Shown here: positions 1 to 64,000 of the stretch, piece after piece | How positions within the stretch are numbered: the first letter of the stretch is position 1 | Layout: each line of letters starts with the position of its first letter | Source of the DNA: a bacterium HR10 | GTDB taxonomy: Bacteria; Acidobacteriota; Blastocatellia; HR10 | DNA length: 64,000 nucleotides | Direction of reading: 5' to 3' | NCBI GenBank assembly: GCA_002923315.1 | Contig: BEHM01000002.1 | Span: 73,838 to 137,837, forward strand | Made by a program: the position numbers and the translations under genes | Notes under the pieces: generated by a model | What the model saw: only the letters and a program-made list of their open reading frames with translations | The model's database searches: none | Told to the model about the DNA's origin: nothing

Positions 1-501
1 CGCCCCCAGCTCATCGAGCACGAGCACTTCGGCCTCATAGATCGGTGCCAGAATGCGCAGTTCGCTCGTCTGAGAGATCGGGTTGTAGCTGTCCTGAATC
101 TCCTTCAGCAGATCGCGGAAGTCATAGAAGAGGCAGGGGACCAGCTTTTGCCGGATCAGCTCCTTGATCGTGGCCACTGCCAGATGCGTCTTCCCCACCC
201 CGCACGGGCCGATGATCAAAAGCCCGCGATCCACATTGGGATAATCCTCGACCAGACGCTGGCAGATGTACACGGCGGCTTGCTGCGTGCTGTTTTGGCG
301 CTCGTAGTTGTGGAATCCGCACTCGGCGTATCGCGGAGGAATGCGGGCGGCGATGAGCAGACGCTCGATCGTCCTTTGCGGATCCTGAGTCCGACAGCGG
401 CATCGGCGAACCGTCCGCTCGGCGACGTATTCCCACCCCGTGTCCTGGCAGTAGGGGCACGTCACCGTCAGGGATGATGCCTTTTCTCCTGTCGTCCGCA
501 T
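1..501 (-). CDS. DnaC/DnaI-like AAA+ helicase-loader ATPase, partial (C-terminus lies beyond window start)
   Basis: Absent from the ORF track because it is open to the window edge. Reverse translation from ATG (499-501) reads [26 protein letters not shown]...RRCRCRTQ...[22 protein letters not shown]...VLVLDELGA. It shows an N-terminal Cys-rich zinc-ribbon-like motif, Walker A GPCGVGKT and Walker B-like VLVLDE. All 167 codons are open to position 1. Confidence 0.75.
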
Positions 502-557
502 GTGTCGCAATCCTCTTTAAAGCGAGTCCCCGTCCCCGCTCATAAGAGCGGGGCTTA

Positions 558-586
558 TTATAGTCGGTCGGGCATCCGGACGCAAT
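558..586 (-). promoter_or_regulatory. candidate sigma-70-type promoter of the DnaC-like gene
   Basis: On the minus strand: TTGCGT (586-581), 17 nt, TATAAT (563-558). The predicted mRNA would begin with the hairpin CCCCGCTC-ttat-GAGCGGGG (554-535), followed by AAGAGGA (SD) and ATG at 501. Pattern-based only. Confidence 0.35.
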
Positions 587-938
587 TCACGCCCTGCCCG
601 CTCATGCGGGGCGGGGCTCTGAACGAAGACGGCGGACGCCGGAAGCGCGCGCATCGTGCTGCTCATGGTGGAGTGAGAGATACCCCCGGGACGCGGATCT
701 GCTCGCGCTCATCTGCGCTGGCAAAAATTGCCCTTGTCATTCCGAAAAAATCGGCGTAAACTTGGCGCCCCTGGGCGGCGAGGAGCGCCGAACGGGGCAA
801 GGCGTGGTCACGAGATGAGACGATCGCGCCACGCGAGGACATCTTCATAGGTCGGCATGACGTTTCACGGTGCGGCTTGGACGCCCCCGCGGGGGGGCGT
901 TCGAGGCCACCCCAGGAGCTTGGATTGGAGGGAGGACG

Positions 939-3900
939 ATGAGGCGAGCGGTCATCGTCTTGCTCATCGCAGTAGTGGGGGGTATTGGAGCAGTGAGGGC
1001 CGTGCGGATGGAGCGATGGGCCCTTCGGGGATCGAAACCCTCGCGCGTGAAGATCGTCGAGTCGGGGCATCCGTGGATCTTTTTGGAGGGGGGGACTGAG
1101 TTGCCAGCGCTCTACGTGGGGACGAGCTTACCCCGGGACGCGTTCGAGCGGTTGTGGGTGCGACCGACGGCTTTGACCGCCGCCGATTTCGACGAAGATG
1201 GGATGCCGGATCTCGTGGCCGGATATGCGGGACCGGCCGGTGGCCTGGTGGCCGTTCATCGGGGCAATGTGGATTTCCTCTGGCCGAACAGTGTCGAGGC
1301 GCAGGCTCGGAGGGCGGCCGGACAGTTCACGGACGCGCCATTTTGGCCGGAGGTGCGGGTCTTCGAGCTTCCCGAGCCCCCGGATTTCCTGGGGGCAGGC
1401 GATTTCGATGCTGATGGACATGCCGATGTCGTAGCAGCCGCGCGCGGAGGGCACAGGCTCTATTGGCTGCGCGGGAATGGGCGAGGCGGGATGCGCGAAC
1501 CTCAGGTGCTCGACCTGCCGGGATCGGTGACGGCCCTCGCCGTCGGAGAGATCTATCGAGCTGATGGTCTGGAAGACATCGCCATTGGAGTCACCGGACC
1601 TGAAGGATCGCAGGTTCTCATCTTCGCGGGTCCAGATGGGGCTCTGCGGGAGGAACCCGAACGGCTTCATGTGCCGGATGAGGTGACGGCGCTGGCTCTC
1701 GGGCAGTTGGACGAGCATTACGCGTTCGATCTCGCCGTCGCGGCGGGCCATCAGGTGTTGATCGTATACGGGCGCGACCGGCACGCTTCGCCCTTGGGGG
1801 CGATTCCCGCACCCCGAGTGGATTCCCTCTCCCTCCCGGTTCGCGCTCTCGCGTTGGCGCTTGGGGATTTCCTCTGGGATGAGGAGCGTCGGATGGAGGT
1901 CGCTGTACTCGGAGAGGATGGGATCGTGCACGTGTTCGCTCGAACGTCCTCATCGGATGCTCATACCGCGTCCTGGCGCATGATCGCCTCTCCATTCGGC
2001 GAGGAAGTCGTGGCGGATGTTTCATCGCGACTTCCTGAGAGGAGCTCCCGATTGGTGCGAGCGAAAGTCTCCAGTGCCCCAGCAGATGATCTGATCCTGC
2101 TGGCTCCTCAAGGCCGGCGCGTCTCTCTCCTCGCACATGTCGCATCCCTCGCAGAGTTGGTGGCGAACGCTTCACGGGATGCGTTGCCGACTTCGGTGAG
2201 GGCAGTGCTCGAAGCCGATGGGGCTATTGTGGCGGTGCTCCCCATGCGGCTGAATCGGGATGCGTTGAGCGACTTGGTCGTCTTGTATGAGGGGGCGAGC
2301 GCTCCGGTCGTCTTTGTGACGGCTTCCCCTGCGACTTTCGTCGTCAACGACACAGGGAATGCTGGCGATTTCGTTCCAGGCGATGGCATCTGTGAGATAT
2401 TTCCTGGGAGCGGGGTCTGTACGCTGCGCGCGGCCATCCAGGAGGCGAATGCTCATTCTGGGCTTGACACGATCGAGTTCAATATTCTTGGGCCCGGCCC
2501 GCACACGATTTCCCCAACTTCGGCGCTGCCGACGATCACCGAGGCGGTGACCATTGACGCGACGATGGAGAACGCCTGCGGGCAACTCCGGTGCGTCGAG
2601 CTCAACGGAACGAGTGCGGGGGCCAACGCGAATGGATTGAGCATCTCGGCCGGAAACAGCGTCGTGCGGGGCCTCGCGATCAATCGCTTCCAACGATACG
2701 GGATCCGGTTGTTCACAAATGGAGGGAACATCATCGAAGGGAACCTCATCGGGACCAATGTGAGTGGCACCACTGATCTTGGGAACAGGAATGACGGTGT
2801 GCGCATCGAGACGTCCAATAACACGATCGGGGGGACGGTCGCAGGCGCGCGCAACGTCATCTCGGGGAACGACAACGACGGCGTGGAGATCAACGGAAGT
2901 GCGGTGAGCGGCAACGCCGTGCGCGGCAATTTCATCGGGACGACGGCCACCGGCGCGGGAGCTTTGGGAAATAGCGAGCGGGGTGTCTACATCAATGGTG
3001 CTCCCAACAACGTGATTGGGGGAACAGTCGCAGGCGCGCGCAACGTCATCTCAGGCAGTGCCACGAATGATGGTGTGGAGATCAATGGGAGTGCGGCGAG
3101 CGGGAACCTGGTGCAAGGGAATTTCATCGGGACCGATGCGAGCGGTACGACCGATTTAGGGAATGATGTGGATGGCGTGCGGATTACCGGCGCACCCGGG
3201 AATACGATTGGTGGGACGGCATCTGGAGCGGGCAATGTCATCTCGGGGAATGACGACGATGGCGTGGAGATCCGCGGGAGTGCGGCGAGCGGGAACCTGG
3301 TGCAAGGGAATTTCATCGGGACCAATGCGGCGGGGACTGGAGCGCTCGGTAACACTGCACATGGAGTGCACGTCTCCTCCTCGGCTCTCAATACGATCGG
3401 GGGAGCGGGTGCCGGTAATGTCATCGCCTTCAATGGCGGTGATGGGGTATTCGTCGCTTCCGGCACAGGAAATCGCATTCGGCAGAATTCGATCTTCTTC
3501 AATACGGGGTTGGGGATTGATCTCGGAGCCAACGGCGTGACTGCTAATGACGCGGGTGATCCCGACACGGGGGCGAACAATCTGCAGAACTTCCCTGTGC
3601 TCGCTTCTGTCTTCTCCGGCTTCGGGACCACGTTCATTCAGGGTTCGATTGATTCCACGACGACCAATTCGGCTTATCCCGTTCTCATCGAGTTCTTTCA
3701 CAGCCCTTCGTGCGATCCGTCCGGATATGGAGAAGGCCAAACATTTCTCGGCTCAGCGACTGTGAGTGGGCCGGGCTCATTTAACGTCACGCTCTCGAGC
3801 TCGGTCTCAGGTGGCGTAGTGACGGCGACGGCCACCGACAACAACGGGAATACGTCTGAGTTCTCCGCGTGTGTGACTGTGCAATCGGCAGCCCGATTGG

Positions 3901-6122
3901 TTGTACGGAAGGAGATGGTGGGGGGGACGGCGACGTTCGCGTTCACGGGGACGCCGAGTGGGACGATCAGCGTGAATGGGGGGACGTTGACGGCAGTGGT
4001 GGTGCCGGGGACGTACACGAGCACGGAGGGAGCGGTGAGCGGGTGGGATTTGGTGAGCATCAGTTGCGATGACAGTGACAGCACGGGGGATGTGGGGACA
4101 CGGACGGCGACATTTGTGGCGGGGGCAGGGGAGGTGATCACGTGCACGTTTCGGAATGTGAAGCGGGGGCGGATCGTGGTGAGCAAGGATGTGGTGCCGG
4201 ATGATGGGTCGTCGTGGGTGATGAGTGTGACGGGGCAGCCGGCGCAGACGATTGGGGATGGGGGGAGTGCGACGTTTGCGGATTTGGTGCCTGGGGTGTA
4301 TACGGTGAGCGAGAGTGGGCCAGCGGGGTATGCGAGTGAGGTGAATTGTGGGGCTGAGGGGAGTGCGGTGGGGACGAGCATCACGGTGACGGTGGATCCT
4401 GGGGAGACGGTGACGTGCGCGTTCACGAATCGGCGGTTGGGGCGGATTGTGGTGCGGAAGGAGGCGGTGGGAGGGGATGGGGCGTTTGGGTTCACGGGGT
4501 CGGGGAATGGGATGAGCAATTTCACGATTGTGACCAGTGGGGGGAGTGGGCAACAGGTGTTTGACAATTTGGTGCCTGGGGCGGCTGGGGGGTCGCGGTC
4601 GGTGACGGAGTCGGGGATCCCATCGGGGTGGGATTTTCAGAGTGTGTCGTGTGGGAGTGCGTTGGGGACGTCCACGGTTGTGGTGAGTGGGGCGACGGCG
4701 ACGGTGAGCGTGCTGGGGGCTGGGGATACGGTGACCTGCACATTTCGGAATGTGAAGCGGGGGCGGATTGTGGTGCGGAAGATCACCGAACCGAATCCCG
4801 ATCCGACGAACACGCAGTTCTCGTTCACAGGAGCGGTGACTGGAAGTCTTCGGAATGGTGAGACGCTCACAAGGGATAATCTCGTGCCGGGCACGTACGT
4901 GGTGACGGAGGTCGTCCCGAATCAGTTCGAGCTGGTCTCGATCTCGTGCGATGACGGGGCGAGTCCTCAGCCGAGTTCTGGCGATGTCTCTCAGGCAAGG
5001 GCGACATTCCGTGTGGATCCGGGAGAGGCCGTCACCTGCACGTTCACGAACCGGCTCAAGCGGGCGAATCTCGTGGGGGTCACCTTCTTCGTTCGATCTG
5101 AGGTCGCTCCTGGAGCGGCCGCCCATGCTGCTGCGGAGGGAACACGGGGAGTGATCGTCGTGGACGCGGTTCAGGATCAAGTGCGCGTGTTCTTGAATTC
5201 CGGGGATGGGACGTTGCGGCGGGGGCAAACGGTTCTCGTCGGGAGGGAGCCGGTGGCGGCTGCCGTCGGCGATCTCAATGGCGACGGGGCGACGGACGTC
5301 ATCACAGCTGATTTTCAGTCGCAAACGTTGACGATCCTAGAGGGAGTGGGGGACGGCACGTTTCGGCGCAGGCGCGCCCTTTCGGTTCCGGCCAAGCCTG
5401 TGGCTGTAGCCGTGGGCGATTTTGATCAGGATGGGAGGGCGGACATCGTGGTCGTTTATCCGGACGAAGGTGAGATGCAGATCTTTCGCGGACGAGGTGA
5501 CCTGACGTTCGTCGCCGGGCAACGCGTTCATATCGGGAGGCGACCTGTCGCGTTGGCCGTAGCCGATGTGAGCGGCGATGGCATCGTGGATGTGGCGATC
5601 GCCGATGCGGCTTCTGACAGCGTGACTGTGCTTCTCGGGCGCGGAGATGGGACGTTCGTCACGGGCGGCGAGGTCACGGTAGATCGCGAACCGGTCGCCA
5701 TTGCGGCCGCTGATCTGGATGAAGATGGGCGGGTGGATGTGGTCACCGCCAATGTTCGCGCCTCCACGCTCTCGATTGTGCGCAATGAGGGGACGGCTGG
5801 GTCTCGTCTGCGCTTACGGGTCGTCGCGACAGTGCCAACGGCTGAACAACCGGTGGCCGTGGTGACGGCGCGATTTTTCAGCGATAGGGTGGGCATCGCC
5901 AGCGCCGGTTCGATGGCGCAACAGGTCTGGGTGCATGTGCGAGAAGAGAGCGGGCGGTGGGGCTCTCGACAGCGGATGAACATCAACGCTGTACCGGTGG
6001 CAGTTGTCGCCGGGGACGTGGATGACGATGGATGGTTGGATCTGGTCGTCCTCGATGTGAGCGGAAGCACGCTTCAGGTCTGGCTCAATAGCGAGAGCGG
6101 CAGCTTCCGACGTCGCCAGTGA
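939..6122 (+). CDS. giant secreted/cell-surface repeat protein: N-terminal FG-GAP/VCBS repeats, CSLREA-like motif, right-handed beta-helix repeats, four prealbumin-fold (SpaA/Cna-B-like) modules, C-terminal FG-GAP/VCBS propeller
   Basis: The ORF track gives 870..6122. I prefer ATG 939, which is preceded by GGAGGGAGGA and followed by the hydrophobic MRRAVIVLLIAVVGGIGAVRA.
- FG-GAP-type motifs: DFDEDGMPDLVAG, DFDADGHADVVAA, and at the C-terminus VGDLNGDGATDVITAD, VGDFDQDGRADIVVV, AADLDEDGRVDVVTAN, AGDVDDDGWLDLVVLD.
- CTLRAAIQEAN resembles the CSLREA motif.
- Repeated GNxIGTxxxGxxxLGNxxDGVxIxGxxxNxIGG...ARNVISGN coils indicate a parallel beta-helix.
- Four modules each end in VTC(T/A)F(T/R)N. 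Confidence 0.85.
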   Translation: MRRAVIVLLIAVVGGIGAVRAVRMERWALRGSKPSRVKIVESGHPWIFLEGGTELPALYVGTSLPRDAFERLWVRPTALTAADFDEDGMPDLVAGYAGPAGGLVAVHRGNVDFLWPNSVEAQARRAAGQFTDAPFWPEVRVFELPEPPDFLGAGDFDADGHADVVAAARGGHRLYWLRGNGRGGMREPQVLDLPGSVTALAVGEIYRADGLEDIAIGVTGPEGSQVLIFAGPDGALREEPERLHVPDEVTALALGQLDEHYAFDLAVAAGHQVLIVYGRDRHASPLGAIPAPRVDSLSLPVRALALALGDFLWDEERRMEVAVLGEDGIVHVFARTSSSDAHTASWRMIASPFGEEVVADVSSRLPERSSRLVRAKVSSAPADDLILLAPQGRRVSLLAHVASLAELVANASRDALPTSVRAVLEADGAIVAVLPMRLNRDALSDLVVLYEGASAPVVFVTASPATFVVNDTGNAGDFVPGDGICEIFPGSGVCTLRAAIQEANAHSGLDTIEFNILGPGPHTISPTSALPTITEAVTIDATMENACGQLRCVELNGTSAGANANGLSISAGNSVVRGLAINRFQRYGIRLFTNGGNIIEGNLIGTNVSGTTDLGNRNDGVRIETSNNTIGGTVAGARNVISGNDNDGVEINGSAVSGNAVRGNFIGTTATGAGALGNSERGVYINGAPNNVIGGTVAGARNVISGSATNDGVEINGSAASGNLVQGNFIGTDASGTTDLGNDVDGVRITGAPGNTIGGTASGAGNVISGNDDDGVEIRGSAASGNLVQGNFIGTNAAGTGALGNTAHGVHVSSSALNTIGGAGAGNVIAFNGGDGVFVASGTGNRIRQNSIFFNTGLGIDLGANGVTANDAGDPDTGANNLQNFPVLASVFSGFGTTFIQGSIDSTTTNSAYPVLIEFFHSPSCDPSGYGEGQTFLGSATVSGPGSFNVTLSSSVSGGVVTATATDNNGNTSEFSACVTVQSAARLVVRKEMVGGTATFAFTGTPSGTISVNGGTLTAVVVPGTYTSTEGAVSGWDLVSISCDDSDSTGDVGTRTATFVAGAGEVITCTFRNVKRGRIVVSKDVVPDDGSSWVMSVTGQPAQTIGDGGSATFADLVPGVYTVSESGPAGYASEVNCGAEGSAVGTSITVTVDPGETVTCAFTNRRLGRIVVRKEAVGGDGAFGFTGSGNGMSNFTIVTSGGSGQQVFDNLVPGAAGGSRSVTESGIPSGWDFQSVSCGSALGTSTVVVSGATATVSVLGAGDTVTCTFRNVKRGRIVVRKITEPNPDPTNTQFSFTGAVTGSLRNGETLTRDNLVPGTYVVTEVVPNQFELVSISCDDGASPQPSSGDVSQARATFRVDPGEAVTCTFTNRLKRANLVGVTFFVRSEVAPGAAAHAAAEGTRGVIVVDAVQDQVRVFLNSGDGTLRRGQTVLVGREPVAAAVGDLNGDGATDVITADFQSQTLTILEGVGDGTFRRRRALSVPAKPVAVAVGDFDQDGRADIVVVYPDEGEMQIFRGRGDLTFVAGQRVHIGRRPVALAVADVSGDGIVDVAIADAASDSVTVLLGRGDGTFVTGGEVTVDREPVAIAAADLDEDGRVDVVTANVRASTLSIVRNEGTAGSRLRLRVVATVPTAEQPVAVVTARFFSDRVGIASAGSMAQQVWVHVREESGRWGSRQRMNINAVPVAVVAGDVDDDGWLDLVVLDVSGSTLQVWLNSESGSFRRRQ
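3087..3323 (+). repeat. intragenic duplication: two identical 48-nt segments 189 nt apart (one 63-aa beta-helix module)
   Basis: gggagtgcggcgagcgggaacctggtgcaagggaatttcatcgggacc occurs at 3087-3134 and again at 3276-3323. gcaggcgcgcgcaacgtcatctc also recurs (about 2839 and about 3029). Confidence 0.9.
3891..5057 (+). repeat. four tandem prealbumin-fold modules of about 90-105 aa (coding repeats)
   Basis: Protein repeats: RLVVRKEMVGGTATFAFTG...VITCTFRNVKRG / RIVVSKDV...VTCAFTNRRLG / RIVVRKEAVGGDGAFGFTG...VTCTFRNVKRG / RIVVRKITEP...VTCTFTNRLKR. An identical 26-nt string tttcggaatgtgaagcgggggcggat occurs at 4149-4174 and 4743-4768. Confidence 0.85.
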
Positions 6123-6138
6123 GGGCGGAGCTGTGCAT

Positions 6139-6173
6139 GAATGCGTCGGCGGAGCCGTTCCACCGACGCATTC
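6139..6173 (+). terminator. hairpin after the giant gene (candidate intrinsic terminator)
   Basis: Perfect 11-bp inverted repeat GAATGCGTCGG (6139-6149) / CCGACGCATTC (6163-6173) with a 13-nt loop, 17 nt after stop 6120-6122. The downstream tract gctgagttgttcc is only weakly T-rich. Confidence 0.45.
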
Positions 6174-6486
6174 GCTGAGTTGTTCCTGTCTGGGTTGCCT
6201 TCCAACAGGTGTCATATCTCAGACCTCAAGCGTTCCGTTGCCATCAGCGTGCCAGTGGGGAGTGAATCTCGTCCGGTCTGCGGGAAGTCGAGTGGTTGTC
6301 GTGTGCGATCTGTTGCCGAAGCGGTTAATTGCAGCGGCGGAGATGCGCGTTGGGGGGCGGTCCCCGGCATTCTCCTGCGGGGTGAGGCGGGCCTCTCTTG
6401 CTGTCGAAAAGGGGGGAGTGATAAGATGAATGCCTCGACATCGCGCGCAGTGCGCATGATGAGGAAACGGTGAGGAGTGAGGGCGC

Positions 6487-6921
6487 ATGAGCAACAAGGA
6501 GGGTGAGGTCACGTTCAAGGTGACGGATCGTCGGCTCTTCAACCCCGATGGGACATTGCGGGCGGAGATTGTGGAGCGGGAGCAGGTGAGCGCACCTGCG
6601 GAAGCGCCGAAGGTCGAGGAGCCCGCACCGACGCCCCCTTCGATCGAGACGTCGCCGCTCTTTGTCGAGCTGCTCGTGAATCTCATCTCCTCGGCAGAAG
6701 TCAATCTGGGGATGATGGAACACCCGGCTTTGGGGAAGCGGGTTGTGGATTTATCGGCCGCCAAGCAGATGATTGATTGGCTGGGGGCGTTGCGGGAGAA
6801 GACGCGCGGCAATCTCTCCCGCGAGGAGGAGGAACTGTTCGATGGAGCGCTCACGCAGTTGCGCATGCGCTTCGTGCAGTTAGCGAATCGGCAGCCGAGG
6901 GAGCGGGAGGCGGGGGCTTGA
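6487..6921 (+). CDS. DUF1844 domain protein
   Basis: GAGGAG lies upstream of the ATG. The pattern ...PLFVELLVNLISSAEVNLGMMEHP...DLSAAKQMIDWLGALREKTRGNLSREEEELFDGALTQLRMRFV matches the DUF1844 family as I remember it. Confidence 0.7.
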   Translation: MSNKEGEVTFKVTDRRLFNPDGTLRAEIVEREQVSAPAEAPKVEEPAPTPPSIETSPLFVELLVNLISSAEVNLGMMEHPALGKRVVDLSAAKQMIDWLGALREKTRGNLSREEEELFDGALTQLRMRFVQLANRQPREREAGA

Positions 6922-7071
6922 GGAGAGGGACATGTGCGCTCCTCTTGAGCACTGGGCGGCTGCCGGTGGGGACGAGGGTGAGCCCTCGCCGATGAAGATC
7001 TCACGCCCCATTGGAGCACATGTGGAACGGGCGTTCTTATCCCTTCGGGGGAGAGGCGGCGTCAGGGTTCG

Positions 7072-8049
7072 ATGAGGATCGTTCGTGATCTGTGGCAGGA
7101 GACCATTCGGTGCCCCACGGTGGTGACGTTCGGCGTCTTCGATGGGGTTCACCTCGGCCATCAGCGCATTCTGCGCACGGTCGTCGAGCGGGCGCGAGCA
7201 TTGGGGGCGACGCCGACGGTCATCACCTTCGATCCGCATCCGCGGCAGGTCTTGCGTCCGGAGACAGCGCCTCCGCTGCTTCAGACACTGGAGCAACGCT
7301 TGGAAGCGTTCGCCGAGTTGGGAGTGGAGCAGGTCATCCTCATGCGCTTCACTCATGAGCTGGCGGCCGTCTCGGCTGAGGATTTTCTGCTCACGTACGT
7401 GTTCGGACGCTTGGACGCGCGCGAGCTGTACCTGGGGAAGGGGGCGGCCTTCGGGCGCGATCGGCAAGGGCGGATTGATCTGGCCGTGGAAGTCGCCGCG
7501 CGATTGGGACGGCGGGCGGCGGAGATCGAGGAGGTGACGCTGCGTGGCCATCGTGTGCGCGCGACGACGATTCGGCGCCTGTTGCGGACGGGACGTGTGA
7601 ATCTGGCGCGGCGTCTGCTGGGGCGTCCGTATGAGATTCGCGGGCGCATCATCGCGGGATCCGGTCGCGGTCGCGAATGGCTCGTCCCGACGGCGAATCT
7701 CCAGTCAGAGAACCCGATTCTTCCGGCGACCGGCGTCTATGTCACCCTCATGCGTCTTGGGGAACAGTGGTGTCCGGGAGTGACCAATGTCGGACACCGA
7801 CCGACCTTCGACGAGGGAGGGGCAATGAGCGTTGAGACGCATCTGTTGGGCTGGCGCGGGGATGCGCTCGGCGCGTCGGTGGCGCTGCGATTCCTGCGGC
7901 GGTTGCGGTCGGAGCGCCGATTCGAGACGGTGGAGGCCTTGCGCGCTCAGATCGAGCGGGACATCGCGCGCGCGCGCCGGTATTTCATGCATCCGCGCGT
8001 TCGCGCTCTGCTCCATGTTGACGTCTTGCCCTGTGAGCGATACGCTTAA
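7072..8049 (+). CDS. ribF: bifunctional riboflavin kinase / FMN adenylyltransferase
   Basis: TVVTFGVFDGVHLGHQRIL nucleotidyltransferase motif; C-terminal riboflavin-kinase-like GSGRGREWLVPTANL...GVYV...GVTNVGHRPTF...ETHLL. Confidence 0.9.
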   Translation: MRIVRDLWQETIRCPTVVTFGVFDGVHLGHQRILRTVVERARALGATPTVITFDPHPRQVLRPETAPPLLQTLEQRLEAFAELGVEQVILMRFTHELAAVSAEDFLLTYVFGRLDARELYLGKGAAFGRDRQGRIDLAVEVAARLGRRAAEIEEVTLRGHRVRATTIRRLLRTGRVNLARRLLGRPYEIRGRIIAGSGRGREWLVPTANLQSENPILPATGVYVTLMRLGEQWCPGVTNVGHRPTFDEGGAMSVETHLLGWRGDALGASVALRFLRRLRSERRFETVEALRAQIERDIARARRYFMHPRVRALLHVDVLPCERYA

Positions 8050-8072
8050 GGGCTTCCCCCGGCGAGGAGGGA

Positions 8073-9047
8073 ATGGGTATGGCGATCCGTCGAGTCGTTC
8101 TGGCGAAACCGCGGGGGTTCTGCGCCGGCGTCGTGCGCGCCATTGATATTGTCGAGCGCGCGCTCGCGCTCTTTCCTCCGCCCATCTACGTCTTCCACGA
8201 GATCGTGCATAACCGACATATTGTCGAGCGCTTCCGTCGTCGCGGCGTCATCTTCGTGGATCGGATTGCCGACGTGCCCGAAGGCGCGACGTGCATCTTC
8301 AGCGCGCACGGCGTCTCCCCCCAAGTTCGGGCGGAGGCGGCGCAGCGTCGGCTGCGGGTCATTGACGCGACGTGCCCGTTGGTGACGAAGGTGCATGTGG
8401 AAGCCGTGCGATTCGCCCGCGAGGGGTATTCGATCGTGCTCATCGGGCACCCCGGACATGAGGAGGTTGAGGGGACGATGGGGGAGGCGCCCATGCATCT
8501 GGTCAGCTCCATCGCCGATGTGGAGCGGTTGCAGGTGGAGCACCCCGATCGGATCGTCTATCTCACGCAGACGACGCTCAGCGTGGACGATACGGCGCAT
8601 ATCGTCGAGGCGTTGCGACGTCGGTTCCCGCGGTTGGAATCGCCGCCCAAGGAGGATATCTGCTACGCCACGCAGAATCGGCAGAATGCGGTGAAGGCGC
8701 TGGCGCGCGACGTGGACCTCATCCTCGTGATCGGTTCGCAGAACAGCTCGAATTCGCAGCGGTTGCGGGAGGTCGCTCAAGCGGCGGGCGTTCCCGCGTA
8801 TGTGATCAACGATGAGACGGAGATCGAGCCGGCGTGGCTGGAGGGGGTGACCTCCGTGGGCGTGACGGCTGGCGCGTCGGCGCCTGAAGAGCTGGTCGCG
8901 CGCGTGATCGCGTATCTTCGTGCGCTCGGAGCCGAGAGCGTCGAAGAGATGCTCGCTGAGGACGAGGGCGTGCAGTTCACCCTCCCCCCGGAGGTGGCGC
9001 GATCGGAGGCCTCCTCGTCCCTTCTCGGAGCCCGCGAATTCGCGTGA
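8073..9047 (+). CDS. ispH: 4-hydroxy-3-methylbut-2-enyl diphosphate reductase
   Basis: LAKPRGFCAGVVRAIDIVE, VFHEIVHNRH, IFSAHGVSP, DATCPLVTKVH, CYATQNRQ: the three cluster Cys contexts typical of IspH/LytB. Confidence 0.92.
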   Translation: MGMAIRRVVLAKPRGFCAGVVRAIDIVERALALFPPPIYVFHEIVHNRHIVERFRRRGVIFVDRIADVPEGATCIFSAHGVSPQVRAEAAQRRLRVIDATCPLVTKVHVEAVRFAREGYSIVLIGHPGHEEVEGTMGEAPMHLVSSIADVERLQVEHPDRIVYLTQTTLSVDDTAHIVEALRRRFPRLESPPKEDICYATQNRQNAVKALARDVDLILVIGSQNSSNSQRLREVAQAAGVPAYVINDETEIEPAWLEGVTSVGVTAGASAPEELVARVIAYLRALGAESVEEMLAEDEGVQFTLPPEVARSEASSSLLGAREFA

Positions 9048-9053
9048 GAGGGT

Positions 9054-9755
9054 ATGGCCGGGAAAGCCGTCGTCCTGTTGAGCGGAGGGATAGATTCGAC
9101 GACGACGCTCGCGATCGCCCGCGCCGAGGGGTACGAGGTCTACGCCCTCTCCTTCCGGTATGGTCAGCGGCATGAGATCGAGCTTGAGCGCGCGCGGGCC
9201 ATCGCCGCAGCTTTCGGTGTCGCCCGACATCTGGTGATCGCCATTGATCTGCGGGAGATCGGCGGTTCGGCGCTCACCGACGAGAGCCTCGCCGTGCCGA
9301 AGGATCGAACACCGGAAGAGATCGGCGCCGAGATTCCGGTCACCTACGTCCCCGGGCGGAACACGATCTTCCTCGCCTTCGCGCTCGCGTGGGCCGAGGT
9401 GCTCGGTGCCGAGGACATCTTCTTCGGGGCGAACGTCCTCGATTACAGCGGTTATCCGGATTGTCGGCCCGAATATTTGCGGGCGTTCGAGCAGATGGCC
9501 AATCTGGCGACGCGCGCGGGTGTCTCGGGACAGGCGCGATTTCGCATTCATGCGCCGCTCCTCTCGATGACAAAGGCCGAGATCATTCGGCGGGGGCGAG
9601 AACTGGGTGTGGACTATCGCCTCACATGGAGTTGCTATGATCCCGTAGCGCGAGGGGGAGAGATTCTCGCCTGCGGGCGGTGTGATAGCTGTCAGCTTCG
9701 ACGGCGCGGTTTCGCCGAAGCGGGGGTCGAGGATCCGATCCCGTATGCGAATTAA
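9054..9755 (+). CDS. queC: 7-cyano-7-deazaguanine synthase
   Basis: [15 protein letters not shown]-loop; the C-terminal zinc motif CYDP...[14 protein letters not shown] is typical of QueC. Confidence 0.92.
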
Positions 9756-9838
9756 GATCGAGACGTGAAGGGGGCGTCACGCCTCGACCTCTCCGGGAGG
9801 TGAGGGAGGCGAGAATTGCAAATGACATGGAGGGCGAT

Positions 9839-12190
9839 ATGAAGGTCAGGCACTTGGCGCTTTCCTTTCTCCTGGCGTGTCTTGTGAGCGGAGATGTATG
9901 GGCGCAGTCCGAACAGGAGATCACGTTGCCGACACTGGGACGCACGGAGTGGATGATCCTGTGGGCGGTTCTGGCATCCGCCCTGCTCGCGCTCCTCTAT
10001 GGCGCGCTGCTGGTTCGGCGGGTGATGCGACAGGAGGCGGGGCCGGAGGCGATGGTTCGCGTCGCGCGGGCGATCGAGGAAGGCGCGATGGCATATTTGG
10101 GGCGGCAATTTCGCACGATGATCTGGTTCGTGCTGGCGATCACCCTCTTGCTCTTCGTCGTCTACCAGCGGGTCTATCCGGACTGGAGATTCCCGGCGGG
10201 TATTGCCGTCGCCTTTCTGATGGGGGTGATGGCCTCCTATGGCGCCGGATATGTGGGGATGTGGCTGGCCGTCAAGGGCAACGTGCGCACGGCGAATCTG
10301 GCGCGGTCGAGCTTCCCCCGGGCGTTTGAGCTGGCGTTTCGCGCGGGCGCGGTCTCGGGCATGTTCACGGTGGGCTTCGGGCTGCTGGGCGCGACGCTCA
10401 TCTTCCTCCTCTTTCAGGAAGACGCGATGAAGGTACTGGTGGGATTCGGCTTCGGGGGGAGCCTGGCGGCGCTCTTCATGCGCATCGGCGGTGGCATCTA
10501 CACGAAGGCGGCGGACGTCGGGGCAGATCTGATCGGGAAGGTGGAGAAGGGGATTCCCGAGGATGACCCTCGAAATGCGGCCGTCATCGCGGATAATGTC
10601 GGTGACAACGTGGGGGATTGCGCGGGGATGGCCGCCGATGTCTTCGAGAGCTACGAGGTGACGCTGGTGGCCGCCATCATCCTGGCTGCAGCCACGCTGC
10701 TGGATCCGGCGTTCACGCAGTATTACGGAGCGCATGCCTCAGCCTTCGCGCTGAAGCTGAGCCTGTTTCCCTTGTTGGTGCGCGCCCTGGGGGTCTTCTC
10801 CTCCATCCTCGGCATTTGGAGCGTGCGGATGCGGAGCGAGCAGGTGAAAGATCCAATGCGCCCCATCACGGTGGGGTATTGGGTTGCCGGGCTCAGCTCG
10901 GTCCTCGGATTCGCGCTCCTGAATGCCTTCTATCTCGTGGATCCGGTGACGGGGCGGCCGGATTTCCGCTTCTTCTTGGCCACGAGCATGGGGATCGGGC
11001 TGGCGCTTGTGACGCTGTGGATCACCAATGTGTTCACGCATCCGGATAAGCCGGCGGCGACGGAGACGGCGATCTCCACGCGAACGGGTGCAGCGACGAT
11101 GCTCCTGACGGGCATGGGAGCGGGATTGGAGAGCACCGTCTGGGCGATTCTGGCGATCGTCGGCACGATCGTGGCCTCGCTGGTGATCTTCGCCGGGAGT
11201 CCCGCGCTGGCGGCCTATGGGATCGCGCTCGCGGGATTGGGGTTGCTGACGACGACGGGATTCGTCCTGGCGATGGATACGTACGGGCCGATCACCGATA
11301 ATGCGCAGGGCATCTTCGAAATGTCCGGCATCAAAGCCGCTCCGGAGGTGGGGCGGAACCTGGCGTGGCTGGATGCCATCGGCAATACGACGAAAGCGCT
11401 CACCAAGGGCTTGGCCATCGCGACGGCGGTGATCGCTGCGGTCTCTCTGTTCCGATCGTTCATTGATGAGGCGCGCCTCTTCGAGCGAGGGATTCAGGTG
11501 AATCTGCCGGAGGTCTTCGCCGGCCTCCTGATCGGCGGCGCGGTGCCCTTCCTCTTCTCCGCGTTCGCGCTGAAGGCGGTCGGGCGAGCGGCGCATCAGG
11601 TCGTCGAGGAAGTGCGCCGTCAATTTCGCGAGAAGCCGGGCATCCTGGAGGGGAAGGAGCGACCCGACTACGGCCGCTGCGTGGAGATCGTGACGGCGAC
11701 GGCGCAAAAGGAATTGCTCGGGCCGGGCATCCTCGGTATCTTCTCCCCACTCCTTGTCGCTTTCGCGTTAGGACCAGGAGCGCTCGGGGGATTTCTGGCC
11801 GGAGCGATCTTGACCGGGCAACTGCTGGCCGTCTTCATGGCGAACACGGGAGCGACGTGGGATAACGCGAAGAAGAAGATCGAGGATGGATTCCTCGGTG
11901 GGAAGGGGAGCGAGGAGCATAAAGCGGCGGTGATCGGCGATACGGTCGGCGATCCGTTCAAGGATACGGCTGGGCCGTCGCTCAATCCGTTGATCAAGGT
12001 CATGAACCTGGTGAGCATTCTGGTGGCGCCGTTCGCCACGCGCCCACTCTCGTGGGCGGTGCGCGGGGGGATCGTGCTCGTGTGCGCGCTGTTGCTCGGC
12101 CTGGCCATTCTCTTCAGCAAGCGCGGGTCGCTGGCGGAGATGTTGCCGCAGGAGGCGCCGGCCGCCTTATCGGGCCAGCGGCGCGCGTGA
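9839..12190 (+). CDS. hppA: membrane-bound H+-translocating pyrophosphatase, K+-independent subtype
   Basis: GGIYTKAADVGADLIGKVE, DNVGDNVGDCAGMAADVFESY, DTVGDPFKDTAGPSLN. GNTTKA carries Lys at the established A/K determinant, which indicates the K+-independent subtype. The ORF track starts at GTG 9800. ATG 9839 has GGAGGG just upstream; ATG 9827 is also possible. Confidence 0.9.
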   Translation: MKVRHLALSFLLACLVSGDVWAQSEQEITLPTLGRTEWMILWAVLASALLALLYGALLVRRVMRQEAGPEAMVRVARAIEEGAMAYLGRQFRTMIWFVLAITLLLFVVYQRVYPDWRFPAGIAVAFLMGVMASYGAGYVGMWLAVKGNVRTANLARSSFPRAFELAFRAGAVSGMFTVGFGLLGATLIFLLFQEDAMKVLVGFGFGGSLAALFMRIGGGIYTKAADVGADLIGKVEKGIPEDDPRNAAVIADNVGDNVGDCAGMAADVFESYEVTLVAAIILAAATLLDPAFTQYYGAHASAFALKLSLFPLLVRALGVFSSILGIWSVRMRSEQVKDPMRPITVGYWVAGLSSVLGFALLNAFYLVDPVTGRPDFRFFLATSMGIGLALVTLWITNVFTHPDKPAATETAISTRTGAATMLLTGMGAGLESTVWAILAIVGTIVASLVIFAGSPALAAYGIALAGLGLLTTTGFVLAMDTYGPITDNAQGIFEMSGIKAAPEVGRNLAWLDAIGNTTKALTKGLAIATAVIAAVSLFRSFIDEARLFERGIQVNLPEVFAGLLIGGAVPFLFSAFALKAVGRAAHQVVEEVRRQFREKPGILEGKERPDYGRCVEIVTATAQKELLGPGILGIFSPLLVAFALGPGALGGFLAGAILTGQLLAVFMANTGATWDNAKKKIEDGFLGGKGSEEHKAAVIGDTVGDPFKDTAGPSLNPLIKVMNLVSILVAPFATRPLSWAVRGGIVLVCALLLGLAILFSKRGSLAEMLPQEAPAALSGQRRA

Positions 12191-12220
12191 GGCGGAGGAC
12201 ACTCCTGGAGAGGGGGACGT

Positions 12221-13753
12221 TCATTTCCCCTTCGCCCTCCGCTTCAGCTCATTCCTGAACGCTTCCAGAGAGTCCCACTCCTCGGCCTCCTCCAGGAGGA
12301 GGAGATGCTGCGTCTCCCAATCCCGGGGGAGGCTCCGCCAAATCGGCCTCCCCATCCGGTGTCTGTAGATTGCGTAGTAGCAGATCCATCCCATCACCCA
12401 AAGTGGACCGGCGATGCGCGCGAGCTCGTGCGTCCACAGCACGAGGACGACCATCAGCGCTGTGCCCAGGATGCCCGCTATTCCCAGGATTGGGATGCTG
12501 CGATCTCGGAAGCGCACGTTGAAGGGAACGGAATACGGGCGGGGTACGTGGGGCTCTTTGATCCGTAAGGCGAGCAAGGCGATGACGCTCAGCAAGTAAG
12601 CCAACATAGCGCCGAAGGCATACATGTTCGCCATCGTCTCCATCGCCCGGTGGCCGCTGAGGAAAGCGAAGACTGCTTCCACAGCGGCGATTCCCGAGAA
12701 CAGGACGATGGCGCGAACGGGGGTATGAAACCGGGGATGTACGTGGGCGAGTCGCTCGCTCACCAGACCGAGCTCCGCCATGTTGAACGCCAGGCGACTG
12801 GCTCCCATGACGCCCGTGTTGGCGGAGATGAGCACGATGGTTGCCGCCAACACGGCAGCGATCGGACCAGCGAGGAACCCGACGAGGGGGAGTTTGCTCG
12901 CCAACAGGGCGACCGGATCCCCCTCGCGGGCCGCGATCTCTTGCCATGAGACGATCCCCAGCGAGACCGTGGGGAAAGCCAGGGCGAAGAGCAGGACCAC
13001 TCCGACCAGAGTGAGCGATGTCCGCGGGATCACCGTGCCCGGTCGGATCGTCTCCTGAGCCGCCTGGGAGACGGATTCCAAGCCGACGTAGGAGATCACC
13101 GCGATCGAAGTGCCGTAGAGCAGATCATGCCAGCTTGGGAACTCGGCCCTCCACTGGTGCAGGAAGTGCTCGGGCTTCCAGGCGAAAGCGAAGCCGATCA
13201 CGATGATGGTGGTCTCCATGACGAGGTCCAGAGCTCCGAGGACCTCGTTGAAGAAAGCGGATTCGCGAATCCCCTTGATATTGAGGATGGTCAGAAAGAC
13301 GATCAGGCCGAGCGTCTCCATGAGCCAGATGAGATTGACGCTGTGGAAGGGTCCTAAGGTCATCGCGAATTCGCGAACCGAGGGGAAGAAGAAGTTGATG
13401 TAACCGGCCGAAGCCATGGCGAAGAGGGCGACATCAACGGTGTAATCGAGCATCAGGGCGGCGCCGGCGATGAGACCCCAGAAGTCTCCCAATCCTCGCA
13501 ACGTGAAGTACTGGCCTCCGCCCGCCGACGGGTAAGTCGAAGCCAGCTCCGTGTACGTCAATCCCACCAGGACATAGACAACTCCGGCGATTGCGAATGC
13601 CAGTGGGGTACCGCCGTGAGCAGCTGCCATCACCAATCCGAGCGCGACGTAGACGTCCGCTCCGACATCGGCATATCCCCAGCAGAAGGAGCCCCAGATC
13701 GTGACTTCGCGTCGAAGCCGCGGGCGTTGAGGTGCTGTGGAGATTTCGCTCAT
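12221..13753 (-). CDS. APC-superfamily amino acid/polyamine permease
   Basis: A 510-aa polytopic membrane protein. The N-terminal GGTPLAFAIAGVVYVLVGLTYTELASTYPSAGGGQYF is typical of APC transporters. Confidence 0.8.
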   Translation of the reverse strand: MSEISTAPQRPRLRREVTIWGSFCWGYADVGADVYVALGLVMAAAHGGTPLAFAIAGVVYVLVGLTYTELASTYPSAGGGQYFTLRGLGDFWGLIAGAALMLDYTVDVALFAMASAGYINFFFPSVREFAMTLGPFHSVNLIWLMETLGLIVFLTILNIKGIRESAFFNEVLGALDLVMETTIIVIGFAFAWKPEHFLHQWRAEFPSWHDLLYGTSIAVISYVGLESVSQAAQETIRPGTVIPRTSLTLVGVVLLFALAFPTVSLGIVSWQEIAAREGDPVALLASKLPLVGFLAGPIAAVLAATIVLISANTGVMGASRLAFNMAELGLVSERLAHVHPRFHTPVRAIVLFSGIAAVEAVFAFLSGHRAMETMANMYAFGAMLAYLLSVIALLALRIKEPHVPRPYSVPFNVRFRDRSIPILGIAGILGTALMVVLVLWTHELARIAGPLWVMGWICYYAIYRHRMGRPIWRSLPRDWETQHLLLLEEAEEWDSLEAFRNELKRRAKGK

Positions 13754-13805
13754 GGCATCTCACTCCTGTCCTGAAGGGGCTGATCATCCTTCATGCTTCT
13801 CTTCC

Positions 13806-14003
13806 TCACTCCTCGCGTCCCGTACGGTCCAGACCGATGTCGAAGGCGACGACGATCAGGAAGAGGCAGAGAGCGCCGATCGCCAGAGCATAGAGGAGAA
13901 GGAAGTATCCTCGCTCGACGAGGACGTAAATGATCCCGCCCAAGATGAATATGGAGAGAACGCCCCAGAAACTCACGCGTTGTCGAGATCCCAGTTCAGA
14001 CAT
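13806..14003 (-). CDS. small two-TM membrane protein (hypothetical)
   Basis: 65 aa with two hydrophobic stretches (FWGVLSIFILGGIIYVLV; LLLYALAIGALCLFLIVVAF). It is wedged between the TonB-like gene (7-nt gap) and the permease, on the same strand. Confidence 0.5.
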   Translation of the reverse strand: MSELGSRQRVSFWGVLSIFILGGIIYVLVERGYFLLLYALAIGALCLFLIVVAFDIGLDRTGREE

Positions 14004-14010
14004 AGATCCC

Positions 14011-15081
14011 TCACAGGAGATGGAATTCGACGTAGATCACGCCTCGCCAATCAACTGGATTTCCACGGGCATCCCGCGCTGGGATGAATCGAATTTTCAA
14101 AGCGGCCTCGATGGCCTTCTCATCCAAGCCATATCCTAAGCCGCGGAGGATGCGGACATGCTTGATCCTTCCATCCGCCCCGAAGGTGGCGCTCAGGACC
14201 ACGGTCCCTTCGATTCGATTGCGACGCGCTTCCTCCGTCCATTCCGGTCGGGGTTTGAACGTGATGACGGGACGACTGGCGAGGTCTCCTCCACCGATCC
14301 GGGGCGCTCCACCGCCCGTATTCCAACCTTCTCCGGGGCCGTACCCGACCCCTTGGCCAGGACCAACGCCGCCTCCAGAGCCCGTCCCTATACCGCCTCC
14401 AGTCCCCGGTCCCGACGAGGGGATAGAGGAGCGGCTCGTCGGGTCTCCTAAGGGGAGGCTAAGGTCGAGCTTCGGCAGAAGCTCGGGCTGCGCCATGATT
14501 GTGGGAAGGACGGGGAGTGAGGGCTGTCTGATCTCGGGGAGATGGGGACTCGGGGCCACAATAGGGGGACGTAATTCGGCTTTTGGAAGCCTCCCGAATG
14601 AAGGCGGATGAGGTTCCTTTCTTCCCCCTCCCCCTCCACCTCCCGCTCGTTCCCTTCGCTGTGGCGCATAGAGGGGCGGCGGAGGCAACGGTTCGATCAG
14701 TGTGATGGATTCCTTGGCGATGATCGAAGCTGCCGGTGGGGGGGTGGCGAATCTCGCTCGCTCGAAGGCGAGAAGAGCGAGGATCACCACTACATACAGG
14801 AGGCTGCTCACGAGGAGGACGCGCCACCTTCTCTCCTGCGGCTCGCCCACACTGAGCAGGAAGCGGAAGTAACCTCTCGGGTCCGCGCGGAACTCCCTCC
14901 AGTGGTCACGCGCACCGCGCCGGAGTCTCTTCCAGAGAGGTTCTTCTTCGATGCCGAAAAGGGTCTTGAGAAAGCCCGTGGGATCTTCTCGAAGCTCTCG
15001 CCAACTCTCTCCGATCGCTCGAAGGAGTCGGATCGCCAGTGATTCCGATTCCAGCGGCTCAAAGAGTCGAGCGCCTTCCAT
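14011..15081 (-). CDS. TonB-family energy transducer
   Basis: C-terminal TonB domain: PEWTEEARRNRIEGTVVLSATFGADGRIKHVRILRGLGYGLDEKAIEAALKIRFIPARDARGNPV. It is preceded by Pro-rich and Gly-rich linkers and one TM helix. The track starts at GTG 15129. ATG 15081 has GGGAGGG upstream and is preferred. Confidence 0.8.
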   Translation of the reverse strand: MEGARLFEPLESESLAIRLLRAIGESWRELREDPTGFLKTLFGIEEEPLWKRLRRGARDHWREFRADPRGYFRFLLSVGEPQERRWRVLLVSSLLYVVVILALLAFERARFATPPPAASIIAKESITLIEPLPPPPLYAPQRRERAGGGGGGGRKEPHPPSFGRLPKAELRPPIVAPSPHLPEIRQPSLPVLPTIMAQPELLPKLDLSLPLGDPTSRSSIPSSGPGTGGGIGTGSGGGVGPGQGVGYGPGEGWNTGGGAPRIGGGDLASRPVITFKPRPEWTEEARRNRIEGTVVLSATFGADGRIKHVRILRGLGYGLDEKAIEAALKIRFIPARDARGNPVDWRGVIYVEFHLL

Positions 15082-15807
15082 GTGTGCCCTCCCACTCCAA
15101 TCTCGACAGGGGGAGACAACGTGACTCACCCCCTGGAAGGATTACCAATGGGCTGGGAGTGTGTGACTGGGGTCAAAGGAGAACAATGGGAGGGCTTCTC
15201 TCACTGAGGTCTTGAGTGAATAGGCGCCAGCACGAACTTCGGGGACTCTCTTTCCCAGCCCGAAGCTTCGGCAGAGGAGTGACGAACGCAAGATGCGCTG
15301 TACCGTGGATGGCCGCTGCTCGGTGGGGGCCAGTGGCGAGATCATTCGCCTTAGGAAGAGGGCCAAGCTGATCCCCCTCAAAGGGCGACCATGGGGAGAA
15401 CGCATGTTCGCTCGTTCGATCAGCGAAGGCGGGTCCTATCGCCGGGGGCGCGATGAGTATCCCATTTGGCGAGAGGAAAAAGCGAGCACAATACAGGGTC
15501 GCGCTGATCGCCGCGAGAAGGACGAGCCTTCGACCGATCCACAGATTCAGCACGTACTGCAGTATATCACACTCCTCTACCACGAGCAAATTCGCCAGCC
15601 GTCGCCTTTTGTCATGCGACGAGCTCGGCCTGGTGCTCAAAAGAAGGTTTCTCCCCCGAAGAGACACGGAGTATAATCCTTGCCTTGGCGATGGAGTCCG
15701 CCGGGAACCGCCTCGAAGGGATTCGGGGCTGATGACTCCTACTTGGGCCGTTCCAAGTGGGAGTCTTTTGTTTTGGTGTCCTGGCGAGGCTGGGGAGGGA
15801 GGAAACG

Positions 15808-16215
15808 ATGGTCTTCTTCTGCCCGGGATGCTGGCGGGAGGTGGACGCTGGGTGTCGCATCTGTCCGAGCTGTGAGATGGACATCGCGCGGTACTCGCGC
15901 TCGGCGCGCTATGTGGAGAAGCTCATTTCGGCGTTGCACCATCTGGAACCTCAGACGGTGAGGCGCGCTGCCTGGATTTTGGGCCGGTTGAAGGCTCGCG
16001 AAGCTGTTCCCGCGCTGCTGGACTTGGCAGATCGGACTGCAGACCCCTACGTGATTGAATCGGTGGTGGAAGCACTCGGGGAGATCGGGGACATGCGCGC
16101 GCGGCCGTTTCTGATCCGCTGTGTGACGCAGGGGGCGTTGCGCGTGAGGCGGGCGGCGGAACGAGCGCTCGCGCAGTTTCCGCGAGAGGAGGGTGGCGCT
16201 CATGGCCCTCAATGA
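15808..16215 (+). CDS. zinc-ribbon + HEAT-repeat protein
   Basis: ATG 15808 follows GGGAGGGAGG. MVFFCPGCWREVDAGCRICPSC forms a Cys4 ribbon. HEAT/PBS-lyase-like repeats follow (VRRAAWILGRLKAREAVPALLDL..., VIESVVEALGEIGDMRARPFL, VRRAAERAL). Confidence 0.7.
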   Translation: MVFFCPGCWREVDAGCRICPSCEMDIARYSRSARYVEKLISALHHLEPQTVRRAAWILGRLKAREAVPALLDLADRTADPYVIESVVEALGEIGDMRARPFLIRCVTQGALRVRRAAERALAQFPREEGGAHGPQ

Positions 16216-16627
16216 GCATCAGCGACGGCGCCTGGAAGTGAGCCTCGGGCTTCTTGATCGCGCCCTCTTGGAGGTGGAGCGGAATTATCTCTCCGCCGAT
16301 CTCCCGCGGGGCGAGATGTTCGAGCTGACGAGTGACCTCACGCCTGAAGAGGAAACCCGAATTCGCGCGACGATCGCGCAGATTCGGCATCGGCTGCGCC
16401 GTCTTCGCGAGGCCTTTCATCTGGAGCCGCATCGGAGGGATGTGCGGAGTCTCTTGCGCGGATACTTCTCGCACTTCTGGGCCGTGCTCTCGGATTGTCG
16501 CGCGAGCAAGCTGCGGGGATATGGGGAGGTCGCTCCTCAGTTGAAGCAGATGTTGGATCCGGAGATCGAGGCGCTCCTGGCCCTGATCGAGCATTTGGAG
16601 CGAATCATCGAGCGCCGCCGTGAGTGA
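16202..16627 (+). CDS. hypothetical helical protein
   Basis: 141 aa, overlapping the previous stop by 14 nt. Codon usage looks coding. I recognise no family. Confidence 0.5.
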   Translation: MALNEHQRRRLEVSLGLLDRALLEVERNYLSADLPRGEMFELTSDLTPEEETRIRATIAQIRHRLRRLREAFHLEPHRRDVRSLLRGYFSHFWAVLSDCRASKLRGYGEVAPQLKQMLDPEIEALLALIEHLERIIERRRE

Positions 16628-16641
16628 TGGATCACGCCCCG

Positions 16642-17337
16642 TTATCCGATCGCGCGCGCGATCAGGAAGGCAGCCGTCGCAGCGAGTCCACCGATGAGCA
16701 GGGTCTGAAGCGCACTGCGCCACGGTCGGATTCCCGTCAGCCGTCCCTTGATGTATCCGAAGAGAAAGAGCGCCAGGGGCGTGATGAGAACCGAGAGGCC
16801 GAGCGCCGCGAGGACCTGCTCAAGCAGCATATACGGGAAGAGAGGGATGAGCCCGCCGACGATGTAGGAGAATCCGATGGTGAACGCGCTCCTTCGGGCG
16901 CGCACAGGGTCGGGCGGTTCGAGCCCCAGCTCGAAGCGCATCATGAAGTCCACCCAGCGTTCAGGGTCGGAGCGGATCGCGGCGACCAGCGGCCCGATCT
17001 GCTCCTCGGCGAGTCCGTAGTGGCGGAAGATCTGAGCGACCTCTTCGGCTTCCTCCTCGGGGATTCTCTCGGTCTCCCGCTGCTCGCGCATGCGTTCGGC
17101 CACATAGTGTTCAAGCTCCGTCTTGGCGGCCAGATACCCGCCGAGTCCCATGGCGATGGCGCCGGCGGCGATCTCGGCCAGACCGGCCGTGACGATGATG
17201 TTCGTCGAGGTGCCGACGCCCGACAGACCGGCCGCCAGGGCGAAGGGGACCGTGAGTCCGTCGGACATGCCGATGACGATGTCGCGGATCGTCTGTGCTC
17301 CGCGGAAGTGTCGCTCCAGGTGGGGAATCGTGGGCAT
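16642..17337 (-). CDS. VIT1/CCC1-family iron/manganese transporter
   Basis: DIVIGMSDGLTVPFALAAGLSG and a C-terminal GGLIPLFPY...TLLIGGLAATAAFLIA are typical of the VIT family. A central acidic helix is present (REQRETERIPEEEAEE). Confidence 0.85.
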   Translation of the reverse strand: MPTIPHLERHFRGAQTIRDIVIGMSDGLTVPFALAAGLSGVGTSTNIIVTAGLAEIAAGAIAMGLGGYLAAKTELEHYVAERMREQRETERIPEEEAEEVAQIFRHYGLAEEQIGPLVAAIRSDPERWVDFMMRFELGLEPPDPVRARRSAFTIGFSYIVGGLIPLFPYMLLEQVLAALGLSVLITPLALFLFGYIKGRLTGIRPWRSALQTLLIGGLAATAAFLIARAIG

Positions 17338-17367
17338 CGCGGATCTCCTCCCGAGGATCTCAAAGGA

Positions 17368-18390
17368 TCATGCGCTCGGCGTGAGGGGGCCTCCGTGGAA
17401 GCGAAAGACGGCGTAATCGGAATACAGATACGGCAGGTCAACGCACGCGCGCGAAAGCGGCGAACGCAGGAGAAGGCGGTCGGCCAAATTCAGGAAGAAG
17501 CGGAGGCGCCTGGTCTTCGGATACACGTTGAACCCCGGCAAAAGAGCCGTGAGGGTGAGCCCATGGGCCGCTGCCCACTCCTCGATCTCCGCCCATGAGC
17601 GACCGGCCAGCGCGCGCGAGCATCCCGTGAAGAGGTATGAGGTCGGCGCCTTGCGAAGGCACGCTTCGGCAGCCGAGAGGAAGAGCAGCATGTCCGGCAC
17701 GGCGTAGATCGGGTCGGTGATCACGATATCGTAGGCTTCTTTCAAGTCCTCCGGGAGAGGGCGTCGAAGGTCCACGCGCCGACAGGTGATGCGAAGCTGT
17801 CGCTCGCGCGCCGCTGCTGTGATCAGGCCGAGGACTTCGGGATCGAGATCAAGGACGGTGATCTCGTTCGGAAGCAGCAGAGCCAGTGCGACGCTCACAA
17901 AGTCGTCGTCGCCGAGGCAGAGGATCCGACGCTCCGCCGTTGCGTAGGAGCGGATCAACTCGGCGCGTTTCACGGTCGTGGCGGGCGTGCACGGGAGCTG
18001 ATGCAGCGCGTGCGACTTCACGCGCAAGCGCTTCTGCAGCGAGGCGATCACCTGCAGCGCCTCGGACGCTGACGGGGAGACCTCCTCGTCATGACGCTGC
18101 GCGAAGATCTCCCCTTGAGTGAAGAGCGCTTCCAGGAGCGCTTCATTCTCCGTCTCCACGAATGTCCGAATTTCATGAAACACGTGGTGCAAGCCCAGCC
18201 TTCGCGCCCAGCGCTTCGCTCGGTCGAGCGCGGCCTCCACGCGAGCGCGCTCGTGCCGGTCGTCGAAGCCGAGGGGCCGATGCAGCTGCGAGGCCGCCGG
18301 CGCTGTGATCAAAGCGCTTCTGCTCCGTCCCGATGAGTCGGATGCATCCGCAGAAGGTCCCGAGGAGACGTTCCGCCACTTGCGTTCCAT
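17368..18390 (-). CDS. BpsA/DUF43-family aminopropyltransferase-like protein (branched-chain polyamine synthase family)
   Basis: ILCLGDDDFVSVALALLLPNEITVLDLDPEVL...RRVDLRRPLPEDLKEAYDIVITDPIYAV parallels the GDDDLTSVAL...LDID...FDLRKPLP...FITDPP core of archaeal/Thermus BpsA as I remember it. The track ORF (to 18624) is over-extended into the LysE gene. ATG 18390 lies 2 nt after the LysE stop. Confidence 0.7.
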   Translation of the reverse strand: MERKWRNVSSGPSADASDSSGRSRSALITAPAASQLHRPLGFDDRHERARVEAALDRAKRWARRLGLHHVFHEIRTFVETENEALLEALFTQGEIFAQRHDEEVSPSASEALQVIASLQKRLRVKSHALHQLPCTPATTVKRAELIRSYATAERRILCLGDDDFVSVALALLLPNEITVLDLDPEVLGLITAAARERQLRITCRRVDLRRPLPEDLKEAYDIVITDPIYAVPDMLLFLSAAEACLRKAPTSYLFTGCSRALAGRSWAEIEEWAAAHGLTLTALLPGFNVYPKTRRLRFFLNLADRLLLRSPLSRACVDLPYLYSDYAVFRFHGGPLTPSA

Positions 18391-18392
18391 GC

Positions 18393-19043
18393 TCACAAAC
18401 GTTTCACCATGAGATACGCCCCCAATCCGATGAGCACAATTCCCATCCCCTGCGCCATGCGGTGTGCGATGGGCAGAGGGAATGGATGACGACGGAGCAG
18501 TTCGCGAAGTGCAGCGAACCACGCTCCGACTCCGATGCTCGCGCCGATGGCGAAGCATATCCGGTGGGTCAGCAATGCGATCGTCGGAGCTGTCGCTCGC
18601 AGGGTGAGCGCCGTGCTGAACCAAAAGGCGACGAATGCCGGATTCAGCACGTAGAGAGCAGCGCCGAGGGCCGCTGCGGCCACCGCCTTTCGCATGCGCC
18701 AGGCGACTGCTGGTGGAGACGGCGGCGCCGAACGGGGGATGAGCAAGGAAACCCCGTATCCGATCACGAGCGCGCAGGCGACGATCTCTACAGGGAGGGG
18801 GGGAGATGAGACAAGGGGAAGGCGACTCGAAGCCATCATCGAGAGAGCGGCGAAAGCGCAGCCGCCATCCAGTAGGGCGACGGTCGTACTAAGGACCAAA
18901 CCTTCTCGCTCCTGTCCACGAGTCATCATCATTGCGAAAGCCAGGTTAATCGGCCCAATGGGCATCGAGGACATCAGGCCGAGGACCGATCCGAGGCACA
19001 ACCATGCGACATATTCCATGCCCATACGACGGGTCGTAATCAT
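18393..19043 (-). CDS. LysE/RhtB-family exporter
   Basis: 216 aa, about 6 TM helices. The N-terminal SMPIGPINLAF resembles the P-G-P motif region of LysE translocators. Confidence 0.75.
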   Translation of the reverse strand: MITTRRMGMEYVAWLCLGSVLGLMSSMPIGPINLAFAMMMTRGQEREGLVLSTTVALLDGGCAFAALSMMASSRLPLVSSPPLPVEIVACALVIGYGVSLLIPRSAPPSPPAVAWRMRKAVAAAALGAALYVLNPAFVAFWFSTALTLRATAPTIALLTHRICFAIGASIGVGAWFAALRELLRRHPFPLPIAHRMAQGMGIVLIGLGAYLMVKRL

Positions 19044-19424
19044 ATCGCAGGCTCGCGCTCATGCTCAAGGGCATATCACTTGACGCATCCTCCGAGCGGG
19101 CGAGAGTCGAATCGTCTTTCGACGGAGTGAGGCAGTTTTGCCACCCTGCGGCAGAACGCCACAGCAGCGGGGAAGCGATGAGCGCCCGACCGTCCATGCC
19201 ATCGTCGCGTAACTCTTCGTGCGTGAGGGCCCTGCGTCTTTGTGCGAAGCACGGGCGATGCCGGGGCTCCTGCGGCACGCAAATTGCCAATGCCCATCAA
19301 TCGGGAAGGTGGGGAGAGCACGGACGGTAGGGAAGGGTCGAGTGAGGAGAATCATGACGCCCCCGCTCCTCCCTCGATCTCCTGCCGTCCGTCGCGCGAT
19401 GGACGAAGGTCGGGTGGACACGCC

Positions 19425-19458
19425 GGAGAGTCGCGCGCGCGACTCTCCTCTTTATTTT
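19425..19458 (+). terminator. strong intrinsic-terminator-like hairpin + T tract with no upstream plus-strand gene
   Basis: GGAGAGTCGC-gcgc-GCGACTCTCC (19425-19448; 10-bp perfect GC-rich stem) is followed by TCTTTATTTT (19449-19458). It ends immediately before the tatA SD GGAGGTG. Confidence 0.7.
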
Positions 19459-19469
19459 GGAGGTGCGAG

Positions 19470-19709
19470 ATGGTGTCTTTTCAATTCTCCTCCATCGGGT
19501 TGCCGGAGTTACTCCTCATCTTGATGATCGCGCTTCTGCTCTTCGGGACGAAGCGGCTGCCGGAATTAGGCAGTTCGCTCGGTCGCGCCATCAGCGAATT
19601 CAAACGCGGACTCTATGAGGAGACGCCGAAGGGGGCACTCTCGGGAAGCTCGGAGGAGCCTGTTGCAGAATCGCCGGAGAAGCGCCGTGATGTCTCCGCC
19701 TCATCTTGA
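19470..19709 (+). CDS. tatA: twin-arginine translocase subunit TatA/E
   Basis: MVSFQFSSIGLPELLLILMIALLLFGTKRLPELGSSLGRAISEFKRG: the canonical TM helix plus FGxK.LPE.G...G..I.EFK amphipathic helix. GGAGGTG lies upstream. The track ORF (from 19242) is over-extended. Confidence 0.9.
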   Translation: MVSFQFSSIGLPELLLILMIALLLFGTKRLPELGSSLGRAISEFKRGLYEETPKGALSGSSEEPVAESPEKRRDVSASS

Positions 19710-19914
19710 GGCGAAGGTGCCGTGGCGAAATGGACGATGGATGCCAGACCTGCCACAGGTGAAGGGAGTGCAGCGAAAGGGGGCGGTGATCCTAACCCGA
19801 AAGGCGATAAGGGGTTGCTTCCTGCGCGTTCTCATCATGACTTCGGCACACCGGTTGCTTTCTCTCAGTGAGGGCCCTGAAACGGGCCGAGATCAGAGAA
19901 AAGGAGGGAAGGAT

Positions 19915-20172
19915 ATGTCGAAGCTGTGGAAGATGCTGGCGACCGTTGTGGTCGTGATCTTCGGTGTGTCCGGCGCCTTCGCTCAAGCCGCATCGCAAAA
20001 GACGACGAAGCCGGCGGCGAAGGCGACGGCCACCCAGACGAGCGCCGCCCCAACGACGCCGACGCAGACTCCTGAGGCGAAGGAGACCAAGGCGAAGCAC
20101 AGGAAGGCCAAGAAGGCGAAGAAGGCTCAGAAGACGCCGTCTGAGTCCACGGAGTCTCGGAAGCCTCAGTAG
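19915..20172 (+). CDS. small secreted Lys/Thr/Ala-rich protein (hypothetical)
   Basis: AAGGAGGGAAGG lies upstream of ATG 19915. MSKLWKMLATVVVVIFGVSGAFAQA looks like a signal peptide, followed by a low-complexity basic tail (KAKHRKAKKAKKAQK). Confidence 0.6.
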   Translation: MSKLWKMLATVVVVIFGVSGAFAQAASQKTTKPAAKATATQTSAAPTTPTQTPEAKETKAKHRKAKKAKKAQKTPSESTESRKPQ

Positions 20173-20258
20173 GCGGCGCGCCTGAAGTTGGAGGGAGCGG
20201 GGGAACGGTGGAGTTCTTCCGCTCCTCGCTTTATCAGGGGGGGCGCTGGTGAGACGCT

Positions 20259-21002
20259 ATGCGCGGACGGCTCATGTACCTGGCGGCAGCGGGGGGATGC
20301 TTTCTCCTAGCGGGTGTCGTTCTCTGGCACCACCTCCGAACACCCTCTCCGCGGGGCGGGAGACCATTGTCTGAAGCGGGGGTCTCCAACGCCTCGGTGA
20401 GAGAGGGAGCGCTGACGTTCGACGGTCGGCGAGCGCTTGAGGAGTTGGATGCGCTCCTTGACGCCGTGGAAGAGGAGGATTGGGCGCGCGCGCGGGCGCA
20501 TTTCAGCGAATTCGAACGGATCGCGCGAGCGCTCCCCTCGCCCGGATTGACGCATCCCGATGTCTCCTTCGCCCTCATGGACTTCTTCCACCTCTATCGG
20601 GTGCAACTTGAGCGCGCGCTCTCGGCCGAGGATTCAGCGGGAGCGATGTTCGCGGGCAATCAGTTGGGCGATATTGTATGGGACTTGCGCGTCCAGTTGG
20701 GGCGGGCGCCTCTGCCAGAGCTTGGGCGGCTTCGGTATCTCGAACGCGATCTCCGATATTGGAGTGAGATGGGGGATGAGCAGATGATCCGCGCGCGAGT
20801 CCGCGGTCTGGAGCGGACGTGGACCAGTCTCCGTCCGGTCGTCGCCAGCGGCCGCGGGCGAGAGTTGGTGGAACGCTTCGATGAGCTGCTGGAGCAGTTG
20901 CGGGCAGCGCGCGCGGTGGAAGAATATCGGGAGATTGCTCCAGAGCTGGAGGATATCGTTCAACAGGTTGAAGCGCATTTCTCCGAGCGGGGCGTTCGAT
21001 GA
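20259..21002 (+). CDS. membrane-anchored helical hypothetical protein
   Basis: 247 aa with an N-terminal TM helix (YLAAAGGCFLLAGVVLW). The rest looks helical. No family recognised. Confidence 0.55.
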   Translation: MRGRLMYLAAAGGCFLLAGVVLWHHLRTPSPRGGRPLSEAGVSNASVREGALTFDGRRALEELDALLDAVEEEDWARARAHFSEFERIARALPSPGLTHPDVSFALMDFFHLYRVQLERALSAEDSAGAMFAGNQLGDIVWDLRVQLGRAPLPELGRLRYLERDLRYWSEMGDEQMIRARVRGLERTWTSLRPVVASGRGRELVERFDELLEQLRAARAVEEYREIAPELEDIVQQVEAHFSERGVR

Positions 21003-21628
21003 AACTTCCGTTCGTGCCCAAGCTGATCGGATGGGTCCTGGTGGGGAGGCTCATTGGCCTCATCGGTGGGCTGGCGGCGCCCGTACCGGAGGCCGACGGA
21101 TCGTCCCCTGGCTTCGCCGCATCGGTCCTCGCCGATTTCGATGAGGATATGCACCCGGACCTGGCGCTCGCTCGGTATGAGCGACGCGGGTATCGGATCG
21201 AGGTGCATCTGAGTCGAAGGCAGAGGGAGATCTCGCTTCGTGTCCCCGCGCGCGAGTGGGGGATGATTCTGCTGGCCCTCGATGTCAATCGGGATGCGCA
21301 CCTGGATCTTGTGGCAGCGAACGCGCATCTTGTGCGTCCGTTGGCGATCTGGCTCGGCGATGGGCATGGCCACTTTCAACACGGGAGAGTGCGCGGGTGG
21401 GTATCCTCGCTCTTGCAAGCCGCGGGATATACGAAAGCTCCAGCCCGAGACCCTGACGTCTCTCTGACCTCCGAAGACCGATGGCCCTTCGATCACCCGC
21501 TCTGGAGATTCGCGAGAAATGCTCCAGAGGGTTCCATTCTCGCCTCCGCAGGGGCAGCCGCCCCTGACCTGCGTCTTCCTCATCCCTGCTTTGGTCGAAG
21601 CCCTCCTGAAAGACCTGTGTGCTTGTGA
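20999..21628 (+). CDS. hypothetical protein with FG-GAP-like motifs
   Basis: 4-nt overlap with the previous gene. N-terminal TM helix; ADFDEDMHPDLALA and LDVNRDAHLDLVAAN resemble FG-GAP Ca-binding loops. Confidence 0.5.
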   Translation: MKLPFVPKLIGWVLVGRLIGLIGGLAAPVPEADGSSPGFAASVLADFDEDMHPDLALARYERRGYRIEVHLSRRQREISLRVPAREWGMILLALDVNRDAHLDLVAANAHLVRPLAIWLGDGHGHFQHGRVRGWVSSLLQAAGYTKAPARDPDVSLTSEDRWPFDHPLWRFARNAPEGSILASAGAAAPDLRLPHPCFGRSPPERPVCL

Positions 21629-21722
21629 GTGCTCATCAGAGGAGCGCTTCGTTCAAGCGACATTCTTCGGAACGCTCTTTTCCCCAGGGAGTACGCGGGG
21701 GGGTACTTTCAGGAGGGACGAG

Positions 21723-23111
21723 ATGCGGGTCGTTCTCGCCGATATCAAGGGGCGTGATGGATTCGTCGCGAAGGACACGATCGCCGGGGGATATGGATCG
21801 CGATTTCGAGGAACCTCATGGACGACGCGGTTCGTGGAGCGGATGCTGCGAATTTATAACAACCTGCCGAGCATTCAGCTCGGCTATCTGGCGGCGATCT
21901 TCGCGCAGGCGGGGCATGAGGTCGTGATCTCGCGGGGCGAGCTTGTTGCCGGAGACCTCGCGCTGGTTTTGACCTCGATGGTGGATTTCCGAAATGAGAT
22001 CAGTTGGGCGGAGGCCGTCCGTCGGCAATTTGGAATGCCCGTGGGGTTCTTCGGGACATTCGCCACGTATAGGCCTGACCTGCTCGATGAGCATGGGGAC
22101 TTCGTCATTCAGGGAGAGCCCGAACAGGCCGCGATGCGCTTGGCCCGGGGGGAACGGTTGCGGGGGATCGTCGCCAGTCCTCCGCTGCCGGACCTGGACG
22201 AGTTGCCCTTTCCCCGATGGGACCTCTTTCCCCGCGAGCGTTTCGGGCATGCCATCGAGCGTCCGTTCTGGTTCACGCGCCGGGCCTTTCCCATCCTGTC
22301 GAGCCGAAGCTGCCCCGAATTCTGCACCTATTGCCCGCATCGCATCGTCGCGTCCTATCGGGCGCGCAGCCCGGAGAACGTTCTCGCGGAGATCGAGGCG
22401 TTGTGCCGGCGCTATGGCCGGGTCTATCTCGTCTTTCGCGATCCCATCTTCACCGCTGATCGAGAACGCGCGCTGCGGATCGCCGAGGGGATCATTCGCC
22501 GGAATTTGCCCGTTCGCTTCGAATGCGAGACGCGCCTCGATGATCTGGACGAGGAACTACTTCGATGGCTCCATCGCGCGGGCTTGCGCTCGGTCCGATT
22601 CGGCGTCGAATCCGTGGATGCGCTCACGCTCAAACGGGTGGGCCGCCGACCGATTCCGCCGGAGCACCAGCGAGAGATCGTCTCGCTCTGCCGACGGAAA
22701 GGGATTGTGACCCACGCTTTTTACGTCCTCGGCTTTTTGACCGATACGGTCGAGACGATTCGGGCGACGATCGAATATGCCGTGGCGCTCAACACGACGT
22801 TCGCCCTCTTCAAGATTTTGACGCCCTATCCCGGTACGCCGCTCTATCGTCAGATGGCCCGGCTCATCACCGAGAACGATCTGGAGAAATTCGATGGCTA
22901 TACGCCCACGTTTCGGCATCCGACGCTCAGGCACGAGCAATTGATCTTCCTGCTGGAGACGGCTTATTCGCGGTTCTACGTTCGTCCCTCGTGGTTGTGG
23001 ACCTACTTGCGATTGCCGATGTCGGGATTATTCGAGCGTCTGCTGAGCTGGGCCGATGCGTATGCCGAGCGTCGGCATCTGGAGGTCGAAGCGGCGCTCT
23101 TTCCAGGATAG
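21723..23111 (+). CDS. class-B-like (B12-binding-domain type) radical SAM enzyme
   Basis: ATG 21723 follows GGAGGGACGAG. SSRSCPEFCTYCPH is the CxxxCxxC radical-SAM cluster motif. The N-terminal IAGGYGSRFRG...LGYLAAIF region resembles the HpnJ/BchE-like class. The track ORF from 21519 is over-extended. Confidence 0.8.
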   Translation: MRVVLADIKGRDGFVAKDTIAGGYGSRFRGTSWTTRFVERMLRIYNNLPSIQLGYLAAIFAQAGHEVVISRGELVAGDLALVLTSMVDFRNEISWAEAVRRQFGMPVGFFGTFATYRPDLLDEHGDFVIQGEPEQAAMRLARGERLRGIVASPPLPDLDELPFPRWDLFPRERFGHAIERPFWFTRRAFPILSSRSCPEFCTYCPHRIVASYRARSPENVLAEIEALCRRYGRVYLVFRDPIFTADRERALRIAEGIIRRNLPVRFECETRLDDLDEELLRWLHRAGLRSVRFGVESVDALTLKRVGRRPIPPEHQREIVSLCRRKGIVTHAFYVLGFLTDTVETIRATIEYAVALNTTFALFKILTPYPGTPLYRQMARLITENDLEKFDGYTPTFRHPTLRHEQLIFLLETAYSRFYVRPSWLWTYLRLPMSGLFERLLSWADAYAERRHLEVEAALFPG

Positions 23112-23133
23112 GGCGGGGAGGAGGTGACGTCTC

Positions 23134-24426
23134 GTGTTTCGGACGATTGCGCGCTATGGGGCCCGACAAGCGCCGGGCGCGTGGCGCGCGGCCATGCGGG
23201 CGCTTCTCTCGGGACAAGGAGTTCGCGGCCCGGCCATTCGAGAGTTCGAAGAACGATTCGCCGCCTATCATGGTGTGCGGCAGGCCATCGCGGCGTCATA
23301 CGGGCGGATGGCCTTTTACTACATCCTGCGGGCGCTGGACCTGCCTGAGGGATCGGAGATTCTCATCCCGGCGCTCACCTTCTGGGTCGTGCCGGAGATG
23401 GCGCGCGTGGCCGGACTCAGGCCGGTCTTCGTAGACGTTGATCCGCGCACCTACACGCTCGATCCTCAGGATATGGCCCGGGCGATCACCGAGCGCACAC
23501 GGGTGGTCGTTCCCACGCACCTTTACGGTCAGCCGTGCGACATGGAGCCGATCCTTCGCCTCGCCGAACGTCATGATCTTTGGGTCATCGAGGATTGCGC
23601 GCACGCGCTCGGGGCGACCTATCGCGGTCGCAAAGTCGGGACCTTCGGCCACGCGGCCTTCTTCAGCTTCCAGCTCCTCAAGGGGTTGAACACGTACGGC
23701 GGCGGCATGGCCATTACCGATGATGATGCGCTCGCGCAGCGCATCCGCCGCCTGGCGGAAGCCGAACCGTGGCCGTCGGCGCTCTCAGTCCTGGGGAAGC
23801 TCGTGCTCGGATGGCTGCAGCAGGTCTTCATCAGTCCGCGCGGTTTCACCTTCAGCTTGTTTCCCGTGTTTTGGCTCGCTTCTCTCGTGGGCGATCGGGA
23901 TGTCTCGGCCTTTCTCTGGGAGAAGATCCGACGACTGGATCCGCTGCCTGCCTCTTATCGTCGCCGGTACAGCAATGCGCAGGCCGTGATCGGGTTGCGG
24001 GCGCTGGATTATGTCGAGGAGTGGAACGCCCGCAGTCGGCAATACGCGCGCCGATTGAGCGAGGGATTGGCGGGGATGGCATCGCTCGCGCTGCCGCATC
24101 CGTTGCCGGAGACCGAGCCCGTTTACTACCAGTATTGCATTCGCGTGTCCGATCCGGAGGCGCTGACGCGTCGCGCCCTTCGACGCGGGATTGACATCGA
24201 GATGATGCACGTGGACATCTGCACGACGCTCCCGCTCTTCGCATCGGAGGCCCGTCCATGCCCGGTCGCCGAGACGGCCGTCGAGACGCGACAGTTGCCC
24301 GTGTATTCGGGGCTGCATCCGAGCGACGTCGAACGCATCGTTCGCGTCATTCGGGAAATCGGTCGCGATCTGCCGCCGCTCGGCATCCCGGCGCAGGAGG
24401 TCGCCGCTCATGGACGCTTCGATTGA
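23134..24426 (+). CDS. DegT/DnrJ/EryC1/StrS-family sugar aminotransferase
   Basis: GTG start after GGGGAGGAGG. The fold-type-I sugar aminotransferase pattern is present: FEERFAAYHGVRQAIAASYGRMAFYYILRAL...VVPTHLYGQPCDM...VIEDCAHALGATYRGRKVGTFGHAAFFSFQLLKGLNTYGGGM. Confidence 0.8.
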   Translation: MFRTIARYGARQAPGAWRAAMRALLSGQGVRGPAIREFEERFAAYHGVRQAIAASYGRMAFYYILRALDLPEGSEILIPALTFWVVPEMARVAGLRPVFVDVDPRTYTLDPQDMARAITERTRVVVPTHLYGQPCDMEPILRLAERHDLWVIEDCAHALGATYRGRKVGTFGHAAFFSFQLLKGLNTYGGGMAITDDDALAQRIRRLAEAEPWPSALSVLGKLVLGWLQQVFISPRGFTFSLFPVFWLASLVGDRDVSAFLWEKIRRLDPLPASYRRRYSNAQAVIGLRALDYVEEWNARSRQYARRLSEGLAGMASLALPHPLPETEPVYYQYCIRVSDPEALTRRALRRGIDIEMMHVDICTTLPLFASEARPCPVAETAVETRQLPVYSGLHPSDVERIVRVIREIGRDLPPLGIPAQEVAAHGRFD

Positions 24427-25042
24427 GTCACATATTCGCGCCTATGGCTATTGGGGCGTTTTCCTCTGGGCCGTTTTGGGCGGAGAGGAGAGCGTGGTCG
24501 TCGCCGTCTGGTTGGTGAAGAGGGGACTGTTGAATCTGCCGGGCGTCATCGTGGCGGCGGCCCTCGGAGGAGCGGCAGGAGATCAGATCTATTTCTTTCT
24601 GGCGCGGCGATACGGATGGTCGCGGCTCCGCCGCTCGGCGCGATTCCGACGGTCGCGCGAGAGGGCCGAGGCGTTAGTCGCGCGCTATGGGCCAGGCGTC
24701 GTTCTGGCGTCGCGATTTCTCGCCGGACTTCGGATCACGATCCCGCTGGTCTGTGGAACGTTGGGGATGCCCGCGCTCACGTATAGTGTGCTGAATCTGG
24801 TGAGCGCGTTCCTCTGGGCCTCGTTCTACAGCTTGGCGGTGGCGTCTCTGTGGTCGGCCTGGACATCGCCGGCGCGACGCCTGTGGGTGGTGGGCGCCGT
24901 CATCGCCCTCCTCGCGCTCGTCTTCCTGATCCGGTTTTGGCGAGCGCGCGGGGCGCACAGGCGCTCAAGCATGCCCGCGTGTCGCACTTCGCCCGACGCC
25001 GGCGAGGAGGAAGAATCTCGTGTGGGAATTCGTGCTGGCTAA
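24410..25042 (+). CDS. DedA/SNARE-associated family membrane protein
   Basis: 210 aa. YGYWGVFLWAVLGGE..., RYGPGVVLASRFLAGLRITIPLVCG are typical of DedA. Overlaps the DegT stop by 17 nt. Confidence 0.75.
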   Translation: MDASIESHIRAYGYWGVFLWAVLGGEESVVVAVWLVKRGLLNLPGVIVAAALGGAAGDQIYFFLARRYGWSRLRRSARFRRSRERAEALVARYGPGVVLASRFLAGLRITIPLVCGTLGMPALTYSVLNLVSAFLWASFYSLAVASLWSAWTSPARRLWVVGAVIALLALVFLIRFWRARGAHRRSSMPACRTSPDAGEEEESRVGIRAG

Positions 25043-26123
25043 TTTTCGGAGCCGACCCGTGCGAGCGCTTCTCAGCATCGGGAGCGTCGCGCTCGGTGTG
25101 GCGCTCGTTCTTCTCTTCGCCGGACTGGCCGATGGAGAGATCCGCGAACGCGCCGAGCGGGATCAGCAGATCGGAGCTGAATTGATTGTCTATTCCTCAC
25201 AGGCCGGAGCGTTCGGCATGTTGGGTCTGCCGCTCTCGCTCCCCGTCGCGTATGCGACGTCGCTCGGAGAGATCGAAGGGGTGAAGGAGGTCACGCCGGT
25301 GGGGTATCTCGTTCAGGAAGGCGTTGGGGGAACCGGATTTCGAGCCATCGAGGGAATTGATCCCGATTCGTATGCGCGGACGAGCGGCCTTCGAATCATC
25401 GTCGGCCGGCCCCTGATGTTCGAGGACGATGCCCTCGTTGATCCCTCTCATGCGCGCGCACACGGAATCAGTGTGGGGGATCGAATAGACGTCCTGGGTC
25501 GCCCGTTTCGGGTCGTGGGGATTTTCGCGCCGGAGATGGGAGCGCGCGTGAAGGTCCGCCTCACCGCTCTCCAAAAGCTGCGAGGGACTCCCGAGCGGTG
25601 TTCATTCTTCTTGATCAAGTGCGTTCGGCCGGAGGCCGCGCCCCTGGTGGCCGAGCGGGTGAGTCGCCGCTTCCCGGAGTTTCGCCTCGTCTTCACGCAG
25701 GATCTGCCGCGAGTGTACCGTCAGAGCGTTCCGGCGCTCGATGTCTTCCTCCGGGTGCTGGTGGGAGTGGCGTCGCTCATCGGGGGGCTCAGTGTCTTCG
25801 TCGTCATGTATGCTGCCGTCAGCGAGCGCACGCACGAGATCGGGCTGTTGAAATCTCTCGGAGCGTCCCGACGGTGGATCATGAGAATCGTTCTGCAAGA
25901 GGCGTTCGGGCTGGGACTCGTGGGCACTCTGCTGGGGGTGGGCGTGTCCTGGGGCGCAGGGGGACTCATCATGCGCACGACCTCGTTGAGTTTCCATGTC
26001 GAAGGGCGGTGGATGCTAATCGCCGCCCTGATGGGAGTGGGGAGTTGTCTCCTGGGGTCGTTCTATCCCGCCGTTCGGGCGGCCAGGTTGGATCCCGTAG
26101 TCGCGCTCGCGAAAACGACCTGA
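25020..26123 (+). CDS. FtsX/MacB-type ABC transporter permease (no ATPase partner in operon)
   Basis: N-terminal TM helix, a periplasmic MacB-like core, then the C-terminal FtsX domain EIGLLKSLGASRRWIMRIVLQEAFGLGLVG...FYPAVRAARLDPVVAL. Confidence 0.8.
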   Translation: MWEFVLANFRSRPVRALLSIGSVALGVALVLLFAGLADGEIRERAERDQQIGAELIVYSSQAGAFGMLGLPLSLPVAYATSLGEIEGVKEVTPVGYLVQEGVGGTGFRAIEGIDPDSYARTSGLRIIVGRPLMFEDDALVDPSHARAHGISVGDRIDVLGRPFRVVGIFAPEMGARVKVRLTALQKLRGTPERCSFFLIKCVRPEAAPLVAERVSRRFPEFRLVFTQDLPRVYRQSVPALDVFLRVLVGVASLIGGLSVFVVMYAAVSERTHEIGLLKSLGASRRWIMRIVLQEAFGLGLVGTLLGVGVSWGAGGLIMRTTSLSFHVEGRWMLIAALMGVGSCLLGSFYPAVRAARLDPVVALAKTT

Positions 26124-26153
26124 GGATGAGGGGCGCGAGCAGGTGCTGAAAGG

Positions 26154-27071
26154 ATGTGCGCGATCCGCATCGAGGTGCCATCAGGAGGGCGCGTCGTGGG
26201 GAAGTATCTGATCGTCACGGCCGATGACTTCGGGCTCACGCCGGGCATCAATCGGGCGATCCTTCAGGCTCATGCCGAGGGGATCGTGACGGGCGCGAGC
26301 CTGATGGCCGTGGGCCCGGCATTCGAGGATGCTCTTGTTCGGGCGCGATCCGCTCGGCGATTGGGTCTCGGCGTGCATCTGGTGTGGGTGGATGAGCGTC
26401 CTGTCTCTCCTGCCGAGAAGATTCCCACGCTCGTGAATGCTCACGGGCGATTCCATTCGGTGAGGGGGTTCCTGCTTCGCCTTCAGCTCGGCTTCATCCG
26501 TCGAGATGATCTGGAGCGGGAGACGCGCGCGCAACTTGAGCGGGTGCTCGAGGCCGGAATCCGACCGACGCATGTCGACAGCCACAAGCATCTGCACGTC
26601 CTTCCCCTTCTGCGTGACCTCGTCCTTCGCCTGCTTCCGGAGTATGGGATCCGCGCGATGCGGCTGCCTCAGGAGCGTGTTCCTTTCTCCGTCTCGCGGG
26701 CCGTGGGGCGGGCATGGCCTCGGGCTCTCGCTGTGACGTGGCTGGCCGAACGGGGGCGTCGCACGCTCAGTGAAGCAGGGGTCTTCTTTCCCGATCGTTT
26801 CTTCGGGCTCTTTCACACGGGCGCTCTCACGGAGCCGGTTCTTCTGGCGATCGTGAGGCACCTGCCGGAGGGGGTGAGCGAACTGATGTGCCATCCCGGT
26901 TTTGTGGACGAGGCCTTGCGCGCGGTGCGCACGCGGCTTCGCTCCTGTCGGGAGGAGGAAGTGCGCGCCCTCACGAGCCCGTTCGTCCGAGACGAAATTC
27001 GGCGAAGAGGAGTTCGCCTGGTGACGTATGAAGAGGCCGCTGAGCGACACAGAATGGGAGCGTTCGTCTGA
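26154..27071 (+). CDS. YdjC/ChbG/HpnK/NaxD-family carbohydrate deacetylase
   Basis: YLIVTADDFGLTPGINRAILQAHAEGIVTGASLM...GVHL...THVDSHKHLH are hallmark YdjC-family motifs. Confidence 0.85.
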   Translation: MCAIRIEVPSGGRVVGKYLIVTADDFGLTPGINRAILQAHAEGIVTGASLMAVGPAFEDALVRARSARRLGLGVHLVWVDERPVSPAEKIPTLVNAHGRFHSVRGFLLRLQLGFIRRDDLERETRAQLERVLEAGIRPTHVDSHKHLHVLPLLRDLVLRLLPEYGIRAMRLPQERVPFSVSRAVGRAWPRALAVTWLAERGRRTLSEAGVFFPDRFFGLFHTGALTEPVLLAIVRHLPEGVSELMCHPGFVDEALRAVRTRLRSCREEEVRALTSPFVRDEIRRRGVRLVTYEEAAERHRMGAFV

Positions 27072-28107
27072 GCCCACGGCGATCCGCTATTCCCTCGTTG
27101 TTCCTCTCCGCGATGAGGAGGGGAACGTGGAGGCGTTGTGGGAGGAAGTGACCGCTGTCATGGAGGGTCTGGGCGAGCCCTATGAGCTGATCCTCGTGGA
27201 TGATGGAAGCACGGATGGGACGTATGAGCGGCTGGTGAGCCTCTGCGAGCGGGATGCGCGCGTACGGGTCCTTCGGCTGAGCCGGAACTTCGGGCAGACG
27301 GCGGCCCTGGCGGCGGGATTCGATTTCGCGCGGGGGGAGATCATCATCGCCATGGATGGGGATTTGCAATATGATCCGCGCGACATTCCGCGTCTGCTGC
27401 ACAAGCTCAACGAGGGATACGATCTCGTCAGCGGATGGCGTGAGAAGCGATCGGATGCCTGGCTGACCCGCCGCCTTCCCTCGCGCGTCGCCAACTGGCT
27501 GGCAGCACAAGTGTCGGGCGTGCCCTTGAAGGATTTCGGCTCGACATTCAAGGCCTATCGGCGAGAGGCGCTGGCTGAGATTCGCCTCTATAGCGAGCAA
27601 CATCGGTTCATTCCGGCGCTCGTCAGTCAATGGCGGGATCGCTTCGCCGAAGTCCCCGTGCGCGTGCGGCCCCGTCGGTGGGGGCGCTCCAAATACGGCC
27701 TCTCGCGCACGCTGCGCGTGACGTTCGATCTGCTGACGATCGCCTTCCTGCTGCGCTATCTCGCCCATCCCCTTCGTCTGTTCGGAAGCTGGGGAGTCGC
27801 GATGCTGCTCGGCGGCCTCGGGCTGGACGGGTACCTTGTGGGGGAGAAGCTCTGGCGCCACATCTCGATCATGGAGCAACACGGCCCGCTCCTTCTGTTG
27901 AGCGTCTTGCTCATCGTCACCGGGGGGCAACTGATCTCGCTCGGACTGCTCGGCGAGATCCTCTCGCGGACGTACTTCGAGTCGCAGCGGAAGCCGATCT
28001 ACTCGATTCGGGAGATCCGCACGCGGAGGCCCGAATCTCCTGTGGGAGAACCGATGCTGCAGGACGGGGAGACCATCCCTTCGTCTCGCGCGTCGTGCTC
28101 CACGTGA
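27028..28107 (+). CDS. GT2 polyprenyl-phosphate glycosyltransferase (DPM1/GtrB/ArnC/FlmF2-like)
   Basis: YSLVVPLRDEEGNV...LILVDDGSTDGT...LSRNFGQTAALAAGF...IIAMDGDLQYDP (DxD) ...DLVSGWR. Two C-terminal TM helices are present, as in GtrB/ArnC-type enzymes. Confidence 0.85.
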   Translation: MKRPLSDTEWERSSEPTAIRYSLVVPLRDEEGNVEALWEEVTAVMEGLGEPYELILVDDGSTDGTYERLVSLCERDARVRVLRLSRNFGQTAALAAGFDFARGEIIIAMDGDLQYDPRDIPRLLHKLNEGYDLVSGWREKRSDAWLTRRLPSRVANWLAAQVSGVPLKDFGSTFKAYRREALAEIRLYSEQHRFIPALVSQWRDRFAEVPVRVRPRRWGRSKYGLSRTLRVTFDLLTIAFLLRYLAHPLRLFGSWGVAMLLGGLGLDGYLVGEKLWRHISIMEQHGPLLLLSVLLIVTGGQLISLGLLGEILSRTYFESQRKPIYSIREIRTRRPESPVGEPMLQDGETIPSSRASCST

Positions 28108-28113
28108 TGTCCG

Positions 28114-29508
28114 TCAGGAATCTGCGCTCGCTCGTTCCAAGGGGATGCCGAAGCGTTCAGCCATGCGGTAGAGCGTGCGCCGATCAATGCCCAGGATCTC
28201 AGCCGCGCGGCTCCGGTTGCCCTTGACGGCCTCGAGGACGTAGAGCAGGTAGCGGCGCTCCAACTCGTCGAGCGAGGGGAGGTCGTGAAAGAGCCGGGCT
28301 TCCAGCGTCATTGAGGTGCGTGCTCGTGTGAGGTGGGGCATAGCGGACCGGACGCGTTCTGGCAAGTCTTCGGGCGTGATCAATCCTCCGCGCGCGTGGA
28401 TGACAGCGTATTCGATGCTGTTCTCCAGCTCGCGGACATTTCCCGGCCAGGAATAGGCCATGAGCATTTCGAGAGCGGCGGGAGAGAAGGCGAGCGTGCG
28501 TTCCGTTCGCTGGAGAGCGCGTCGGAGGAAATAGGCCGCCAGCAGCGGGATATCCTCGCGACGCTCGCGCAAGGGGGGAACGCGCAAGGTCACGACGCTC
28601 AGGCGGTAATAGAGGTCCTCGCGGAAGCGCCCAGCCTGGACCTCCTCCTCCAGATGACGATTCGTCGCGGCGATCACGCGCACGTCCACGCGGCGGGTTC
28701 GCGTCTCGCCGACGCGTTTGATCTCGCCCTCCTGCAAGACGCGGAGCAGCTTCACCTGCAAGGCGGGGGTCGTCTCGCTGATCTCATCCAGGAAGATTGT
28801 CCCTCCGTGGGCTTCCTCAAAGAGCCCCTTCTTATCGGCGACGGCGCCGGTGAAGCTGCCCCGCATGTGGCCGAAGAGTTCCGCTTCGAGCAGCGTCTCT
28901 GTCAGGGCGCCACAATTGACGGCGACGAAGGGGCGCGACGCGCGCGGGCTGTGCTGATGGATGGCGCGAGCGATCAGTTCCTTCCCCGTCCCCGACTCTC
29001 CCACAATCAGCACAGTCGAAGAGGTCGGCGCCACGCGCGCGATCTCTTTGTACAGCTCGATCATCCGTGGGGTGCGGCCGATGAGGCCGGAGGCCTCATA
29101 AGGTTTGAGCGCACTCTCCAGCAGGTCTTCTCCCCGCGCCGGCTCGCGCGGATGGAGGGCGCGGCGCACGGTCGCCCGCACATCCTCGACGGTGAACGGC
29201 TTGGAGATGACATCGAAAGCGCCTTCCCGCAACGCTTCGATGGCGGCTTCCAGCGTCCCGAAGCCGGTGATCAGGATGACTTCCGTGCGAGGCGATCGGT
29301 CTTTGCATGCCTTGAGCACGTCTAGACCCGTTCGCGGTTCGTTCAGATTCAGGTCGACGAGGGCGCAATCGAAAGGTTCGCGGTCCAGAAGGGCCAGCGC
29401 ACCCTCGGCGGATTGGGTCGCCTCCACCGACCAGCCCTCGGTGGAGAGGATTTCGATGAGGAATTCGCAGGTCTCTCGATCATCATCCACGACGAGGATT
29501 CGCTTCAT
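28114..29508 (-). CDS. sigma-54-dependent response regulator (NtrC family)
   Basis: MKRILVVDDD receiver domain; AAA+ region with GESGTGKE, EAELFGHMRGSFTGA (GAFTGA-type loop) and VRVIAATN; C-terminal HTH AAEILGIDRRTLYRM. The ATG overlaps the kinase stop (ATGA). Confidence 0.9.
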   Translation of the reverse strand: MKRILVVDDDRETCEFLIEILSTEGWSVEATQSAEGALALLDREPFDCALVDLNLNEPRTGLDVLKACKDRSPRTEVILITGFGTLEAAIEALREGAFDVISKPFTVEDVRATVRRALHPREPARGEDLLESALKPYEASGLIGRTPRMIELYKEIARVAPTSSTVLIVGESGTGKELIARAIHQHSPRASRPFVAVNCGALTETLLEAELFGHMRGSFTGAVADKKGLFEEAHGGTIFLDEISETTPALQVKLLRVLQEGEIKRVGETRTRRVDVRVIAATNRHLEEEVQAGRFREDLYYRLSVVTLRVPPLRERREDIPLLAAYFLRRALQRTERTLAFSPAALEMLMAYSWPGNVRELENSIEYAVIHARGGLITPEDLPERVRSAMPHLTRARTSMTLEARLFHDLPSLDELERRYLLYVLEAVKGNRSRAAEILGIDRRTLYRMAERFGIPLERASADS

Positions 29509-31091
29509 GTTCCTTCCTCCAAGGCCGAGCATCGCGTCGTCAGGGCGGGGAAGGTAAGGCGCACGCGCGTGCCCCGTCCGGGTTCGCTGTGCACGGTGAT
29601 CTCGCCCTCATGCTCTCGGACGATGTGCCGCACGATGGAGAGGCCGAGTCCACTCCCCATCCCCTCCGGCTTCGTCGTGAAGAAGGGTTCGAAGATGCGG
29701 GGCAGGATGTCGGGGCTTATTCCGATGCCTGTGTCCTCGCATTCGATCGAGACCGTTCCATCCTCTTCAGCGAACGCGCGAAGGATCAAGCGCCCACCCT
29801 CGGGCATCGCATCGAGGCTATTATCAATCAGGTTGATGAGCACCTGCTGCAGGTGTTCGGGCGAGCCGAGGATCTCCGGCAGATCGGGAGTGACCTCTGT
29901 GATCAGCTCGATTCCGCGACTCTCCAAGGTCGGAGCGATAATTTCAGCCACCTGCTGTAGCAGCGGCTCCAACTGAAGGGGCTGGCGCTCCGGTCGCGGT
30001 CTCCGCGTGGAATCGAGCAGGCGGCGCACGATGCGTTCGATGCGCTCGATCTGTCCGAGGATGATGGTGAGCCGACGGATCCCCTCCTCATCGTGCGTGC
30101 GGGCGCGCAGCAGTTGGATATGCCCGGAGATGAGGTTGAGCGGCGTTCCAATCTCGTGGGCGAATTGCGTGGCCAGCTGACCCGCCGCCGCCCATCGCTC
30201 CATCTGCAGGAGCTGGCGTTGGAGCGCGAAGAGCTGACGATTCGCCTCCTGGAGCTGCCGATTCCGCTCGCTCAGCTCCGCCGTCGCCTCGCGCACGAGC
30301 GCTTGCAACCGATCTTGCTCCGCCTCCAGGGCTTCTGTCATCTGTTGAACGCGAGCGAGCAGGGCATTCAGCCCCAGGCTCACCGCACCCATCTCATCCG
30401 GAGAGCGCACGGGGACACGCGCCTGAAGATCCCCCGCCTCCGCTCGATGCATGGTGTGGAGGATCGCGCGGATCGGTCGGTAGATCAATCGGCGGAAGAG
30501 CAAATGCAGGGACAGGGTGATTCCCCCGACGGCCATCAGGAGAGCGAGCCAGGTGAGACGGTGCACGCGCTTGAGCAAGGCCTTATAGTCCGACAGCTCT
30601 GCGCGCACCAAGACGAACCCGATGAGCTTGCCGTCGCTCTCGATAGGCGCTCCGGCAGCGACCCGATAGCTTCCCTTGTTCTCCCGCTCGAGGCGAGAGC
30701 GAACTCTTCCTCCCTGGACCTCACCCAGCAGATCGAGGGGGACGGCGCTCTCGGCCGTCCCCACCGGGAAGGTGACGATCTCCCGCACCCCCGAGCGCGT
30801 CAGACCGTAGATATGGATCTCTGTGATCTCGCCATGCGCCCGCTGGTAGTAGAGGGCATCATTGCGCAGCGCGGCCAGATCCATCGCTTGTTCTGAAGAG
30901 AGATGCTGCGCCAGTTGCGCGGCCAAGAGCTCCGCGCGCCGCCGGTTCTCCTCAGCGATCAGCGTCCGGGTCGTCGAGAGATAGATCGAGAGGAGGGCGC
31001 CGAAGATCACCAGGACCAGGGCGACGATCGAGAGGGCGACCTTTGTGTGGAGGCTGAGCGGACGGAGGCGTTCTCGGAACGGCTCGCTCAT
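29505..31091 (-). CDS. sensor histidine kinase (TM-sensor-HAMP-coiled coil-HisKA-HATPase)
   Basis: H-box FAHEIGTPLN; N/G boxes LINLIDNSLDAM, DTGIGISPD, GSGLGLSIV. The start is either ATG 31091 (MSEPFRERL...) or the track start at 31154. Confidence 0.85.
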   Translation of the reverse strand: MSEPFRERLRPLSLHTKVALSIVALVLVIFGALLSIYLSTTRTLIAEENRRRAELLAAQLAQHLSSEQAMDLAALRNDALYYQRAHGEITEIHIYGLTRSGVREIVTFPVGTAESAVPLDLLGEVQGGRVRSRLERENKGSYRVAAGAPIESDGKLIGFVLVRAELSDYKALLKRVHRLTWLALLMAVGGITLSLHLLFRRLIYRPIRAILHTMHRAEAGDLQARVPVRSPDEMGAVSLGLNALLARVQQMTEALEAEQDRLQALVREATAELSERNRQLQEANRQLFALQRQLLQMERWAAAGQLATQFAHEIGTPLNLISGHIQLLRARTHDEEGIRRLTIILGQIERIERIVRRLLDSTRRPRPERQPLQLEPLLQQVAEIIAPTLESRGIELITEVTPDLPEILGSPEHLQQVLINLIDNSLDAMPEGGRLILRAFAEEDGTVSIECEDTGIGISPDILPRIFEPFFTTKPEGMGSGLGLSIVRHIVREHEGEITVHSEPGRGTRVRLTFPALTTRCSALEEGT

Positions 31092-31104
31092 ACGGCTCTC
31101 AATT

Positions 31105-31133
31105 TTAGCAAAAGCGCGCCGATCGTGTATAAT
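31105..31133 (+). promoter_or_regulatory. candidate sigma-70-type promoter of rtcB
   Basis: TTAGCA (31105-31110), 17 nt, TATAAT (31128-31133). It lies 32 nt upstream of ATG 31166, which is preceded by AAGGGGGG. Confidence 0.4.
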
Positions 31134-31165
31134 TGTGTCTTCAGCAGGAGACAAGGGGGGTCACC

Positions 31166-32608
31166 ATGTCGAAAGATTGGCGTCGGATTCTCGTGAAACT
31201 CGATGAGTATCGGTACATGATCCCGCGCACGTATAAGCCGGGCATGCAGACGGATGTGATTATCTACGTGGATGATCAGTTGCTGGAGACCGTGACGCGG
31301 GACCTCTCGCTGGAGCAGGCAGCGAACCTGGCGTTTCTGCCCGGCATCGTGGGGCGTCCGATCGTCATGCCGGATGTGCATCAGGGCTATGGATTCCCCA
31401 TCGGGGGCGTGGCCGCGACGGATGCGGAGGAAGGCGTCGTCTCGCCGGCCGGCATTGGCTTTGACATCAACTGCGGCGTGCGCCTGCTCCGCTCGGAGTT
31501 GACCGTCGAGGAGGTTCGCCCGAAGTTGGAGCGCATCGTGGAGGACCTCTTCCACGCGGTGCCCGCGGGGACGGGGCGTGAGGGGCAGATCAGCGTGAAT
31601 CGCGCGGAGATGGACAACGTATTGCGCCTGGGGGCGCAATGGGCCGTCGAGCATGGCTATGGGCGGGAGGAAGACCTCGATCATATCGAGTCGCGCGGAT
31701 GCATCCCCGGGGCGAACCCGAAGGCCGTGAGCGAACATGCCCGTCAGCGCGGGGCCGATCAGTTGGGCACGCTCGGATCGGGCAATCACTTCCTGGAGAT
31801 TCAGTACGTCGAGGAGGTCTTCGATCGCGCGGCCGCGCACGCCTTCGGGCTGCATCCGGGGCAGGTCACCGTGCTCATTCACACGGGATCGCGCGGCTTC
31901 GGCCATCAGGTCTGCACCGATTATCTGAAGGTCCTGCGTTCGGCCATGCAGAAGTACGACATTCACCTCCCCGATAAGGAGATGGCGGCCACCTACATCC
32001 GGTCCCCGGAAGGGCAGGACTACCTGGGGGCGATGAATGCGGCAGCCAATTTCGCCTTCGCGAATCGGCAGATGATCACCCATTGGGTACGGGAGGTGTT
32101 CCGAAAGCACTTCGGCGCTGGAGGGGACCTTCAGATCGTCTACGACGTCGCGCACAATATCGCTAAGTTCGAGACGCACACGATCGAAGGGAAACCGCGG
32201 CGCGTTCTGGTGCATCGCAAGGGGGCGACACGCGCGCTGCCGGCCGGGCATCCCGAACTGCACGAGCTGTATCGCCCGATCGGGCAGCCAGTGATCATCC
32301 CCGGCGATATGGGGCGCGCATCGTATGTGCTCATCGGGACGGCAGCTGAGGAGACCTTCGCCTCCAGCTGTCACGGCGCCGGACGCGTCATGTCGCGCAC
32401 GGCGGCTAAGAAGGGACGCGACATCAATCAGGTGCGGAAGCAACTGGCCGAGCGCGGCGTCCTCGTCAAAGCGGCCAGCAAAGACGGCGTGCTCGAAGAG
32501 ATCCCCGAAGCCTATAAGGACGTGAACGACGTCGCGCGTGTCGTCGAAGCGGCAGGGATCGCTCGGCGCGTCGCTCGGTTGCGCCCGATCGGCGTCGTGA
32601 AGGGATGA
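31166..32608 (+). CDS. rtcB: RNA-splicing ligase RtcB
   Basis: PDVHQGYGFPIGGV, GFDINCGVR, GSGNHFLE, HTGSRGFGHQV, SCHGAGR: the canonical RtcB metal/GTP-binding motifs. Start taken at MSKDWRRILVKLDEY. Confidence 0.92.
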   Translation: MSKDWRRILVKLDEYRYMIPRTYKPGMQTDVIIYVDDQLLETVTRDLSLEQAANLAFLPGIVGRPIVMPDVHQGYGFPIGGVAATDAEEGVVSPAGIGFDINCGVRLLRSELTVEEVRPKLERIVEDLFHAVPAGTGREGQISVNRAEMDNVLRLGAQWAVEHGYGREEDLDHIESRGCIPGANPKAVSEHARQRGADQLGTLGSGNHFLEIQYVEEVFDRAAAHAFGLHPGQVTVLIHTGSRGFGHQVCTDYLKVLRSAMQKYDIHLPDKEMAATYIRSPEGQDYLGAMNAAANFAFANRQMITHWVREVFRKHFGAGGDLQIVYDVAHNIAKFETHTIEGKPRRVLVHRKGATRALPAGHPELHELYRPIGQPVIIPGDMGRASYVLIGTAAEETFASSCHGAGRVMSRTAAKKGRDINQVRKQLAERGVLVKAASKDGVLEEIPEAYKDVNDVARVVEAAGIARRVARLRPIGVVKG

Positions 32609-32689
32609 ACGGCTGGTGAGCCGCTCTACCGTGGAAGGCGATCACGGCAAGGCGAGGTCGGAACGGGACTCTCGGAGGCAGGAACTACG

Positions 32690-33226
32690 ATGCTCAGAGT
32701 CGGAGACCCAGCTCCCGACGTGGAGTTGGCCAGTGCAGATGAGCAACGCGTGCGCCTCTCTTCGTTCTGGGCCCGTGGGCTGGTTGTTCTCGTCTTCGCG
32801 CGCCACTTCGGCTGACCGTTCTGCCGGGAACACGTCGCCGGGTTGCGACGCGATTACGAACGGTTCAAGGCGCACGGAGCGGAGATCGTGCTCATCGGCC
32901 AGGGCGATCCCGAACAGACACAGGCTTTTTGTCGGGAGCAGGATGTGCCCTTCCCCTGTCTGGCCGATCCGGAGCGAAAGGCGTATGCCGCCTATGGGCT
33001 GAGCGCGGGGACGCTCATGCAAGTCCTCGGGCCTCGGGTCTGGTGGCGGGGATTTCGCACGTGGCGAAGCGGGTATTCAGCGGGGAAGCCAATCGGAGAC
33101 GTGCGACAAATGCCCGGCGTCTTCATCATCAATCGCGCCGGGATCATTCGCTTCATTTATCGGTACCGCGATATCGCAGATAATCCTTCGAGCGAACTGT
33201 TGCTCGAGCAGCTCACGGCGATATGA
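32690..33226 (+). CDS. peroxiredoxin-like (AhpC/TSA, Prx-like2/SelU-type) thiol oxidoreductase with in-frame UGA (probable selenocysteine, U-x-x-C)
   Basis: GGAGG at 32674-32678, ATG at 32690. Translation: MLRVGDPAPDVELASADEQRVRLSSFWARGLVVLVFARHFG-TGA(32813-32815)-PFCREHVAGLRRDYERFKAHGAEIVLIGQG...PGVFIINRAGIIRF. The TGA sits where this family carries the first Cys of GCPFC. The ORF track reports only the part from TTG 32843. Confidence 0.65.
32833..32850 (+). promoter_or_regulatory. SECIS-like recoding hairpin
   Basis: CGUCGC-CGGGUU-GCGACG (6-bp stem, 6-nt loop containing GGU) begins 17 nt after the UGA. A possible lower helix is CCGUUC (32816-32821) / GAACGG (32858-32863). Confidence 0.5.
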
Positions 33227-33227
33227 A

Positions 33228-33257
33228 GGGCCGGGGCTGAGGGAAAAGCCCCGGCCC
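33228..33257. terminator. convergent-gene hairpin (bidirectional terminator candidate)
   Basis: GGGCCGGGGCT-gagggaaa-AGCCCCGGCCC (11-bp perfect stem), placed exactly between stop 33224-33226 (+) and stop 33264-33266 (-). No clear U tract. Confidence 0.55.
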
Positions 33258-33263
33258 GAAGGC

Positions 33264-35654
33264 TCATCGCTTCAGAACAAACGTCCCGTCGTCTCGGCCC
33301 AGAAGCGCGACCAGGTTTCCGACAGGGAGACCAGCGACGGCGATGTCCAGCAATCCATCGTCATTGAAGTCGCCGAGCCCCAGTGAGACCGGCTCCGCGA
33401 TTGCCCGAAGCCGCCGAACCACACGTGGTCGTCCATCCTGGAAGCCGATGAACGTGACCGAGTTGCCCGTGAAGTTGGGAACGGCCACGCCGATCACCCC
33501 GTTGAAGAAGTCACCGCTGATGATGAACGTCGGACTCTCGATCGAGGGTACGTCCACGCGCGTGAAGCCGAGACTGCGGCTCTTGCCCTGGGAAAGGAGG
33601 AAGGTGATCGAATTCGAGAGGAAATTTGCGACGGCGACGTCCATCTGGCCATCCCGGTCGAAATCGCCCGTTGCGCTGGCCATCGGATACTCGCCGACGT
33701 CTCTCCGCCCGGCTTCGCTGAAGCGACCCCGGCCGTCTCCCTTGAAGAAGACGACCTCATTGGAGCCAATCGCCGTCACGATCAAATCCGGGACTCCGTC
33801 TTCATCCCAGTCCGCGACGACAACCGAGCTGGGCCTCCCATCAAACAGTGGAATGGTCGCCAGCGGGCGGAACGTCCCGTCGCCTCGGCCAAGCAGGATG
33901 GCGATGTCCGCCGATCCATTCTGCGCGACGGCCAGATCGAGCACCCCATCCTGATCGAAGTCGGCCAGAGCGACGGCGACAGGCTTTGTGCCGAAGAGTT
34001 GCAGCTGGCGCCCTTTCTGGAACGTCCCATCCCCATTGCCGAGGAAGATGGAGAGGCTGTCCGAGAGCGAGTTCACGACGACAGCATCGGTCTTGCCATC
34101 GTGATTGAAATCGCCCGCTTTCACGTCCACAGGACTCTGACCCGTACCGTAGGTCTTGAACCGTCGGAAGGTGCCATCGCCTTTGGAGAGGTAGACGCGC
34201 AATTGGTTCGACTCGGAGTCCACGAGCAACACGCCTTTGGGGACCGGCGCTGAGGCTGTCGTCTCACTGGCCGTCCGAATCGCACTGGCAGCGATGAACG
34301 CCGTTCCCACCGTGCTCGGCCGTCCGCGACTCGAAATCGAAGCGCTCGCTTGCTGAACGAAGGTGGGGGGACAACCGGGACGATCTCTGCCACCGCAGGG
34401 GTCGGGAGACCCCCAGGTTAATTCAACGGAGTTCATGAGCGGACCATGTCCGGTCGCGACGGCCGTGATGGTGATGGTGACGCTGGAGTGAGGCCCAACG
34501 CTTCCGCGGATGATGAGCTGGCCGTTTTGCACGCTCACCCATTGGGGCGGCGAAGCGGAGATCAGCTCCATGCCTGAGGGCATCTGCTCGACGAGGCTGA
34601 ACAACTGCGCCGTCGCACCGCTGTTGGCCACGGTGATCGTGCACGTGACCGGGAAGCCGGCAGCTACCGTCTTCGGCTCGCATCTCTTGGTCACCGAGAG
34701 ATTGGGTTTGCCCCCTCCGCCACTTCCACCGCCACCCTTGCACTCGTTCTCGTACGCGCATCGGAAGCCTTGGAAGACGCATCCTTTACCCGGCGGTTCG
34801 ACTATTTCCGGGTCCAAAAGCCATACGGGCTCATCAACAATGCCTCCAGAGGGGCACCGATCGGTACGGGTCAACGGCACATCTTCTGCTGCGCCGTCAC
34901 ATTCCCAGCGTGCCCAACACTGGCTCCTGAGGAAGGCACATTGGGGGGGGGTAGGAGGGACAAGAAAGTCCCTGTACGAAAGACAAATAGGCTCAGGAAG
35001 GATCCCCCCGATCGCCCCTGTACCCCCAAGAGTTGAGACATTGAACCGGCTTAGCGCACAAATGTTCCTCCCGGGATCGGGGCGGGCACAAGAGTAGGGA
35101 ATCATGAACGTCCCGTCGCCTCCATATACCCTTTTCTGGATCTCGATGGGAATCCCACCAGGAGCTTGATCGCGTGCCGGAGCATTCGTGAACGTGCACC
35201 AGACGGTTTGTCCCGGGTCAAGACGTGGGCCGCACATTTCAGGATCACCCAGCCTTCTGCCAGTTCTACAGAAGACATTCACCGTGCATTCAGGGCCGCT
35301 CAGCAGTTGCCATCCTGATGGGGGAGTCTCCACGATGTAGTACTGGCCGGGGATGAGGGGGACGGACTTGAAGGCGACCAAGGGGCATCCCCCTTTTGGC
35401 GTGAAGAAATCGTTGGGTTCAAGACCAACAACTGCTATCCACTGCCCGTTCTCGTCATAGATGTCGAAGCGAAAGCTGTCAGGGCTGCCACCTTGAATAC
35501 ATTTCTGCACGTACAAGGTCGCTGGCTCTTGGGCTGAGGCCATGAGCGAGTCACTCGGTCGCGAAGACCCCCAGATGAGGAATCCAAGGACGGCCACGGT
35601 GAGAAAAAGCCGCTGCCTGTGGCGTCGGCTTCTGGCACTCCTCAGTTGGTCCAT
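33264..35654 (-). CDS. secreted surface protein: prealbumin-fold module, Cys-rich region, Gly linker, DUF11-like module, C-terminal FG-GAP/VCBS propeller
   Basis: AAGGAGGAGG lies before the ATG. Signal-like LFLTVAVLGFLIWG. YYIVETPPSGWQ...TVWCTFTN is the same module type as in the giant protein. GGGGSGGGGK linker. LSVTKRCEPKTVAAGFPVTCTITVANSG is DUF11-like. Repeated GDFNHDGKTDAVVVN, ADFDQDGVLDLAVAQ, ADWDEDGVPDLIVTA, GDFDRDGQMDVAVAN, GDFNDDGLLDIAVAG motifs. Confidence 0.85.
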   Translation of the reverse strand: MDQLRSARSRRHRQRLFLTVAVLGFLIWGSSRPSDSLMASAQEPATLYVQKCIQGGSPDSFRFDIYDENGQWIAVVGLEPNDFFTPKGGCPLVAFKSVPLIPGQYYIVETPPSGWQLLSGPECTVNVFCRTGRRLGDPEMCGPRLDPGQTVWCTFTNAPARDQAPGGIPIEIQKRVYGGDGTFMIPYSCARPDPGRNICALSRFNVSTLGGTGAIGGILPEPICLSYRDFLVPPTPPQCAFLRSQCWARWECDGAAEDVPLTRTDRCPSGGIVDEPVWLLDPEIVEPPGKGCVFQGFRCAYENECKGGGGSGGGGKPNLSVTKRCEPKTVAAGFPVTCTITVANSGATAQLFSLVEQMPSGMELISASPPQWVSVQNGQLIIRGSVGPHSSVTITITAVATGHGPLMNSVELTWGSPDPCGGRDRPGCPPTFVQQASASISSRGRPSTVGTAFIAASAIRTASETTASAPVPKGVLLVDSESNQLRVYLSKGDGTFRRFKTYGTGQSPVDVKAGDFNHDGKTDAVVVNSLSDSLSIFLGNGDGTFQKGRQLQLFGTKPVAVALADFDQDGVLDLAVAQNGSADIAILLGRGDGTFRPLATIPLFDGRPSSVVVADWDEDGVPDLIVTAIGSNEVVFFKGDGRGRFSEAGRRDVGEYPMASATGDFDRDGQMDVAVANFLSNSITFLLSQGKSRSLGFTRVDVPSIESPTFIISGDFFNGVIGVAVPNFTGNSVTFIGFQDGRPRVVRRLRAIAEPVSLGLGDFNDDGLLDIAVAGLPVGNLVALLGRDDGTFVLKR

Positions 35655-35887
35655 ATCCCCTCCTCCTTGCTGGTTTGGCTCAGAGTGTACGCGCGTTCAA
35701 AGGAGAGTCAATCGGCCAAAGGGAGTATTTTGAGCTCCGGCGAAAGGAGTAGAGAGCGACTCCATATACGGTTCACCGGTCGCGTTTGAGAAGCAACCCG
35801 GGCGATGCCGGTCGTGGCGGGGAGACCTGATATAATTGAGCCTCTCCTGTCTGGAGCTATCACGTGGCGGGGGCGGGGAGAGTGCAT

Positions 35888-37204
35888 ATGCCGGCAGAAG
35901 GACACAAGGTGCTGGAGGCGCGAATCCTCGAGCGGAAGGCGCAGGTGGTCGTCATGGGGTTGGGGCATGTGGGATTGCCGCTCTCGGTGGAGTTCGCGCG
36001 AGCGGGGTTTCCGGTCACGGGGCTGGAGGCGGATCCGCACCGCGTCGCCTGCCTTCAGCGTGGGGAGAGCTATGTGACGGATGTCGCCTCCTCGGAGGTC
36101 GCTGCTCTTGTTCGAAGCGAGGCTTTGCGCGTGACCGGGGACGTGGGGGTACTGGCCGAAGCGGAGCTGGTCTTCATCTGCGTGCCCACGCCGATGAGCA
36201 AGACGCGGGAGCCGGATTTGTCCTACATCTGGCAGGCGACTGAAACCGTAGCGCGCCATCTCCATGAGGGGATGCTCATCGTCCTGGAGAGCACGACCTA
36301 TCCGGGGACGACGGAGGAGGTCCTCTTGCCGCGCTTGCGCGCGCGGGGCTTGGAGGTGGATCGGGATTTTTACCTGGCCTATTCCCCGGAGCGGATTGAT
36401 CCGGGCAATCGGCGCTATCGGCTTCGAGACATCCCCAAACTCGTGGGGGGCGTGAGCCCACGGAGCGGGGACTTGGCGGCACTGGCCTATCGGCAAATCA
36501 TCCCGACGGTGCACGTCGTCTCTTCGGCGCGGGTGGCCGAGATGGCGAAGCTTTTGGAGAACACGTTTCGAGCCGTCAACATCGCCCTGGCCAATGAATT
36601 CGCCCTCATCTGTCGAGCGCTTGATGTGGACGTGTGGGAAGTCATCGAGGCGGCGGCGACCAAGCCCTTCGGCTTCATGTCCTTCATGCCGGGACCGGGG
36701 ATCGGAGGCGTGTGCCTTCCGGCGAATTCCGGGTATTTGGTGTGGAAGGCGCGACGTCATGGCGTTGAGCCTCGGCTCATTGGGGTGGCGGAGGAGATCA
36801 ATCGGCGCATGCCGCATGTGGCCGTGGAGGTGATCACGGAGGCGCTCAACGCGCGAGGGAAGCCGGTGAAGGGGACGCGGCTTCTGATCCTCGGCGTCGC
36901 GTATAAACGCGATGTCGGGGATGTGCGGGAATCTCCGGCGCTCGTGATCATCGAGGAGTTGTGGCGGCGCGGCGCGCAGGTGGTCTATTCGGACCCCTAT
37001 GTCGAGCGCTTGGAGATCGGGGGACAGGAGGTGGAGCGCGTGTCTGTGAGCGCGGGGACGCTCGCGGCATGCGAGGCAGCGGTGATCGTGACCGATCACA
37101 GGGCCTTCGACTATCGGCTCATCGTCGAGCACGCGCCGCTGGTCGTGGACCTTCGGAATGCCACGCGAGCTTTCGGCGCTCGGGCCAATGTGGTGCGGTT
37201 ATGA
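35888..37204 (+). CDS. nucleotide-sugar dehydrogenase (UDP-glucose/GDP-mannose dehydrogenase family, TviB/WbpO/WecC-like)
   Basis: VVVMGLGHVGLPLSVEFA Rossmann motif; PGPGIGGVCLP catalytic-Cys region; VAYKRDVGDVRESPA. The start is ATG 35888 or the track start at 35864. Confidence 0.85.
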   Translation: MPAEGHKVLEARILERKAQVVVMGLGHVGLPLSVEFARAGFPVTGLEADPHRVACLQRGESYVTDVASSEVAALVRSEALRVTGDVGVLAEAELVFICVPTPMSKTREPDLSYIWQATETVARHLHEGMLIVLESTTYPGTTEEVLLPRLRARGLEVDRDFYLAYSPERIDPGNRRYRLRDIPKLVGGVSPRSGDLAALAYRQIIPTVHVVSSARVAEMAKLLENTFRAVNIALANEFALICRALDVDVWEVIEAAATKPFGFMSFMPGPGIGGVCLPANSGYLVWKARRHGVEPRLIGVAEEINRRMPHVAVEVITEALNARGKPVKGTRLLILGVAYKRDVGDVRESPALVIIEELWRRGAQVVYSDPYVERLEIGGQEVERVSVSAGTLAACEAAVIVTDHRAFDYRLIVEHAPLVVDLRNATRAFGARANVVRL

Positions 37205-38730
37205 GAAGGGCCTTCGGTATTGGGCTTTTGATCAGCGTCTCCTTGCTGGTGTCGGGCGCGACGATAGCGATCGTCCGATGGGGGAAGCCGCTGCGGCCAC
37301 ACCTTCATGAGCTTGGGGCGCAGGATCGCGATGCGGATGGGAGGGTGGATCAGTGGGAGTATCGCGCGGAGGGGGGCGGGGACGAGCGCTTGGTTCTGCA
37401 AGATGCAGACGGCGATGGACGGGCCGATCGGTTCCTCTTTTTCCGGGCGGGGAAGTTGGAGCATGTGGTCGCTCGGTCCGTTTCGACGGGAGAGCCGACG
37501 CGGCATCTGGTGTTGTGCCTCGATGGTGTCCCCTTCGAGATCATGGCCGCCTTGTGGCGGGAGGGCCATTTCCGCGAATTCTTCCCCCCGCAGCGCGTGA
37601 TCAGCACCTTCCCGGCCGATTCGGATGTGGCGCTCTCGGCGCTGCTCCATGCGCCGCCCTCGCCCGGATATGAGAATCGGTACTTCGATCGGCGGAGGAA
37701 TCGCCTGAGCGGCGGTGTGCGCGTCACCCTCGCGCAAGAGCTGCCGTATCACCGTCGGCTCGATTACGCGTTCCCCGGCCTGTTGCGCGGGCCGGCGTAT
37801 CTCTTCCCGGAGAAAGCGTTCTTCGACGATCTGGCGCGCATGCGCGCGCGATTTCGCGCCTCTCGAACACGCGTCTTCATCGCGCATCTCTCGACGACCG
37901 ATGTCCTGTTCCACGTGCGCTCGCCCGAGCAGGTGAAGCGTCAGCTGCTCATGGTCGAGCAGGTTCTGCGTGAGCTGCTCTATGAGGAGCGCGGCGCGTT
38001 GACGATCACGCTCTTCTCGGATCATGGGAACACGCTCTTCATCCGCGGGCGCATCGCGCTGGAGGAGGCGTTGCGCGCGGCGGGGTATCGGGTGGAGGCG
38101 CGCGTGCGCGATGCGCGGAGCGTCGTGATCCCCGGTTACGGATTGATCGGCGCCGTCGCGCTCTACGCGCATCCGGAGGCATGGGAGCAGATCTGCCGCA
38201 TCGCGCGCGATGTCCCGGGCGTAGAGCTGTGCATCTTCCGCGCGCGCCAACCGGAGGCATCGCGAGCGACTCCGGTGATCGTCGTCGAAAGCCGGGAGGG
38301 GCGCGCGCGCCTGCTGTTCGATCCGGCGCGCCAGGCGTTCCGATACGATGCCGTGCGCGGCGATCCTCTGCAGCTCCGTCCCCTCTGGGACGCCATCCAG
38401 CGGGAAGGGAAGGGGTATCCCGATGGCTTCATCCCACAGGAGGCCTTATTTGAGGCGACGGCCGAGCATATCTATCCGGACGTCGTGCGCCGCATTTATG
38501 AGGCAATGGCCGGTCGTCAGGTGGAGAATCCCGCCGATCTCCTGCTCAGTTTGCAGGATGGGTATTACTTCGGGAGTCGACGCTTCGATTGGTTCGTCCA
38601 ATTGCGCAGCACGCACGGGAGTCTCACGGCGCGCTCCTCGACGGGATTCCTCATGTCCACGGACGTGCGCTTCGCGCGTCCGCTGGCGGCGCGAGAGGTC
38701 CTTTCGGAGATCGGGCTCGATCGCCCCTGA
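37201..38730 (+). CDS. membrane-anchored alkaline-phosphatase-superfamily protein (hypothetical)
   Basis: ATGA overlap with the dehydrogenase stop. MRRAFGIGLLISVSLLVSGATIAIV is a TM anchor. DRDADGRVDQWEY / DADGDGRADRFLF are Ca-loop-like motifs. LCLDGVPFE, STFPADSDVALSALL and FSDHGNT resemble the metal-ligand motifs of AlkP/nucleotide pyrophosphatase-type enzymes. The track ORF from 36961 is over-extended in a different frame from the dehydrogenase. Confidence 0.6.
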   Translation: MRRAFGIGLLISVSLLVSGATIAIVRWGKPLRPHLHELGAQDRDADGRVDQWEYRAEGGGDERLVLQDADGDGRADRFLFFRAGKLEHVVARSVSTGEPTRHLVLCLDGVPFEIMAALWREGHFREFFPPQRVISTFPADSDVALSALLHAPPSPGYENRYFDRRRNRLSGGVRVTLAQELPYHRRLDYAFPGLLRGPAYLFPEKAFFDDLARMRARFRASRTRVFIAHLSTTDVLFHVRSPEQVKRQLLMVEQVLRELLYEERGALTITLFSDHGNTLFIRGRIALEEALRAAGYRVEARVRDARSVVIPGYGLIGAVALYAHPEAWEQICRIARDVPGVELCIFRARQPEASRATPVIVVESREGRARLLFDPARQAFRYDAVRGDPLQLRPLWDAIQREGKGYPDGFIPQEALFEATAEHIYPDVVRRIYEAMAGRQVENPADLLLSLQDGYYFGSRRFDWFVQLRSTHGSLTARSSTGFLMSTDVRFARPLAAREVLSEIGLDRP

Positions 38731-38781
38731 TCGCTGCGCGGAGCGCCGGATCGCGCCGCACCATGGTATAATGAGCCTCGG

Positions 38782-39393
38782 ATGCGACCGAGATTTGAGG
38801 CCGGACATTTGCGGATGATCGAACGCGCGCGCCGTCAGGCCGAGCACCTGGTGTGGGGGTTTTATGCGCTCTCTGAGCGCGAGGGCGAGCGCATCCACTA
38901 CGAAGTGAAGACGCTGCGCGATCTGCTCCCTGAGGAGGTGACCGACGAGGCGCTCGCGCATCTGGTCTGTTATGATTTCGTGCGGCGCGTGGGGTCCCAC
39001 ATCCTCCAGCACTACGAGCTGTATCGCATTTGTCTGCAAGACCATCGACTGCTGGAAGCCGCGCGCGCGTTGCCGCGCCCGCTCGGTCTTCGCGCCCTGC
39101 TTCTGTACGTCCTCACGCATGAGCTCGTGCATGTCGTTCGGTTCGCCCAGAAGCTGCAGCGGATAGATCTCCCGCCGAATGAGCGGGCGGCCGAGGAAGC
39201 GGCGGTTGAGCGAACGACGTGGAAGATCCTCGCGCGCGTGCGCGCGCACCCCATGGAGCAGTTGCGCGATTTCCTCTCATCAAGGGTGGGATCGGACGCC
39301 TGTCTCGCTTATCCGAACGCGCTCCCACTCGGCGATCGGACGATCTCGGAGGCGCGCCCCTCCTTCTTTCCTCACGCGCGCGATCTCATGTAG
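38782..39393 (+). CDS. hypothetical protein with HExxH motif
   Basis: 203 aa. LLLYVLTHELVHVVRF carries a HELVH motif. No family recognised. Confidence 0.5.
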   Translation: MRPRFEAGHLRMIERARRQAEHLVWGFYALSEREGERIHYEVKTLRDLLPEEVTDEALAHLVCYDFVRRVGSHILQHYELYRICLQDHRLLEAARALPRPLGLRALLLYVLTHELVHVVRFAQKLQRIDLPPNERAAEEAAVERTTWKILARVRAHPMEQLRDFLSSRVGSDACLAYPNALPLGDRTISEARPSFFPHARDLM

Positions 39394-39529
39394 AAGACCT
39401 TACAATCCGCGCGGCGCATCTTGTGAGCGCCGGTGGAATCTCCCTCGGTGCCGCTCCCCTGCCGAGCAGCTTCTCGAAGACGGCACGCGGAGACTTGACG
39501 CTGTGAGACCTTCCGACGCGCGCTCGGAC

Positions 39530-40666
39530 TTAATCGGCCCGCCTCCTGATGAAGGTCGGGACATCCAGGTCCTGGTGGGCGCGCGGCGGGACCCCCGCGT
39601 CCGGAGGTGGAGGCGTCGGTCCAGACGCTCGAGCCGGAGCGCCCTTGGTCTCAGTCGCCGGCACGCGTTCGGACTCGTGATCGAATCCGGTGGCGATGAC
39701 GGTGATCCGCATCTCATTCCGGATGCTCTCATCAATCACAGCGCCGAAGAGGATGTTCGCGTCCTCGTGAGCGATCTCGCGGATCAGGGTGATGGATTGA
39801 TTGATCTCGTGCAGCGTGATGTCCGGCCCTCCGGTCACATTGATGAGCACGCCACGGGCGCCTTGGATCGAAGTCTCCTCCAGGAGCGGGCTGGAGATGG
39901 CGCGTTTCGCCGCGTCCAGCGCCTTATTCTCCCCGGTCCCGTGTCCGATGCCCATCAGGGCCTTGCCCATGCCACTCATGACCGTGCGGACGTCGGCGAA
40001 ATCGAGATTGATGAGCCCGGGGACGGTGATCAGGTCGGAGATGCCCTGTACGGCCTGCCGCAAGACATCGTCGGCGAGCCGGAAGGCTTCGGTGAAGGGC
40101 ATAGTGCGATCCGCGATGCTCAGGAGCCGCTCATTGGGGATGGTGATGAGCGTGTCCACGCATTCGCGCAGCTCGCGCAATCCCTGCTCGGCCACCTGCA
40201 TTCGTCGGCGCCCTTCGAAGTGAAAGGGCTTGGTGACGACGGCCACCGTGAGGGCGCCCACCTCGACGGCCAAGCTGGCGATAATCGGCGCGGCGCCCGT
40301 TCCCGTCCCCCCACCCAACCCGGCGGTGATGAAGACCATGTCGGCGCCCTCGACCAGCTCCAGGATCTTCTCCGTATCCTCCAGAGCGGCCTGTCGCCCC
40401 ACTTCGGGATTCGCGCCGGCACCCAACCCTTTGGTCAATTTGGCGCCGAGCTGAATCTTGATGGGAGCCTTCGACGTCTTCAGAGCCTGCAGATCGGTAT
40501 TGGCCGCGATGAACTGCACGCCCTCGACGCCCGCTTCGATCATATGGTTGATCGCGTTTCCGCCACCTCCACCAACGCCGATGACTTTGATCACGGCGCC
40601 GTTGGTGGCCTCCTCGGCGAAGTCGATCCTCAAGCTGCTCACGAGCTCTTTGGTCTCCGCGTGCAT
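39530..40666 (-). CDS. ftsZ: cell division GTPase FtsZ
   Basis: [33 protein letters not shown] (tubulin signature), NLDFADV; the conserved C-terminal peptide [12 protein letters not shown]. Confidence 0.97.
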
Positions 40667-40712
40667 TCTCTCACCTCCTTCGAGAATGTCCTTCCGCCCC
40701 TCCAGTTGAGGG

Positions 40713-41954
40713 TCAGAAGAGATTCGCCAGCCAGCTCCGGACGCGCGCGGCCGTGCGCGAGATCGCTCCGGGCGAGGTGGCCGAGCGATAATATCGCCCC
40801 ATGCGGCCGCGATGGGCGATCACCACCAGGCCGATCGCCGTCGTGTAGAGCGGGCTGTTGGTTTCCTCCGAGAGCCCGGTCACGCCCAGGGGATACCCCA
40901 GGCGCGTGGGATGATCGAAGATCTGCTCGGCCAGATCGGTCAGGCCCTGCAGCAAGGCCCCACCGCCGGTCAGAATGATGCCGCTCGACAGCTCGCGCTC
41001 GAACCCCGCGCGTTTGATCTCCTCGGCGATGTGGCCGAGGAGTTCTTCGGCGCGCGGCTGCAGGATCTCGCACAGGAGCTGTCGCGAGAGCGCGCGCGGC
41101 GGGCGCCGACCGACACTCGGGACCTCGATCGTCTCATCCCCATCGGCGGCGAGCGCCGGCAGGACGCATCCGTAGGTTCGCTTGATGCGCTCAGCCTCGG
41201 GGATCGGCGTGCGCAGGCCGAAGGCGATGTCGTTGGTGAAGTGAGACCCTCCGAAGGGGAAGATCGCCGTGTGTTGTACCGCGCCGCGCTGATAAATGGC
41301 GAGGCTCGTCGTCTCGCCGCCGATGTTGATGACCGCCGAGCCGTACTCCCGCTCATCATCGGTGAGCGTGGCCTCGGCGGCGGCCACCGGTTCCAGCACG
41401 ATATCGGCCACGAGCAGGCCAGCGCGATTCACCGCGCTGATGATGTTCTGCCGCACCGTGATGGGGCCGGTGATGATGTGCACGGCCACCTCCAGGCGCG
41501 TGCCGAGCATGTCGAGAGGATCGCTGATGCCGTCCTGCCCGTCAATGATGTACTCCTGCGGCTGGACGTCAATGATCTCGTGTCCGCCCGGGAGGGTGAC
41601 GACGCAGGCCGTCTCGATCACGCGCTTGATGTCGGCGCGCGTGATCCGCCGATCTGCGCTCGTGATGGCGATGATCCCGCGATTATTGAGCCCGCGCAAC
41701 AGCGTCCCCGACATGCTCACGTGCACCGATTCAGCGATGAGCCCCGACATGCGCTCGGCTTCTTCCACGGCGCGCCGAATCGGCTCAGCCGCCGCATCCG
41801 GGTTCACGATGACGCCCTTGCGCAGGCCTCGGGATTCCGCCGTTCCCACCCCCATGATCTCCAGCCGACCGTCATCGTTGACTTCGGCGATGACGGCCGT
41901 CGTCCGCGTGGTGCCGATGTCGAGTCCAACAACGTGCGTCTCCTGTCTGGCCAT
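40713..41954 (-). CDS. ftsA: cell division protein FtsA
   Basis: [18 protein letters not shown] actin-like phosphate-1 motif; [14 protein letters not shown]; [12 protein letters not shown]. Positioned between ftsQ and ftsZ. Confidence 0.95.
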
Positions 41955-41957
41955 AGG

Positions 41958-42989
41958 TCACCTCGCTCGTGTCGGTTGAGATGTCGCTCGCCCTCGCGTT
42001 CGCCTCTCGAGGACTCTCGCCTCGCGCGGTCGTGTGGGCGCCGCAGCGCGTCGCGGCTCGGGGAGTCGAACCACGACGCGCGCGGGTTGCGAGACGTCAA
42101 TGTAGCTGATCGTCACATCTTCTTGCAGGAGTTCCGCCGTCGGCGCGACGCCCAAGCGCTGCAGTTCTGCCGCGTCTTGCTTCTTCACCGCGCTCAGAAT
42201 CTGCAGGCTCAGCTCGAAGCGCCGCCGGAAATCCCGATCGCCCAGATGAATCCACGTCATGGGGCTCTCAGTGAGGTTCACCGTGACGTTCTTCAGGTCG
42301 CGGATGTTCACCTGATCCACACGATCCCAATAGCTCAGCGGGGGCGCGCTCAGCTCCTTCTGAAGCTGGAGGTAGAGCGCCACGCGCTGCTGATTCTCGG
42401 CCACCGCCAGATCCGACCCCTCCTCGTTCCAGCCGACCAGCAACGGGAGCGTACGCGACCCGAGCAGATGGAAATCGCCGATGATGACGCCCTCCTCGTC
42501 CACGCACACGAGCGCCCCTTTCTGTTGCACGAGGGCGACGGGCGCGCGCTCGCGCACGTGCACGCGCAGCTCATCGGGCAAGACGCGCGTGATCTCCACG
42601 TCCTTGATGAGGGGATGTCGCCGCAACTCGGCGCGGAGCGCGCGCAGGTCGGCGCGCAGCACCCCCTCCGGGGTCGCGCCGCGGATGATCGCTTCGATCT
42701 CTCGGGTCGTGACGCGCTCCGCGCCCGTGATCCGAACGGTCTTCACATGGAACGCTGAGGCGTTCATGAACGCATAAGCGGCGAAGCCACAGGCGCCCAG
42801 TCCAGCGAACAGCAGGAGCGCGCGAGGGACGACCCGCAGGCGTTCGCGCAGCCGCAGGTTCGCCGCGCGCGTTGTCCGCTCGAGCTCGCGCCCGAGATCG
42901 CCGGCGAAGCGCGTCCGGCGCGCCCCGCGTCCCCGCGTCCGGCGCGCCCGTGGCATGACGACTTGGTTCACGCGCGTGAGCATGCTCAT
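41958..42989 (-). CDS. ftsQ: cell division protein FtsQ (POTRA)
   Basis: Basic N-terminus, one TM helix ([17 protein letters not shown]), a POTRA-like [23 protein letters not shown], and its position in the dcw cluster. Confidence 0.85.
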
Positions 42990-44383
42990 CTCTCCTGAGC
43001 CGTGGTCTCTGACGGTCGCTGAAGAGCGATCACCAGCCGATCGGCCGCCTGCGTGACGCTGCCCGCCCCGAGCGTCAGCAGCAGGTCTCCCGGACGGAGA
43101 ATGGCGCGCGTGGCGGCGATGGCCGCCTCCAGATCGCCCACGTACTGCGCTTGCCGGTGCCCGAACTCCCGAAGCCGCTCGACGAGCCGTTCGGCTGTGA
43201 CCCCTTCGATCGGATCCTCCCCCGCCGCGTAGATGTCGGTGACGAGCACGACGTCTGCGTCATAGAACGCGCGCGCGAAATCATCCAGCAGCCGCTGCGT
43301 CCGCGTGTACCGATGTGGTTGGAAGAGGACGACCACGCGCCGCCCCGAGAGCCGCGCCGTCGCCAACGTCGCTTTGATCTCCGTCGGATGATGGCCGTAA
43401 TCGTCCACCAGGAGCACTCCGCCCACCTCGCCCTTCACCTGGAAGCGGCGATCCACGCCTCGAAAATCGGCGAGCGCAGCGGCGATCGTCTCAAAGGGGA
43501 TCTCCAGATCGAGCCCCACGGCGCAGGCGGCCAGCGCGTTCTCCACGTTGTGCATCCCGGAGAGGTTCATGCGCGCGCGCCCCAGCACCTCGCCGCGCCA
43601 TCGCACCGCGAACGCCATGTGGAAGCAATCGGGCATCTCGATCTCCGTGGCTGAGACCTCGGATTGCGAGGAGAGGCCGTAGGTGATCACCTTCCTCGCG
43701 ATGCGCGGCAAAATCGCCTGCACATTCTCGTCGTCCAGGCAGACGATGACCGAACCGTAGAAGGGCACGCGATTCGCGAATTCGGCGAAGGCCTCGCGCA
43801 ACTCCAGGAGATCGGCGTAATGATCCAGATGCTCGCGATCAATATTGGTGATGACGGCGAACGTGGGCGAGAGCTTCAGGAACGAGCGATCGCTCTCATC
43901 CGCCTCGACGACCATGAAGTCGCCGCGGCCGAGCTTGGCGTGGCTGTCAATAGCGCGCAACCGTCCGCCGACGACGATCGTCGGGTCTAAACCGGCGTGC
44001 GCGAGCACGGTGGCGATCATCGAGGTCGTCGTCGTCTTCCCGTGTGATCCGGCCACGGCGATGCTGTACTTCAAGCGCATCAGTTCGGCGAGCATCTCCG
44101 CGCGGGGGATGACGGGGATCTGCCGCGCGCGCGCCGCCACGAGTTCGGGATTCTCCGGGCGAACGGCCGTGGAGTAGACGACGACGTCCGCCTCGCCGAT
44201 ATTCTCCGCGCGATGGCCGATGGCGATGCGCGCCCCCAGTCGTTGCAGGCGTTCCACAATGGGCGACATGCGCAGATCCGATCCCGAGACGCGATAGCCG
44301 AGATTGAGCAGCAACTCGGCGATGCCGCTCATGCCCGCGCCTCCAATGCCCACCAGATGGATCGTGCGAATACGTCTCAGCAT
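42986..44383 (-). CDS. murC: UDP-N-acetylmuramate--L-alanine ligase
   Basis: [42 protein letters not shown]. Start at MLRRIRT (44383); the track start at 44440 would overlap murG heavily. Confidence 0.95.
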
Positions 44384-45549
44384 CGCTGCTCCTTCGCACA
44401 GCGCATCGGCTGGCGCTCGCCTCGGATCGTCTTCTCGCAAGACGCCACCTCAAGGGCGAGCGCCACGAGGGCCTCCGCCGCTTCCGGCCGCGCGCGCTGG
44501 CGCATGCGGTCGGCCATCGCCTCCAACTGCGCCGTGTCTTCCAGAAGCTCGCGCATCATCTCGGCCAGGCGCTCGGGTGTCGCCTCGGCTTGCAGTACAC
44601 AGCGCGCCGCGCCGGCCCGCTCCACGGCCTCTGCATTCTTGCGCTGATGGTCATCGGCCGCCGTCGGCAGCGGGATCAAGATCGCCGGTTTTCCAGCGGC
44701 CGCCAACTCGGCCAGCGTTGTCGCCCCAGCGCGGCAGATGACCAGATCGGCGCGCGCCATCTCTTCAGCCATGTGCTCGATGAAGGGCAGAACCGTGACG
44801 CGCTCCTGAAGGCCCGCCCGCTCGTACGCCGCCCGCACCCACGCGAAGTCGCGCTCCCCCGTCTGATGCGTCGCCGTGATCTGGAGCGGCGATCCGCGCT
44901 CCCGTACGAGCGCCAGGAGTCGCGGCAGCGCATCCACCAGCCGCTCGTTGAGCGCGCGCGATCCTTGGCTGCCGCCGAAGATGAGCAGATGGCGCGTCGG
45001 ACGCTGTCGGCGACGCTCGCGCGCCAGATCAGGCGTGGTGAAGAATTCCGGTCGGACCGGATTCCCCGTCACGCGCGCCTTCGCCCCGAAGACGCGCGCG
45101 GCCTCGGGGAAGGCTACAGCCACGGCACGCACCCACGGCGCGAGCACGCGGTTGGTGAAGCCCGGGGCGGCGTTCGGTTCGAGGATGAGCGTCGGGATCC
45201 CCATGAGCGCCGCCATGAGCACAACGGGGCCGGAGGTGTATCCCCCGATGCCGATGACCACATCGGGACGACGCCGGCGCAGGATGCGCCAGGACTGCCA
45301 CAGACTCTTCGGGACGAGCCAGAACAGGGTCAGGAGCGCTTGTCGCCACCCCACGCGCTTCAAGCCCGCGATCTCGATCTGCTCCAGCGCGAATCCCGCG
45401 CGCGGCACCACCGTCACTTCCACGCCGCGAGCCGTCCCCACGAACGTCACCTCCGTCGCCGGATCGCGTCGCCGGAAGGCCTCGGCGAGGGCGAGTCCGG
45501 GGAAGAGATGTCCGCCCGTCCCGCTCGCGGCGATGAGCACCCTACACAT
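44377..45549 (-). CDS. murG: undecaprenyldiphospho-muramoylpentapeptide beta-N-acetylglucosaminyltransferase
   Basis: [53 protein letters not shown]. Confidence 0.95.
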
Positions 45550-46738
45550 CGTCCGGCCTCGCCTGTTGCGCGATGTTGAGCATCACGCCGATCTCCACCA
45601 TCGTGATCAGGAGCGATGACCCACCATAGCTGATCAGCGGCAGCGGCGTCCCCTTCACCGGGAAGAGGCCCGTGGCGACGCTCATGTGAACCAGGGCCTG
45701 GATGAGGATCGCCGCGACGATCCCGCTGCCGAGCAACATCCCGAATGTATCGGGCGCTCGCCCGGCGATGCGCATCCCGCGCCAGAGGAGAAAGCCGAAA
45801 GCCAACAGCACCGCGCTCGTGCCAATCCATCCCAGCTCCTCGCCGATATGCGCGAAGATGAAATCCGTGTGCAGCTCCGGCAGGAAGAAGAGCTTCTGTT
45901 TCCCTTGCGCGAAGCCGACCCCGGTGATCCCCCCGCTGCCGAGCGCGATGAGCGATTGGATGGTCTGAAAGCCGCTCCCTCTCGGGTCCTGCCACGGGTC
46001 GAAGTAGGTGAGGATGCGTTCCCATCGCCAGTCCACTCGAACGATGAGCCACGCGAGTAGGGGAATCGCTCCCACGCCGAGCATCGCTTGATGTCGGAGG
46101 GGCACCCTCACGATGAAGAACATCACCAGCAGGATGAGCCCGAGTGAGAGGGCCATGCCCAGATCCGGCTCCAGCGCCACCAGCCCCATCATCGCGCCCG
46201 CCACCAGCGCGCACGGCAGGAACGTCAGCTCGGCGCGCTTGATCCCCGCCGGAATCCGCCGATCCAGGTGCGCCGCGAGAAAGACGATCAACACAAAGCG
46301 CGCCAGCTCCGACGGCTGAAACGAGAGGAATCCCCATCGAATCCATCGGTGCGCGCCGTTGACAGGGGGGAAGAAGAAGACGGCCACAAGCAGCAGCAGC
46401 GTCCCGATCACCAGCAGCGCCAGCAGTCGCGGGTGTTGGTAGAGGTGATAATCCACGCGCATGGCGACAAGTAGCGCCAGGAAGGCGATCATCGCCCACG
46501 CGGTCTGCCGCGCGAGGAAGTAATACTGCGTCCCATAGCGTTCGGCCGCCAGCACCGCCGATGCGCTGTAGACCATCACGATGCCGAAGAGGGTGAGCGC
46601 GACGACCAGCGTGAAGAGCGTTCTGTCCCCAATCCCCGTGCGCTCGCGATCCCCCGCGCGTTCGGCATCCCCCCACGCGATCGGGAGATCGCGGATGGCC
46701 AGTCGCATCCCTGGACGGTTTCGCCGCGCCTTCACCAT
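45542..46738 (-). CDS. ftsW: SEDS peptidoglycan glycosyltransferase FtsW
   Basis: Polytopic membrane protein; FQPSELARFVLIVFLAAHL, LEPDLGMAL, LPELHTDFIFAHIGEELG, PLPLISYGGSSL. Start at MVKARRN (46738, overlapping the murD stop). The track ORF from 46930 is over-extended. Confidence 0.9.
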   Translation of the reverse strand: MVKARRNRPGMRLAIRDLPIAWGDAERAGDRERTGIGDRTLFTLVVALTLFGIVMVYSASAVLAAERYGTQYYFLARQTAWAMIAFLALLVAMRVDYHLYQHPRLLALLVIGTLLLLVAVFFFPPVNGAHRWIRWGFLSFQPSELARFVLIVFLAAHLDRRIPAGIKRAELTFLPCALVAGAMMGLVALEPDLGMALSLGLILLVMFFIVRVPLRHQAMLGVGAIPLLAWLIVRVDWRWERILTYFDPWQDPRGSGFQTIQSLIALGSGGITGVGFAQGKQKLFFLPELHTDFIFAHIGEELGWIGTSAVLLAFGFLLWRGMRIAGRAPDTFGMLLGSGIVAAILIQALVHMSVATGLFPVKGTPLPLISYGGSSLLITMVEIGVMLNIAQQARPDDV

Positions 46739-48195
46739 CGGTCCCCTCCTTCGCGCGGAGCCGCTGACGATTCTTCGGCGAGCCGCCGCACGGCGTCCTT
46801 GAAGACCCGCCCTCGGTGCTCGAAGTTCTCGAACATGTCGAAGCTCGCGCACGCGGGAGAGAGCACCACCGCCATTCCCGGCCGCGCCAGCTGTCGAGCC
46901 GCGCGCACCGCCTCCTCCAGCGTCGCACAACGCGTCATCGGCACCACATCCTCAAGCGCTGCGCGAATCTTCTCCGCCGCTTCGCCGAGCACCAGCACGT
47001 GCGCGACGCGCTCGGCCACCGCAGGGCGCAACCGCGTGAAGTCATCGCCCTTGTCGCGCCCGCCCAGGATGAGGACCAGAGGTCCATCGAGAGCCTCAAG
47101 CGCCACAAGCGTCGAAGCGACGTTCGTCGCTTTCGAATCGTTGTAGTAGTCCACGCCCTCAATCCGCGCGACCCACTCCAGCCGATGCTCGACGCCGGGG
47201 AACGCGCGCACGGCCTCGCGCACCGGGAGCACGCGCGCGAGCGCGACGGGGCGCGCCTCCGGTTCATCGCGCGGATCCATGAGGCTCGCTCCCGCGAGCA
47301 TCGCCCCGATCGCCGCCAGCGCATTCTCCACGTTGTGCAGGCCCCGCAGCGGAATGTCCGACCGATGCGCGAGGATGTGCTCGTGCTCCCCCCATCGAAG
47401 GACGATCTCCTCTCCCCGGAGGAGGACGCCGCATTCAATCCGCGCGTCCGCCTGGCGGCTGAACAAGAGCACGCGGGCGCGCGTCGCCTCCGCCATGGCG
47501 CGCACAATAGGATCGTCGGCGTTCAGCACGGCCCAATCCTCCTCGGTCTGGTTCCGGAAGATGCGGCGCTTGGCCGCGATGTACGCTTCCAGACTCCCGT
47601 GGCGATCCAAGTGATCCGGGGCGATGTTCGTCACCACGGCGACGCGCGGGCGCAGCGTTTGAATCGTCTCCAGTTGAAAACTGCTCAGCTCGGCCACGAC
47701 CACACACCGCGCGTCATGCACCTCCTCGATGACGCGCACGAGCGCGCGCCCGATGTTGCCGCCCACATGCGCGCAGTAGCCGCAACGCGCGAGCAGATCC
47801 CCGATCCACGCCGTCACCGTCGTCTTCCCATTGGTCCCGGTGACGCCGATGAGCAGACCCTTCAGGAAGCGGGCGGCCAATTCCACCTCCCCGAGAATGG
47901 GGACACCCGCCCGGCGGGCTTCCGCGAGCGCGTCGAGCGTCGGGGGCACGCCCGGACTCAAGACGATCAGATCGGCCGCGCGCAGCAGCTCCGGCGGATG
48001 TCCTCCCGAGACGATCTCGACGCCCAGCGCGCGCAAGGTCGCCAGATGTTCGCGCGCGCGCCCAAGCTCGGCCTCCGTCTTCGCATCGGTCGCGATGACG
48101 CGTGCGCCGCGACGCGCGAGGAACTCGCTCGCGGCCACGCCGCTCTCGCCCAGCCCTATGACCACGATGGTCTTCCCCCGAACGTCCACGCTCAT
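46732..48195 (-). CDS. murD: UDP-N-acetylmuramoylalanine--D-glutamate ligase
   Basis: [51 protein letters not shown]. The 864-aa track ORF (to 49326) runs on through the mraY region in another frame. True start ATG 48195 overlaps the mraY stop (ATGA). Confidence 0.93.
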
Positions 48196-49316
48196 CGCAA
48201 TTTCAACGTCGAGAGGCTGAGAAGCGCGAACAGAATCGCGATGATCAGGAACCGGAAGACGATCTTCGGTTCCTTCCATCCGAGCAGCTCGAAGTGATGA
48301 TGGAGCGGCGCCATCTTCAAGAGCCGACGTCCGCGTCCGGTCATCCGCCGCGTGAGCTTGAAATAGGCGACCTGCGCCATCACTGAGAGCGCCTCCAGGA
48401 CGAAAATGCCCCCGATGAGCACCAGCAGCAGCTCCTGCTTCACCATCACGGCCACCGTCCCGATCGAGCCCCCGAGCGAGAGGCTCCCCACATCCCCCAT
48501 GAAGACCTCGGCCGGCGGCGCGTTGAACCAGAGGAATCCCAGACAAGCCCCCGAGAGCGCTCCGCAGAAGACCGTCAGCTCGCCCACCTCCGGCATGTAC
48601 TCGATGTTCAAATAGCGAGCGAATTCGGCATGCCCGGTCACATACGTGAACCCCGTCAGCGCCGCCATCGTGATGAAGGCGATGCTGATGGCCAAGCCAT
48701 CCAGACCATCGGTCAGATTCACCGCATTGGAGGATCCGACGATCACCAGCGACATGAAGATCAGATAGAGCGCCACAGGCAGCTCGGGCCGAAAGCGTTT
48801 GAAGAAGGGGACGCTGAGGACCAGCGAGTAATCGAGGCCATAGACGAGGGTCAGCCCGATCATCACGCTGATGGCGCTTTGCGCCAGCAGCTTCTGCCGG
48901 CCTGTCAGTCCGAGTGAACGCCGCTGCACGATCTTCAGGTAATCGTCGAGGAAACCGATCAGCCCGAAGAGCACCAGCGCCGCCAGCGCCAACCACACAT
49001 AGCCATTGCGCAAGTTCCCCCAGAGGAATGTCCCGAGCAGGACCGACACGATGATGAGCACCCCACCCATGGTCGGCGTCCCGCGCTTGGCCTGATGCAA
49101 CGCCGGTCCCTCCTCGCGGATCGGTTGCCCGATCTGACGCTCGCCGAGCTTGCGAATGAACCATCCACCGAGCACGAGACTGATGAGGAGCGCCGTGATG
49201 GCCGCATAGGCCGTGCGAAACGTGATGTAGCGGAAGACGTTCAGCGGATCGAGCCACGGATGGAACCGATCGTGATAGTGCACGTACAAGACTTCGTAGA
49301 GCAGATAGCGCAACAT
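48192..49316 (-). CDS. mraY: phospho-N-acetylmuramoyl-pentapeptide transferase
   Basis: [46 protein letters not shown]. Confidence 0.97.
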
Positions 49317-49322
49317 GTCGCG

Positions 49323-50735
49323 TCACCGCGCCTCCTCTCCATGAGCGAGGGCTCGCCGAAGCGTCTCCAGAGCGCGCTCCATACCCACGGCGCGTGACCC
49401 TTTGATGAGGATCACATCACCCGGCTGCACATGCTCGGCTAACCACCGCCCCGCCTCTTCCGGCGTCTCCAGGAAGAGGGCCGCCTCCAGTCCGGCCTCG
49501 CGCGCCCCTTCGACCAGCTCGCGCGCCAGGCCGCGCACGCCGACCAGCAGGTCTACGCCGAGGCGAGCGATCTCCTGCCCGCACTCCCGATGCATCGCGG
49601 CCGCGCGCTCGCCCAATTCCAGCATCTCCCCGGCGGCGATCACGCGCCGTCGCGCGCTCTCGATCTCACGCAGCGTCCGCGCCATCTCCAGCAGCGAGCG
49701 CGGATTGGAATTGTACGAATCGTCAATCACGACGATCCCGCGCGGGAGGCGCACGACCTCCCCGCGCCGCGCATACGGCGCGACCGTCGCCAAAGCATCG
49801 GCGATGACCGCGAGCGGCACGCCGCAGACATCGGCCACAGTCGCCGCGGCCAGAATGTTCATCACCTGATGCCGCCCAAGGAGCGGCGTCCGCACGCGCA
49901 CCTCTCCTGAGGGCGTGATCAGCGTGAACGCCATCCCGTCCAGTTCGAGCGCGCGGATGTCACGGGCGCGCACGTCCGCCTCGTTCTCGATCCCGAACGT
50001 GCGCACGGCGATCGGCCGCCGCCATCGCATCCGAGCGACGAGCGGATTATCCGCATTCAGCACGGCGAGCCCATCTTCGGGAAGGGCGTCCACCAATTCC
50101 GCCTTCGCCTCCGCGATGGCTTCCACCGAGGGGAAGAATTCCAGATGCACGGCGCTCACGGTCGTCACCACGCCGATATTCGGTCGAGCGATCGTGCTCA
50201 GGTGCGTGATCTCGCCAGGGCCGCTCATGCCCATCTCCAGGACGGCGTAGTGAACGTCCTCGGGCGACCTCCCTTCGGAGATCAAGCTGAGCAGCGAGAG
50301 GGGCAGGCCATAGATGTTGTTGTAGTTGCCGATGGTCTTGATCACCCGATACCCCCCGGCTTCCAATAAACGCGCCACCAGCTCCTTAGTCATCGTCTTC
50401 CCCGAACTGCCCGTGATGCCGATGACCGTGCGCCCCCAGCGCGCGCGCGCCACGCGCGCCAGCTCGCCGAGCGCCCAGAGCGTATCCCGAACGCGAATCG
50501 TGCGCTCGATCGGCACATCGCCGGGGACTTCTGAGACGACAGCCGCGCAGGCTCCCTTCTGAAGCGCCTCCAGCACGAAGGCGTGGCCATCGCGCGCGCG
50601 CCCTTTGATGGCGAAGAACAGTTCTCCAGGCCGAATCGTGCGCGAATCAATGGAGAAGCCGCACGGCTCCTGCTCAGCGATCTCCGGCGCCGGCGGCAGC
50701 ACTCCCCAGATCTCAGCCATCTCGCGCAGTCTCAT
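49323..50735 (-). CDS. murF: UDP-N-acetylmuramoyl-tripeptide--D-alanyl-D-alanine ligase
   Basis: GITGSSGKTMTKE, DDSYNSNP, GEMLELG, ILIKGSRAVGME. Confidence 0.93.
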   Translation of the reverse strand: MRLREMAEIWGVLPPAPEIAEQEPCGFSIDSRTIRPGELFFAIKGRARDGHAFVLEALQKGACAAVVSEVPGDVPIERTIRVRDTLWALGELARVARARWGRTVIGITGSSGKTMTKELVARLLEAGGYRVIKTIGNYNNIYGLPLSLLSLISEGRSPEDVHYAVLEMGMSGPGEITHLSTIARPNIGVVTTVSAVHLEFFPSVEAIAEAKAELVDALPEDGLAVLNADNPLVARMRWRRPIAVRTFGIENEADVRARDIRALELDGMAFTLITPSGEVRVRTPLLGRHQVMNILAAATVADVCGVPLAVIADALATVAPYARRGEVVRLPRGIVVIDDSYNSNPRSLLEMARTLREIESARRRVIAAGEMLELGERAAAMHRECGQEIARLGVDLLVGVRGLARELVEGAREAGLEAALFLETPEEAGRWLAEHVQPGDVILIKGSRAVGMERALETLRRALAHGEEAR

Positions 50736-52234
50736 CCTCCTCCTCCGAATCGTTCCCGCAAGGCCGCGCGCGCGACCTCACGGTCGTCGAAGGGGATCAC
50801 GCGGTCTTTGAGAATCTGATACGTCTCGTGCCCCTTGCCCGCGATCAAGACGATGTCCCCGGGCTCGGCCAAGGTGATCGCCATCCGAATGGCCTCACCG
50901 CGATCCACGATCCTCACGTATGGCGTGCTCGTGCGCCGCAATCCCTCCTCGATCTCCGCGATGATGGCTTCCGGGTCCTCCGAACGCGGATTATCCGAAG
51001 TCACGATCACCAGGTGCGAGAGCGCGCCCGCCGTCTCCCCCATCGGCGCGCGCTTGCGCCGATCGCGATCGCCGCCGCATCCGAAGACGGTGAGGATGCG
51101 CCCCCCAGTGGAGAGCGCACGCATGAGGTCTCGCGCCGTGTCGAGCAGATTCCGCAACGCATCCTCCGTGTGCGCGTAGTCCACCACGACCAGGAATGGA
51201 TGCTCGGGCCCAGAGACGACCTCCAGTCGTCCCGGCACCGGAGGACATGCCTCGATCCCCCTGGCGATCACCTCCGGCGAGAATCCGAGCGCGAGTCCGG
51301 TGGCGATCGCCGCCAGGATGTTCTTGACATTCGGACGCCCGATGAGCCGGGAGCGCACGGCGATCTCCCCCCGCGGCGTGCGCGCCGTGAGCCGCAGCCC
51401 GTCCAGGGAGAAGGCGACGTCTTTGACGAAGACGTCGCCTGAGGTCTCGCCATAGGTGAGCACGCGTCCGCGCGAGACGGCGATCAGCTCCGCCGCGCGC
51501 GCATCGTCTCTGTTGAGGATGGCGATCTCGGGCGCCTTTCCAAGCGTGCCATCGAAGAGCTTGCGCTTGGCGGCGAAGTACGCCTCCATCGTCCCGTGAA
51601 AGTCTAGGTGCTCGGGCGTGAGATTCGTGAAGACGGCGGCCGTGAACTCGCAGCCGTGCACGCGCCGAAGTTCGAGCGCGTGCGAGGAGACCTCCAGCAC
51701 GGCGTAGCGGCATCCGGCCTCCACCGCGCGTCGGAGGAAGCTCTGGACCTCCGGCGCTTCCGGCGTCGTGCGCTCGGCCGCGACCTCTTCCTCGCCGATC
51801 GTATATGTGGTCGTCCCCCAGCGCGCCGATCGCTCTCCCGCCGCGCGGATCACGGCGTCAATCAGATAGGTCGTCGTCGTCTTGCCATTGGTTCCCGTCA
51901 CGCCGATGAGCGTGAGCGCGCGCGAGGGGTAGTCGTAAAAGGCGAGCGCCAGTTCGGCCAACGCTCGCCGCGCGTCTTCGACCTGCAACCACACGCGCGG
52001 GAAATCCGATAGAGGCGGTTGCTCGGAGACGATGGCCACTGCGCCGCGCGCGAGGGCCTCGGGGATGAAGGCATTCCCATCCCGCTGGAACCCCCGGATG
52101 GCGACAAAGAGGCTACCCGGCACAACCCGCCGCGAGTCATACGCGATGGCCGTCACGCGTTCCTCGAGGAGCCGCCCGAAAACTCGGGCGCGCGTCACCT
52201 CGGCGGCCTGTTTGAGCGTCATGCCCATCATCAT
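50732..52234 (-). CDS. murE: UDP-N-acetylmuramoyl-L-alanyl-D-glutamate--2,6-diaminopimelate ligase
   Basis: [46 protein letters not shown]. Start at MMMGMTLKQ (ATG 52234 overlaps the ftsI stop). The track ORF to 53356 is over-extended. Confidence 0.93.
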   Translation of the reverse strand: MMMGMTLKQAAEVTRARVFGRLLEERVTAIAYDSRRVVPGSLFVAIRGFQRDGNAFIPEALARGAVAIVSEQPPLSDFPRVWLQVEDARRALAELALAFYDYPSRALTLIGVTGTNGKTTTTYLIDAVIRAAGERSARWGTTTYTIGEEEVAAERTTPEAPEVQSFLRRAVEAGCRYAVLEVSSHALELRRVHGCEFTAAVFTNLTPEHLDFHGTMEAYFAAKRKLFDGTLGKAPEIAILNRDDARAAELIAVSRGRVLTYGETSGDVFVKDVAFSLDGLRLTARTPRGEIAVRSRLIGRPNVKNILAAIATGLALGFSPEVIARGIEACPPVPGRLEVVSGPEHPFLVVVDYAHTEDALRNLLDTARDLMRALSTGGRILTVFGCGGDRDRRKRAPMGETAGALSHLVIVTSDNPRSEDPEAIIAEIEEGLRRTSTPYVRIVDRGEAIRMAITLAEPGDIVLIAGKGHETYQILKDRVIPFDDREVARAALRERFGGGG

Positions 52235-54294
52235 TGAAACTCCACGCGGCACGTCGTCCCGCGGACGACGAGCGCTCCCGCCATCGGTTCCTGCCGCACA
52301 GCTCGTCCTGAGCCGGAGACGATCAGCCGCAGACCGATCCGCGCGCATTGCTCGGTCACCGCGCGCACCCCTTGACCGCGGAAGTCCGGGACGCGGACAA
52401 GGGGAGGATCGGGCCCTTTCCCATTCGGCGATGCCTCCTGCGCTGAGGCGATCAGCCCACGCGCGCTCTTCAAGAGAGACGCCGAGGGGAGAGCAGAGAG
52501 CTGAACCTCGCCATCCCCAGTCGTCTCCGAGACGCCGAAGCCCGATTCCCCACCCGTCCCCTCCGAAGCGAAGTTCGCCCGCAACGCCAGCAGTGGACGT
52601 TCCCCCGACCGATCCGGAGGCACCGCCAGCGCGTGAAGGGCAGCCTCGGCGATCCGCTTGAAGACGGGCGCGGCCACCTCGCCCCCGTAATGCCGCGTGC
52701 GCGGATGATCGAGGGCGACCAGCACGACGATGCGAGGATCGGCCACCGGGGCGAATCCCGCGAACGACGCCACATAGCGCGTCTTCGAATATCGGCGCGT
52801 GCGGGGATCGAACTGTTGCGCTGTCCCGGTCTTGCCAGCCGCTGAATATCCGCTGAGTTGCGCCAATCGCCCTGTGCCGCGCTCGACGACCCCCTGCAGC
52901 AGGTCGGCCAGCGCGCGCGCCGTCGCCGCGCTGATGACGCGGCGCCGCTCGGGATCGGCGCGGCGCACCACCTCGCCCTCGCGCGAGCGAACCGCTCGCA
53001 CCAGATGCGGCTGCACCCACACGCCCTCGTTGGCGATCACAGCCATCGCCGCCGCCATCTGCAGCGCTGTCACCCCGATCTCCTGACCGATTGCGATCGC
53101 ACCGATCGAGACCGGCCTCCACCGTCGCACGGGTCGAATGAGCCCTCGCGCTTCTCCCGGAAGTTCGATCCCCGTGCGTCGGCCGAAACCGAAGCGCTCG
53201 ATGTACTGCGCCAGCCGCTCGGCGCCCACCCGCAACGCGATCTGAATCGTCCCCACATTGCTCGATTGTTCGAGCACCTCTCGCGCGGTGAGGCGGAAGA
53301 AGGGACGGTGATCGCGAATGGCGCGACCGGCCAGGACGATACGTCCTCCCAAGCACTCGATGATCTCACTGGGGCGGAGCAGACCCTCCTCCAAGGCGGC
53401 TGCGAAGGTCACGATCTTGAAGACCGATCCCGGCTCATAGAGATCGCGGACCGCTCGATTGCGCCGCGCCTCGTCCGGCGCTCTCCAGAAGATGTTAGGG
53501 TCGAAGGTGGGCGCATTCGCGAGCGCGAGGATCTCGCCCGTCTTCGGATCGAGCACGATGGCGATCCCACTGCGCGCTCCCGTGCGCCGAACGGCCTCAC
53601 GAAGCTCCCGCTCCGTGTGGAACTGAATCGTCGCATCGAGCGTCAGGACGAGATCGTGCCCGCGGGTGACCGGACGCTGCGCCCGCTCATAGGTCCGCCC
53701 GCGCGCGTCTCGATAGACGAAGACCGTGCTCTCCTCACCGCGAATCTCGCGATCGTAGGTGAACTCGACGCCATCCAGTCCGACTTCATCTATGCCCGCA
53801 TAGCCGAGCACGTGGGCCGCCAGTTCCCCGTTCGGATACGTGCGCTTGTTCTCGGTGACGAAGTGAATGCCCGGAAGGCCGAGGGCCTGAATCGCCGTCG
53901 CCTCCTCGGGCGTGACCTTGCGCTTCACCCAGACGAACTCGCGGCGCTCGGAGAGCTTCCCGCGCAGCGCCTCCAGGTCCATCTTCAGTATGCGCGCCAG
54001 CTCGCGCGCAGTGCGATCCGGATCCTCGATCTCCATCGGGACGGCGAAGATCGAAGGCGCGTCCACGCTCTTGGCCAGCTCCCGTCCCGCGCGATCGTAA
54101 ATCGTCCCTCGCACCGGTGCGACGCGAATCGCCCGCCGTTGTTGGCGATCCGCCTGCGCGCGCCAGTGCTCCTGCTGCACGATCTGCACATGGATGAGGC
54201 GGCCACCAAGCAGCAGCATCCACAGCGACAGAAGCCCCGTCAGTTGGAGGAGACGACGCCGAATGGTCTTCTTGTACAACTCGCGCTTGATCAC
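52231..54294 (-). CDS. ftsI: peptidoglycan D,D-transpeptidase FtsI (class B PBP) with C-terminal PASTA-like domain
   Basis: N-terminal TM helix; SVFKIVTFAAALE (SxxK), SSNVG (SxN), AGKTGTA (KTG). After a low-complexity linker, VRVPDFRGQGVRAVTEQCARIGLRLIVSGSGRAVRQEPMAGALVVRGTTCRVEF looks like a PASTA domain. Confidence 0.92.
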   Translation of the reverse strand: MIKRELYKKTIRRRLLQLTGLLSLWMLLLGGRLIHVQIVQQEHWRAQADRQQRRAIRVAPVRGTIYDRAGRELAKSVDAPSIFAVPMEIEDPDRTARELARILKMDLEALRGKLSERREFVWVKRKVTPEEATAIQALGLPGIHFVTENKRTYPNGELAAHVLGYAGIDEVGLDGVEFTYDREIRGEESTVFVYRDARGRTYERAQRPVTRGHDLVLTLDATIQFHTERELREAVRRTGARSGIAIVLDPKTGEILALANAPTFDPNIFWRAPDEARRNRAVRDLYEPGSVFKIVTFAAALEEGLLRPSEIIECLGGRIVLAGRAIRDHRPFFRLTAREVLEQSSNVGTIQIALRVGAERLAQYIERFGFGRRTGIELPGEARGLIRPVRRWRPVSIGAIAIGQEIGVTALQMAAAMAVIANEGVWVQPHLVRAVRSREGEVVRRADPERRRVISAATARALADLLQGVVERGTGRLAQLSGYSAAGKTGTAQQFDPRTRRYSKTRYVASFAGFAPVADPRIVVLVALDHPRTRHYGGEVAAPVFKRIAEAALHALAVPPDRSGERPLLALRANFASEGTGGESGFGVSETTGDGEVQLSALPSASLLKSARGLIASAQEASPNGKGPDPPLVRVPDFRGQGVRAVTEQCARIGLRLIVSGSGRAVRQEPMAGALVVRGTTCRVEFQ

Positions 54295-55073
54295 GGCTCA
54301 CCTTGCTTGGACGGTCTTCGCCGCTTCGGTGCCGCATCTTCCGACGAGACGTGGGATCGCTCCGGTGAGGATGTTCCTCCACCCGCGTCCGATCCTCTCA
54401 CCGCAGGTTCCCTCTCACTCTCCACTGTCGTATCGTGCTCGGCGTGAGACCCCGCCGCCTGGGGGGCTCGTTCCGCTCCCGCGCCATCGTCGCTTGGCGC
54501 GACCGATCGCGCGCGATGTGGCCGCCGCACCGTGCGCACGCCTTCCGATCGCGCCGCTCCTCGTGGCCCGGAGAGCAGAGGCGAGGGAGCAGGCTCACCC
54601 GTCCCCTTCTCAAAGCTCAGGGCGGATGCCCCCTGCAGCTCGATCTCGCGTGAAGGCGGCGTGGGGACCCCCTTCCCGATCACGATCACTTGCGAGGGAT
54701 CGGGACGAATGAGCCCAAGCCGCCGAGCCAGTGGCTCGATCACTTGTGGCGACCGATAGTACGCGCGCTCCGATTCCAACTGCCGCTTCAACGCCTCCAA
54801 TCGCTCGCGCTCGCGCACGAGTTGGTTCAGCCGATAGCCGTAGCGCAACGCTTCGACATGTTGCCACGTCGCCACAATGAGCGAGAGGGCGACAAGACCC
54901 ACGATCCCCAGCACAAGGGCTACGCGATGACCCGCCCGCTGATCCGTTCGGTGTGGAACCTGAGCATTTGAGACGCGCACATGCCGTGTCATCTCGTCCT
55001 CCGTCATGCGACGTTCACAGCTTGAGCTTCTCGCCGGATCCCTTCCGTTCATCCACAAGACTCGCGCGATCAT
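54291..55073 (-). CDS. ftsL: FtsL-like cell division protein with long low-complexity C-terminal tail
   Basis: Position between rsmH and ftsI. One TM helix (VALVLGIVGLVALSLIVATW) plus a coiled coil (YGYRLNQLVRERERLEALKRQLESERAYYRSPQVIE). About 130 extra P/A/S/G/R-rich residues. Alternative start at ATG 55007. Confidence 0.7.
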   Translation of the reverse strand: MIARVLWMNGRDPARSSSCERRMTEDEMTRHVRVSNAQVPHRTDQRAGHRVALVLGIVGLVALSLIVATWQHVEALRYGYRLNQLVRERERLEALKRQLESERAYYRSPQVIEPLARRLGLIRPDPSQVIVIGKGVPTPPSREIELQGASALSFEKGTGEPAPSPLLSGPRGAARSEGVRTVRRPHRARSVAPSDDGAGAERAPQAAGSHAEHDTTVESEREPAVRGSDAGGGTSSPERSHVSSEDAAPKRRRPSKQGEP

Positions 55074-56092
55074 CCGTCAGCTCGCTCGCCGGCGCGAAGC
55101 CTCGCGCTGCGCGCGCGAGGATTCTCCTGCACCTCCAAATCGCTCGGTCGCACCGCCCGAGGCGTCAGTAGCACGAGGCGTCGTGCTGCTCCGCACCGGG
55201 GGCAGGATTCCGTCTCACTGTGCGGGATCAGCCATCGAGCCGCACATTCGCAGTACCCAGCATGAACGCGCAATCTGCGCTTGATCACTCGATCCTCGAG
55301 CGAGTGAAACGCGATGATGACCACCCGCCCGCCGGGCGCAAGCCGCGCGATGGCCGTATCCAGGAAGTCCTCCAAACCTGACAGCTCCTCATTCACTGCG
55401 ATCCGGAGCGCCTGAAACGTCCGCGTCGCTGGATGCAGGCGCCCCCTTCGCCGACCCCCTACGGCGCGCGCGACGATCGCCGCCAGCTCGGTCGTCGTCC
55501 GAATCGGCCCGGCCTCCCGCGCTCGAACAATCGCCCGCGCGATCCGACGCGCCGCCGGTTCCTCCCCATAGCGGAAGATGAGATCGGCCAGCTCCCGCTC
55601 ACTCAGCGTGTTCACCAGATCGGCGGCCGTCACCGCCCGCCGCCGATCCATGCGCATGTCGAGCGGCCCTTCTTGCTGAAAGCTGAACCCTCGCTCGGCC
55701 GTCTCCAATTGAAGCGACGAGACGCCAAGGTCAACGAGAATCCCTTCGACCGTCTCAAGCCCAAGCCGGGTGAGGATCTCATCCAGGCGCTTGAAGTCCT
55801 CCTGTACGGGCAGGAACCGCTCCCCATACGCGCGCAGGCGCTCCCGCGCCAGAGCGAGCGCCTCCTCGTCCCAATCAATCCCGATCACGCGCACGCGCTC
55901 GGACGCCGAGAGCAACGCCTCCGCATGCCCGCCCGTCCCCACCGTGCAGTCCACGATCACGCCGTCCAAACACGGACGTAGCAGCTCGACGACCTCGCGC
56001 ACGAGCACCGGACGATGTCTCGCGCGCTCTGGGTCCACGCTAGATGCCCAACTTCGCAATGGCTGCCGCATCTTCCTTCGTGAAGACCCCAA
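55070..56092 (-). CDS. rsmH: 16S rRNA (cytosine1402-N4)-methyltransferase
   Basis: HRPVLVREVVELL, DCTVGTGGHAEALL, DLGVSSLQLE, FHSLEDRVIK. The start is uncertain: track ATG 56092 overlaps mraZ by 53 nt, and GTG 56038 (1 nt after the mraZ stop) is an alternative. Confidence 0.9.
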   Translation of the reverse strand: MGSSRRKMRQPLRSWASSVDPERARHRPVLVREVVELLRPCLDGVIVDCTVGTGGHAEALLSASERVRVIGIDWDEEALALARERLRAYGERFLPVQEDFKRLDEILTRLGLETVEGILVDLGVSSLQLETAERGFSFQQEGPLDMRMDRRRAVTAADLVNTLSERELADLIFRYGEEPAARRIARAIVRAREAGPIRTTTELAAIVARAVGGRRRGRLHPATRTFQALRIAVNEELSGLEDFLDTAIARLAPGGRVVIIAFHSLEDRVIKRRLRVHAGYCECAARWLIPHSETESCPRCGAARRLVLLTPRAVRPSDLEVQENPRARSARLRAGERADG

Positions 56093-56474
56093 GCTGCGCC
56101 TCGAACTTCTCCAGATTCCACACCTGAAGATAGGTGATGTAGCCCAGGACGGCGACCTCGCCGTTCAGTTCGGCTTTCGCCCGAAGCGGAGGATGGATGA
56201 GAATTCGCCCCTGCCCATCCATGGTCGCCTGCCGCCCGTAGAAGTTCGTCACCCGCAGGAACTTCTCCTTCACCGGATCCATCTCCGGCAGTTGGGCGAG
56301 CCGTTGCTCGATCTTCTCCCACTCCGGCAAGGGATAGAGCCGAACATGATCCCCATCTAGGCTCGTGACGAAGAATTCCGAGCCGTACTTTTGCAGGATG
56401 ATGTCGCGGAAGGCGGCTGGGATTTTGATCCGTCCCTTCTCATCAATGCGCGTCGTGTAGTTGCCGCGTAACAT
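56040..56474 (-). CDS. mraZ: transcriptional regulator MraZ
   Basis: MLRGNYTTRIDEKGRIKIPAAFR and the second half-domain DGQGRILIHPPLR (duplicated DxxxR/SpoVT-AbrB fold motifs). First gene of the dcw cluster; GAGGG SD. Confidence 0.95.
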   Translation of the reverse strand: MLRGNYTTRIDEKGRIKIPAAFRDIILQKYGSEFFVTSLDGDHVRLYPLPEWEKIEQRLAQLPEMDPVKEKFLRVTNFYGRQATMDGQGRILIHPPLRAKAELNGEVAVLGYITYLQVWNLEKFEAQLGVFTKEDAAAIAKLGI

Positions 56475-56548
56475 CTTAACCCTCAGCCACTTTCCGCGAT
56501 CTCTTGAAGTTGAGCTTTAACCGCCTGCTTCGGTCTCCGACCAGCGAA

Positions 56549-56572
56549 CCACTTTAGTCCACTTTAGTCCAC
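56549..56572 (-). promoter_or_regulatory. MraZ operator candidate: three GTGG boxes phased at 10 bp
   Basis: The minus strand reads GTGGactaaaGTGGactaaaGTGGttc (plus strand ccactttagt x2 + ccac). It lies directly downstream of the candidate -10 and 75-98 nt upstream of the mraZ ATG. Confidence 0.6.
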
Positions 56573-56579
56573 CTGGCGT

Positions 56580-56608
56580 ATGCTACGGAAAACGGCCCGC
56601 AGTGTCAA
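56580..56608 (-). promoter_or_regulatory. candidate Pmra promoter
   Basis: Minus strand: TTGACA (56608-56603), 17 nt (ctgcgggccgttttccg), TAGCAT (56585-56580). Confidence 0.5.
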
Positions 56609-56825
56609 GGAGAAAGTGTGCGCAGGGGGGCGGGTGCAGGGGCTTCGGGCTGGTTTTTCGGCAGCAACCGCCCTCGTGGGCACTCGCCGCCACTCAGAGG
56701 GTGCCCTTCGCCGTCGGTCGTCCTGGAACTCGTTTTCTATTCCGGATCAAAGGGCGACTTTGCCGTTCGATCCAGGGCCGACCAAGCTGCGCCGATGATG
56801 GGCGTCCGCCATAAACAATTGGGGC

Positions 56826-56858
56826 TTGACAGACAGACAGACAGACAGACAGTATAAT
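56826..56858 (+). promoter_or_regulatory. consensus -35/-10 promoter whose spacer is a tetranucleotide repeat
   Basis: TTGACA (56826-56831) and TATAAT (56853-56858) are separated by 21 nt made of GACA repeats. AAGGAGG lies 25 nt downstream of the -10, then ATG at 56897. Confidence 0.6.
56828..56852 (+). repeat. (GACA)x6 microsatellite
   Basis: gacagacagacagacagacagacag: six perfect GACA units plus a G. The first unit is part of the TTGACA hexamer. Confidence 0.95.
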
Positions 56859-56896
56859 GCCGGACCGTCAGGGAAGACTCTTAAGGAGGGACGACC

Positions 56897-57229
56897 ATGA
56901 GGAAGTTGAGCGTTCGACTCATCATGAACCTAGTCATCACCCTGATGGTCCTTTGGCCGCCCGCTCCACCTTCGGGAGCGGTATTAACTTCGCTAGCGCA
57001 GAGATGCGGCGGAGACTTCTCAGTCTCAAACATGGAACGCAGAGTTATTGGCATCGGTTTGCAAGGGACGACCTATACGCAGTGTGTATCCGTGTGTTCC
57101 CAAGAGGCCTATAATTGGACCACGAACGAGTGCATTCCAATTCTCCCAACTGGAACCGATTGGGTCTGTTACGTGATCTTAGCCTTTTGGGAGGCAGGAT
57201 GTGTGCTCATCTGCCCGTTCATACCGTGA
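56897..57229 (+). CDS. small secreted/membrane Cys-rich protein (hypothetical)
   Basis: Strong SD (TTAAGGAGGG). MRKLSVRLIMNLVITLMVLWPPAPPSGA is a signal-like N-terminus. Seven Cys residues. Hydrophobic C-terminus WVCYVILAFWEAGCVLICPFIP. Lower GC than the surrounding genes. Confidence 0.6.
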   Translation: MRKLSVRLIMNLVITLMVLWPPAPPSGAVLTSLAQRCGGDFSVSNMERRVIGIGLQGTTYTQCVSVCSQEAYNWTTNECIPILPTGTDWVCYVILAFWEAGCVLICPFIP

Positions 57230-57298
57230 GTGCGAGATGAACAGGAAGGGGGGCTGGACCAACGTGCTTTGTTTCGAAGCACGCTCTCTGTAATTCCC

Positions 57299-58393
57299 AT
57301 GCGTCTTCAGAGCCTCAGCGGACAATATATAGAGGTACTGCTCGTACTCGCAGGGCTCTTGTGGCAACACGGGACTGTGCACTTGAGCTCTTCGCTCGTC
57401 CTCGTCCCCGTAGTCGTGCAGCAGAGGGATGGAACTCCGATCACGGACCTCACACAAGCGGACTTTCTGATTTATGAGGGAAAGAAGAGACGTTCTATCG
57501 CGTACTTTGACAAAGAGGAGCTGCCACTTCACATCGCGCTTGTCCTTGAACCTCCCAATGCATCTTCACAGGCCGAAGCTGAGCGGATGCGTGAGCAACT
57601 TAATCGCCCAGAGCGAGACGTCGCCCCTCCGGGGCTTCCCACTACTCAGGAGGAGTTTAGGCGTTGGGCAGCTATTCAGGTGGCTGCATTAAGAGTGCTC
57701 GAGGTCCTCGGTTCCAACGATGGAGTGGCTCTCTTCACCACCTGTGGAGAGTTGCGGCATCCGTTGACGAATGATCTCGCCGTTATCCGGGAAAACATCC
57801 GTGAACTGGCTACGACGATTCAGATCTGCCCATCGGGTCATTTCTTAGATAGAGACGAACTCATTGCGATAAGCTCTTATCTGAGGCAAGCCTCTAGCGG
57901 ACGTTCACAGCGAGTGATCGTAATCATTTCGGACAATCATATCATGCCAAGGAAGCCCGCTCCCTCGCTCGATGAGGTGAGAAAGGCGATTCTCATGGCC
58001 AATGCTACGGTCTGTGGGATCGGCATTGAGAACCGAGGGTGTGCGACGTTTCGCCGAATGTCCATGGGGATAGCGCCTCCTCTTATCCCTCTCCTGCTCG
58101 CGTGGTTTAAGGACATCGCTTACTTTTCACAGATGAGCGGAGGGATCGTTGTGCCCGCCGATCCTTCTTCTTCTGCCGAGGCAATATCTCGCGCGACTTC
58201 GCTCGTTGGAGGCTTTCTTCAGAGGCTTCGTCAGAGTTACACTCTTGGTTTTTGGCCAGACGAGTCAACGGTCGGGGAGGTTCGAGAGATAAAAATCGAG
58301 TTGACTCCCCAAGCGCGAAAGAGATATCCGCATGTTCAGCTCCGTTACCGCCGAAGTTATGTGATCACCGAGCGGTCACGGGCTTCTCGGTGA
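57299..58393 (+). CDS. VWA-domain protein of the 'VWFA-related Acidobacterial domain' type
   Basis: LVLVPVVVQQRDGTPITDLTQADFLIYEGKKRRSIAYF matches the characteristic N-terminal beta-sandwich motif of that family. It continues IALVLE..., GVALFTT..., VIVIISDNH (VWA-like), and the C-terminal YTLGFWPDES...IKIELTP...VQLRYRRSY. The start is uncertain (GTG 57230 per the track, or ATG 57299). Confidence 0.75.
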   Translation: MRLQSLSGQYIEVLLVLAGLLWQHGTVHLSSSLVLVPVVVQQRDGTPITDLTQADFLIYEGKKRRSIAYFDKEELPLHIALVLEPPNASSQAEAERMREQLNRPERDVAPPGLPTTQEEFRRWAAIQVAALRVLEVLGSNDGVALFTTCGELRHPLTNDLAVIRENIRELATTIQICPSGHFLDRDELIAISSYLRQASSGRSQRVIVIISDNHIMPRKPAPSLDEVRKAILMANATVCGIGIENRGCATFRRMSMGIAPPLIPLLLAWFKDIAYFSQMSGGIVVPADPSSSAEAISRATSLVGGFLQRLRQSYTLGFWPDESTVGEVREIKIELTPQARKRYPHVQLRYRRSYVITERSRASR

Positions 58394-58543
58394 GAGGAAG
58401 CCTGTTGTATTGAGATCTCGCATTGTGTTGGGCTTGGGACCGGGGGATGGGGTGGCTTATACTTTTCGCCCATTGCGCGCTCGTTTGTGCAACTATTCGT
58501 GGAATGGCTTGTGGTGAGTTGTGCGCCTTCAGGGGAGTAAGCT

Positions 58544-58648
58544 ATGAGATCTCAGAATTGGTGTGCCAATTGGCTCATCGCTTTTGCGGGAGCAGCGGCG
58601 TTCCTTTTAGGGAGCTTCGTCGTCGCGAGCTTCGTGACGGATCGTTGA
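58544..58648 (+). CDS. possible 34-aa hydrophobic peptide (very tentative)
   Basis: AGGGGAG lies 7 nt before the ATG. MRSQNWCANWLIAFAGAAAFLLGSFVVASFVTDR has a single TM-like helix. It is below the ORF-track size cutoff and there is no other support. Confidence 0.2.
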   Translation: MRSQNWCANWLIAFAGAAAFLLGSFVVASFVTDR

Positions 58649-58925
58649 CGGGCGGCAAGGGCCATTGCGTTGAGCGGCGCGGTATCCTTCGGTATCGCAT
58701 ATCTGGTTGCACCCTCTCGGGCGCGGCTGCATCAGGGCAAGTGATCGTCGCTGTGAGGTCTGCGATCAGTTCGATGCTTGTACGGATCTCCGCTTCCGGC
58801 GGTCCATCTTTCGCTTGTCATCAACAGTATGGGGACCTCTTGCCTTTGGCCGATGGGCATCTCTGTGGATATGATTTGTGCCGTAGCGTTCATTGGGTGT
58901 TGAGCCTTTCGCTGAAGGAGGGCCG

Positions 58926-59771
58926 ATGAGGGATCGAGCCTTCGCACTCTCAGTTCTCTGCCTCTTCCTTCTGTGGGGGTCGGAGGGCATCTCCTTAGGA
59001 CAGACTCCGTCGGGAGGGGGCGCGCGGGAGGAGATTGTTCGCTTCTCCAGATTTTACCCTCTGCTGAATCGGCGAGTGACGTTCGATGCGCGCCCTCGTC
59101 CGCGTGAGATCCTTGTCCGGATTGACGGTCTCAGACTCGATGACGTGCTCGTTATACGCGGCCAGGGAGAGGTGCTGAGCATTTGGGCCGGCTACGCCTC
59201 GGGGCGTTTGGGCGATCTTCTTCAACGAGGGGGATTGGACGTTCACCCGCTCCCCTCTTCGTGCGTGCGCGTGGAGGGAACGACCGTGAGCGTGCGGCGT
59301 CCTGAGGAGATCGAGGGGATCGTCTTCGTTGACCTTCAGGTCCCCAAGGATACGCGCGTTCACCTGGTGCGAGATGGGCAGACGCTGCTGCGCGCGCGGG
59401 TGAGCGAGCCCATCGCCCTTCGGGAGGGCGCCTTGGCGCCGGGATCACGGAATCCCGCCGAGACCGTTTTACGCGCGGTCTTCGGGGGGAACGCCCCCGA
59501 TGTGCTCCGACCGCCCTCTCCGGACCAACCCTACATCGTGTCGTTTCACCGATTGACGATCCGCAAGAGGGTGCCGGTGAGTATCCCCCGAGGGGAGAGA
59601 CTCGTCGTGCTCTTTGTGATCAACGCCGATGGAACCGTTGCTCAGGTGGTCTCTCTGGAGCCGGAGACGGTCGCTCCTGAGGTGGAACAGGCCTTGCGGC
59701 AATGGGAGTTCGAGCCCTTCGTCTATGAGGGGCGTGCCGTCTCGGTGAAGACGCTCGCCCTCATTCGGTGA
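58926..59771 (+). CDS. secreted protein with C-terminal TonB-C-like domain (hypothetical)
   Basis: GAAGGAGGG lies before ATG 58926. Signal peptide MRDRAFALSVLCLFLLWGSEGISLG. The C-terminus RGERLVVLFVINADGTVAQVVSLEPETVAPEVEQALRQWEFEPFVYEGRAV resembles the TonB C-terminal fold. Confidence 0.65.
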   Translation: MRDRAFALSVLCLFLLWGSEGISLGQTPSGGGAREEIVRFSRFYPLLNRRVTFDARPRPREILVRIDGLRLDDVLVIRGQGEVLSIWAGYASGRLGDLLQRGGLDVHPLPSSCVRVEGTTVSVRRPEEIEGIVFVDLQVPKDTRVHLVRDGQTLLRARVSEPIALREGALAPGSRNPAETVLRAVFGGNAPDVLRPPSPDQPYIVSFHRLTIRKRVPVSIPRGERLVVLFVINADGTVAQVVSLEPETVAPEVEQALRQWEFEPFVYEGRAVSVKTLALIR

Positions 59772-59888
59772 GAGCTCGTTCGGTGAAGCTGTCCTCTTCA
59801 TCCACCGCGCGGGGTTCCCAAGCGATCTCTAGACCGCTTGAGATGCCCGCCCATCCCTCCGAATCTCCATCGAGAGGGAGCGTCCCGT

Positions 59889-61691
59889 CTACGGATCGCG
59901 CGGCCGAGGGGGAATCACTATGGGGTTCTCAATCAAGTGGGGCTCGATCACTCCATCAGAGGGGACGTACCGACTTCCTCCCTCTCGGTGATTGCGCGCC
60001 CACTTTCGTGGGACCTTCTCGATTCCGATCGGGTAGATCGTGAGCTGACCGCGCTCGTCCAGGTGCAGGCGCAGGAAGTTCTTGTAATCCTCGATGCGGA
60101 GCGCGGAGAAGGCTTCGTTGGCGTGCTGCCCGAAGATGTTCAGCGAGAGCAGTAGGTACGCTCCCATGATCCACGATCCGATCCCCCACCCCCACAGGAA
60201 CGTTATCCCCGTTGCGGTGAAGAAATAACCGACCGATGGATGCTGATCCGGGAGTCCCCAGAGGCGCACGCTCGCGCGATGGGCCATCCACGCGCCGATC
60301 AACGCGGCGAGCAGATGCACCAGGGCATGGGCCGACCCGGCGATGTTGAAGACTCCAAGGAGCTTCCACTTCCAGAGACCACGGGAAAGCGCCCTCCACA
60401 TGCGACGCATCTTGCCGGAGACGCCCGTTTGGATGATGCGGCTTTCGTTCACATCATCCTGGTCGGTGAAGAGGCAGAAGACGAAGACGATCATCAAAAG
60501 CCAAATGATCGCCGACGGAGTGATGACGAGCCTATGGAGCGAGTCTGTGACCGCTTCCCAGAGCGACTCGAACCTGTAGAGTTGGTGTGGCATCGTCCAG
60601 CTCAATGCGGCATAGGCGGCTCCAGGGAGAATCCCGAACCGGAAATTGCGGATCGGGAACAGCAGGTTTCGCCACGTGAGGCGGCGAGATGTCTGGCGAT
60701 CGGGGAATTCTGCGGCTAGGCGGAACCACGCGCCGTCATAGTGGATTTGATCCACATTGGGGCCGTGGGTCGGGTGGAGAAAGGCGCCGCCTCCGCCGGC
60801 GATGATCAGATGGACCTTCGACCCGTCAGCAGTCTCGTGTTCGTGTCGCCGATAGTGATGGATGTCGCCCGTGAGCCGGAGGACGATGCGCGCGCCTCTT
60901 GGCGCGAGGATCTTCCGCTCGAAGTAGCGCAGATTCGCCGCGAGCTCGGCGCCATAGATCCAGTCGGGTTTCGGCGTGCAGAGGATGACGCGATCTCCGG
61001 GCGCCATCTGTTGGGCGATGGTCTGAAAATACTCGAGTTGCGGCCCGTCAATGTCGGCTTCCAGTTGAATGTCCACGCCAAGGAGCCACCAGCCGTGCGG
61101 AAGCTTGAGGGCGAAGTAACTGCGCGTTTGCGGGAGCTGCCATCCACCGATCCATCGAGGTGGCGTCTTCTGGCAGAACAAGCGCGTGAAGCTGACCAAG
61201 CCATCATACCAATCGTGGTTGCCGGGAAGCGCGAAGAGATGGGGATGCGGGGGATCCGACCACGGGAAGGCGGCTTCGTACGGAGCAACGAGCCGTCGCT
61301 CGTATTCCTCCCGGCTCGCCACCGGATAGACTTCGTCTCCCCCCATGATGAGGAGATCGCCGCGTCGCGTCTCGATCATTTGTCCATCTGAGCGTCGCAC
61401 GCTCAGCCTCTCCTGCGCCAGACAATAAGCCACGGCGTACGTCGAATTCCAGCCATCACCGAGATCAGCCACATAATCCATCCACAGCTCGCGCCGATCG
61501 CTGTAATCGAACACCTGCTGCTCCTCCCGCAGACCCGCCAGGATGATCCGAGCATCAGCGCGCGAACCCCAGATGGTCGAAGCGAGGACCTGAATGCCGG
61601 TTCTGATGAGCTGTCTCGGGTCGTACCAGTGAACCATCTCGGGTTTTGAGGGGGCGCATTCCTCTCTTCGGATCAGATCCTCTTCTCTCAC
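59889..61691 (-). CDS. calcineurin-like metallophosphoesterase fused to a C-terminal multi-TM domain
   Basis: YVADLGDGWNS, IMGGDEVYP, LPGNHDWYDG, LTGDIHHYRRH, IAGGGGAFLHPTH. Several hydrophobic helices follow (IIWLLMIVFVFCLF, LLGVFNIAGSAHALVHLLAALIGAW, ITFLWGWGIGSWIMGAYLLLSL). Confidence 0.8.
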   Translation of the reverse strand: MREEDLIRREECAPSKPEMVHWYDPRQLIRTGIQVLASTIWGSRADARIILAGLREEQQVFDYSDRRELWMDYVADLGDGWNSTYAVAYCLAQERLSVRRSDGQMIETRRGDLLIMGGDEVYPVASREEYERRLVAPYEAAFPWSDPPHPHLFALPGNHDWYDGLVSFTRLFCQKTPPRWIGGWQLPQTRSYFALKLPHGWWLLGVDIQLEADIDGPQLEYFQTIAQQMAPGDRVILCTPKPDWIYGAELAANLRYFERKILAPRGARIVLRLTGDIHHYRRHEHETADGSKVHLIIAGGGGAFLHPTHGPNVDQIHYDGAWFRLAAEFPDRQTSRRLTWRNLLFPIRNFRFGILPGAAYAALSWTMPHQLYRFESLWEAVTDSLHRLVITPSAIIWLLMIVFVFCLFTDQDDVNESRIIQTGVSGKMRRMWRALSRGLWKWKLLGVFNIAGSAHALVHLLAALIGAWMAHRASVRLWGLPDQHPSVGYFFTATGITFLWGWGIGSWIMGAYLLLSLNIFGQHANEAFSALRIEDYKNFLRLHLDERGQLTIYPIGIEKVPRKWARNHREGGSRYVPSDGVIEPHLIENPIVIPPRPRDP

Positions 61692-61869
61692 CGCGCGTCG
61701 CTCCTCCCAATTGGAGAGCTACTGGCTATCCTGAGCACCAAAAGCGCCAGGTTCTGACACGCGTGAGAGTTTTCGTCTCTCTTTGGGACATTTCGAGCAG
61801 TTTGCGTGATCGTACTGCCGCTACAGCGAGCAGGTGGATATTGTTTCGCCCGGATGAGCGCGAGAATCC

Positions 61870-63342
61870 TCACGCGTTCTCCTTCTCGTCGCTGTCTTCA
61901 ACGAGCGGCAGCTCGACGGTGAAGCGGCTGCCGCGGCCGACCTCACTCTCGACCCGGATCGCGCCGCCGTGCGCTTCGACGATCCATCGGCAAATGGCGA
62001 GGCCCAGACCCGAGCCCGGCGTCCCTCTGGAAGAGCGTCGGTAGAAGCGCTCGAAGATGTGGGGGAGATCCTCTGCGGAGATTCCGCACCCGGTGTCCTC
62101 GACGTCCACACGCGCGCGCCTTTCGGCTCGACTCAGTCGGAGCGTGACGCGTCCCCCCGGAGGGGTGAACTTCAGCGCGTTGTCGAGGAGATTCAGCAGC
62201 GCGCGCCGCAGTCGCCGTTGATCGCCCAGGACCATGAGCGGCTCGCCCGAATCATGAAGCGCGAGCTCGAGGTGGCGTGTTTCGGCGATCGGGCGGATCT
62301 GCTCGAAGACGTCGCGAGCGAGGACATCGAGCTGGAGGGGGGTGAGGTCGAGGGCGAGCCTCCCACTCTCGGAGCGAGCCAGCAGGAGGAGATCATCGGC
62401 CAGCGCGCTCAAGCGCAAGATCTCGTCCAGGCAGCGGCGCAGGACCTGCTGGTACTCCTCGGCGGAGCGTTCGCGGCGCAGAGCGATCTCCAGATCCGAG
62501 CGAAGGATCGCCAGCGGTGTGCGCAGCTCGTGAGCAGCATCCTCGGCGAAGCGCCGCTCTCGCTCGAAGGCTTCATGGAGTCGGGCGATCATCTCGTTGA
62601 ACGTCTCCGCCAGGCGAGCCAGCTCATCCCGCGAGGGAGGGACTTCGACGCGCTCCGTGAGCGTGCGCGCGGTGATGGCGCGAGCGGCGCGCGTGAGGCG
62701 GTCCACCGGCTGAAGGGCTCTCGCCGCGATGCCCAGGCCACCGAAGCTCGCAGCGATCAGGGCCAGGGTGATCGTGAGCATCAACGTCGTCAGGAGCTTT
62801 CGTTCGGCCCGACGAATATCCTCGATGACGTATCCGGCGCGGATGAAGGCGTCCACTTCTCCACGCGCATCCAGGACCCGCCAGGTGACGACGCGCATTG
62901 CGCGGCCATCGGGCGTGCGCGCGTTCTCGCGGATCGGCTCCTGACTCTGGCGGACGCGCTCGAGCGTCTCCAGACGGAGGGGGACGCGGTCGTTCTCCGA
63001 AGCAGCAGCGACGTCGGCGACTGCCCCCTCTGGGGTGATCAATTCGACGAAGGCTGGCGCGATGGTGAATCGTTCCGCGCGCGGTTCGCGGAAGTCTTCC
63101 CCCTGTTCGAGGGCGCGCAGTCGCGCCTCGATGAGCCGCACCTGCTGGTCGAGCGCGACGTCCACGGCGTGGCGCAAACTGCGGGATAAGGAGAGGTGCA
63201 AAACGGTCCCGGAGGTGATGAGGACGCTCGCCATCACGCCCACATACCAGAGGGTCAGCTTCGCGCGCAGCGAGAGGGGGTGCCAGAATCTCATGCTCGG
63301 TCTCGCTTCTTCGATGCGGCCGCTCTCAGCGGGGAAGCGCAT
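61870..63342 (-). CDS. sensor histidine kinase (two TM, HAMP, HisKA, HATPase); no adjacent response regulator
   Basis: AAHELRTPLA H-box; LLNLLDNALKFT, DTGCGISAED, GSGLGLAICR. An alternative and more typical start is ATG 63294 (MRFWHPLSLRAKLTLWY). Confidence 0.85.
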   Translation of the reverse strand: MRFPAESGRIEEARPSMRFWHPLSLRAKLTLWYVGVMASVLITSGTVLHLSLSRSLRHAVDVALDQQVRLIEARLRALEQGEDFREPRAERFTIAPAFVELITPEGAVADVAAASENDRVPLRLETLERVRQSQEPIRENARTPDGRAMRVVTWRVLDARGEVDAFIRAGYVIEDIRRAERKLLTTLMLTITLALIAASFGGLGIAARALQPVDRLTRAARAITARTLTERVEVPPSRDELARLAETFNEMIARLHEAFERERRFAEDAAHELRTPLAILRSDLEIALRRERSAEEYQQVLRRCLDEILRLSALADDLLLLARSESGRLALDLTPLQLDVLARDVFEQIRPIAETRHLELALHDSGEPLMVLGDQRRLRRALLNLLDNALKFTPPGGRVTLRLSRAERRARVDVEDTGCGISAEDLPHIFERFYRRSSRGTPGSGLGLAICRWIVEAHGGAIRVESEVGRGSRFTVELPLVEDSDEKENA

Positions 63343-63357
63343 CGCTGGAGGCGCGGC

Positions 63358-64000
63358 TTACTTTCGCGCTGAGGGCGGGCCGACGTGAATATGAGCGCCC
63401 GTGGCGGAGTTCGGGACTTCGTCGCTGAAGGCGATGTAGGGAATACCGCGCCGGGTCAGGTAATCGAGCACCCAGCGTCCCTGCTCGCTCTCCGGATGCA
63501 GGGCGATGTCCACGCGCCCGCGATGATCCAAACCGAGGCGATCATGCGTGGGCGTTTGTCCGAATGCACTGATGGGCAGCGGAGCGCCGAAGCGCCTCTG
63601 ATAGGCCCGCATGAGGGCTCCAAGGTCGCCGAGGGTGAAGCGCCCCGCTCCGTAGGAACGCGCCACGCGCACGAGGGCGCGCGAGAGTGATGGCCGTCGG
63701 CGCTCGCGCTCGGCGGCTCGCTCGGCATACTCCCGGGCGCGCGCGAGCGCGTCTCGCGCCAGTCGTTCGACCTCGCGCGCAGCCTCCAATTGAGCTTGTG
63801 CCGTCCGCGCTTCCAGCTCGGCCCATTCGAGATCACGACGGGCGATGAGCCCTCGCGCATACAACGCGCGCAGGCGCTCTACCTTCTCCCGAGCCGCCTG
63901 CGCGTGCTCTTCAGCTGCGCGCAACGCAGCGCTGGCCTGCTCCAGGTTCGCCTCGGCGCGTTGCAGCTCCGGCACCAGGAAGGAGGATTGCGCGCGAGCG
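63358..64000 (-). CDS. coiled-coil protein with possible LAS/hedgehog-type zinc-peptidase-like C-terminal domain, partial (N-terminus beyond window end)
   Basis: The frame stays open upstream of the track's GTG 63975 to position 64000. Heptad-like LQRAEANLEQASAALRAAEEHAQAAREKVERLRALY.... The C-terminal GLDHRGRVDIAL ... SATGAHIHVG resembles the His/Asp ... HxH zinc ligands. Confidence 0.6.
   Translation of the reverse strand, partial: ARAQSSFLVPELQRAEANLEQASAALRAAEEHAQAAREKVERLRALYARGLIARRDLEWAELEARTAQAQLEAAREVERLARDALARAREYAERAAERERRRPSLSRALVRVARSYGAGRFTLGDLGALMRAYQRRFGAPLPISAFGQTPTHDRLGLDHRGRVDIALHPESEQGRWVLDYLTRRGIPYIAFSDEVPNSATGAHIHVGPPSARK

Follow-up and report, generated by a model that had tools for sequence, protein, structure and literature searches.

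What is made by the six closely packed + strand genes found at positions 21723-28107 of the window, the 64-kb stretch of DNA analysed here? The open reading frame (ORF) listing shows them to be a real operon, in which a radical SAM enzyme (rSAM), a DegT-type aminotransferase and a DedA membrane protein, hereafter the trio, are followed by an FtsX-type permease, a YdjC-family deacetylase and a polyprenyl-phosphate-type glycosyltransferase (GT2). As the trio is joined to genes for attaching a sugar to a lipid carrier, the operon probably yields an uncommon amino sugar destined for the cell envelope rather than a hopanoid.

Operon layout and candidate regulators

An earlier note on this DNA described six co-directional genes with short gaps or overlaps, and the ORF listing bears this out, with successive spacings of a 22 nt gap, overlaps of 17 and 23 nt, a 30 nt gap and a 44 nt overlap; its six domain assignments also agree with Pfam. 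The last overlap, between YdjC and GT2, hinges on the choice of start, as gene callers in public assemblies place the YdjC start later (26196) and sometimes that of GT2 as well (27127). The layout is no assembly artefact, since three independent assemblies, L086, L170 (in a contig of 1.0 Mb) and L171, repeat it, as does 'bacterium HR08', in which five consecutive accession numbers run from DegT (GBC76838) to GT2 (GBC76842).

Whilst the six genes of the earlier note stand, its operon start does not; the transcription unit probably extends to three more + strand genes ahead of rSAM, behind a sigma-54-type element, placing the true start ~1.8 kb further upstream. This candidate promoter, a -24/-12 element (GGCACACCGGTTGC; 19845..19858, + strand), lies 57 nt ahead of the ATG at 19916, matches GGCAC-N5-TTGC exactly, as does just one other site of the 64-kb window (0.45 sites expected), and keeps its position in the closest relative, L004 (80% identical), although the surrounding spacer DNA has diverged. 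The first gene of the run encodes an 85-aa secreted Lys/Thr/Ala-rich protein (19916..20172, +) with a ribosome-binding site, a signal-like hydrophobic N-terminus and no family match; it is annotated as a gene in public assemblies and its start is kept in L004. The second encodes X2 (20259..21002, +), a membrane-anchored helical protein with a single N-terminal transmembrane segment, no Pfam or NCBIfam match and a single homologue found, in L004 (68% identity). The third, X3 (20999..21628, +), is a 209-aa signal-anchored FG-GAP-repeat protein, its FG-GAP_3 score of 27 bits being narrowly above the cut-off of 26.9.

Convergent to the operon is a - strand pair (28114..31154) encoding an NtrC-type sigma-54 activator (28114-29532; Sigma54_activat, 244 bits, with Response_reg and HTH_8 in Pfam) and a HAMP histidine kinase (29505-31154; HAMP, HisKA and HATPase_c). 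The pair also adjoins the operon in L004 (82% and 73% identity). These are candidate regulators which may be tied to the sigma-54-type element, and expression of the operon is probably sigma-54 dependent via this adjacent two-component pair.

The radical SAM enzyme and its partners

The rSAM (462 aa; 21723..23111, +) starts at the ATG at 21723, preceded by an AGGAGG ribosome-binding site; a longer ORF from 21519 is unlikely. It carries the motif CPEFCTYC and a Radical_SAM domain (65 bits, Pfam), and resembles AprD4 and HpnJ, its N-terminal domain being a degenerate B12-like one. The label 'B12-type' which it had been given is doubtful: the B12-binding model gives 16.7 bits (cut-off 32.1), and in structure the enzyme best matches AprD4, a cobalamin-free diol dehydratase (PMC12931638). 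AprD4 is the top PDB profile match (6fd2, 97 bits) and the top Foldseek match of the AlphaFold2 model (pLDDT 82.6; TM 0.77/0.78, E 1e-22), B12-dependent methylases giving a TM of about 0.6; BtrN and DesII are not among the matches. By profile as well as by modelled fold, the closest solved relative is AprD4, a sugar 1,2-diol dehydratase. In apramycin C3' deoxygenation AprD4 forms a 4'-keto sugar from the glucosamine ring and passes it to a reductase (PMC5461906). The likeness to AprD4/AprD3 extends to the domain architecture, in which the N-terminal domain is Rossmann-like and non-cobalamin, and to the logic of turning a glucosamine ring into a keto sugar for a partner enzyme. However, identity is 22%, the AprD4 model gives 93 bits (cut-off 500), and the reductase partner and antibiotic biosynthesis of AprD4 are here replaced by an aminotransferase and a context of envelope glycoconjugate synthesis. 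The HpnJ (124 bits) and BchE (121 bits) models of NCBIfam score slightly higher than AprD4, all being far under their cut-offs, so that ring contraction by rSAM instead of dehydration may remain compatible with the sequence.

The DegT/DnrJ/EryC1-type PLP aminotransferase (430 aa; 23134..24426, +; DegT, 267 bits in Pfam) has perosamine synthetases and DesV as its best solved relatives, with which the catalytic Lys aligns (FSFQLLK) and to which its C-terminal domain is weakly similar. A family-specific amphipathic insertion of ~65 aa, at about residues 208-274, is present in 58/58 partner DegTs, has no counterpart in the PDB and is missing from all solved nucleotide-sugar aminotransferases. The insertion and divergent C-terminal domain would fit a substrate that carries no nucleotide and is possibly linked to a lipid. 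The DedA/VTT-domain protein (210 aa; 24410..25042, +; VTT_dom, 55 bits in Pfam) has four predicted hydrophobic segments and scores 44 bits with the UptA model (cut-off 250).

The pairing of rSAM with an aminotransferase could also operate before any lipid is involved: rSAM and DegT would modify a soluble UDP/NDP-sugar by a DesI/DesII-like or AprD4/AprD3-like deoxygenation-amination, followed by loading by GT2, trimming by YdjC and flipping by DedA. We give this a modest though real chance of being correct. The genes present fit equally well with a UDP-sugar being modified by rSAM and DegT ahead of loading, every solved DegT relative uses NDP-sugars or inososes, the AprD4 substrate is soluble and no transmembrane segment is predicted in either rSAM or DegT. 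Distant rSAM homologues also have nucleotidyltransferase, 4,6-dehydratase-like and RmlD genes around them in clusters of the O-antigen type. However, acidobacterial trio operons contain no nucleotide-sugar enzymes, DegT has a divergent C-terminal domain and a unique amphipathic insertion, and the close conserved coupling to DedA would be surprising for a purely cytosolic pair.

Homologues of rSAM with 41-43% identity, from Patescibacteria, Elusimicrobia and an unclassified bacterium, have a polyprenyl-P-type GT2 beside them and are followed by an SDR-type oxidoreductase, not DegT, thus retaining the kind of partner with which AprD4 works. This swap of partners would be accounted for by an rSAM which forms a carbonyl, the product being then either reduced or aminated.

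The small X3-type protein lies directly upstream of rSAM in 28/67 loci having sufficient upstream sequence (HMM built from homologues), and is also present in L084, L085, L167 and L169. It is a frequent partner of rSAM. A RiPP-like maturation of this protein by rSAM would account for its position in ~40% of loci and for weak matches to RiPP rSAM models (ApyD, 77 bits), but is the least credible of the explanations: the FG-GAP protein is of ~200 aa, signal-anchored and predicted to be periplasmic whereas rSAM is cytosolic, the best structural match of rSAM is a sugar dehydratase, and DegT, DedA, GT2 and the GT-C transferases of related loci would be left unexplained.

Conserved core and attached genes

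The conserved core, found in hundreds of Acidobacteriota genomes, runs rSAM, DegT, DedA, often with the small FG-GAP protein in front; this trio is widespread in the Acidobacteria yet unstudied. DegT is directly downstream of rSAM and co-directional in 47/57 (82%) informative orthologous loci, and DedA is found ≤7 kb downstream of rSAM in the same proportion (47/57, 82%), which fits consecutive enzymatic steps plus a membrane step. The earlier note had treated all six genes as one unit, which is not what is conserved: YdjC and GT2 form a separate conserved pair, attached to the core (≤10 kb from the trio) only in the thermophilic lineage of the window, and FtsX is missing from L004, which is otherwise collinear. 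That permease (367 aa; 25020..26123, +; MacB_PCD 54 and FtsX 74 bits in Pfam) has four transmembrane segments, with a ~210-aa loop between TM1 and TM2, and no ATPase gene nearby. Its closest homologues among the loci examined (37-38% identity) are in FtsX-HpnL-like-YdjC runs, and L084 has two FtsX genes ahead of FG-GAP-rSAM.

The GT2 (27028..28107, +; Glycos_transf_2, 113 bits in Pfam) aligns with ArnC over its full length (192 bits, cut-off 529) and has a C-terminal hydrophobic region with predicted transmembrane helices, upholding its assignment as a polyprenyl-P-type enzyme of ArnC/GtrB architecture; consistent with an ArnC-type GT2, it has no HpnI match in NCBIfam. The YdjC-family carbohydrate deacetylase (26154..27071, +; YdjC, 247 bits in Pfam) has metagenome homologues of ≤45% identity, which are followed by an ArnC-like GT2 in 20/80 loci and have rSAM, DegT or DedA with them in none of the 80.

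The resemblance of GT2, YdjC and rSAM to HpnI/HpnK/HpnJ, which put a glycosyltransferase, a YdjC deacetylase and a class-B-like rSAM to work on lipid-linked glucosamine, raises the possibility of a hopanoid side-chain cluster for the glucosamine and cyclitol ether of bacteriohopanetetrol, with an extra aminotransferase. HpnJ is the top NCBIfam match of rSAM and also uses deacetylated glucosamine (PMC13459092), and the HpnK model is barely above its cut-off with YdjC (235.3 vs 232.6 bits). Scoring against these models, the test proposed in the earlier note, nevertheless leaves this reading largely refuted and very improbable: rSAM is ~450 bits short of the HpnJ cut-off of 578, GT2 is of the ArnC type, and the HpnK match is non-specific, since YdjC proteins from non-hopanoid settings (beside BshA or ArnC-like GT2) reach 190-230 bits with that model. 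Furthermore, no shc or hpn gene was found within the 64-kb window, and the trio abounds in two groups without shc and bacteriohopanepolyols (PMC5462960), namely Vicinamibacterales (subdivision 6) and Pyrinomonadaceae (subdivision 4).

The links between the core and genes for lipid carriers are not confined to the window lineage and recur across separate lineages. In L004 the trio is in an operon with YdjC and GT2, the genes overlapping or abutting as in the window (66-80% protein identity). L172 has a single operon of rSAM, DegT, DedA, a GT2::PMT/PMT_2 fusion (ArnC-ArnT-like GT-C) and AsnB; over its GT2 half the fusion shares 42-45% identity with the GT2 of the window. The broad proposal of the earlier note, a route to a lipid-linked aminosugar, holds and is strengthened by this operon. 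As L172 has no YdjC, deacetylation is not generally required. In L003 a GT-C (MptA_B/GT87) adjoins DedA and rSAM, and in gp5 and Terriglobia loci a run of PpgS/Dpm1-like GT2, PdxJ and DedA lies a few kb away. Other neighbouring genes share a theme of envelope lipid transport (TP_0789/LolA-like, AsmA-like, FtsX and LPG_synthase_TM).

Alternatively, the modules may be independent, with (FG-GAP)-rSAM-DegT-DedA having a substrate different from the YdjC-GT2 product (it might, for instance, turn a hydroxyl on the head group of a membrane lipid into an amine), and FtsX and YdjC-GT2 being adjoined only in the window lineage. Almost all genomes indeed have the trio and YdjC-GT2 apart, L004 does without FtsX, YdjC homologues are found in varied contexts such as beside BshA or HpnL-like genes, and LPG_synthase-type lipid genes are near the L001 and L003 loci. 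We nonetheless consider this unlikely, given that the packed arrangement is kept in L004 at that level of divergence, that L172 independently couples the trio to a fusion homologous to the window GT2, and that polyprenyl-P GT2 genes abut distant rSAM homologues too.

A candidate lipid-linked pathway and its relatives

The explanation which we favour, tentatively and at somewhat less than an even chance, is that the operon encodes an Arn/NaxD-like polyprenyl-phosphate pathway of envelope modification, in which an AprD4-like rSAM and DegT would add an extra amino group to the sugar. It draws on direct observations of gene order and its conservation, domain identities, similarity to the AprD4 fold and association with genes for polyprenyl-P GT2 and GT-C enzymes in other lineages. 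Against it count the trio standing alone among unrelated neighbours in most genomes, the rSAM orthologues without an adjacent DegT (L084, L085, L169 and L173), the lack of YdjC in L172, the absence of GT-C and ABC ATPase genes from the window, and scores far below the cut-offs for all of the equivalog models ArnC, ArnB, AprD4, HpnJ and UptA.

In such a pathway, GT2 would use a UDP-sugar to charge polyprenyl phosphate with a hexose or N-acetylhexosamine at the cytoplasmic face, and YdjC would, in the window lineage, remove the N-acetyl group. Hydrogen abstraction from the sugar by rSAM, followed by AprD4-like dehydration of a vicinal diol or BtrN-like dehydrogenation of a hydroxyl, would yield a keto sugar, which DegT would transaminate to a (deoxy)diamino sugar. 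DedA might flip the lipid-linked product or recycle the carrier. Beyond the membrane the product might be handled by the FtsX-type permease together with periplasmic X3, X2 and the small secreted protein, and a GT-C encoded outside the window would move the sugar onto an acceptor in the envelope, such as lipid A or LPS. The absence of GT-C, ABC ATPase and hopanoid genes remarked on in the earlier note was confirmed for the 64-kb window.

The Arn pathway (ArnA/B/C/D/T/E/F) makes the aminoarabinose of lipid A and needs DedA proteins such as DbcA. Shared with it are an ArnC-like polyprenyl-P GT2, as expected under the Arn/NaxD-like model, an ArnB-like DegT-type aminotransferase, a deacylase for the lipid-linked sugar, membrane flipping and, in the relatives L172 and L003 rather than the window, a GT-C transferase. 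The operon differs in having rSAM in place of an ArnA-type NAD dehydrogenase/decarboxylase or formyltransferase, and a YdjC-type rather than ArnD-type deacylase, besides the low equivalog scores. The lipid A hexosamine systems FlmF2/NaxD/FlmK of Francisella and LgmA/LgmC/LgmB of Bordetella, in which a GT2 makes polyprenyl-P-HexNAc for deacetylation by a YdjC-family enzyme, have their counterpart in the YdjC-GT2 pair at the level of pathway logic; unlike the window operon, they have no rSAM, aminotransferase, DedA or FtsX. For the pairing of rSAM with DegT the precedents are BtrN/BtrS (2-deoxystreptamine) and DesI/DesII (desosamine), in which an rSAM and a DegT-family aminotransferase swap a hydroxyl of a sugar or cyclitol for an amine or deoxygenate via an amine, BtrN and DesII being of other rSAM subfamilies and acting on soluble substrates.

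Operon layout and genomic setting

The operon comprises six + strand genes, which encode a radical SAM enzyme (rSAM, 21723-23111, its ATG at 21723 preceded by an AGGAGG ribosome-binding site), a DegT aminotransferase (23134-24426), a DedA protein (24410-25042), an FtsX permease (25020-26123), a YdjC protein (26154-27071) and a GT2 glycosyltransferase (27028-28107). The ORF listing bears out the layout described in the earlier note, with no gap larger than 30 nt and overlaps at three junctions, and each of the domain assignments made there was confirmed by Pfam. An identical gene order was found in three independent assemblies (L086, L170, the latter on a 1.0-Mb contig, and L171) as well as in 'bacterium HR08', in which five consecutive accession numbers run from DegT (GBC76838) to the GT2 (GBC76842). 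The source organism is an uncultured thermophile, and the closest named relatives of the operon genes are Acidobacteriota.

Three further + strand genes precede rSAM: that of an 85-aa secreted Lys-rich protein (19916-20172), the first of the run, and those of X2 (20259-21002), which is membrane-anchored and without a family match, and X3 (20999-21628), a signal-anchored FG-GAP protein. A sigma-54 core motif (GGCAC-N5-TTGC) lies at 19845, 57 nt ahead of the gene for the 85-aa protein; it is the second of two, the other (GGCACGCAAATTGC, 19274-19287) being located 5' of a tatA-like gene (about 19470-19709). Exact core motifs in the whole window thus number two, against 0.45 expected, and both positions are kept in L004, a close relative whose rSAM is 80% identical; genes for an NtrC-type activator and a histidine kinase converge on the operon from its 3' side. 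Scanning the operon for sigma-70 promoters and terminators gave nothing above shuffled expectation, and there was no Rfam match within 18900-28300.

The 19274 core is followed by a leader of ~190 nt, also kept in L004, which ends in a strong hairpin and T-run (19425-19448); it has no Rfam match and may represent an sRNA or an attenuator. A pair of very large FG-GAP-repeat surface proteins flank the region, one of 1750 aa with SpaA-like domains (870-6122) and one of 796 aa with DUF11 (33264-35654), giving three FG-GAP proteins within 35 kb when X3 is counted. At 35864-38730, a gene of the UDP-glucose/GDP-mannose-dehydrogenase family is followed by that of a membrane-anchored 509-aa protein with DxDxDG-type repeats and a faint match to the alkaline-phosphatase superfamily (Phosphodiest), no family scoring above threshold. 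On the - strand, 17368-18624 encodes a protein with a BpsA_C (branched-chain polyamine synthase) domain, as would fit a thermophilic lifestyle; its neighbours are VIT1, a gene call of the identical assembly L086, and a gene for a LysE-like membrane protein. Housekeeping genes make up the remainder of the window (ribF, ispH, queC, H+-PPase and the dcw cluster).

The radical SAM enzyme and its partners

The CX3CX2C motif of rSAM (CPEFCTYC) is invariant across 16 homologues and its PF04055 core scores 65 bits, which places it in the radical SAM superfamily. Its best NCBIfam match is HpnJ (TIGR03471), at 124.2 bits against a cut-off of 577.6, and it likewise falls well below the cut-off of the AprD4 diol dehydratase model NF033070 (93 bits against 500). 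The best solved sequence for the family profile is AprD4 (6fd2), and an AlphaFold2 model of rSAM (pLDDT 82.6) gave a full-length match to AprD4 that was the best in the PDB (TM 0.77/0.78), as compared to a TM of about 0.6 with cobalamin-dependent methylases. From the predicted structure, rSAM appears to resemble AprD4, while lying outside that family by the curated cut-off. The earlier note had described the enzyme as 'B12-type', a designation which is doubtful: the B12-binding domain PF02310 scores 16.7 bits against a cut-off of 32.1, only one of the 120 top homologues carries it, and with the closest fold being that of AprD4, cobalamin dependence is unsupported. AprD4 itself binds no cobalamin (PMC12931638). 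By dehydration it converts the 3',4'-diol of a glucosamine ring into a 4'-keto sugar, and its partner AprD3 then reduces this product (PMC5461906). The substrate of HpnJ is a deacetylated, lipid-linked glucosamine (PMC13459092).

In three loci with rSAM homologues of 41-43% identity (L067, L068 and L073), the next gene 3' of rSAM encodes an SDR-type oxidoreductase, and a polyprenyl-phosphate-type GT2 abuts the rSAM-SDR pair inside surface-glycan clusters. That one branch couples rSAM to an SDR and the other couples it to DegT would be expected if the enzyme forms a carbonyl product which is either reduced or transaminated. A separate Omnitrophota glycan cluster (L069, 307-13229) holds five radical SAM genes, three of them with clear B12-binding domains, and has GT2, WecA-like, O-antigen-ligase and heptosyltransferase genes set between them.

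DegT belongs to the DegT/DnrJ/EryC1 aminotransferases (PF01041, 267 bits), and the Lys of its FSFQLLK motif aligns with the catalytic, PLP-binding Lys of perosamine synthetase; this lysine is kept whilst the C-terminal domain is weakly conserved. Its match to ArnB (NF008658) covers the N-terminal half only, at 172 bits against a cut-off of 631. A further conserved feature of DegT is an amphipathic insertion of about 65 aa, to which no homologous insertion was found in any solved structure of the PDB. DedA has a VTT domain (55 bits) and lies far below the cut-off for the undecaprenyl-phosphate flippase UptA (NF052604, 44 bits against 250). FtsX has the features of a MacB-type permease, with a periplasmic MacB_PCD, and no cognate ABC ATPase is encoded in the operon or the 64-kb window. 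The GT2 scores 192.2 bits against ArnC (NF007986, cut-off 529) in a full-length alignment (20-330 versus 7-311 of 316), the C-terminal hydrophobic region being present; by these measures the two share an architecture and are not orthologues. A stand-alone ArnC-like GT2 (P0166, L174 10001-11038), annotated as 'bacterium HR10' and from the same hot-spring community, is 65% identical to the operon GT2, which may be a lineage-specific duplicate of it; it adjoins cysS and is uninformative as to partners.

A conserved trio and its proposed pathway

When one genome per species was scanned for rSAM relatives, at least 592 loci were obtained, of which the best 80 are almost all from Acidobacteriota (Vicinamibacterales, Pyrinomonadaceae, gp5, gp6, gp18, Bryobacteraceae and Terriglobia). 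Among the 57 orthologous loci with at least 45% identity and enough downstream sequence, DegT directly follows rSAM in 47, DedA is present in 47, and both are found in 41; an X3-like FG-GAP protein lies immediately upstream of rSAM in 28 of 67 loci. YdjC and an ArnC-like GT2 occur within 10 kb of rSAM only in the window lineage and L004, the latter having the order X2-X3-rSAM-DegT-DedA-YdjC-GT2, with overlapping genes and without FtsX. Conversely, rSAM, DegT and DedA were found in none of 80 metagenomic YdjC loci. Of the single six-gene cluster proposed in the earlier note, the trio of rSAM, DegT and DedA thus proves widely kept, the YdjC-GT2 pair is joined to it in the window lineage and L004 alone, and FtsX is missing even from L004. 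As the trio is conserved without YdjC-GT2, and these 80 YdjC loci lack the trio, the window operon is a lineage-specific fusion in which the conserved core has been joined to a YdjC-GT2 pair, itself conserved, and to an FtsX permease. A looser reading, in which these are independent modules, is less likely. A squalene-synthase neighbourhood was a one-off, seen in L168 only, and AsmA-like, PdxJ and LpxD neighbours are confined to a few related loci.

Connections with a lipid carrier were found in several relatives. In L172 (rSAM 63% identical), the trio is followed in the same operon by an 841-aa protein (13381-15906) in which a polyprenyl-phosphate-type GT2 (Glycos_transf_2) is fused to an ArnT-like GT-C domain (PMT/PMT_2), and then by an AsnB-like amidotransferase. 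The GT2 half is 42-45% identical to the window GT2, and the protein is an ArnC-ArnT-like fusion attached to the trio. Such fusions are rare: the window GT2's 120 closest homologues all measure about 320-390 aa, and none of them is a fusion. In L003, a GT-C (MptA_B/GT87) lies beside DedA and rSAM, together with LPG_synthase_TM and TP_0789-like genes, whilst in gp5 and Terriglobia loci a run of PpgS/Dpm1-like GT2, PdxJ and DedA lies a few kb away from rSAM, along with AsmA-like and LolA-like genes. The 64-kb window has no GT-C gene, in contrast to L003 and L172.

The evidence best supports a polyprenyl-phosphate aminosugar pathway similar to Arn/NaxD, a model which draws on the observed gene order and its conservation, domain identities, fold similarity and cross-lineage links, and for which we infer the substrates, step order and acceptor. 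The GT2 would load a sugar onto the polyprenyl-phosphate carrier, YdjC would remove its acetyl group (in the window lineage), the AprD4-like rSAM would yield a keto (or deoxy-keto) sugar, and DegT would aminate this product. DedA would perform a membrane step, FtsX, X3, X2 and the small secreted protein would work on the periplasmic side, and an unlinked GT-C would pass the sugar to an envelope acceptor. The main rival reverses the first part of this order, with rSAM and DegT acting on a UDP-sugar before it is loaded. A RiPP reading of the locus is unlikely; the operon components are all of known families, and the overall logic of the aminosugar pathway has precedents in Arn, NaxD and AprD4/AprD3.

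A literature search found no description of the (FG-GAP)-rSAM-DegT-DedA module. It is conceivable, albeit doubtful as a whole, that it constitutes an unrecognised pathway, present in much of the phylum Acidobacteriota, in which rSAM acts directly on a polyprenyl-phosphate-linked sugar by an AprD4-like dehydration or a dehydrogenation, a membrane-associated DegT aminates the product, and the resulting new cationic (deoxy)diamino sugar is attached by a GT-C to an outer-membrane glycolipid. If so, it would be the first instance of radical SAM chemistry on a sugar bound to a lipid carrier and a substitute, with a different cofactor, for ArnA-type oxidation; this possible chemistry, together with the wide distribution among Acidobacteriota, is where its interest lies. 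Although Acidobacteriota rank with the most abundant bacteria of soils, hardly anything is known of their envelope chemistry, and cationic envelope sugars have a bearing on resistance to cationic peptides and to metals. Given its ties, in several lineages, to polyprenyl-phosphate glycosyltransferases and to ArnT-like enzymes, the conserved module would define a new route to such sugars. It would also add a second functional class beside the lone AprD4 type of cobalamin-free 'class-B-like' rSAM enzymes, and give DedA proteins a defined lipid-linked client.

YdjC contexts and the hopanoid reading

The earlier note had also raised the HpnI/HpnJ/HpnK triad, by which the operon would be a hopanoid side-chain cluster. 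HpnJ is the best NCBIfam match of rSAM at 124 bits against 578, the GT2 has no match to HpnI (TIGR03472) at E<=0.001 and matches ArnC best (the HpnI model gives 285 bits to the true HpnI-like GT of L087), and only YdjC exceeds its cut-off, at 235.3 bits against 232.6 for HpnK (TIGR03473, a hypoth_equivalog model). This last match is not diagnostic, since the same model gives 190-214 bits to YdjC proteins adjoining BshA, ArnC-like GT2 or HpnL-like genes, and the L004 orthologue, at 230.3 bits, falls below the line; the score probably mirrors general YdjC similarity. Neither shc, hpnH nor any other hpn gene occurs in the 64-kb window, a search of which agreed with the earlier note that shc/hpn genes, a polytopic GT-C and an ABC ATPase are missing from it. 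Hopanoids are, moreover, missing from subdivisions 4 and 6, in which the trio is common. A hopanoid side-chain cluster is thus an unlikely explanation and is rejected, given the model scores, the content of the window and the taxonomic spread of the trio. Labelling clusters of this kind as hopanoid (HpnJ/HpnK) genes is best avoided, a point of consequence for biomarker genomics.

Three contexts recur among the 80 metagenomic YdjC loci: YdjC then an ArnC-like GT2 (20 loci, four of them with an HpnI-like GT in addition), YdjC then BshA (12 loci), and FtsX, HpnL-like and YdjC in succession (6-7 loci). The four loci that combine YdjC, ArnC-like GT2 and HpnI-like GT (L087, L088, L091 and L122; 285 bits, cut-off 310) show a hitherto undescribed combination; in L087, the one annotated for neighbours, no other hopanoid gene lies nearby. 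The BshA of the second context is bona fide (TIGR03999, 564 bits) and comes from soil metagenomes (L106, L112, L113, L115, L118, L119, L121, L127 and others), where YdjC may take the place of BshB in a pathway resembling that of bacillithiol. In the third, a lone FtsX/MacB_PCD permease accompanies YdjC and an LPG_synthase_TM protein that is HpnL-like (116 bits, under the cut-off) in L093, L097, L099, L100 and L101, with neither an ATPase nor a GT2 in the run, and L096 and L102 have the HpnL-like gene and YdjC without FtsX. The permeases of these five loci are, at 37-38% identity, the closest relatives of the window FtsX among the loci compared, so that its nearest relatives there are YdjC-associated.

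Follow-up and report, generated by a model that had tools for sequence, protein, structure and literature searches.

The in-frame UGA codon at positions 32813-32815 of the HR10 sequence is, with a probability of about 0.9, a genuine selenocysteine (Sec) codon of a gene that would encode a 178-residue SelL-related, peroxiredoxin-like redox protein. This reading rests on the reading frame, the conservation of the TGA, coding selection before and after this codon, the pairing of Sec and Cys forms at one alignment column, a hairpin behind the UGA and the family membership of the product. Positions of the HR10 locus refer to the window, the 64-kb stretch of DNA (64,000 nucleotides of contig BEHM01000002.1) that was analysed.

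Reading frame and catalytic column

The complete gene (32690..33226, + strand), as delineated by translation, Pfam and NCBIfam matches and dN/dS values, starts with the ATG at 32690 and contains a single internal stop in frame, the TGA at 32813-32815, ahead of the terminal stop TGA at 33224-33226. It comprises 178 sense or Sec codons, and a Shine-Dalgarno-like GGAGG (32674-32678, + strand) can be read from the sequence 11 nt 5′ of the ATG. Start codon, GGAGG spacing, TGA position and codon number had been given in the same way by the original prediction. The frame around the UGA reads ...VLVFARHFG-TGA(32813-15)-PFCREHVAGLRRDYERF..., and in the joined product Sec would occupy residue 42 within a G-U-P-F-C motif whose second active-site residue is Cys45 (U42-P-F-C45). 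The ORF list cuts the gene into two pieces of the same frame, 32690..32815 (41 aa) and 32843..33226 (127 aa, + strand); the latter begins at an internal TTG and is the fragment that was already recognised in the original prediction.

Seven distinct syntenic loci, namely the window and L001, L002, L004, L006, L007 and L008, form the set of orthologues, which are 63-79% identical. The same codon is a TGA in 7/7 orthologues, in the context RH[FY]G-TGA-PFCR, and rtcB is located directly upstream in all of them. A purine-rich stretch precedes the conserved ATG in each of the seven; the spacer between rtcB and the peroxiredoxin-like gene is otherwise unconserved, and the conserved N-terminal 40-41 codons begin at the conserved ATG.

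The assumption that UGA replaces the first Cys of a CxxC motif is corroborated by the more distant relatives. A scan that covered one genome of each species gave 70 loci coding for relatives, and the codon at the catalytic column is TGC or TGT (Cys) in 62 and TGA in eight of them. The Cys motif is G-C-P-F-C. The Cys loci belong to Chloroflexota, Armatimonadota, Bacteroidota, Planctomycetota and other phyla, and the TGA loci are of Acidobacteriota type (L011, L012) or come from Dehalococcoidia (L013, L014) and Chloroflexi (L030, L031, L033, L039). When metagenomes were scanned for the DNA pattern of F-G-TGA-P-F-C-R, at least 120 stretches emerged, and among the 120 stretches listed at least 85 TGA forms fit the family profile across the TGA with E < 1e-10. 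Sec and Cys forms are interspersed in a rough neighbour-joining tree, and the clade of the window stands amid other Sec forms; this tree is indicative only, the sampling being biased by the search patterns.

The hairpin downstream of the UGA

The UGA is followed by a SECIS-like hairpin (32831..32852, + strand) with the stem CGUCGC (32833-38) / GCGACG (32845-50) and the loop CGGGUU (32839-44). The hairpin starts 17 nt and its loop 23 nt past the UGA, exactly where the original prediction had placed them (32833-32850 for the hairpin). The RNAalifold consensus of the seven orthologues adds a C-G pair (32831/32852) outside a 1x1 mismatch. The published model of bacterial SECIS elements (bSECIS) asks for a loop of 3-9 nt, a stem of 4-16 bp, a G in the first two loop positions, a distance of 16-37 nt from the UGA and a folding energy of -7.5 kcal/mol or lower (PMC13188914). 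With its 6-nt loop, 6-bp stem, 23-nt spacing and -8.2 kcal/mol, and with a G at loop position 2 that is followed by another G, the window hairpin lies within every one of these limits, as anticipated for a SECIS-like element. Shuffled versions of the segment satisfy the model, too, in about 7-9% of cases. Shuffling the 76-nt region does not worsen its folding (z = 0.25), and GC-rich Cys forms fold as well as Sec forms; thermodynamic stability was therefore dropped as evidence. A scan of the window with Rfam gave no SECIS family at the locus, its only match being a fluoride riboswitch at a different site. Taken alone the hairpin is weak evidence and statistically not unusual in GC-rich sequence; it is the comparison of homologues that goes far beyond chance.

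Within the clade of the window the core hairpin is 100% paired in 7/7 orthologues, and the sole change, seen in two sequences, turns a U-A pair into U-G; pair changes on both sides are absent among these seven orthologues. The codons that form the hairpin (+6 to +12, H-V-A-G-L-R-R) show a pS of only 0.12 vs 0.87 just upstream and 0.63-0.68 elsewhere. This near abolition of synonymous change is the signature of a constraint on the RNA that comes on top of the coding constraint. A lower helix (32816-21/32858-63) had also been proposed. Its arms CCGTTC and GAACGG are indeed complementary in the window, but they are not conserved among the orthologues, in which only 64% of the positions are paired and 4/6 pairs are broken in several sequences, and the lower helix was rejected.

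Compensatory changes become visible on the scale of the family. A hairpin loop starts 25 nt after the UGA in 60 of the 78 metagenomic Sec forms among the matches listed, with AGUU in 51 and GGUU in three cases, and the stem sequences vary widely (UGGCGC/GCGCCA, CCUCGUCC/GGACGAGG, GUUGUGC/GCACAAC and UCUCGC/GCGAGA). In an ungapped alignment of 79 sequences an 8-bp stem is 78.8% paired vs 59.2 ± 1.5% in shuffles (0/500 reach 78.8%), the number of cells changed on both sides is 127 as compared to 56.8 expected, and the covariation score amounts to 0.504 vs 0.206. Controls in which the stem was slid along the alignment are 34-55% paired. The same columns of Cys-form homologues reach 33-46%, except for one U-A pair that is determined by coding, and the bSECIS model is matched by 10 of 13 Sec forms vs 5 of 61 Cys forms. 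The register of the window clade is off the family norm, with a 6-nt loop at 23 nt vs a 4-nt AGUU loop at 25 nt. The first nucleotide of the 3′ arm is that of the family (the G of a Leu UUG codon), whereas the 5′ arm has moved by 2 nt together with a change from Gln CAG to Gly GGG, hence the 6-nt loop. The SECIS-like element of this clade is a re-registered variant of the AGUU-loop hairpin of the family, which is a modestly new point.

For Sec insertion and the interaction with SelB we infer the following course. When the ribosome stands at UGA 32813-15, the hairpin at 32833-50 would be positioned at the mRNA entrance, its G-rich loop beginning 23 nt after the UGA. The apical loop would recruit SelB-GTP-Sec-tRNASec, and Sec would be put in at residue 42 in place of termination.

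It is conceivable, and in our estimation very unlikely, that a near-cognate or suppressor tRNA (Trp, Cys or Arg) reads the UGA without involvement of Sec, in which case the hairpin would slow down the ribosome or be idle. The 64-kb window is compatible with this view in that it harbours no Sec machinery: ARAGORN found no tRNA genes, including tRNA-Sec, in the window and in 16 loci, and Pfam scans of 40 ORFs of the window revealed no SelA, SelB or SelD. The retrieved flanks were likewise free of selA, selB, selD and tRNA-Sec, and a tblastn search with an approximate E. coli SelD sequence found only a PurM in L007. In addition, the base 3′ of the UGA is a C in all orthologues; a UGA followed by C is a leaky context. 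However, the TGA is located exactly on the catalytic Cys column, at which TGA and Cys alternate throughout the family, and both the loop content and the spacing of the hairpin agree with a SelB-type model, with covariation seen family-wide. Bare read-through leaves the limitation of TGA to redox Cys positions unexplained. One relative has a second gene of this kind: the L008 contig carries an AhpD-like gene (TIGR01926, 165 bits) with the motif C-F-Y-TGA-V-E-A-H, about 4 kb from the orthologue, and its TGA (6084-86), at a catalytic Cys position, is in frame with a called fragment downstream. We consider this gene a second selenoprotein candidate that lends indirect support to the use of Sec in the lineage. 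The AhpD-like family includes many fragments of 105-108 aa in Acidobacteria MAGs, and an HR10 counterpart was absent from the best 120 matches. Among the genes with in-frame TGA in the window and the loci, only the target and the AhpD-like gene of L008 stood out after filtering for GC3 and redox motifs, a scan that is too noisy in DNA of 64% GC. The use of Sec is documented for Acidobacteria and Chloroflexi (PMC1794560).

Probable translation through the UGA and the public record

Nei-Gojobori counts for the 21 sequence pairs of the seven orthologues gave a dN/dS of 0.20 for the 39 codons 5′ of the TGA (pS 0.63, pN 0.23) and of 0.145 for the codons +14 to +130 after the TGA. Both halves are, according to these values, translated in one frame and are under purifying selection, with synonymous sites near saturation (pS about 0.65). 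The homologue alignment that had been recommended as a check accordingly has TGA or Cys at the same column and conserved flanks on both sides. The observations named in advance as speaking against Sec included a lack of conservation upstream of the TGA and a TGC or TGT in its place; neither of these two was made, the upstream codons being conserved as proteins are and the TGA being present in all assemblies described below.

The best protein-database match is the 127-aa 'hypothetical protein HRbin10_00288 [bacterium HR10]', the sole mismatch being the TTG start that is read as Met. The closest homologues (P0001-P0010, P0013 and P0078; 55-99% identical) are, every one, fragments of 112-128 aa, and full-length database proteins occur only at 49% identity or less. 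That automated annotation would truncate the gene had been foreseen. The two ORFs that come from gene callers are exactly those that a split gene would have, in which the N-terminal 41 residues are made as a peptide and the C-terminal protein has a start of its own (TTG 32843 or later), the two products perhaps assembling with each other. We regard such an arrangement as very unlikely as well. The called starts of the C-terminal fragments are not conserved among the orthologues (112-128 aa), yet the sequence from the TGA to these starts is conserved in frame. Its codons (PFCREHVAGLRR), which include the second active-site Cys and represent the most conserved part of the gene, would go untranslated, and the catalytic residue itself would be lost. 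The 127-aa ORF 32843..33226 is an annotation artefact and no separate gene.

A pseudogene that arose by nonsense mutation of a Cys codon, or a mistake in sequencing or assembly, might be suspected since TGA is one base from TGC or TGT and since the public annotation has the gene truncated, but is effectively refuted: the same TGA is found in seven orthologues at saturating synonymous distance with dN/dS values of 0.15-0.20 on both sides, which excludes a pseudogene, and assemblies from three separate runs (DRR101361, DRR101362 and DRR101365) are identical to the window across TGA and hairpin, which excludes an assembly error. A genome-wide reassignment of TGA was ruled out as well, because TGA is the normal stop codon at the end of rtcB (32606-08) and at the end of the selenoprotein gene.

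Active site, relatives and neighbourhood

Sec was written as Cys for the profile comparisons of the product. Pfam assigned it to AhpC-TSA (PF00578; E = 2e-25, residues 4-155, 89.5 bits, gathering threshold 26) and to AhpC-TSA_2 (PF13911; E = 3e-19, residues 52-160, 69.8 bits, threshold 27), and the curated NCBIfam model NF040769 'SelL-related redox protein' was passed with 174.3 bits (cutoff 120; profile positions 2-172 of 173). The original prediction had used the label SelU-type; the match to PF13911 speaks for this label, whereas the curated model that was passed carries the name of SelL. Among proteins of solved structure, BCP-type peroxiredoxins and ResA come closest in sequence. In the match to Bcp4 (3hjp; E = 3e-9) the Sec column falls on a conserved Thr and Cys45 on the column of the peroxidatic Cys; in the match to ResA (3c71; E = 6.5e-9) CPFC falls on CPHC and the CxxC region alone aligns. 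The predicted structure of P0011, a Cys homologue with 49% identity, has a pLDDT of 93 and a BCP/PrxQ-like fold in which the equivalent Cys is located directly before the active-site helix 42-53, and a Foldseek search with this model gave 3hjp Bcp4 (E = 3e-13, TM 0.73/0.88), 3drn and 5enu as the closest folds.

The protein does not qualify as a canonical peroxiredoxin. The motif PxxxTxxC is absent, and the sequence reads A-R-H-F-G-U-P-F-C; if Cys45 is set on the peroxidatic position, Arg takes the place of Pro and Sec the place of Thr. Scores with the peroxiredoxin equivalogs of NCBIfam are far under their cutoffs. Assignment to the ResA type fails too, with 44.4 bits for NF002854 vs a cutoff of 170. 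A signal or anchor sequence is not evident in the product because the protein opens directly with a conserved MLxVGDPAPD strand. The predicted product is an AhpC/TSA thioredoxin-fold 'peroxiredoxin-like' protein with a thioredoxin-type CxxC box. Its BCP/PrxQ-like fold in combination with a CxxC-type box makes it peroxiredoxin-like in fold only, as is the case for the Prx-like class, which is described as a peroxiredoxin-like fold with a thioredoxin-type CxxC box (PMC4989117).

For the catalytic cycle and the class of substrate we infer a thioredoxin/ResA-type CxxC chemistry and not the TxxC cycle of canonical peroxiredoxins. Sec42, at the N-terminus of the first active-site helix, would attack an oxidised substrate (a disulfide, sulfenate or peroxide), a selenenylsulfide with Cys45 as the resolving residue would form, and this bond would then be resolved by a thiol reductant.

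Selenoproteins of the UxxC 'Prx-like' type have been catalogued since the mid-2000s (PMC1794560, PMC2398784; see also PMC4989117), and a 2026 review tabulates them (PMC13188914). Among the named classes are the 'Prx-like thiol:disulfide oxidoreductase' (PF00578, UxxC) and also 'Prx-like 1', for which the GOS data contain 225 Sec sequences (PMC1794560, PMC2398784). The HR10 protein resembles the bacterial members in its AhpC/TSA domain, in an in-coding SECIS hairpin just downstream and in abundant Cys homologues; references of this kind (e.g. WP_010940744.1) were compared by description only, and subfamily identity is not implied. It differs from them in three respects: the MAGs that make up its clade are thermophilic and Acidobacteriota-like, rtcB is always next to the gene, and the hairpin is re-registered. 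NF040769 takes its name from the relation to animal selenoprotein L with its UxxU motif. SelL likewise has a Prx-like thioredoxin fold and carries Sec in its redox box (PMC2398784, PMC4989117), but the animal protein has two Sec residues (UxxU) and a eukaryotic SECIS in the 3′-UTR (PMC4989117), whereas the protein of the window would have one (UxxC) and a bacterial in-frame hairpin.

A likeness to PRXL2/SelU (PF13911; CDD PRX_like2, cd02970) is given by the PF13911 match and by the names of Cys homologues, which are called 'peroxiredoxin-like family protein' and in one case 'prostamide/prostaglandin F2alpha synthase'. In contrast to the UxxC of the window protein, the only selenoprotein given for cd02970 in PMC13188914 has UxxS; SelU proper was compared by description. 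Canonical peroxiredoxins (BCP/PrxQ, AhpE) provide the closest solved folds and differ in having the motif PxxxTxxC, and Sec-containing Prx carry Sec at another position, TxxU (PMC2398784, Table 2), than the UxxC protein described here. The correspondence of CPFC with the CPHC/CxxC of ResA/TlpA-type oxidoreductases suggests a chemistry with an N-terminal nucleophile; ResA is membrane-anchored and extracytoplasmic, in contrast to the window protein with no evident signal or anchor. The gene is a new, currently mis-annotated member of an already known selenoprotein family, because UxxC Prx-like selenoproteins have long been catalogued and the curated NCBI model was passed.

The rtcB gene for an RNA ligase (31166..32608, + strand; NCBIfam and Pfam RtcB matches) ends 81 nt upstream of the selenoprotein gene. 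No promoter-like and no + strand terminator-like sites were found in 32400-33400, and the two genes are probably co-transcribed. A GC-rich inverted repeat (GGGCCGGGGC / GCCCCGGCCC, 33228..33257), part of which scored as terminator-like on the - strand, lies between the convergent selenoprotein and FG-GAP genes and is probably a terminator hairpin. Adjacency to rtcB is found in 8/8 acidobacterial orthologous loci and is absent from the other clades. A link to rtcB throughout the family was therefore rejected, and the strict adjacency within the acidobacterial clade is a modestly new point. The active-site Cys of RTCB ligases is prone to metal-induced oxidative inactivation, from which PYROXD1 protects the enzyme in animals (PMC12263435). 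It is tempting, although speculative and rather unlikely, to regard the selenoprotein as a dedicated redox partner or 'RtcB guardian' for RtcB; if this were true, a Sec-based CxxC protein would do the job of PYROXD1 in these thermophiles.

Our understanding of selenoproteins is unchanged by the selenoprotein gene of HR10. The records for HRbin10_00288 and all close relatives represent a fragment without the catalytic half, and correction gives back a complete redox enzyme. The re-registered SECIS illustrates the drift of an element that simultaneously encodes protein, and the family data represent a clean, covariation-supported SECIS that overlaps conserved codons and is usable for the training of selenoprotein and SECIS predictors. 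For the organism the selenoprotein implies that a hot-spring, Acidobacteriota-like lineage reads UGA as Sec and requires selenium.

Genomic neighbourhood of the predicted selenoprotein gene

The predicted selenoprotein gene (window 32690-33226, + strand) lies directly 3' of the RNA ligase gene rtcB (31166-32608, + strand) in all eight acidobacterial orthologous loci (the window and its relatives among the homologous loci L001, L002, L004, L006, L007, L008, L011 and L012), and among the loci compared this adjacency was found in the acidobacterial clade and in no other. Across the acidobacterial orthologous loci the RtcB proteins share 85-95% identity, whereas the selenoproteins share only 63-79%. 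The window, L001, L002 and L006 also encode a histidine kinase and a sigma-54 response regulator, whose genes are transcribed divergently with respect to rtcB. Loci L007 and L011 are both from CAZTMT010000007.1, a record entitled 'uncultured Clostridia bacterium'. This label looks doubtful because the encoded RtcB protein is ≈94% identical to those of the Acidobacteriota MAG loci and of the window.

On its 3' side the selenoprotein gene converges with an FG-GAP/CLIPPER gene (33264-35654, - strand), and the sequence between them contains a GC-rich inverted repeat of 10 bp (GGGCCGGGGC / GCCCCGGCCC, 33228-33257) that is probably a terminator shared by both genes. The database homologue P0078 (55% identical to the selenoprotein; L010:343-732, on a contig of 1161 bp) lacks the entire N-terminal redox half; a stop is located upstream and a gene on the opposite strand abuts it. 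The N-terminal half may have been genuinely lost, or the contig may be an assembly chimera.

Other features of the window

A fluoride riboswitch was detected at 15678-15748 (+ strand; Rfam RF01734, 52.4 bits). The next ORF on this strand (15757-16215, 152 aa) features two CxxC pairs followed by helical repeats, and no obvious identity as crcB or another fluoride exporter was apparent for it. A dcw (cell-division and cell-wall) cluster with mraZ, mraW and genes with domain matches to Mur ligase and to MurG (glycosyltransferase 28) occupies 42986-56474 (- strand). Several of its maximal ORFs are spuriously extended upstream and overrun adjacent genes, as is usual in DNA of 64% GC. A very large predicted surface protein of 1750 aa (870-6122, + strand) carries FG-GAP and SpaA/prealbumin-like repeats; further FG-GAP proteins are encoded at 20999-21628 and 33264-35654.

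Predicted selenocysteine forms beyond the window

The AhpD-like 'peroxidase-related enzyme' encoded on a relative's contig (L008:5841-6416, + strand; TIGR01926, 165 bits) is, judged from its sequence, a candidate for a second selenoprotein. Its TGA (6084-6086) is located within C-F-Y-TGA-V-E-A-H, and gene callers break the gene into two of 81 and 59 aa. Many fragments of 105-108 aa from this AhpD-like family were present in Acidobacteria MAGs among the matches listed in the protein search.

For the family of the window selenoprotein, the metagenome scan (loci L081-L200) yielded at least 85 Sec forms. Among the matches listed, most of these have a common hairpin whose AGUU loop, made up by the Gln-Leu codons CAG-UUG, is positioned exactly 25 nt past the UGA, and such Sec forms occur commonly in metagenomes from soil, sediment and freshwater.

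What the first reader, a model, noticed from the sequence alone, without database searches (positions are those of the whole stretch)
56826..56858. (GACA)x6 repeat forms the spacer between perfect TTGACA and TATAAT hexamers: candidate phase-variable or rheostat promoter
Seen: ggggcTTGACAgacagacagacagacagacagTATAATgcc. Both hexamers are perfect consensus. The spacer is 21 nt as sequenced, and removing exactly one GACA unit gives the optimal 17 nt. At the present length the hexamer sitting 17 nt upstream of the -10 is CAGACA (4/6), because every repeat unit regenerates the GACA of the -35. Unit gain or loss would therefore toggle promoter strength rather than destroy it. The promoter drives a strong-SD gene for a small Cys-rich exported protein followed by a VWA protein, both lower in GC than the flanks.

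Established: repeat tracts in promoter spacers, such as TA repeats at H. influenzae hif and homopolymers at N. meningitidis porA/opc, are classical phase-variation switches. I am not aware of this being described for a tetranucleotide spacer in a GC-rich, Acidobacteria-like genome.
Basis: partly seen in the sequence, partly recalled or inferred. Interest (0 to 1): 0.8.

Follow-up and report, generated by a model that had tools for sequence, protein, structure and literature searches.

The report
Variable GACA repeat inside a promoter
In an uncultivated hot-spring acidobacterium, a GACA repeat sits between the two recognition boxes of a promoter and changes copy number between otherwise identical genomes, so it probably sets how strongly a small secreted-protein gene is transcribed: a known bacterial trick in an unusual form and host.

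Summary
In detail: TTGACA (56826-56831), a 21-nt spacer made of GACA units, and TATAAT (56853-56858). (GACA)6 is the only tetranucleotide repeat above 3 units in the 64 kb.

The window is 'bacterium HR10' (GTDB order HR10 / GAL08, Blastocatellia, hot springs). The same promoter block occurs in eight related lineages, with 2, 2, 3, 6, 6, 6 (with small variants), 7 and 9 units.

Two metagenome contigs are identical over 6435 nt except for one GACA unit (7 vs 6), so the tract mutates faster than its surroundings. TTGGGGCTT-(GACA)n-GTATAATGC..CCGTCAG is invariant, while DNA further upstream has diverged.

In all five long-tract lineages the first gene is intact. It encodes a small Cys-rich protein with a signal peptide. 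In all three short-tract lineages (n=2, 2, 3) it is broken by a different lesion, and no promoter is recognised.

By sequence, n=5 gives the consensus promoter, every n>=6 gives CAGACA-17-TATAAT, and n<=4 gives no -35 box.

Verdict: a real, mutable promoter repeat and a credible contingency/rheostat locus, a new variant of a known kind.

Not shown: any effect on expression, switching within a clone, or the n=5 allele, which was never seen. The observed 6, 7 and 9 alleles are predicted to be equivalent.

The parts
56819..56827 (+). Invariant upstream block TTGGGGCTT. Its last two T are the TT of the perfect -35. TTGGGG would itself sit 16 nt from the -10 when n=3.
   Evidence: 6/6 lineages are identical here, while positions further upstream fall to 3-4/6.
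56826..56831 (+). Perfect -35 hexamer TTGACA. It lies 21 nt from the -10 in this allele and would lie 17 nt away at n=5.
   Evidence: Conserved in all lineages.
56828..56852 (+). (GACA)6 + G, the variable tetranucleotide tract.
   Evidence: TRF. Chance expectation 0.02. Alleles of 2, 3, 6, 7 and 9 units elsewhere. A single-unit difference in an otherwise identical 6435 nt.
56830..56835 (+). CAGACA, the hexamer actually sitting 17 nt upstream of the -10 in this allele (4/6). It is regenerated by the repeat for every n>=6.
   Evidence: Promoter scan, 10/12. Register table.
56853..56858 (+). Perfect -10 hexamer TATAAT. The TSS is inferred at about 56863-56865.
   Evidence: Invariant in all lineages. 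The TSS is an inference from spacing only.
56859..56896 (+). Short 5' leader. GCCGGACCGTCAGG (56859-56872) is nearly invariant. Shine-Dalgarno AAGGAGG is at 56883-56889.
   Evidence: No Rfam family in 56300-57400.
56897..57229 (+). First gene: a 110-aa protein with a signal-peptide-like N-terminus, 7 Cys and a hydrophobic C-terminus. It is an orphan family confined to this clade (HRbin10_00307).
   Evidence: dN/dS is 0.28-0.41 between intact lineages. No Pfam, NCBIfam or PADLOC hit.
57299..58393 (+). Second gene: a 364-aa acidobacterial VWFA-related protein (TIGR03436), probably co-transcribed.
   Evidence: 82.6 bits, cut-off 81.25. JGI names it 'VWFA-related protein'. dN/dS 0.17-0.24. Co-transcription is inferred: the gap is 69 nt and no promoter or terminator is called between the genes.

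Best explanation
The tract is a slippage-prone simple-sequence repeat built into the -35/-10 spacer of the sigma-70-type promoter of a two-gene operon (small exported Cys-rich protein, then a VWFA-related protein). Gain or loss of GACA units by slipped-strand mispairing changes which hexamer lies 17 nt upstream of the fixed TATAAT.

- At n=5 it is the perfect TTGACA, giving maximal promoter strength.
- At any n>=6 the repeat itself supplies CAGACA, giving an intermediate strength that does not depend on length.
- At n<=4 there is no usable -35, so expression is basal or off. n=3 places TTGGGG at 16 nt.

The locus therefore behaves as a heritable, reversible three-level switch (a contingency locus). 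The common n=6 allele is poised one slippage step from full ON.

Shown here: the tract's position, its unit-wise length polymorphism, conservation of the block, and the association of tract length with gene integrity.

Inferred: that this is the operative promoter, that RNA polymerase reads the registers as predicted, that switching occurs within populations at useful frequency, and that it is adaptive.
For: (1) Anatomy. Perfect TTGACA and TATAAT flank the tract, and this is the only + strand promoter-like site upstream of a gene with a strong SD. The divergent mraZ promoter in the same intergenic region is TTGACA-17-TAGCAT and is conserved in the distant lineages L104 and L019. So this clade appears to use the canonical hexamers and 17-nt spacing.

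(2) Mutability. L002 (7 units) differs from L004 and L005 (6 units) by 0 mismatches and one 4-nt gap in 6435 nt. L010 and L015 are also identical in their flanks. If mutations fell uniformly, the chance that the only difference falls in the 25-nt tract is 25/6435 = 0.4% (my arithmetic). Across lineages the alleles are 2, 2, 3, 6, 6, 6, 7 and 9, all but one in whole units.

(3) Maintenance. Long pure tracts exist in lineages separated by dS of about 0.8-1.2 (window vs L018). TTGGGGCTT-(GACA)n-GTATAATGC..CCGTCAG is invariant although the DNA further upstream has diverged. The TT of TTGACA is conserved even where n>=6 puts it out of register, as expected if the n=5 state is used.

(4) Coupling to the gene. 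In 5/5 long-tract lineages the first ORF is intact: window, P0002-type, HR08-type, L018 and P0005-type. In 3/3 short-tract lineages it is broken by a different lesion each time: an 11-nt deletion in L006-type, a 1-nt deletion in L104-type, and an ATG out of frame with the signal peptide in L009. Fisher exact p = 1/56 (my arithmetic, not corrected for phylogeny). The scan finds no + strand promoter in the n=3 and n=2 loci.

(5) The tract meets the published operational cut-off for a transcriptional phase-variable SSR: a tetranucleotide of >=5 units within 200 bp of the ATG (PMC5953494).

(6) The locus it controls is fast-evolving, low in GC and structurally variable between close lineages, as contingency loci typically are.
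Against: - No allele with n=5, the only state predicted to be fully ON, was seen in about 20 assemblies.
- The alleles seen in intact loci (6, 7, 9) are predicted to have the same core promoter, so the observed variation may have no phenotype.
- n=6 is modal in three lineages (HR10, P0002-type, HR08-type). This could simply mean low mutability and shared ancestry.
- Six units is short compared with classical Haemophilus tetranucleotide tracts.
- The VWFA gene stays intact under purifying selection in the n=3 lineage (dN/dS 0.18), where no promoter is recognised. So transcription there must come from somewhere, and the 'no -35 = off' step is uncertain.
- There are no expression, TSS or read-level data.
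- Only eight lineages were sampled, and L009 rests on one assembly.
- Short-read (Logan, k=31) contigs stop inside long tracts, but at 23-24 nt. My simulation of allele mixtures gives 21, 25, 29 or 30 nt instead, so that observation cannot be counted as evidence of within-sample heterogeneity.
Confidence: 0.55

Rival explanations
1. Buffered promoter with a neutral microsatellite. The tract is mutable, but because every n>=6 recreates CAGACA-17-TATAAT the promoter output is insensitive to tract length. The 6/7/9 polymorphism is then neutral drift, with no adaptive switching. n=5, a perfect consensus promoter driving an exported Cys-rich protein, would be deleterious and purged, which sets a floor at n=6.
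For: The register table shows identical cores for all n>=6. n=5 was never observed and n=6 is modal in three lineages. Only one within-lineage change was seen among 7 assemblies of the P0002-type lineage.
Against: It does not explain why TT of TTGACA and the further TTGGGGC stay invariant over dS of about 1 when they are out of register. It does not explain why the tract stays pure in most lineages. It does not explain why the tract has collapsed in exactly the three lineages whose first gene is broken. A floor at n=6 itself implies that n=5 differs in phenotype, which concedes the core of the main explanation.
Confidence: 0.25
2. Phasing device rather than a -35 switch. The invariant TTGGGGCTT block is a binding site for a regulator or a contact for the RNA polymerase alpha subunit. 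The repeat changes its distance and helical face relative to the core promoter (4 nt is about 137 degrees per unit). This would give quasi-periodic output, as at nadA (TAAA tract) or sabA (T tract).
For: Conservation extends 7 nt beyond the -35 hexamer. Published precedents show that tracts upstream of the operative -35 modulate output through spacing of operators or UP-like elements (PMC2791445; PMC4081817). For n>=6, part of the tract does lie upstream of the operative CAGACA.
Against: No regulator gene is linked. TTGGGGC is G-rich, unlike UP elements. No palindrome or direct-repeat operator is evident. The perfect TTGACA next to it is more simply read as a -35. Not tested experimentally.
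Confidence: 0.12
3. Not a functional element: a chance repeat or assembly artefact next to chance hexamers, with the downstream gene transcribed from elsewhere.
For: Consensus matches are not evidence of function. No transcript data exist. The VWFA gene persists in lineages where the promoter is not recognised.
Against: The tract and both perfect hexamers recur in more than 20 independent assemblies from JGI, ENA, NCBI and Logan. Chance expectation is 0.02 per window. The block is invariant amid diverged flanks.
Confidence: 0.03

Closest known systems
Haemophilus influenzae hifA/hifB fimbrial promoter, (TA)9-11 in the -35/-10 spacer (van Ham 1993, as summarised in PMC2651432)
   Same: A simple-sequence repeat forms the spacer between the -35 and -10 boxes. 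Unit gain or loss changes the spacing and so the transcription. It controls a surface or exported product.
   Different: The unit there is a dinucleotide, not a tetranucleotide. That repeat does not overlap or regenerate the -35 hexamer, so spacing alone matters and output falls off on both sides of the optimum. The hif tract serves two divergent overlapping promoters, whereas here the mraZ promoter is about 220 bp away. The host is a pathogen, and the mechanism has been shown experimentally.
Neisseria meningitidis porA / opc / fetA homopolymer tracts in promoter spacers (from my own knowledge, not checked in the library)
   Same: SSR length within the core promoter sets several expression levels rather than a plain on/off.
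   Different: Those are mononucleotide tracts changing in 1-nt steps, with no regeneration of the -35.
Neisseria meningitidis nadA, a (TAAA)n tract (PMC2791445)
   Same: A tetranucleotide promoter-associated tract. Natural isolates carry 4-13 units. Output is graded or quasi-periodic.
   Different: The TAAA tract lies distally upstream of the core promoter (about -55 to -85). It acts through the spacing of NadR operators, IHF and alpha-subunit contacts, not through the -35/-10 spacer.
Helicobacter pylori sabA T-tract 'rheostat' (PMC4081817)
   Same: A promoter-proximal SSR gives multiphasic output without a trans-acting factor.
   Different: The T-tract is adjacent to the -35, not inside the spacer. 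It acts by axial alignment of UP-like elements with the core promoter.
Haemophilus influenzae 5'-GACA tetranucleotide tracts in coding regions (e.g. a putative glycosyltransferase gene, PMC2651432)
   Same: The same repeat unit, which is a known slippage-prone contingency repeat.
   Different: Those tracts lie inside ORFs and act by translational frameshift. Here the tract is in a promoter.

Membership tests
SSR-mediated transcriptional phase variation through the promoter spacer (hif / porA / opc type) | The repeat tract lies between the -35 and -10 hexamers of the promoter of the controlled gene. | tested here: met
   By sequence: TTGACA, (GACA)n G, TATAAT, 38 nt upstream of an SD-preceded ATG. 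That this is the operative promoter is inferred.
SSR-mediated transcriptional phase variation through the promoter spacer (hif / porA / opc type) | Tract length varies in whole units between closely related genomes, faster than the flanking sequence. | tested here: met
   7 vs 6 units with 0 mismatches in 6435 nt. Alleles of 2, 3, 6, 7 and 9 units across lineages. One exception is a 1-nt deletion inside the tract in HR08.
SSR-mediated transcriptional phase variation through the promoter spacer (hif / porA / opc type) | Tract length is above the empirical mutability threshold and close to the start codon (tetranucleotide >=5 units, within 200 bp of the ATG; PhasomeIt criteria). | tested here: met
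   6 units, ending 45 nt before the ATG. Criteria from PMC5953494.
SSR-mediated transcriptional phase variation through the promoter spacer (hif / porA / opc type) | High-frequency, reversible length changes within a clonal population. | not testable with these tools
   No reads or cultures are available. Logan contig breaks at the tract are ambiguous.
SSR-mediated transcriptional phase variation through the promoter spacer (hif / porA / opc type) | Transcript or protein level changes with repeat number. | not testable with these tools
   Only an in-silico register table and the indirect association of short tracts with a broken first gene.
Promoter-proximal/distal SSR rheostats (sabA T-tract, nadA TAAA) | The tract lies upstream of the operative -35 and changes the alignment of upstream elements or operators with the core promoter. 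| tested here: inconclusive
   For n>=6, the part of the tract upstream of CAGACA displaces the invariant TTGGGGCTT block. No binding factor or UP-like A/T-rich element was identified.
Sigma-70-type promoter | A -35 and a -10 hexamer separated by 16-18 nt, upstream of a gene on the same strand. | tested here: met
   CAGACA-17-TATAAT, 10/12, in the sequenced allele. The perfect TTGACA is at 21 nt and so does not itself meet the spacing rule.
TIGR03436 acidobacterial VWFA-related proteins (second gene) | Score above the curated NCBIfam cut-off over the whole domain. | tested here: met
   82.6 bits against a cut-off of 81.25, residues 49-377 of the long ORF. This is marginal: there is no Pfam VWA hit, the AlphaFold model has pLDDT 44 and is unusable, and no PDB relative was found.

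The most novel reading that the evidence does not exclude
This may be the first contingency (phase-variable) locus described in Acidobacteria, and in a free-living thermophile community. It would use a mechanism not described before: a tetranucleotide repeat whose unit is the 3' two-thirds of the -35 hexamer. The promoter would therefore never be destroyed by expansion. It would instead toggle between consensus (n=5), self-regenerated intermediate (n>=6) and off (n<=4) states. The arrangement would have been kept by selection across lineages separated by about one synonymous substitution per site, and lost together with the gene it controls.
Probability: 0.35. Interest if true: 0.7.

Novelty: new variant of a known kind. 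Interest (0 to 1): 0.6.

Why it matters
Repeat-driven phase variation is textbook biology for host-adapted pathogens such as Haemophilus, Neisseria, Helicobacter, Campylobacter and Mycoplasma. It is hardly documented in free-living environmental bacteria. I found no report for Acidobacteria in the searched library, and none of a tetranucleotide tract forming a -35/-10 spacer.

If the switch works as predicted, stochastic bet-hedging on an exported protein also operates in hot-spring mats, perhaps against phage or other fluctuating pressures. The GAL08/HR10 clade is abundant but uncultivated (PMC8787282).

The design is also of interest in itself. A repeat that regenerates part of the -35 box gives a promoter that degrades gracefully instead of failing. 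That is easy to test, and to reuse, with synthetic constructs in E. coli.

The comparative pattern, in which the tract collapses wherever the gene is dead, is a rare natural hint that such tracts are maintained by selection.

Tried and rejected
- Rfam on 56300-57400 at E<=1 gave nothing, so the short leader holds no known riboswitch or sRNA.
- The small protein has no hit in Pfam, NCBIfam or PADLOC. The VWFA protein has only the marginal TIGR03436 hit, and there is no defence-system hit.
- An exhaustive HMMER search with the small protein found only 4 relatives, all in this clade, so function cannot be inferred by homology.
- AlphaFold models of both proteins had low confidence (pLDDT 57 and 44). 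I did not run fold searches, because the matches would be meaningless. A PDB sequence search found nothing.
- I first read the fact that all Logan k=31 contigs of long-tract lineages end inside the tract as evidence of within-sample heterogeneity. I withdrew this. The ends are uniform (23-24 nt of tract), whereas a de Bruijn simulation of allele mixtures gives 21, 25, 29 or 30 nt. One break (L107) is explained by a co-occurring lineage instead, and JGI sample 3300009855 holds both an n=6 and an n=3 lineage.
- A minus-strand promoter using the reverse of TATAAT is not supported.
- The 79-aa ORF that runs through the tract (56618-56857) is not conserved in the divergent lineages, and unit changes would shift its frame, so I treat it as spurious.
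- The genome-contig scan with the neighbouring 600-aa protein found only one close species (73% identity, the n=2 lineage). Everything else was at <=47% identity, so no more distant syntenic promoters could be compared.
- The ancestral tract length could not be resolved. Long-ancestral and short-ancestral scenarios each need two or more events.

Full report
**1. The observation**

The sequence at 56821-56861 reads GGGGC TTGACA GACAGACAGACAGACAGACAG TATAAT GCC.
- TTGACA occupies 56826-56831 and TATAAT 56853-56858. The 21 nt between them are five GACA units plus G.
- Counting the GACA inside the -35 box, the tract is (GACA)6 at 56828-56851. TRF gives 6.2 copies with 100% matches.
- A (GACA)4 pattern with up to two mismatches is expected 0.02 times in shuffles of the window and occurs only here.
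- It is the only tetranucleotide repeat above three units in the 64 kb, and in about 150 kb of related loci fetched later.
- The consensus scan calls CAGACA(56830)-17 nt-TATAAT as the only + strand promoter-like site in the intergenic region.
- A Shine-Dalgarno AAGGAGG (56883-56889) precedes the ATG at 56897.

**2. Context**

The tract lies in the 422-nt divergent intergenic region between two gene sets.
- On the minus strand is mraZ (56040-56474, Pfam MraZ E=1e-22). It heads a dcw cluster of rsmH, an ftsL-like gene, a PBP gene and a murE-like gene.
- On the plus strand is a pair of genes. The first encodes a 110-aa protein with a signal-peptide-like N-terminus, seven Cys and a hydrophobic C-terminus (56897-57229). 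The second encodes a 364-aa protein that just passes the curated cut-off of TIGR03436, 'acidobact_VWFA' (57299-58393).

GC drops to 53-58% over 56800-59000, against 64-70% around it.

The small protein is HRbin10_00307 of 'bacterium HR10'. HR10 is a GTDB order of Blastocatellia equivalent to the uncultivated hot-spring clade GAL08 (PMC8787282). The small protein is an orphan. A word-indexed search and an exhaustive HMMER search together found only six relatives, five of them in this clade.

**3. Related loci: the tract varies**

I used exact-protein look-ups and one metagenome DNA scan. These recovered the same promoter block from more than 20 independent assemblies, which fall into eight lineages.

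| Lineage | Loci | Tract |
|---|---|---|
| Window (HR10) | window | 6 units |
| P0002-type | L003/L013, L004/L014, L005, L010, L015, L016 | 6 units in six assemblies |
| P0002-type | L002 (JGI 3300007070) | 7 units |
| HR08-type | L109 | 6 units, with C instead of G before TATAAT |
| HR08-type | L108 | 6 units minus one G |
| Divergent lineage | L018 | 9 units |
| P0005-type | L021-L023 | at least 5.75 units (contigs end in the tract) |
| L006-type | four assemblies from four projects | 2 units |
| L009 | one assembly | 2 units |
| P0006-type | L104-L106 | 3 units |

(Tract counts.)

The most telling comparison is L002 against L004 and L005. Over 6435 aligned nt there are no mismatches and a single 4-nt gap, which is the extra GACA. 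L010 and L015 are likewise identical in their flanks. If mutations were spread uniformly, the chance that the only difference falls in the 25-nt tract is 0.4% (25/6435, my arithmetic). The four 2-unit assemblies are identical to each other, tract included, as expected for a tract too short to slip.

**4. The block is conserved and the tract is tied to the gene**

Six lineages were aligned on the tract. TTGGGGCTT immediately upstream, and GTATAATGC..CCGTCAG immediately downstream, are invariant. Positions further upstream fall to 3-4 of 6 identical.

Synonymous divergence between the window and L018 (n=9) is about 0.8-1.2. It is 0.4-0.75 to the L104 and L009 lineages, and 0.06-0.18 to the P0002-type and L006-type lineages.

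The small gene is under purifying selection between intact lineages (dN/dS 0.28-0.41), as is the VWFA gene (0.17-0.24).

In all five long-tract lineages the first ORF is intact and in frame with its SD-ATG. In all three short-tract lineages it is broken, each time by a different lesion:
- an 11-nt deletion in the L006-type;
- a 1-nt deletion in the L104-type, with the old C-terminus still readable in another frame;
- in L009, an ATG that is out of frame with the signal peptide and stops after 14 codons (one assembly only).

Five of five against none of three gives Fisher p = 1/56 (my arithmetic, with no phylogenetic correction). The promoter scan finds no + strand promoter in the n=3 and n=2 loci, while it still finds the mraZ promoter TTGACA-17-TAGCAT there. 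That conserved mraZ promoter is also my only internal evidence that this clade uses canonical hexamers at 17-nt spacing.

**5. How it most likely works**

With TATAAT fixed, the hexamer 17 nt upstream depends on n.
- n=5 gives TTGACA (6/6).
- Every n>=6 gives CAGACA (4/6), because the repeat unit is the GACA of the -35 box.
- n<=4 gives no match better than 1-2 of 6 at 17 nt. n=3 places TTGGGG at 16 nt. n=2 places TAAACA or TAGACA at 19 nt.

So the tract should give three output classes, not a periodic series. The modal n=6 allele sits one slippage step from the consensus promoter. This matches the logic of spacer-located repeats at hifA/hifB (PMC2651432), with one added feature: expansion cannot destroy the promoter.

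Conservation of the out-of-register TT, purity of the tract over long divergence, and collapse of the tract wherever the gene is dead all fit a tract maintained by selection for switching. I put this at 0.55.

**6. What argues against, and the rivals**

- n=5 was never seen.
- The alleles seen in intact loci (6, 7, 9) are predicted to be equivalent.
- n=6 is modal in three lineages, which could mean modest mutability.
- The VWFA gene stays under purifying selection in the n=3 lineage, so some transcription persists without a recognisable -35.

The rivals are as follows.
- A 'buffered promoter with a neutral microsatellite' is therefore a serious rival (0.25). Even so, a floor at n=6 implies that n=5 is phenotypically different.
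- The invariant TTGGGGC beyond the -35 hexamer suggests a second possibility (0.12). The tract may phase an upstream site against the core promoter, as at nadA (TAAA tract between NadR operators; PMC2791445) or sabA (T-tract aligning UP-like elements; PMC4081817).
- Chance or artefact is excluded by the recurrence of the block (0.03).

**7. A withdrawn line of evidence**

Every Logan (k=31) contig of a long-tract lineage stops inside the tract (L001, L007, L008, L017, L021, L023). Logan contigs of the 2-unit lineage read through it (L019, L020). A clonal (GACA)6 should not break a 31-mer graph, so something is unresolved there.

However, the ends are uniform, with 23-24 nt of tract. Simulated mixtures of perfect alleles give 21, 25, 29 or 30 nt. 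Different lineages also co-occur in one sample: JGI 3300009855 holds both n=6 and n=3. The L107 break is explained that way. I therefore do not count the breaks as evidence of within-clone heterogeneity.

**8. Comparison with the known, and novelty**

The locus meets the sequence-level criteria of a transcriptional phase-variable SSR: a tetranucleotide of >=5 units within 200 bp of the ATG (PMC5953494). It also shows unit-wise polymorphism. The behavioural criteria, within-clone switching and an expression change, cannot be tested here.

In the searched library I found no tetranucleotide tract forming a -35/-10 spacer. I also found no SSR phase variation reported for Acidobacteria. Absence from that library is not proof.

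I rate it a new variant of a known kind, with interest 0.6. It is a credible and easily testable contingency promoter with an unusual self-regenerating -35, in an unusual free-living host. Its phenotypic effect is unproven.

Noticed in passing
window 56549-56608 (minus strand): (CCACTTTAGT)x2.4 at 56549-56572 reads GTGGACTAAAGTGGACTAAAGTGG on the minus strand. It lies just downstream of a minus-strand promoter TTGACA-17-TAGCAT (56608..56580) and upstream of mraZ. These look like MraZ autoregulatory boxes (GTGG repeats at 10-bp spacing). Repeat and promoter are identical in all aligned lineages, and the promoter is found again in the distant L104 and L019.
   Followed up: partly
window 56897-59771; L002, L009, L021, L022, L018: The gene content downstream of the promoter differs between close lineages. 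The window has the small ORF, VWFA and a TonB_C-like gene. P0002-type has the small ORF and VWFA only. P0005-type has a different Cys-rich 98-aa ORF and the TonB_C-like gene, without VWFA. L009 has a 256-aa protein with a Cys/Gly-rich tail (CGILCGGLCGLGCGLAC...). The signal-peptide segment is shared by all of them. The DNA on this side is 89-91% identical between lineages that are 96-97% identical on the mraZ side.
   Followed up: partly
L006/L011/L019/L020 (n=2), L104-L106 (n=3), L009 (n=2): The small first gene is a pseudogene in each short-tract lineage, through three different lesions, while the VWFA gene behind it stays intact. VWFA dN/dS against the window is 0.56 in the L006-type and 0.18 in the L104-type. 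What transcribes the VWFA gene there is unknown.
   Followed up: partly
L001, L007, L008, L017, L021, L023 (contig ends): Logan k=31 contigs end inside the tract at an almost fixed point, with 23-24 nt of repeat plus 7-8 nt of flank, which is one 31-mer. A simulation of allele mixtures does not reproduce this. It may be an assembler effect on low-complexity k-mers.
   Followed up: partly
window 34943-34951: A G9 run (C9 on the coding strand) lies about 234 codons into a 796-aa FG-GAP/DUF11 repeat protein gene (33264-35654, minus strand), which looks like a surface protein. It could in principle frameshift. However, a run of this length is about what chance gives in a genome of about 66% GC (roughly 6 expected per 64 kb by my estimate, 1 seen).
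   Followed up: partly
L108 (GCA_002898775.1, bacterium HR08) and L109 (ENA ERZ1669417): Two assemblies of the HR08-type lineage differ within the tract in non-unit ways. L108 has GACAGACAGACA-ACAGACAGACAG, with one G missing and a 20-nt spacer. L109 has (GACA)6 followed by C instead of G before TATAAT. These are either real interruptions, which would stabilise the tract, or assembly errors.
   Followed up: no
window 59889-61691 (minus strand): A 600-aa protein has a weak calcineurin-like phosphoesterase N-terminal half and a multi-pass membrane C-terminal half. It has more than 570 relatives at 36-47% identity across Acidobacteriota, Myxococcota, Bacteroidota and Proteobacteria, and no informative family name. 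It is a widespread uncharacterised family.
   Followed up: no
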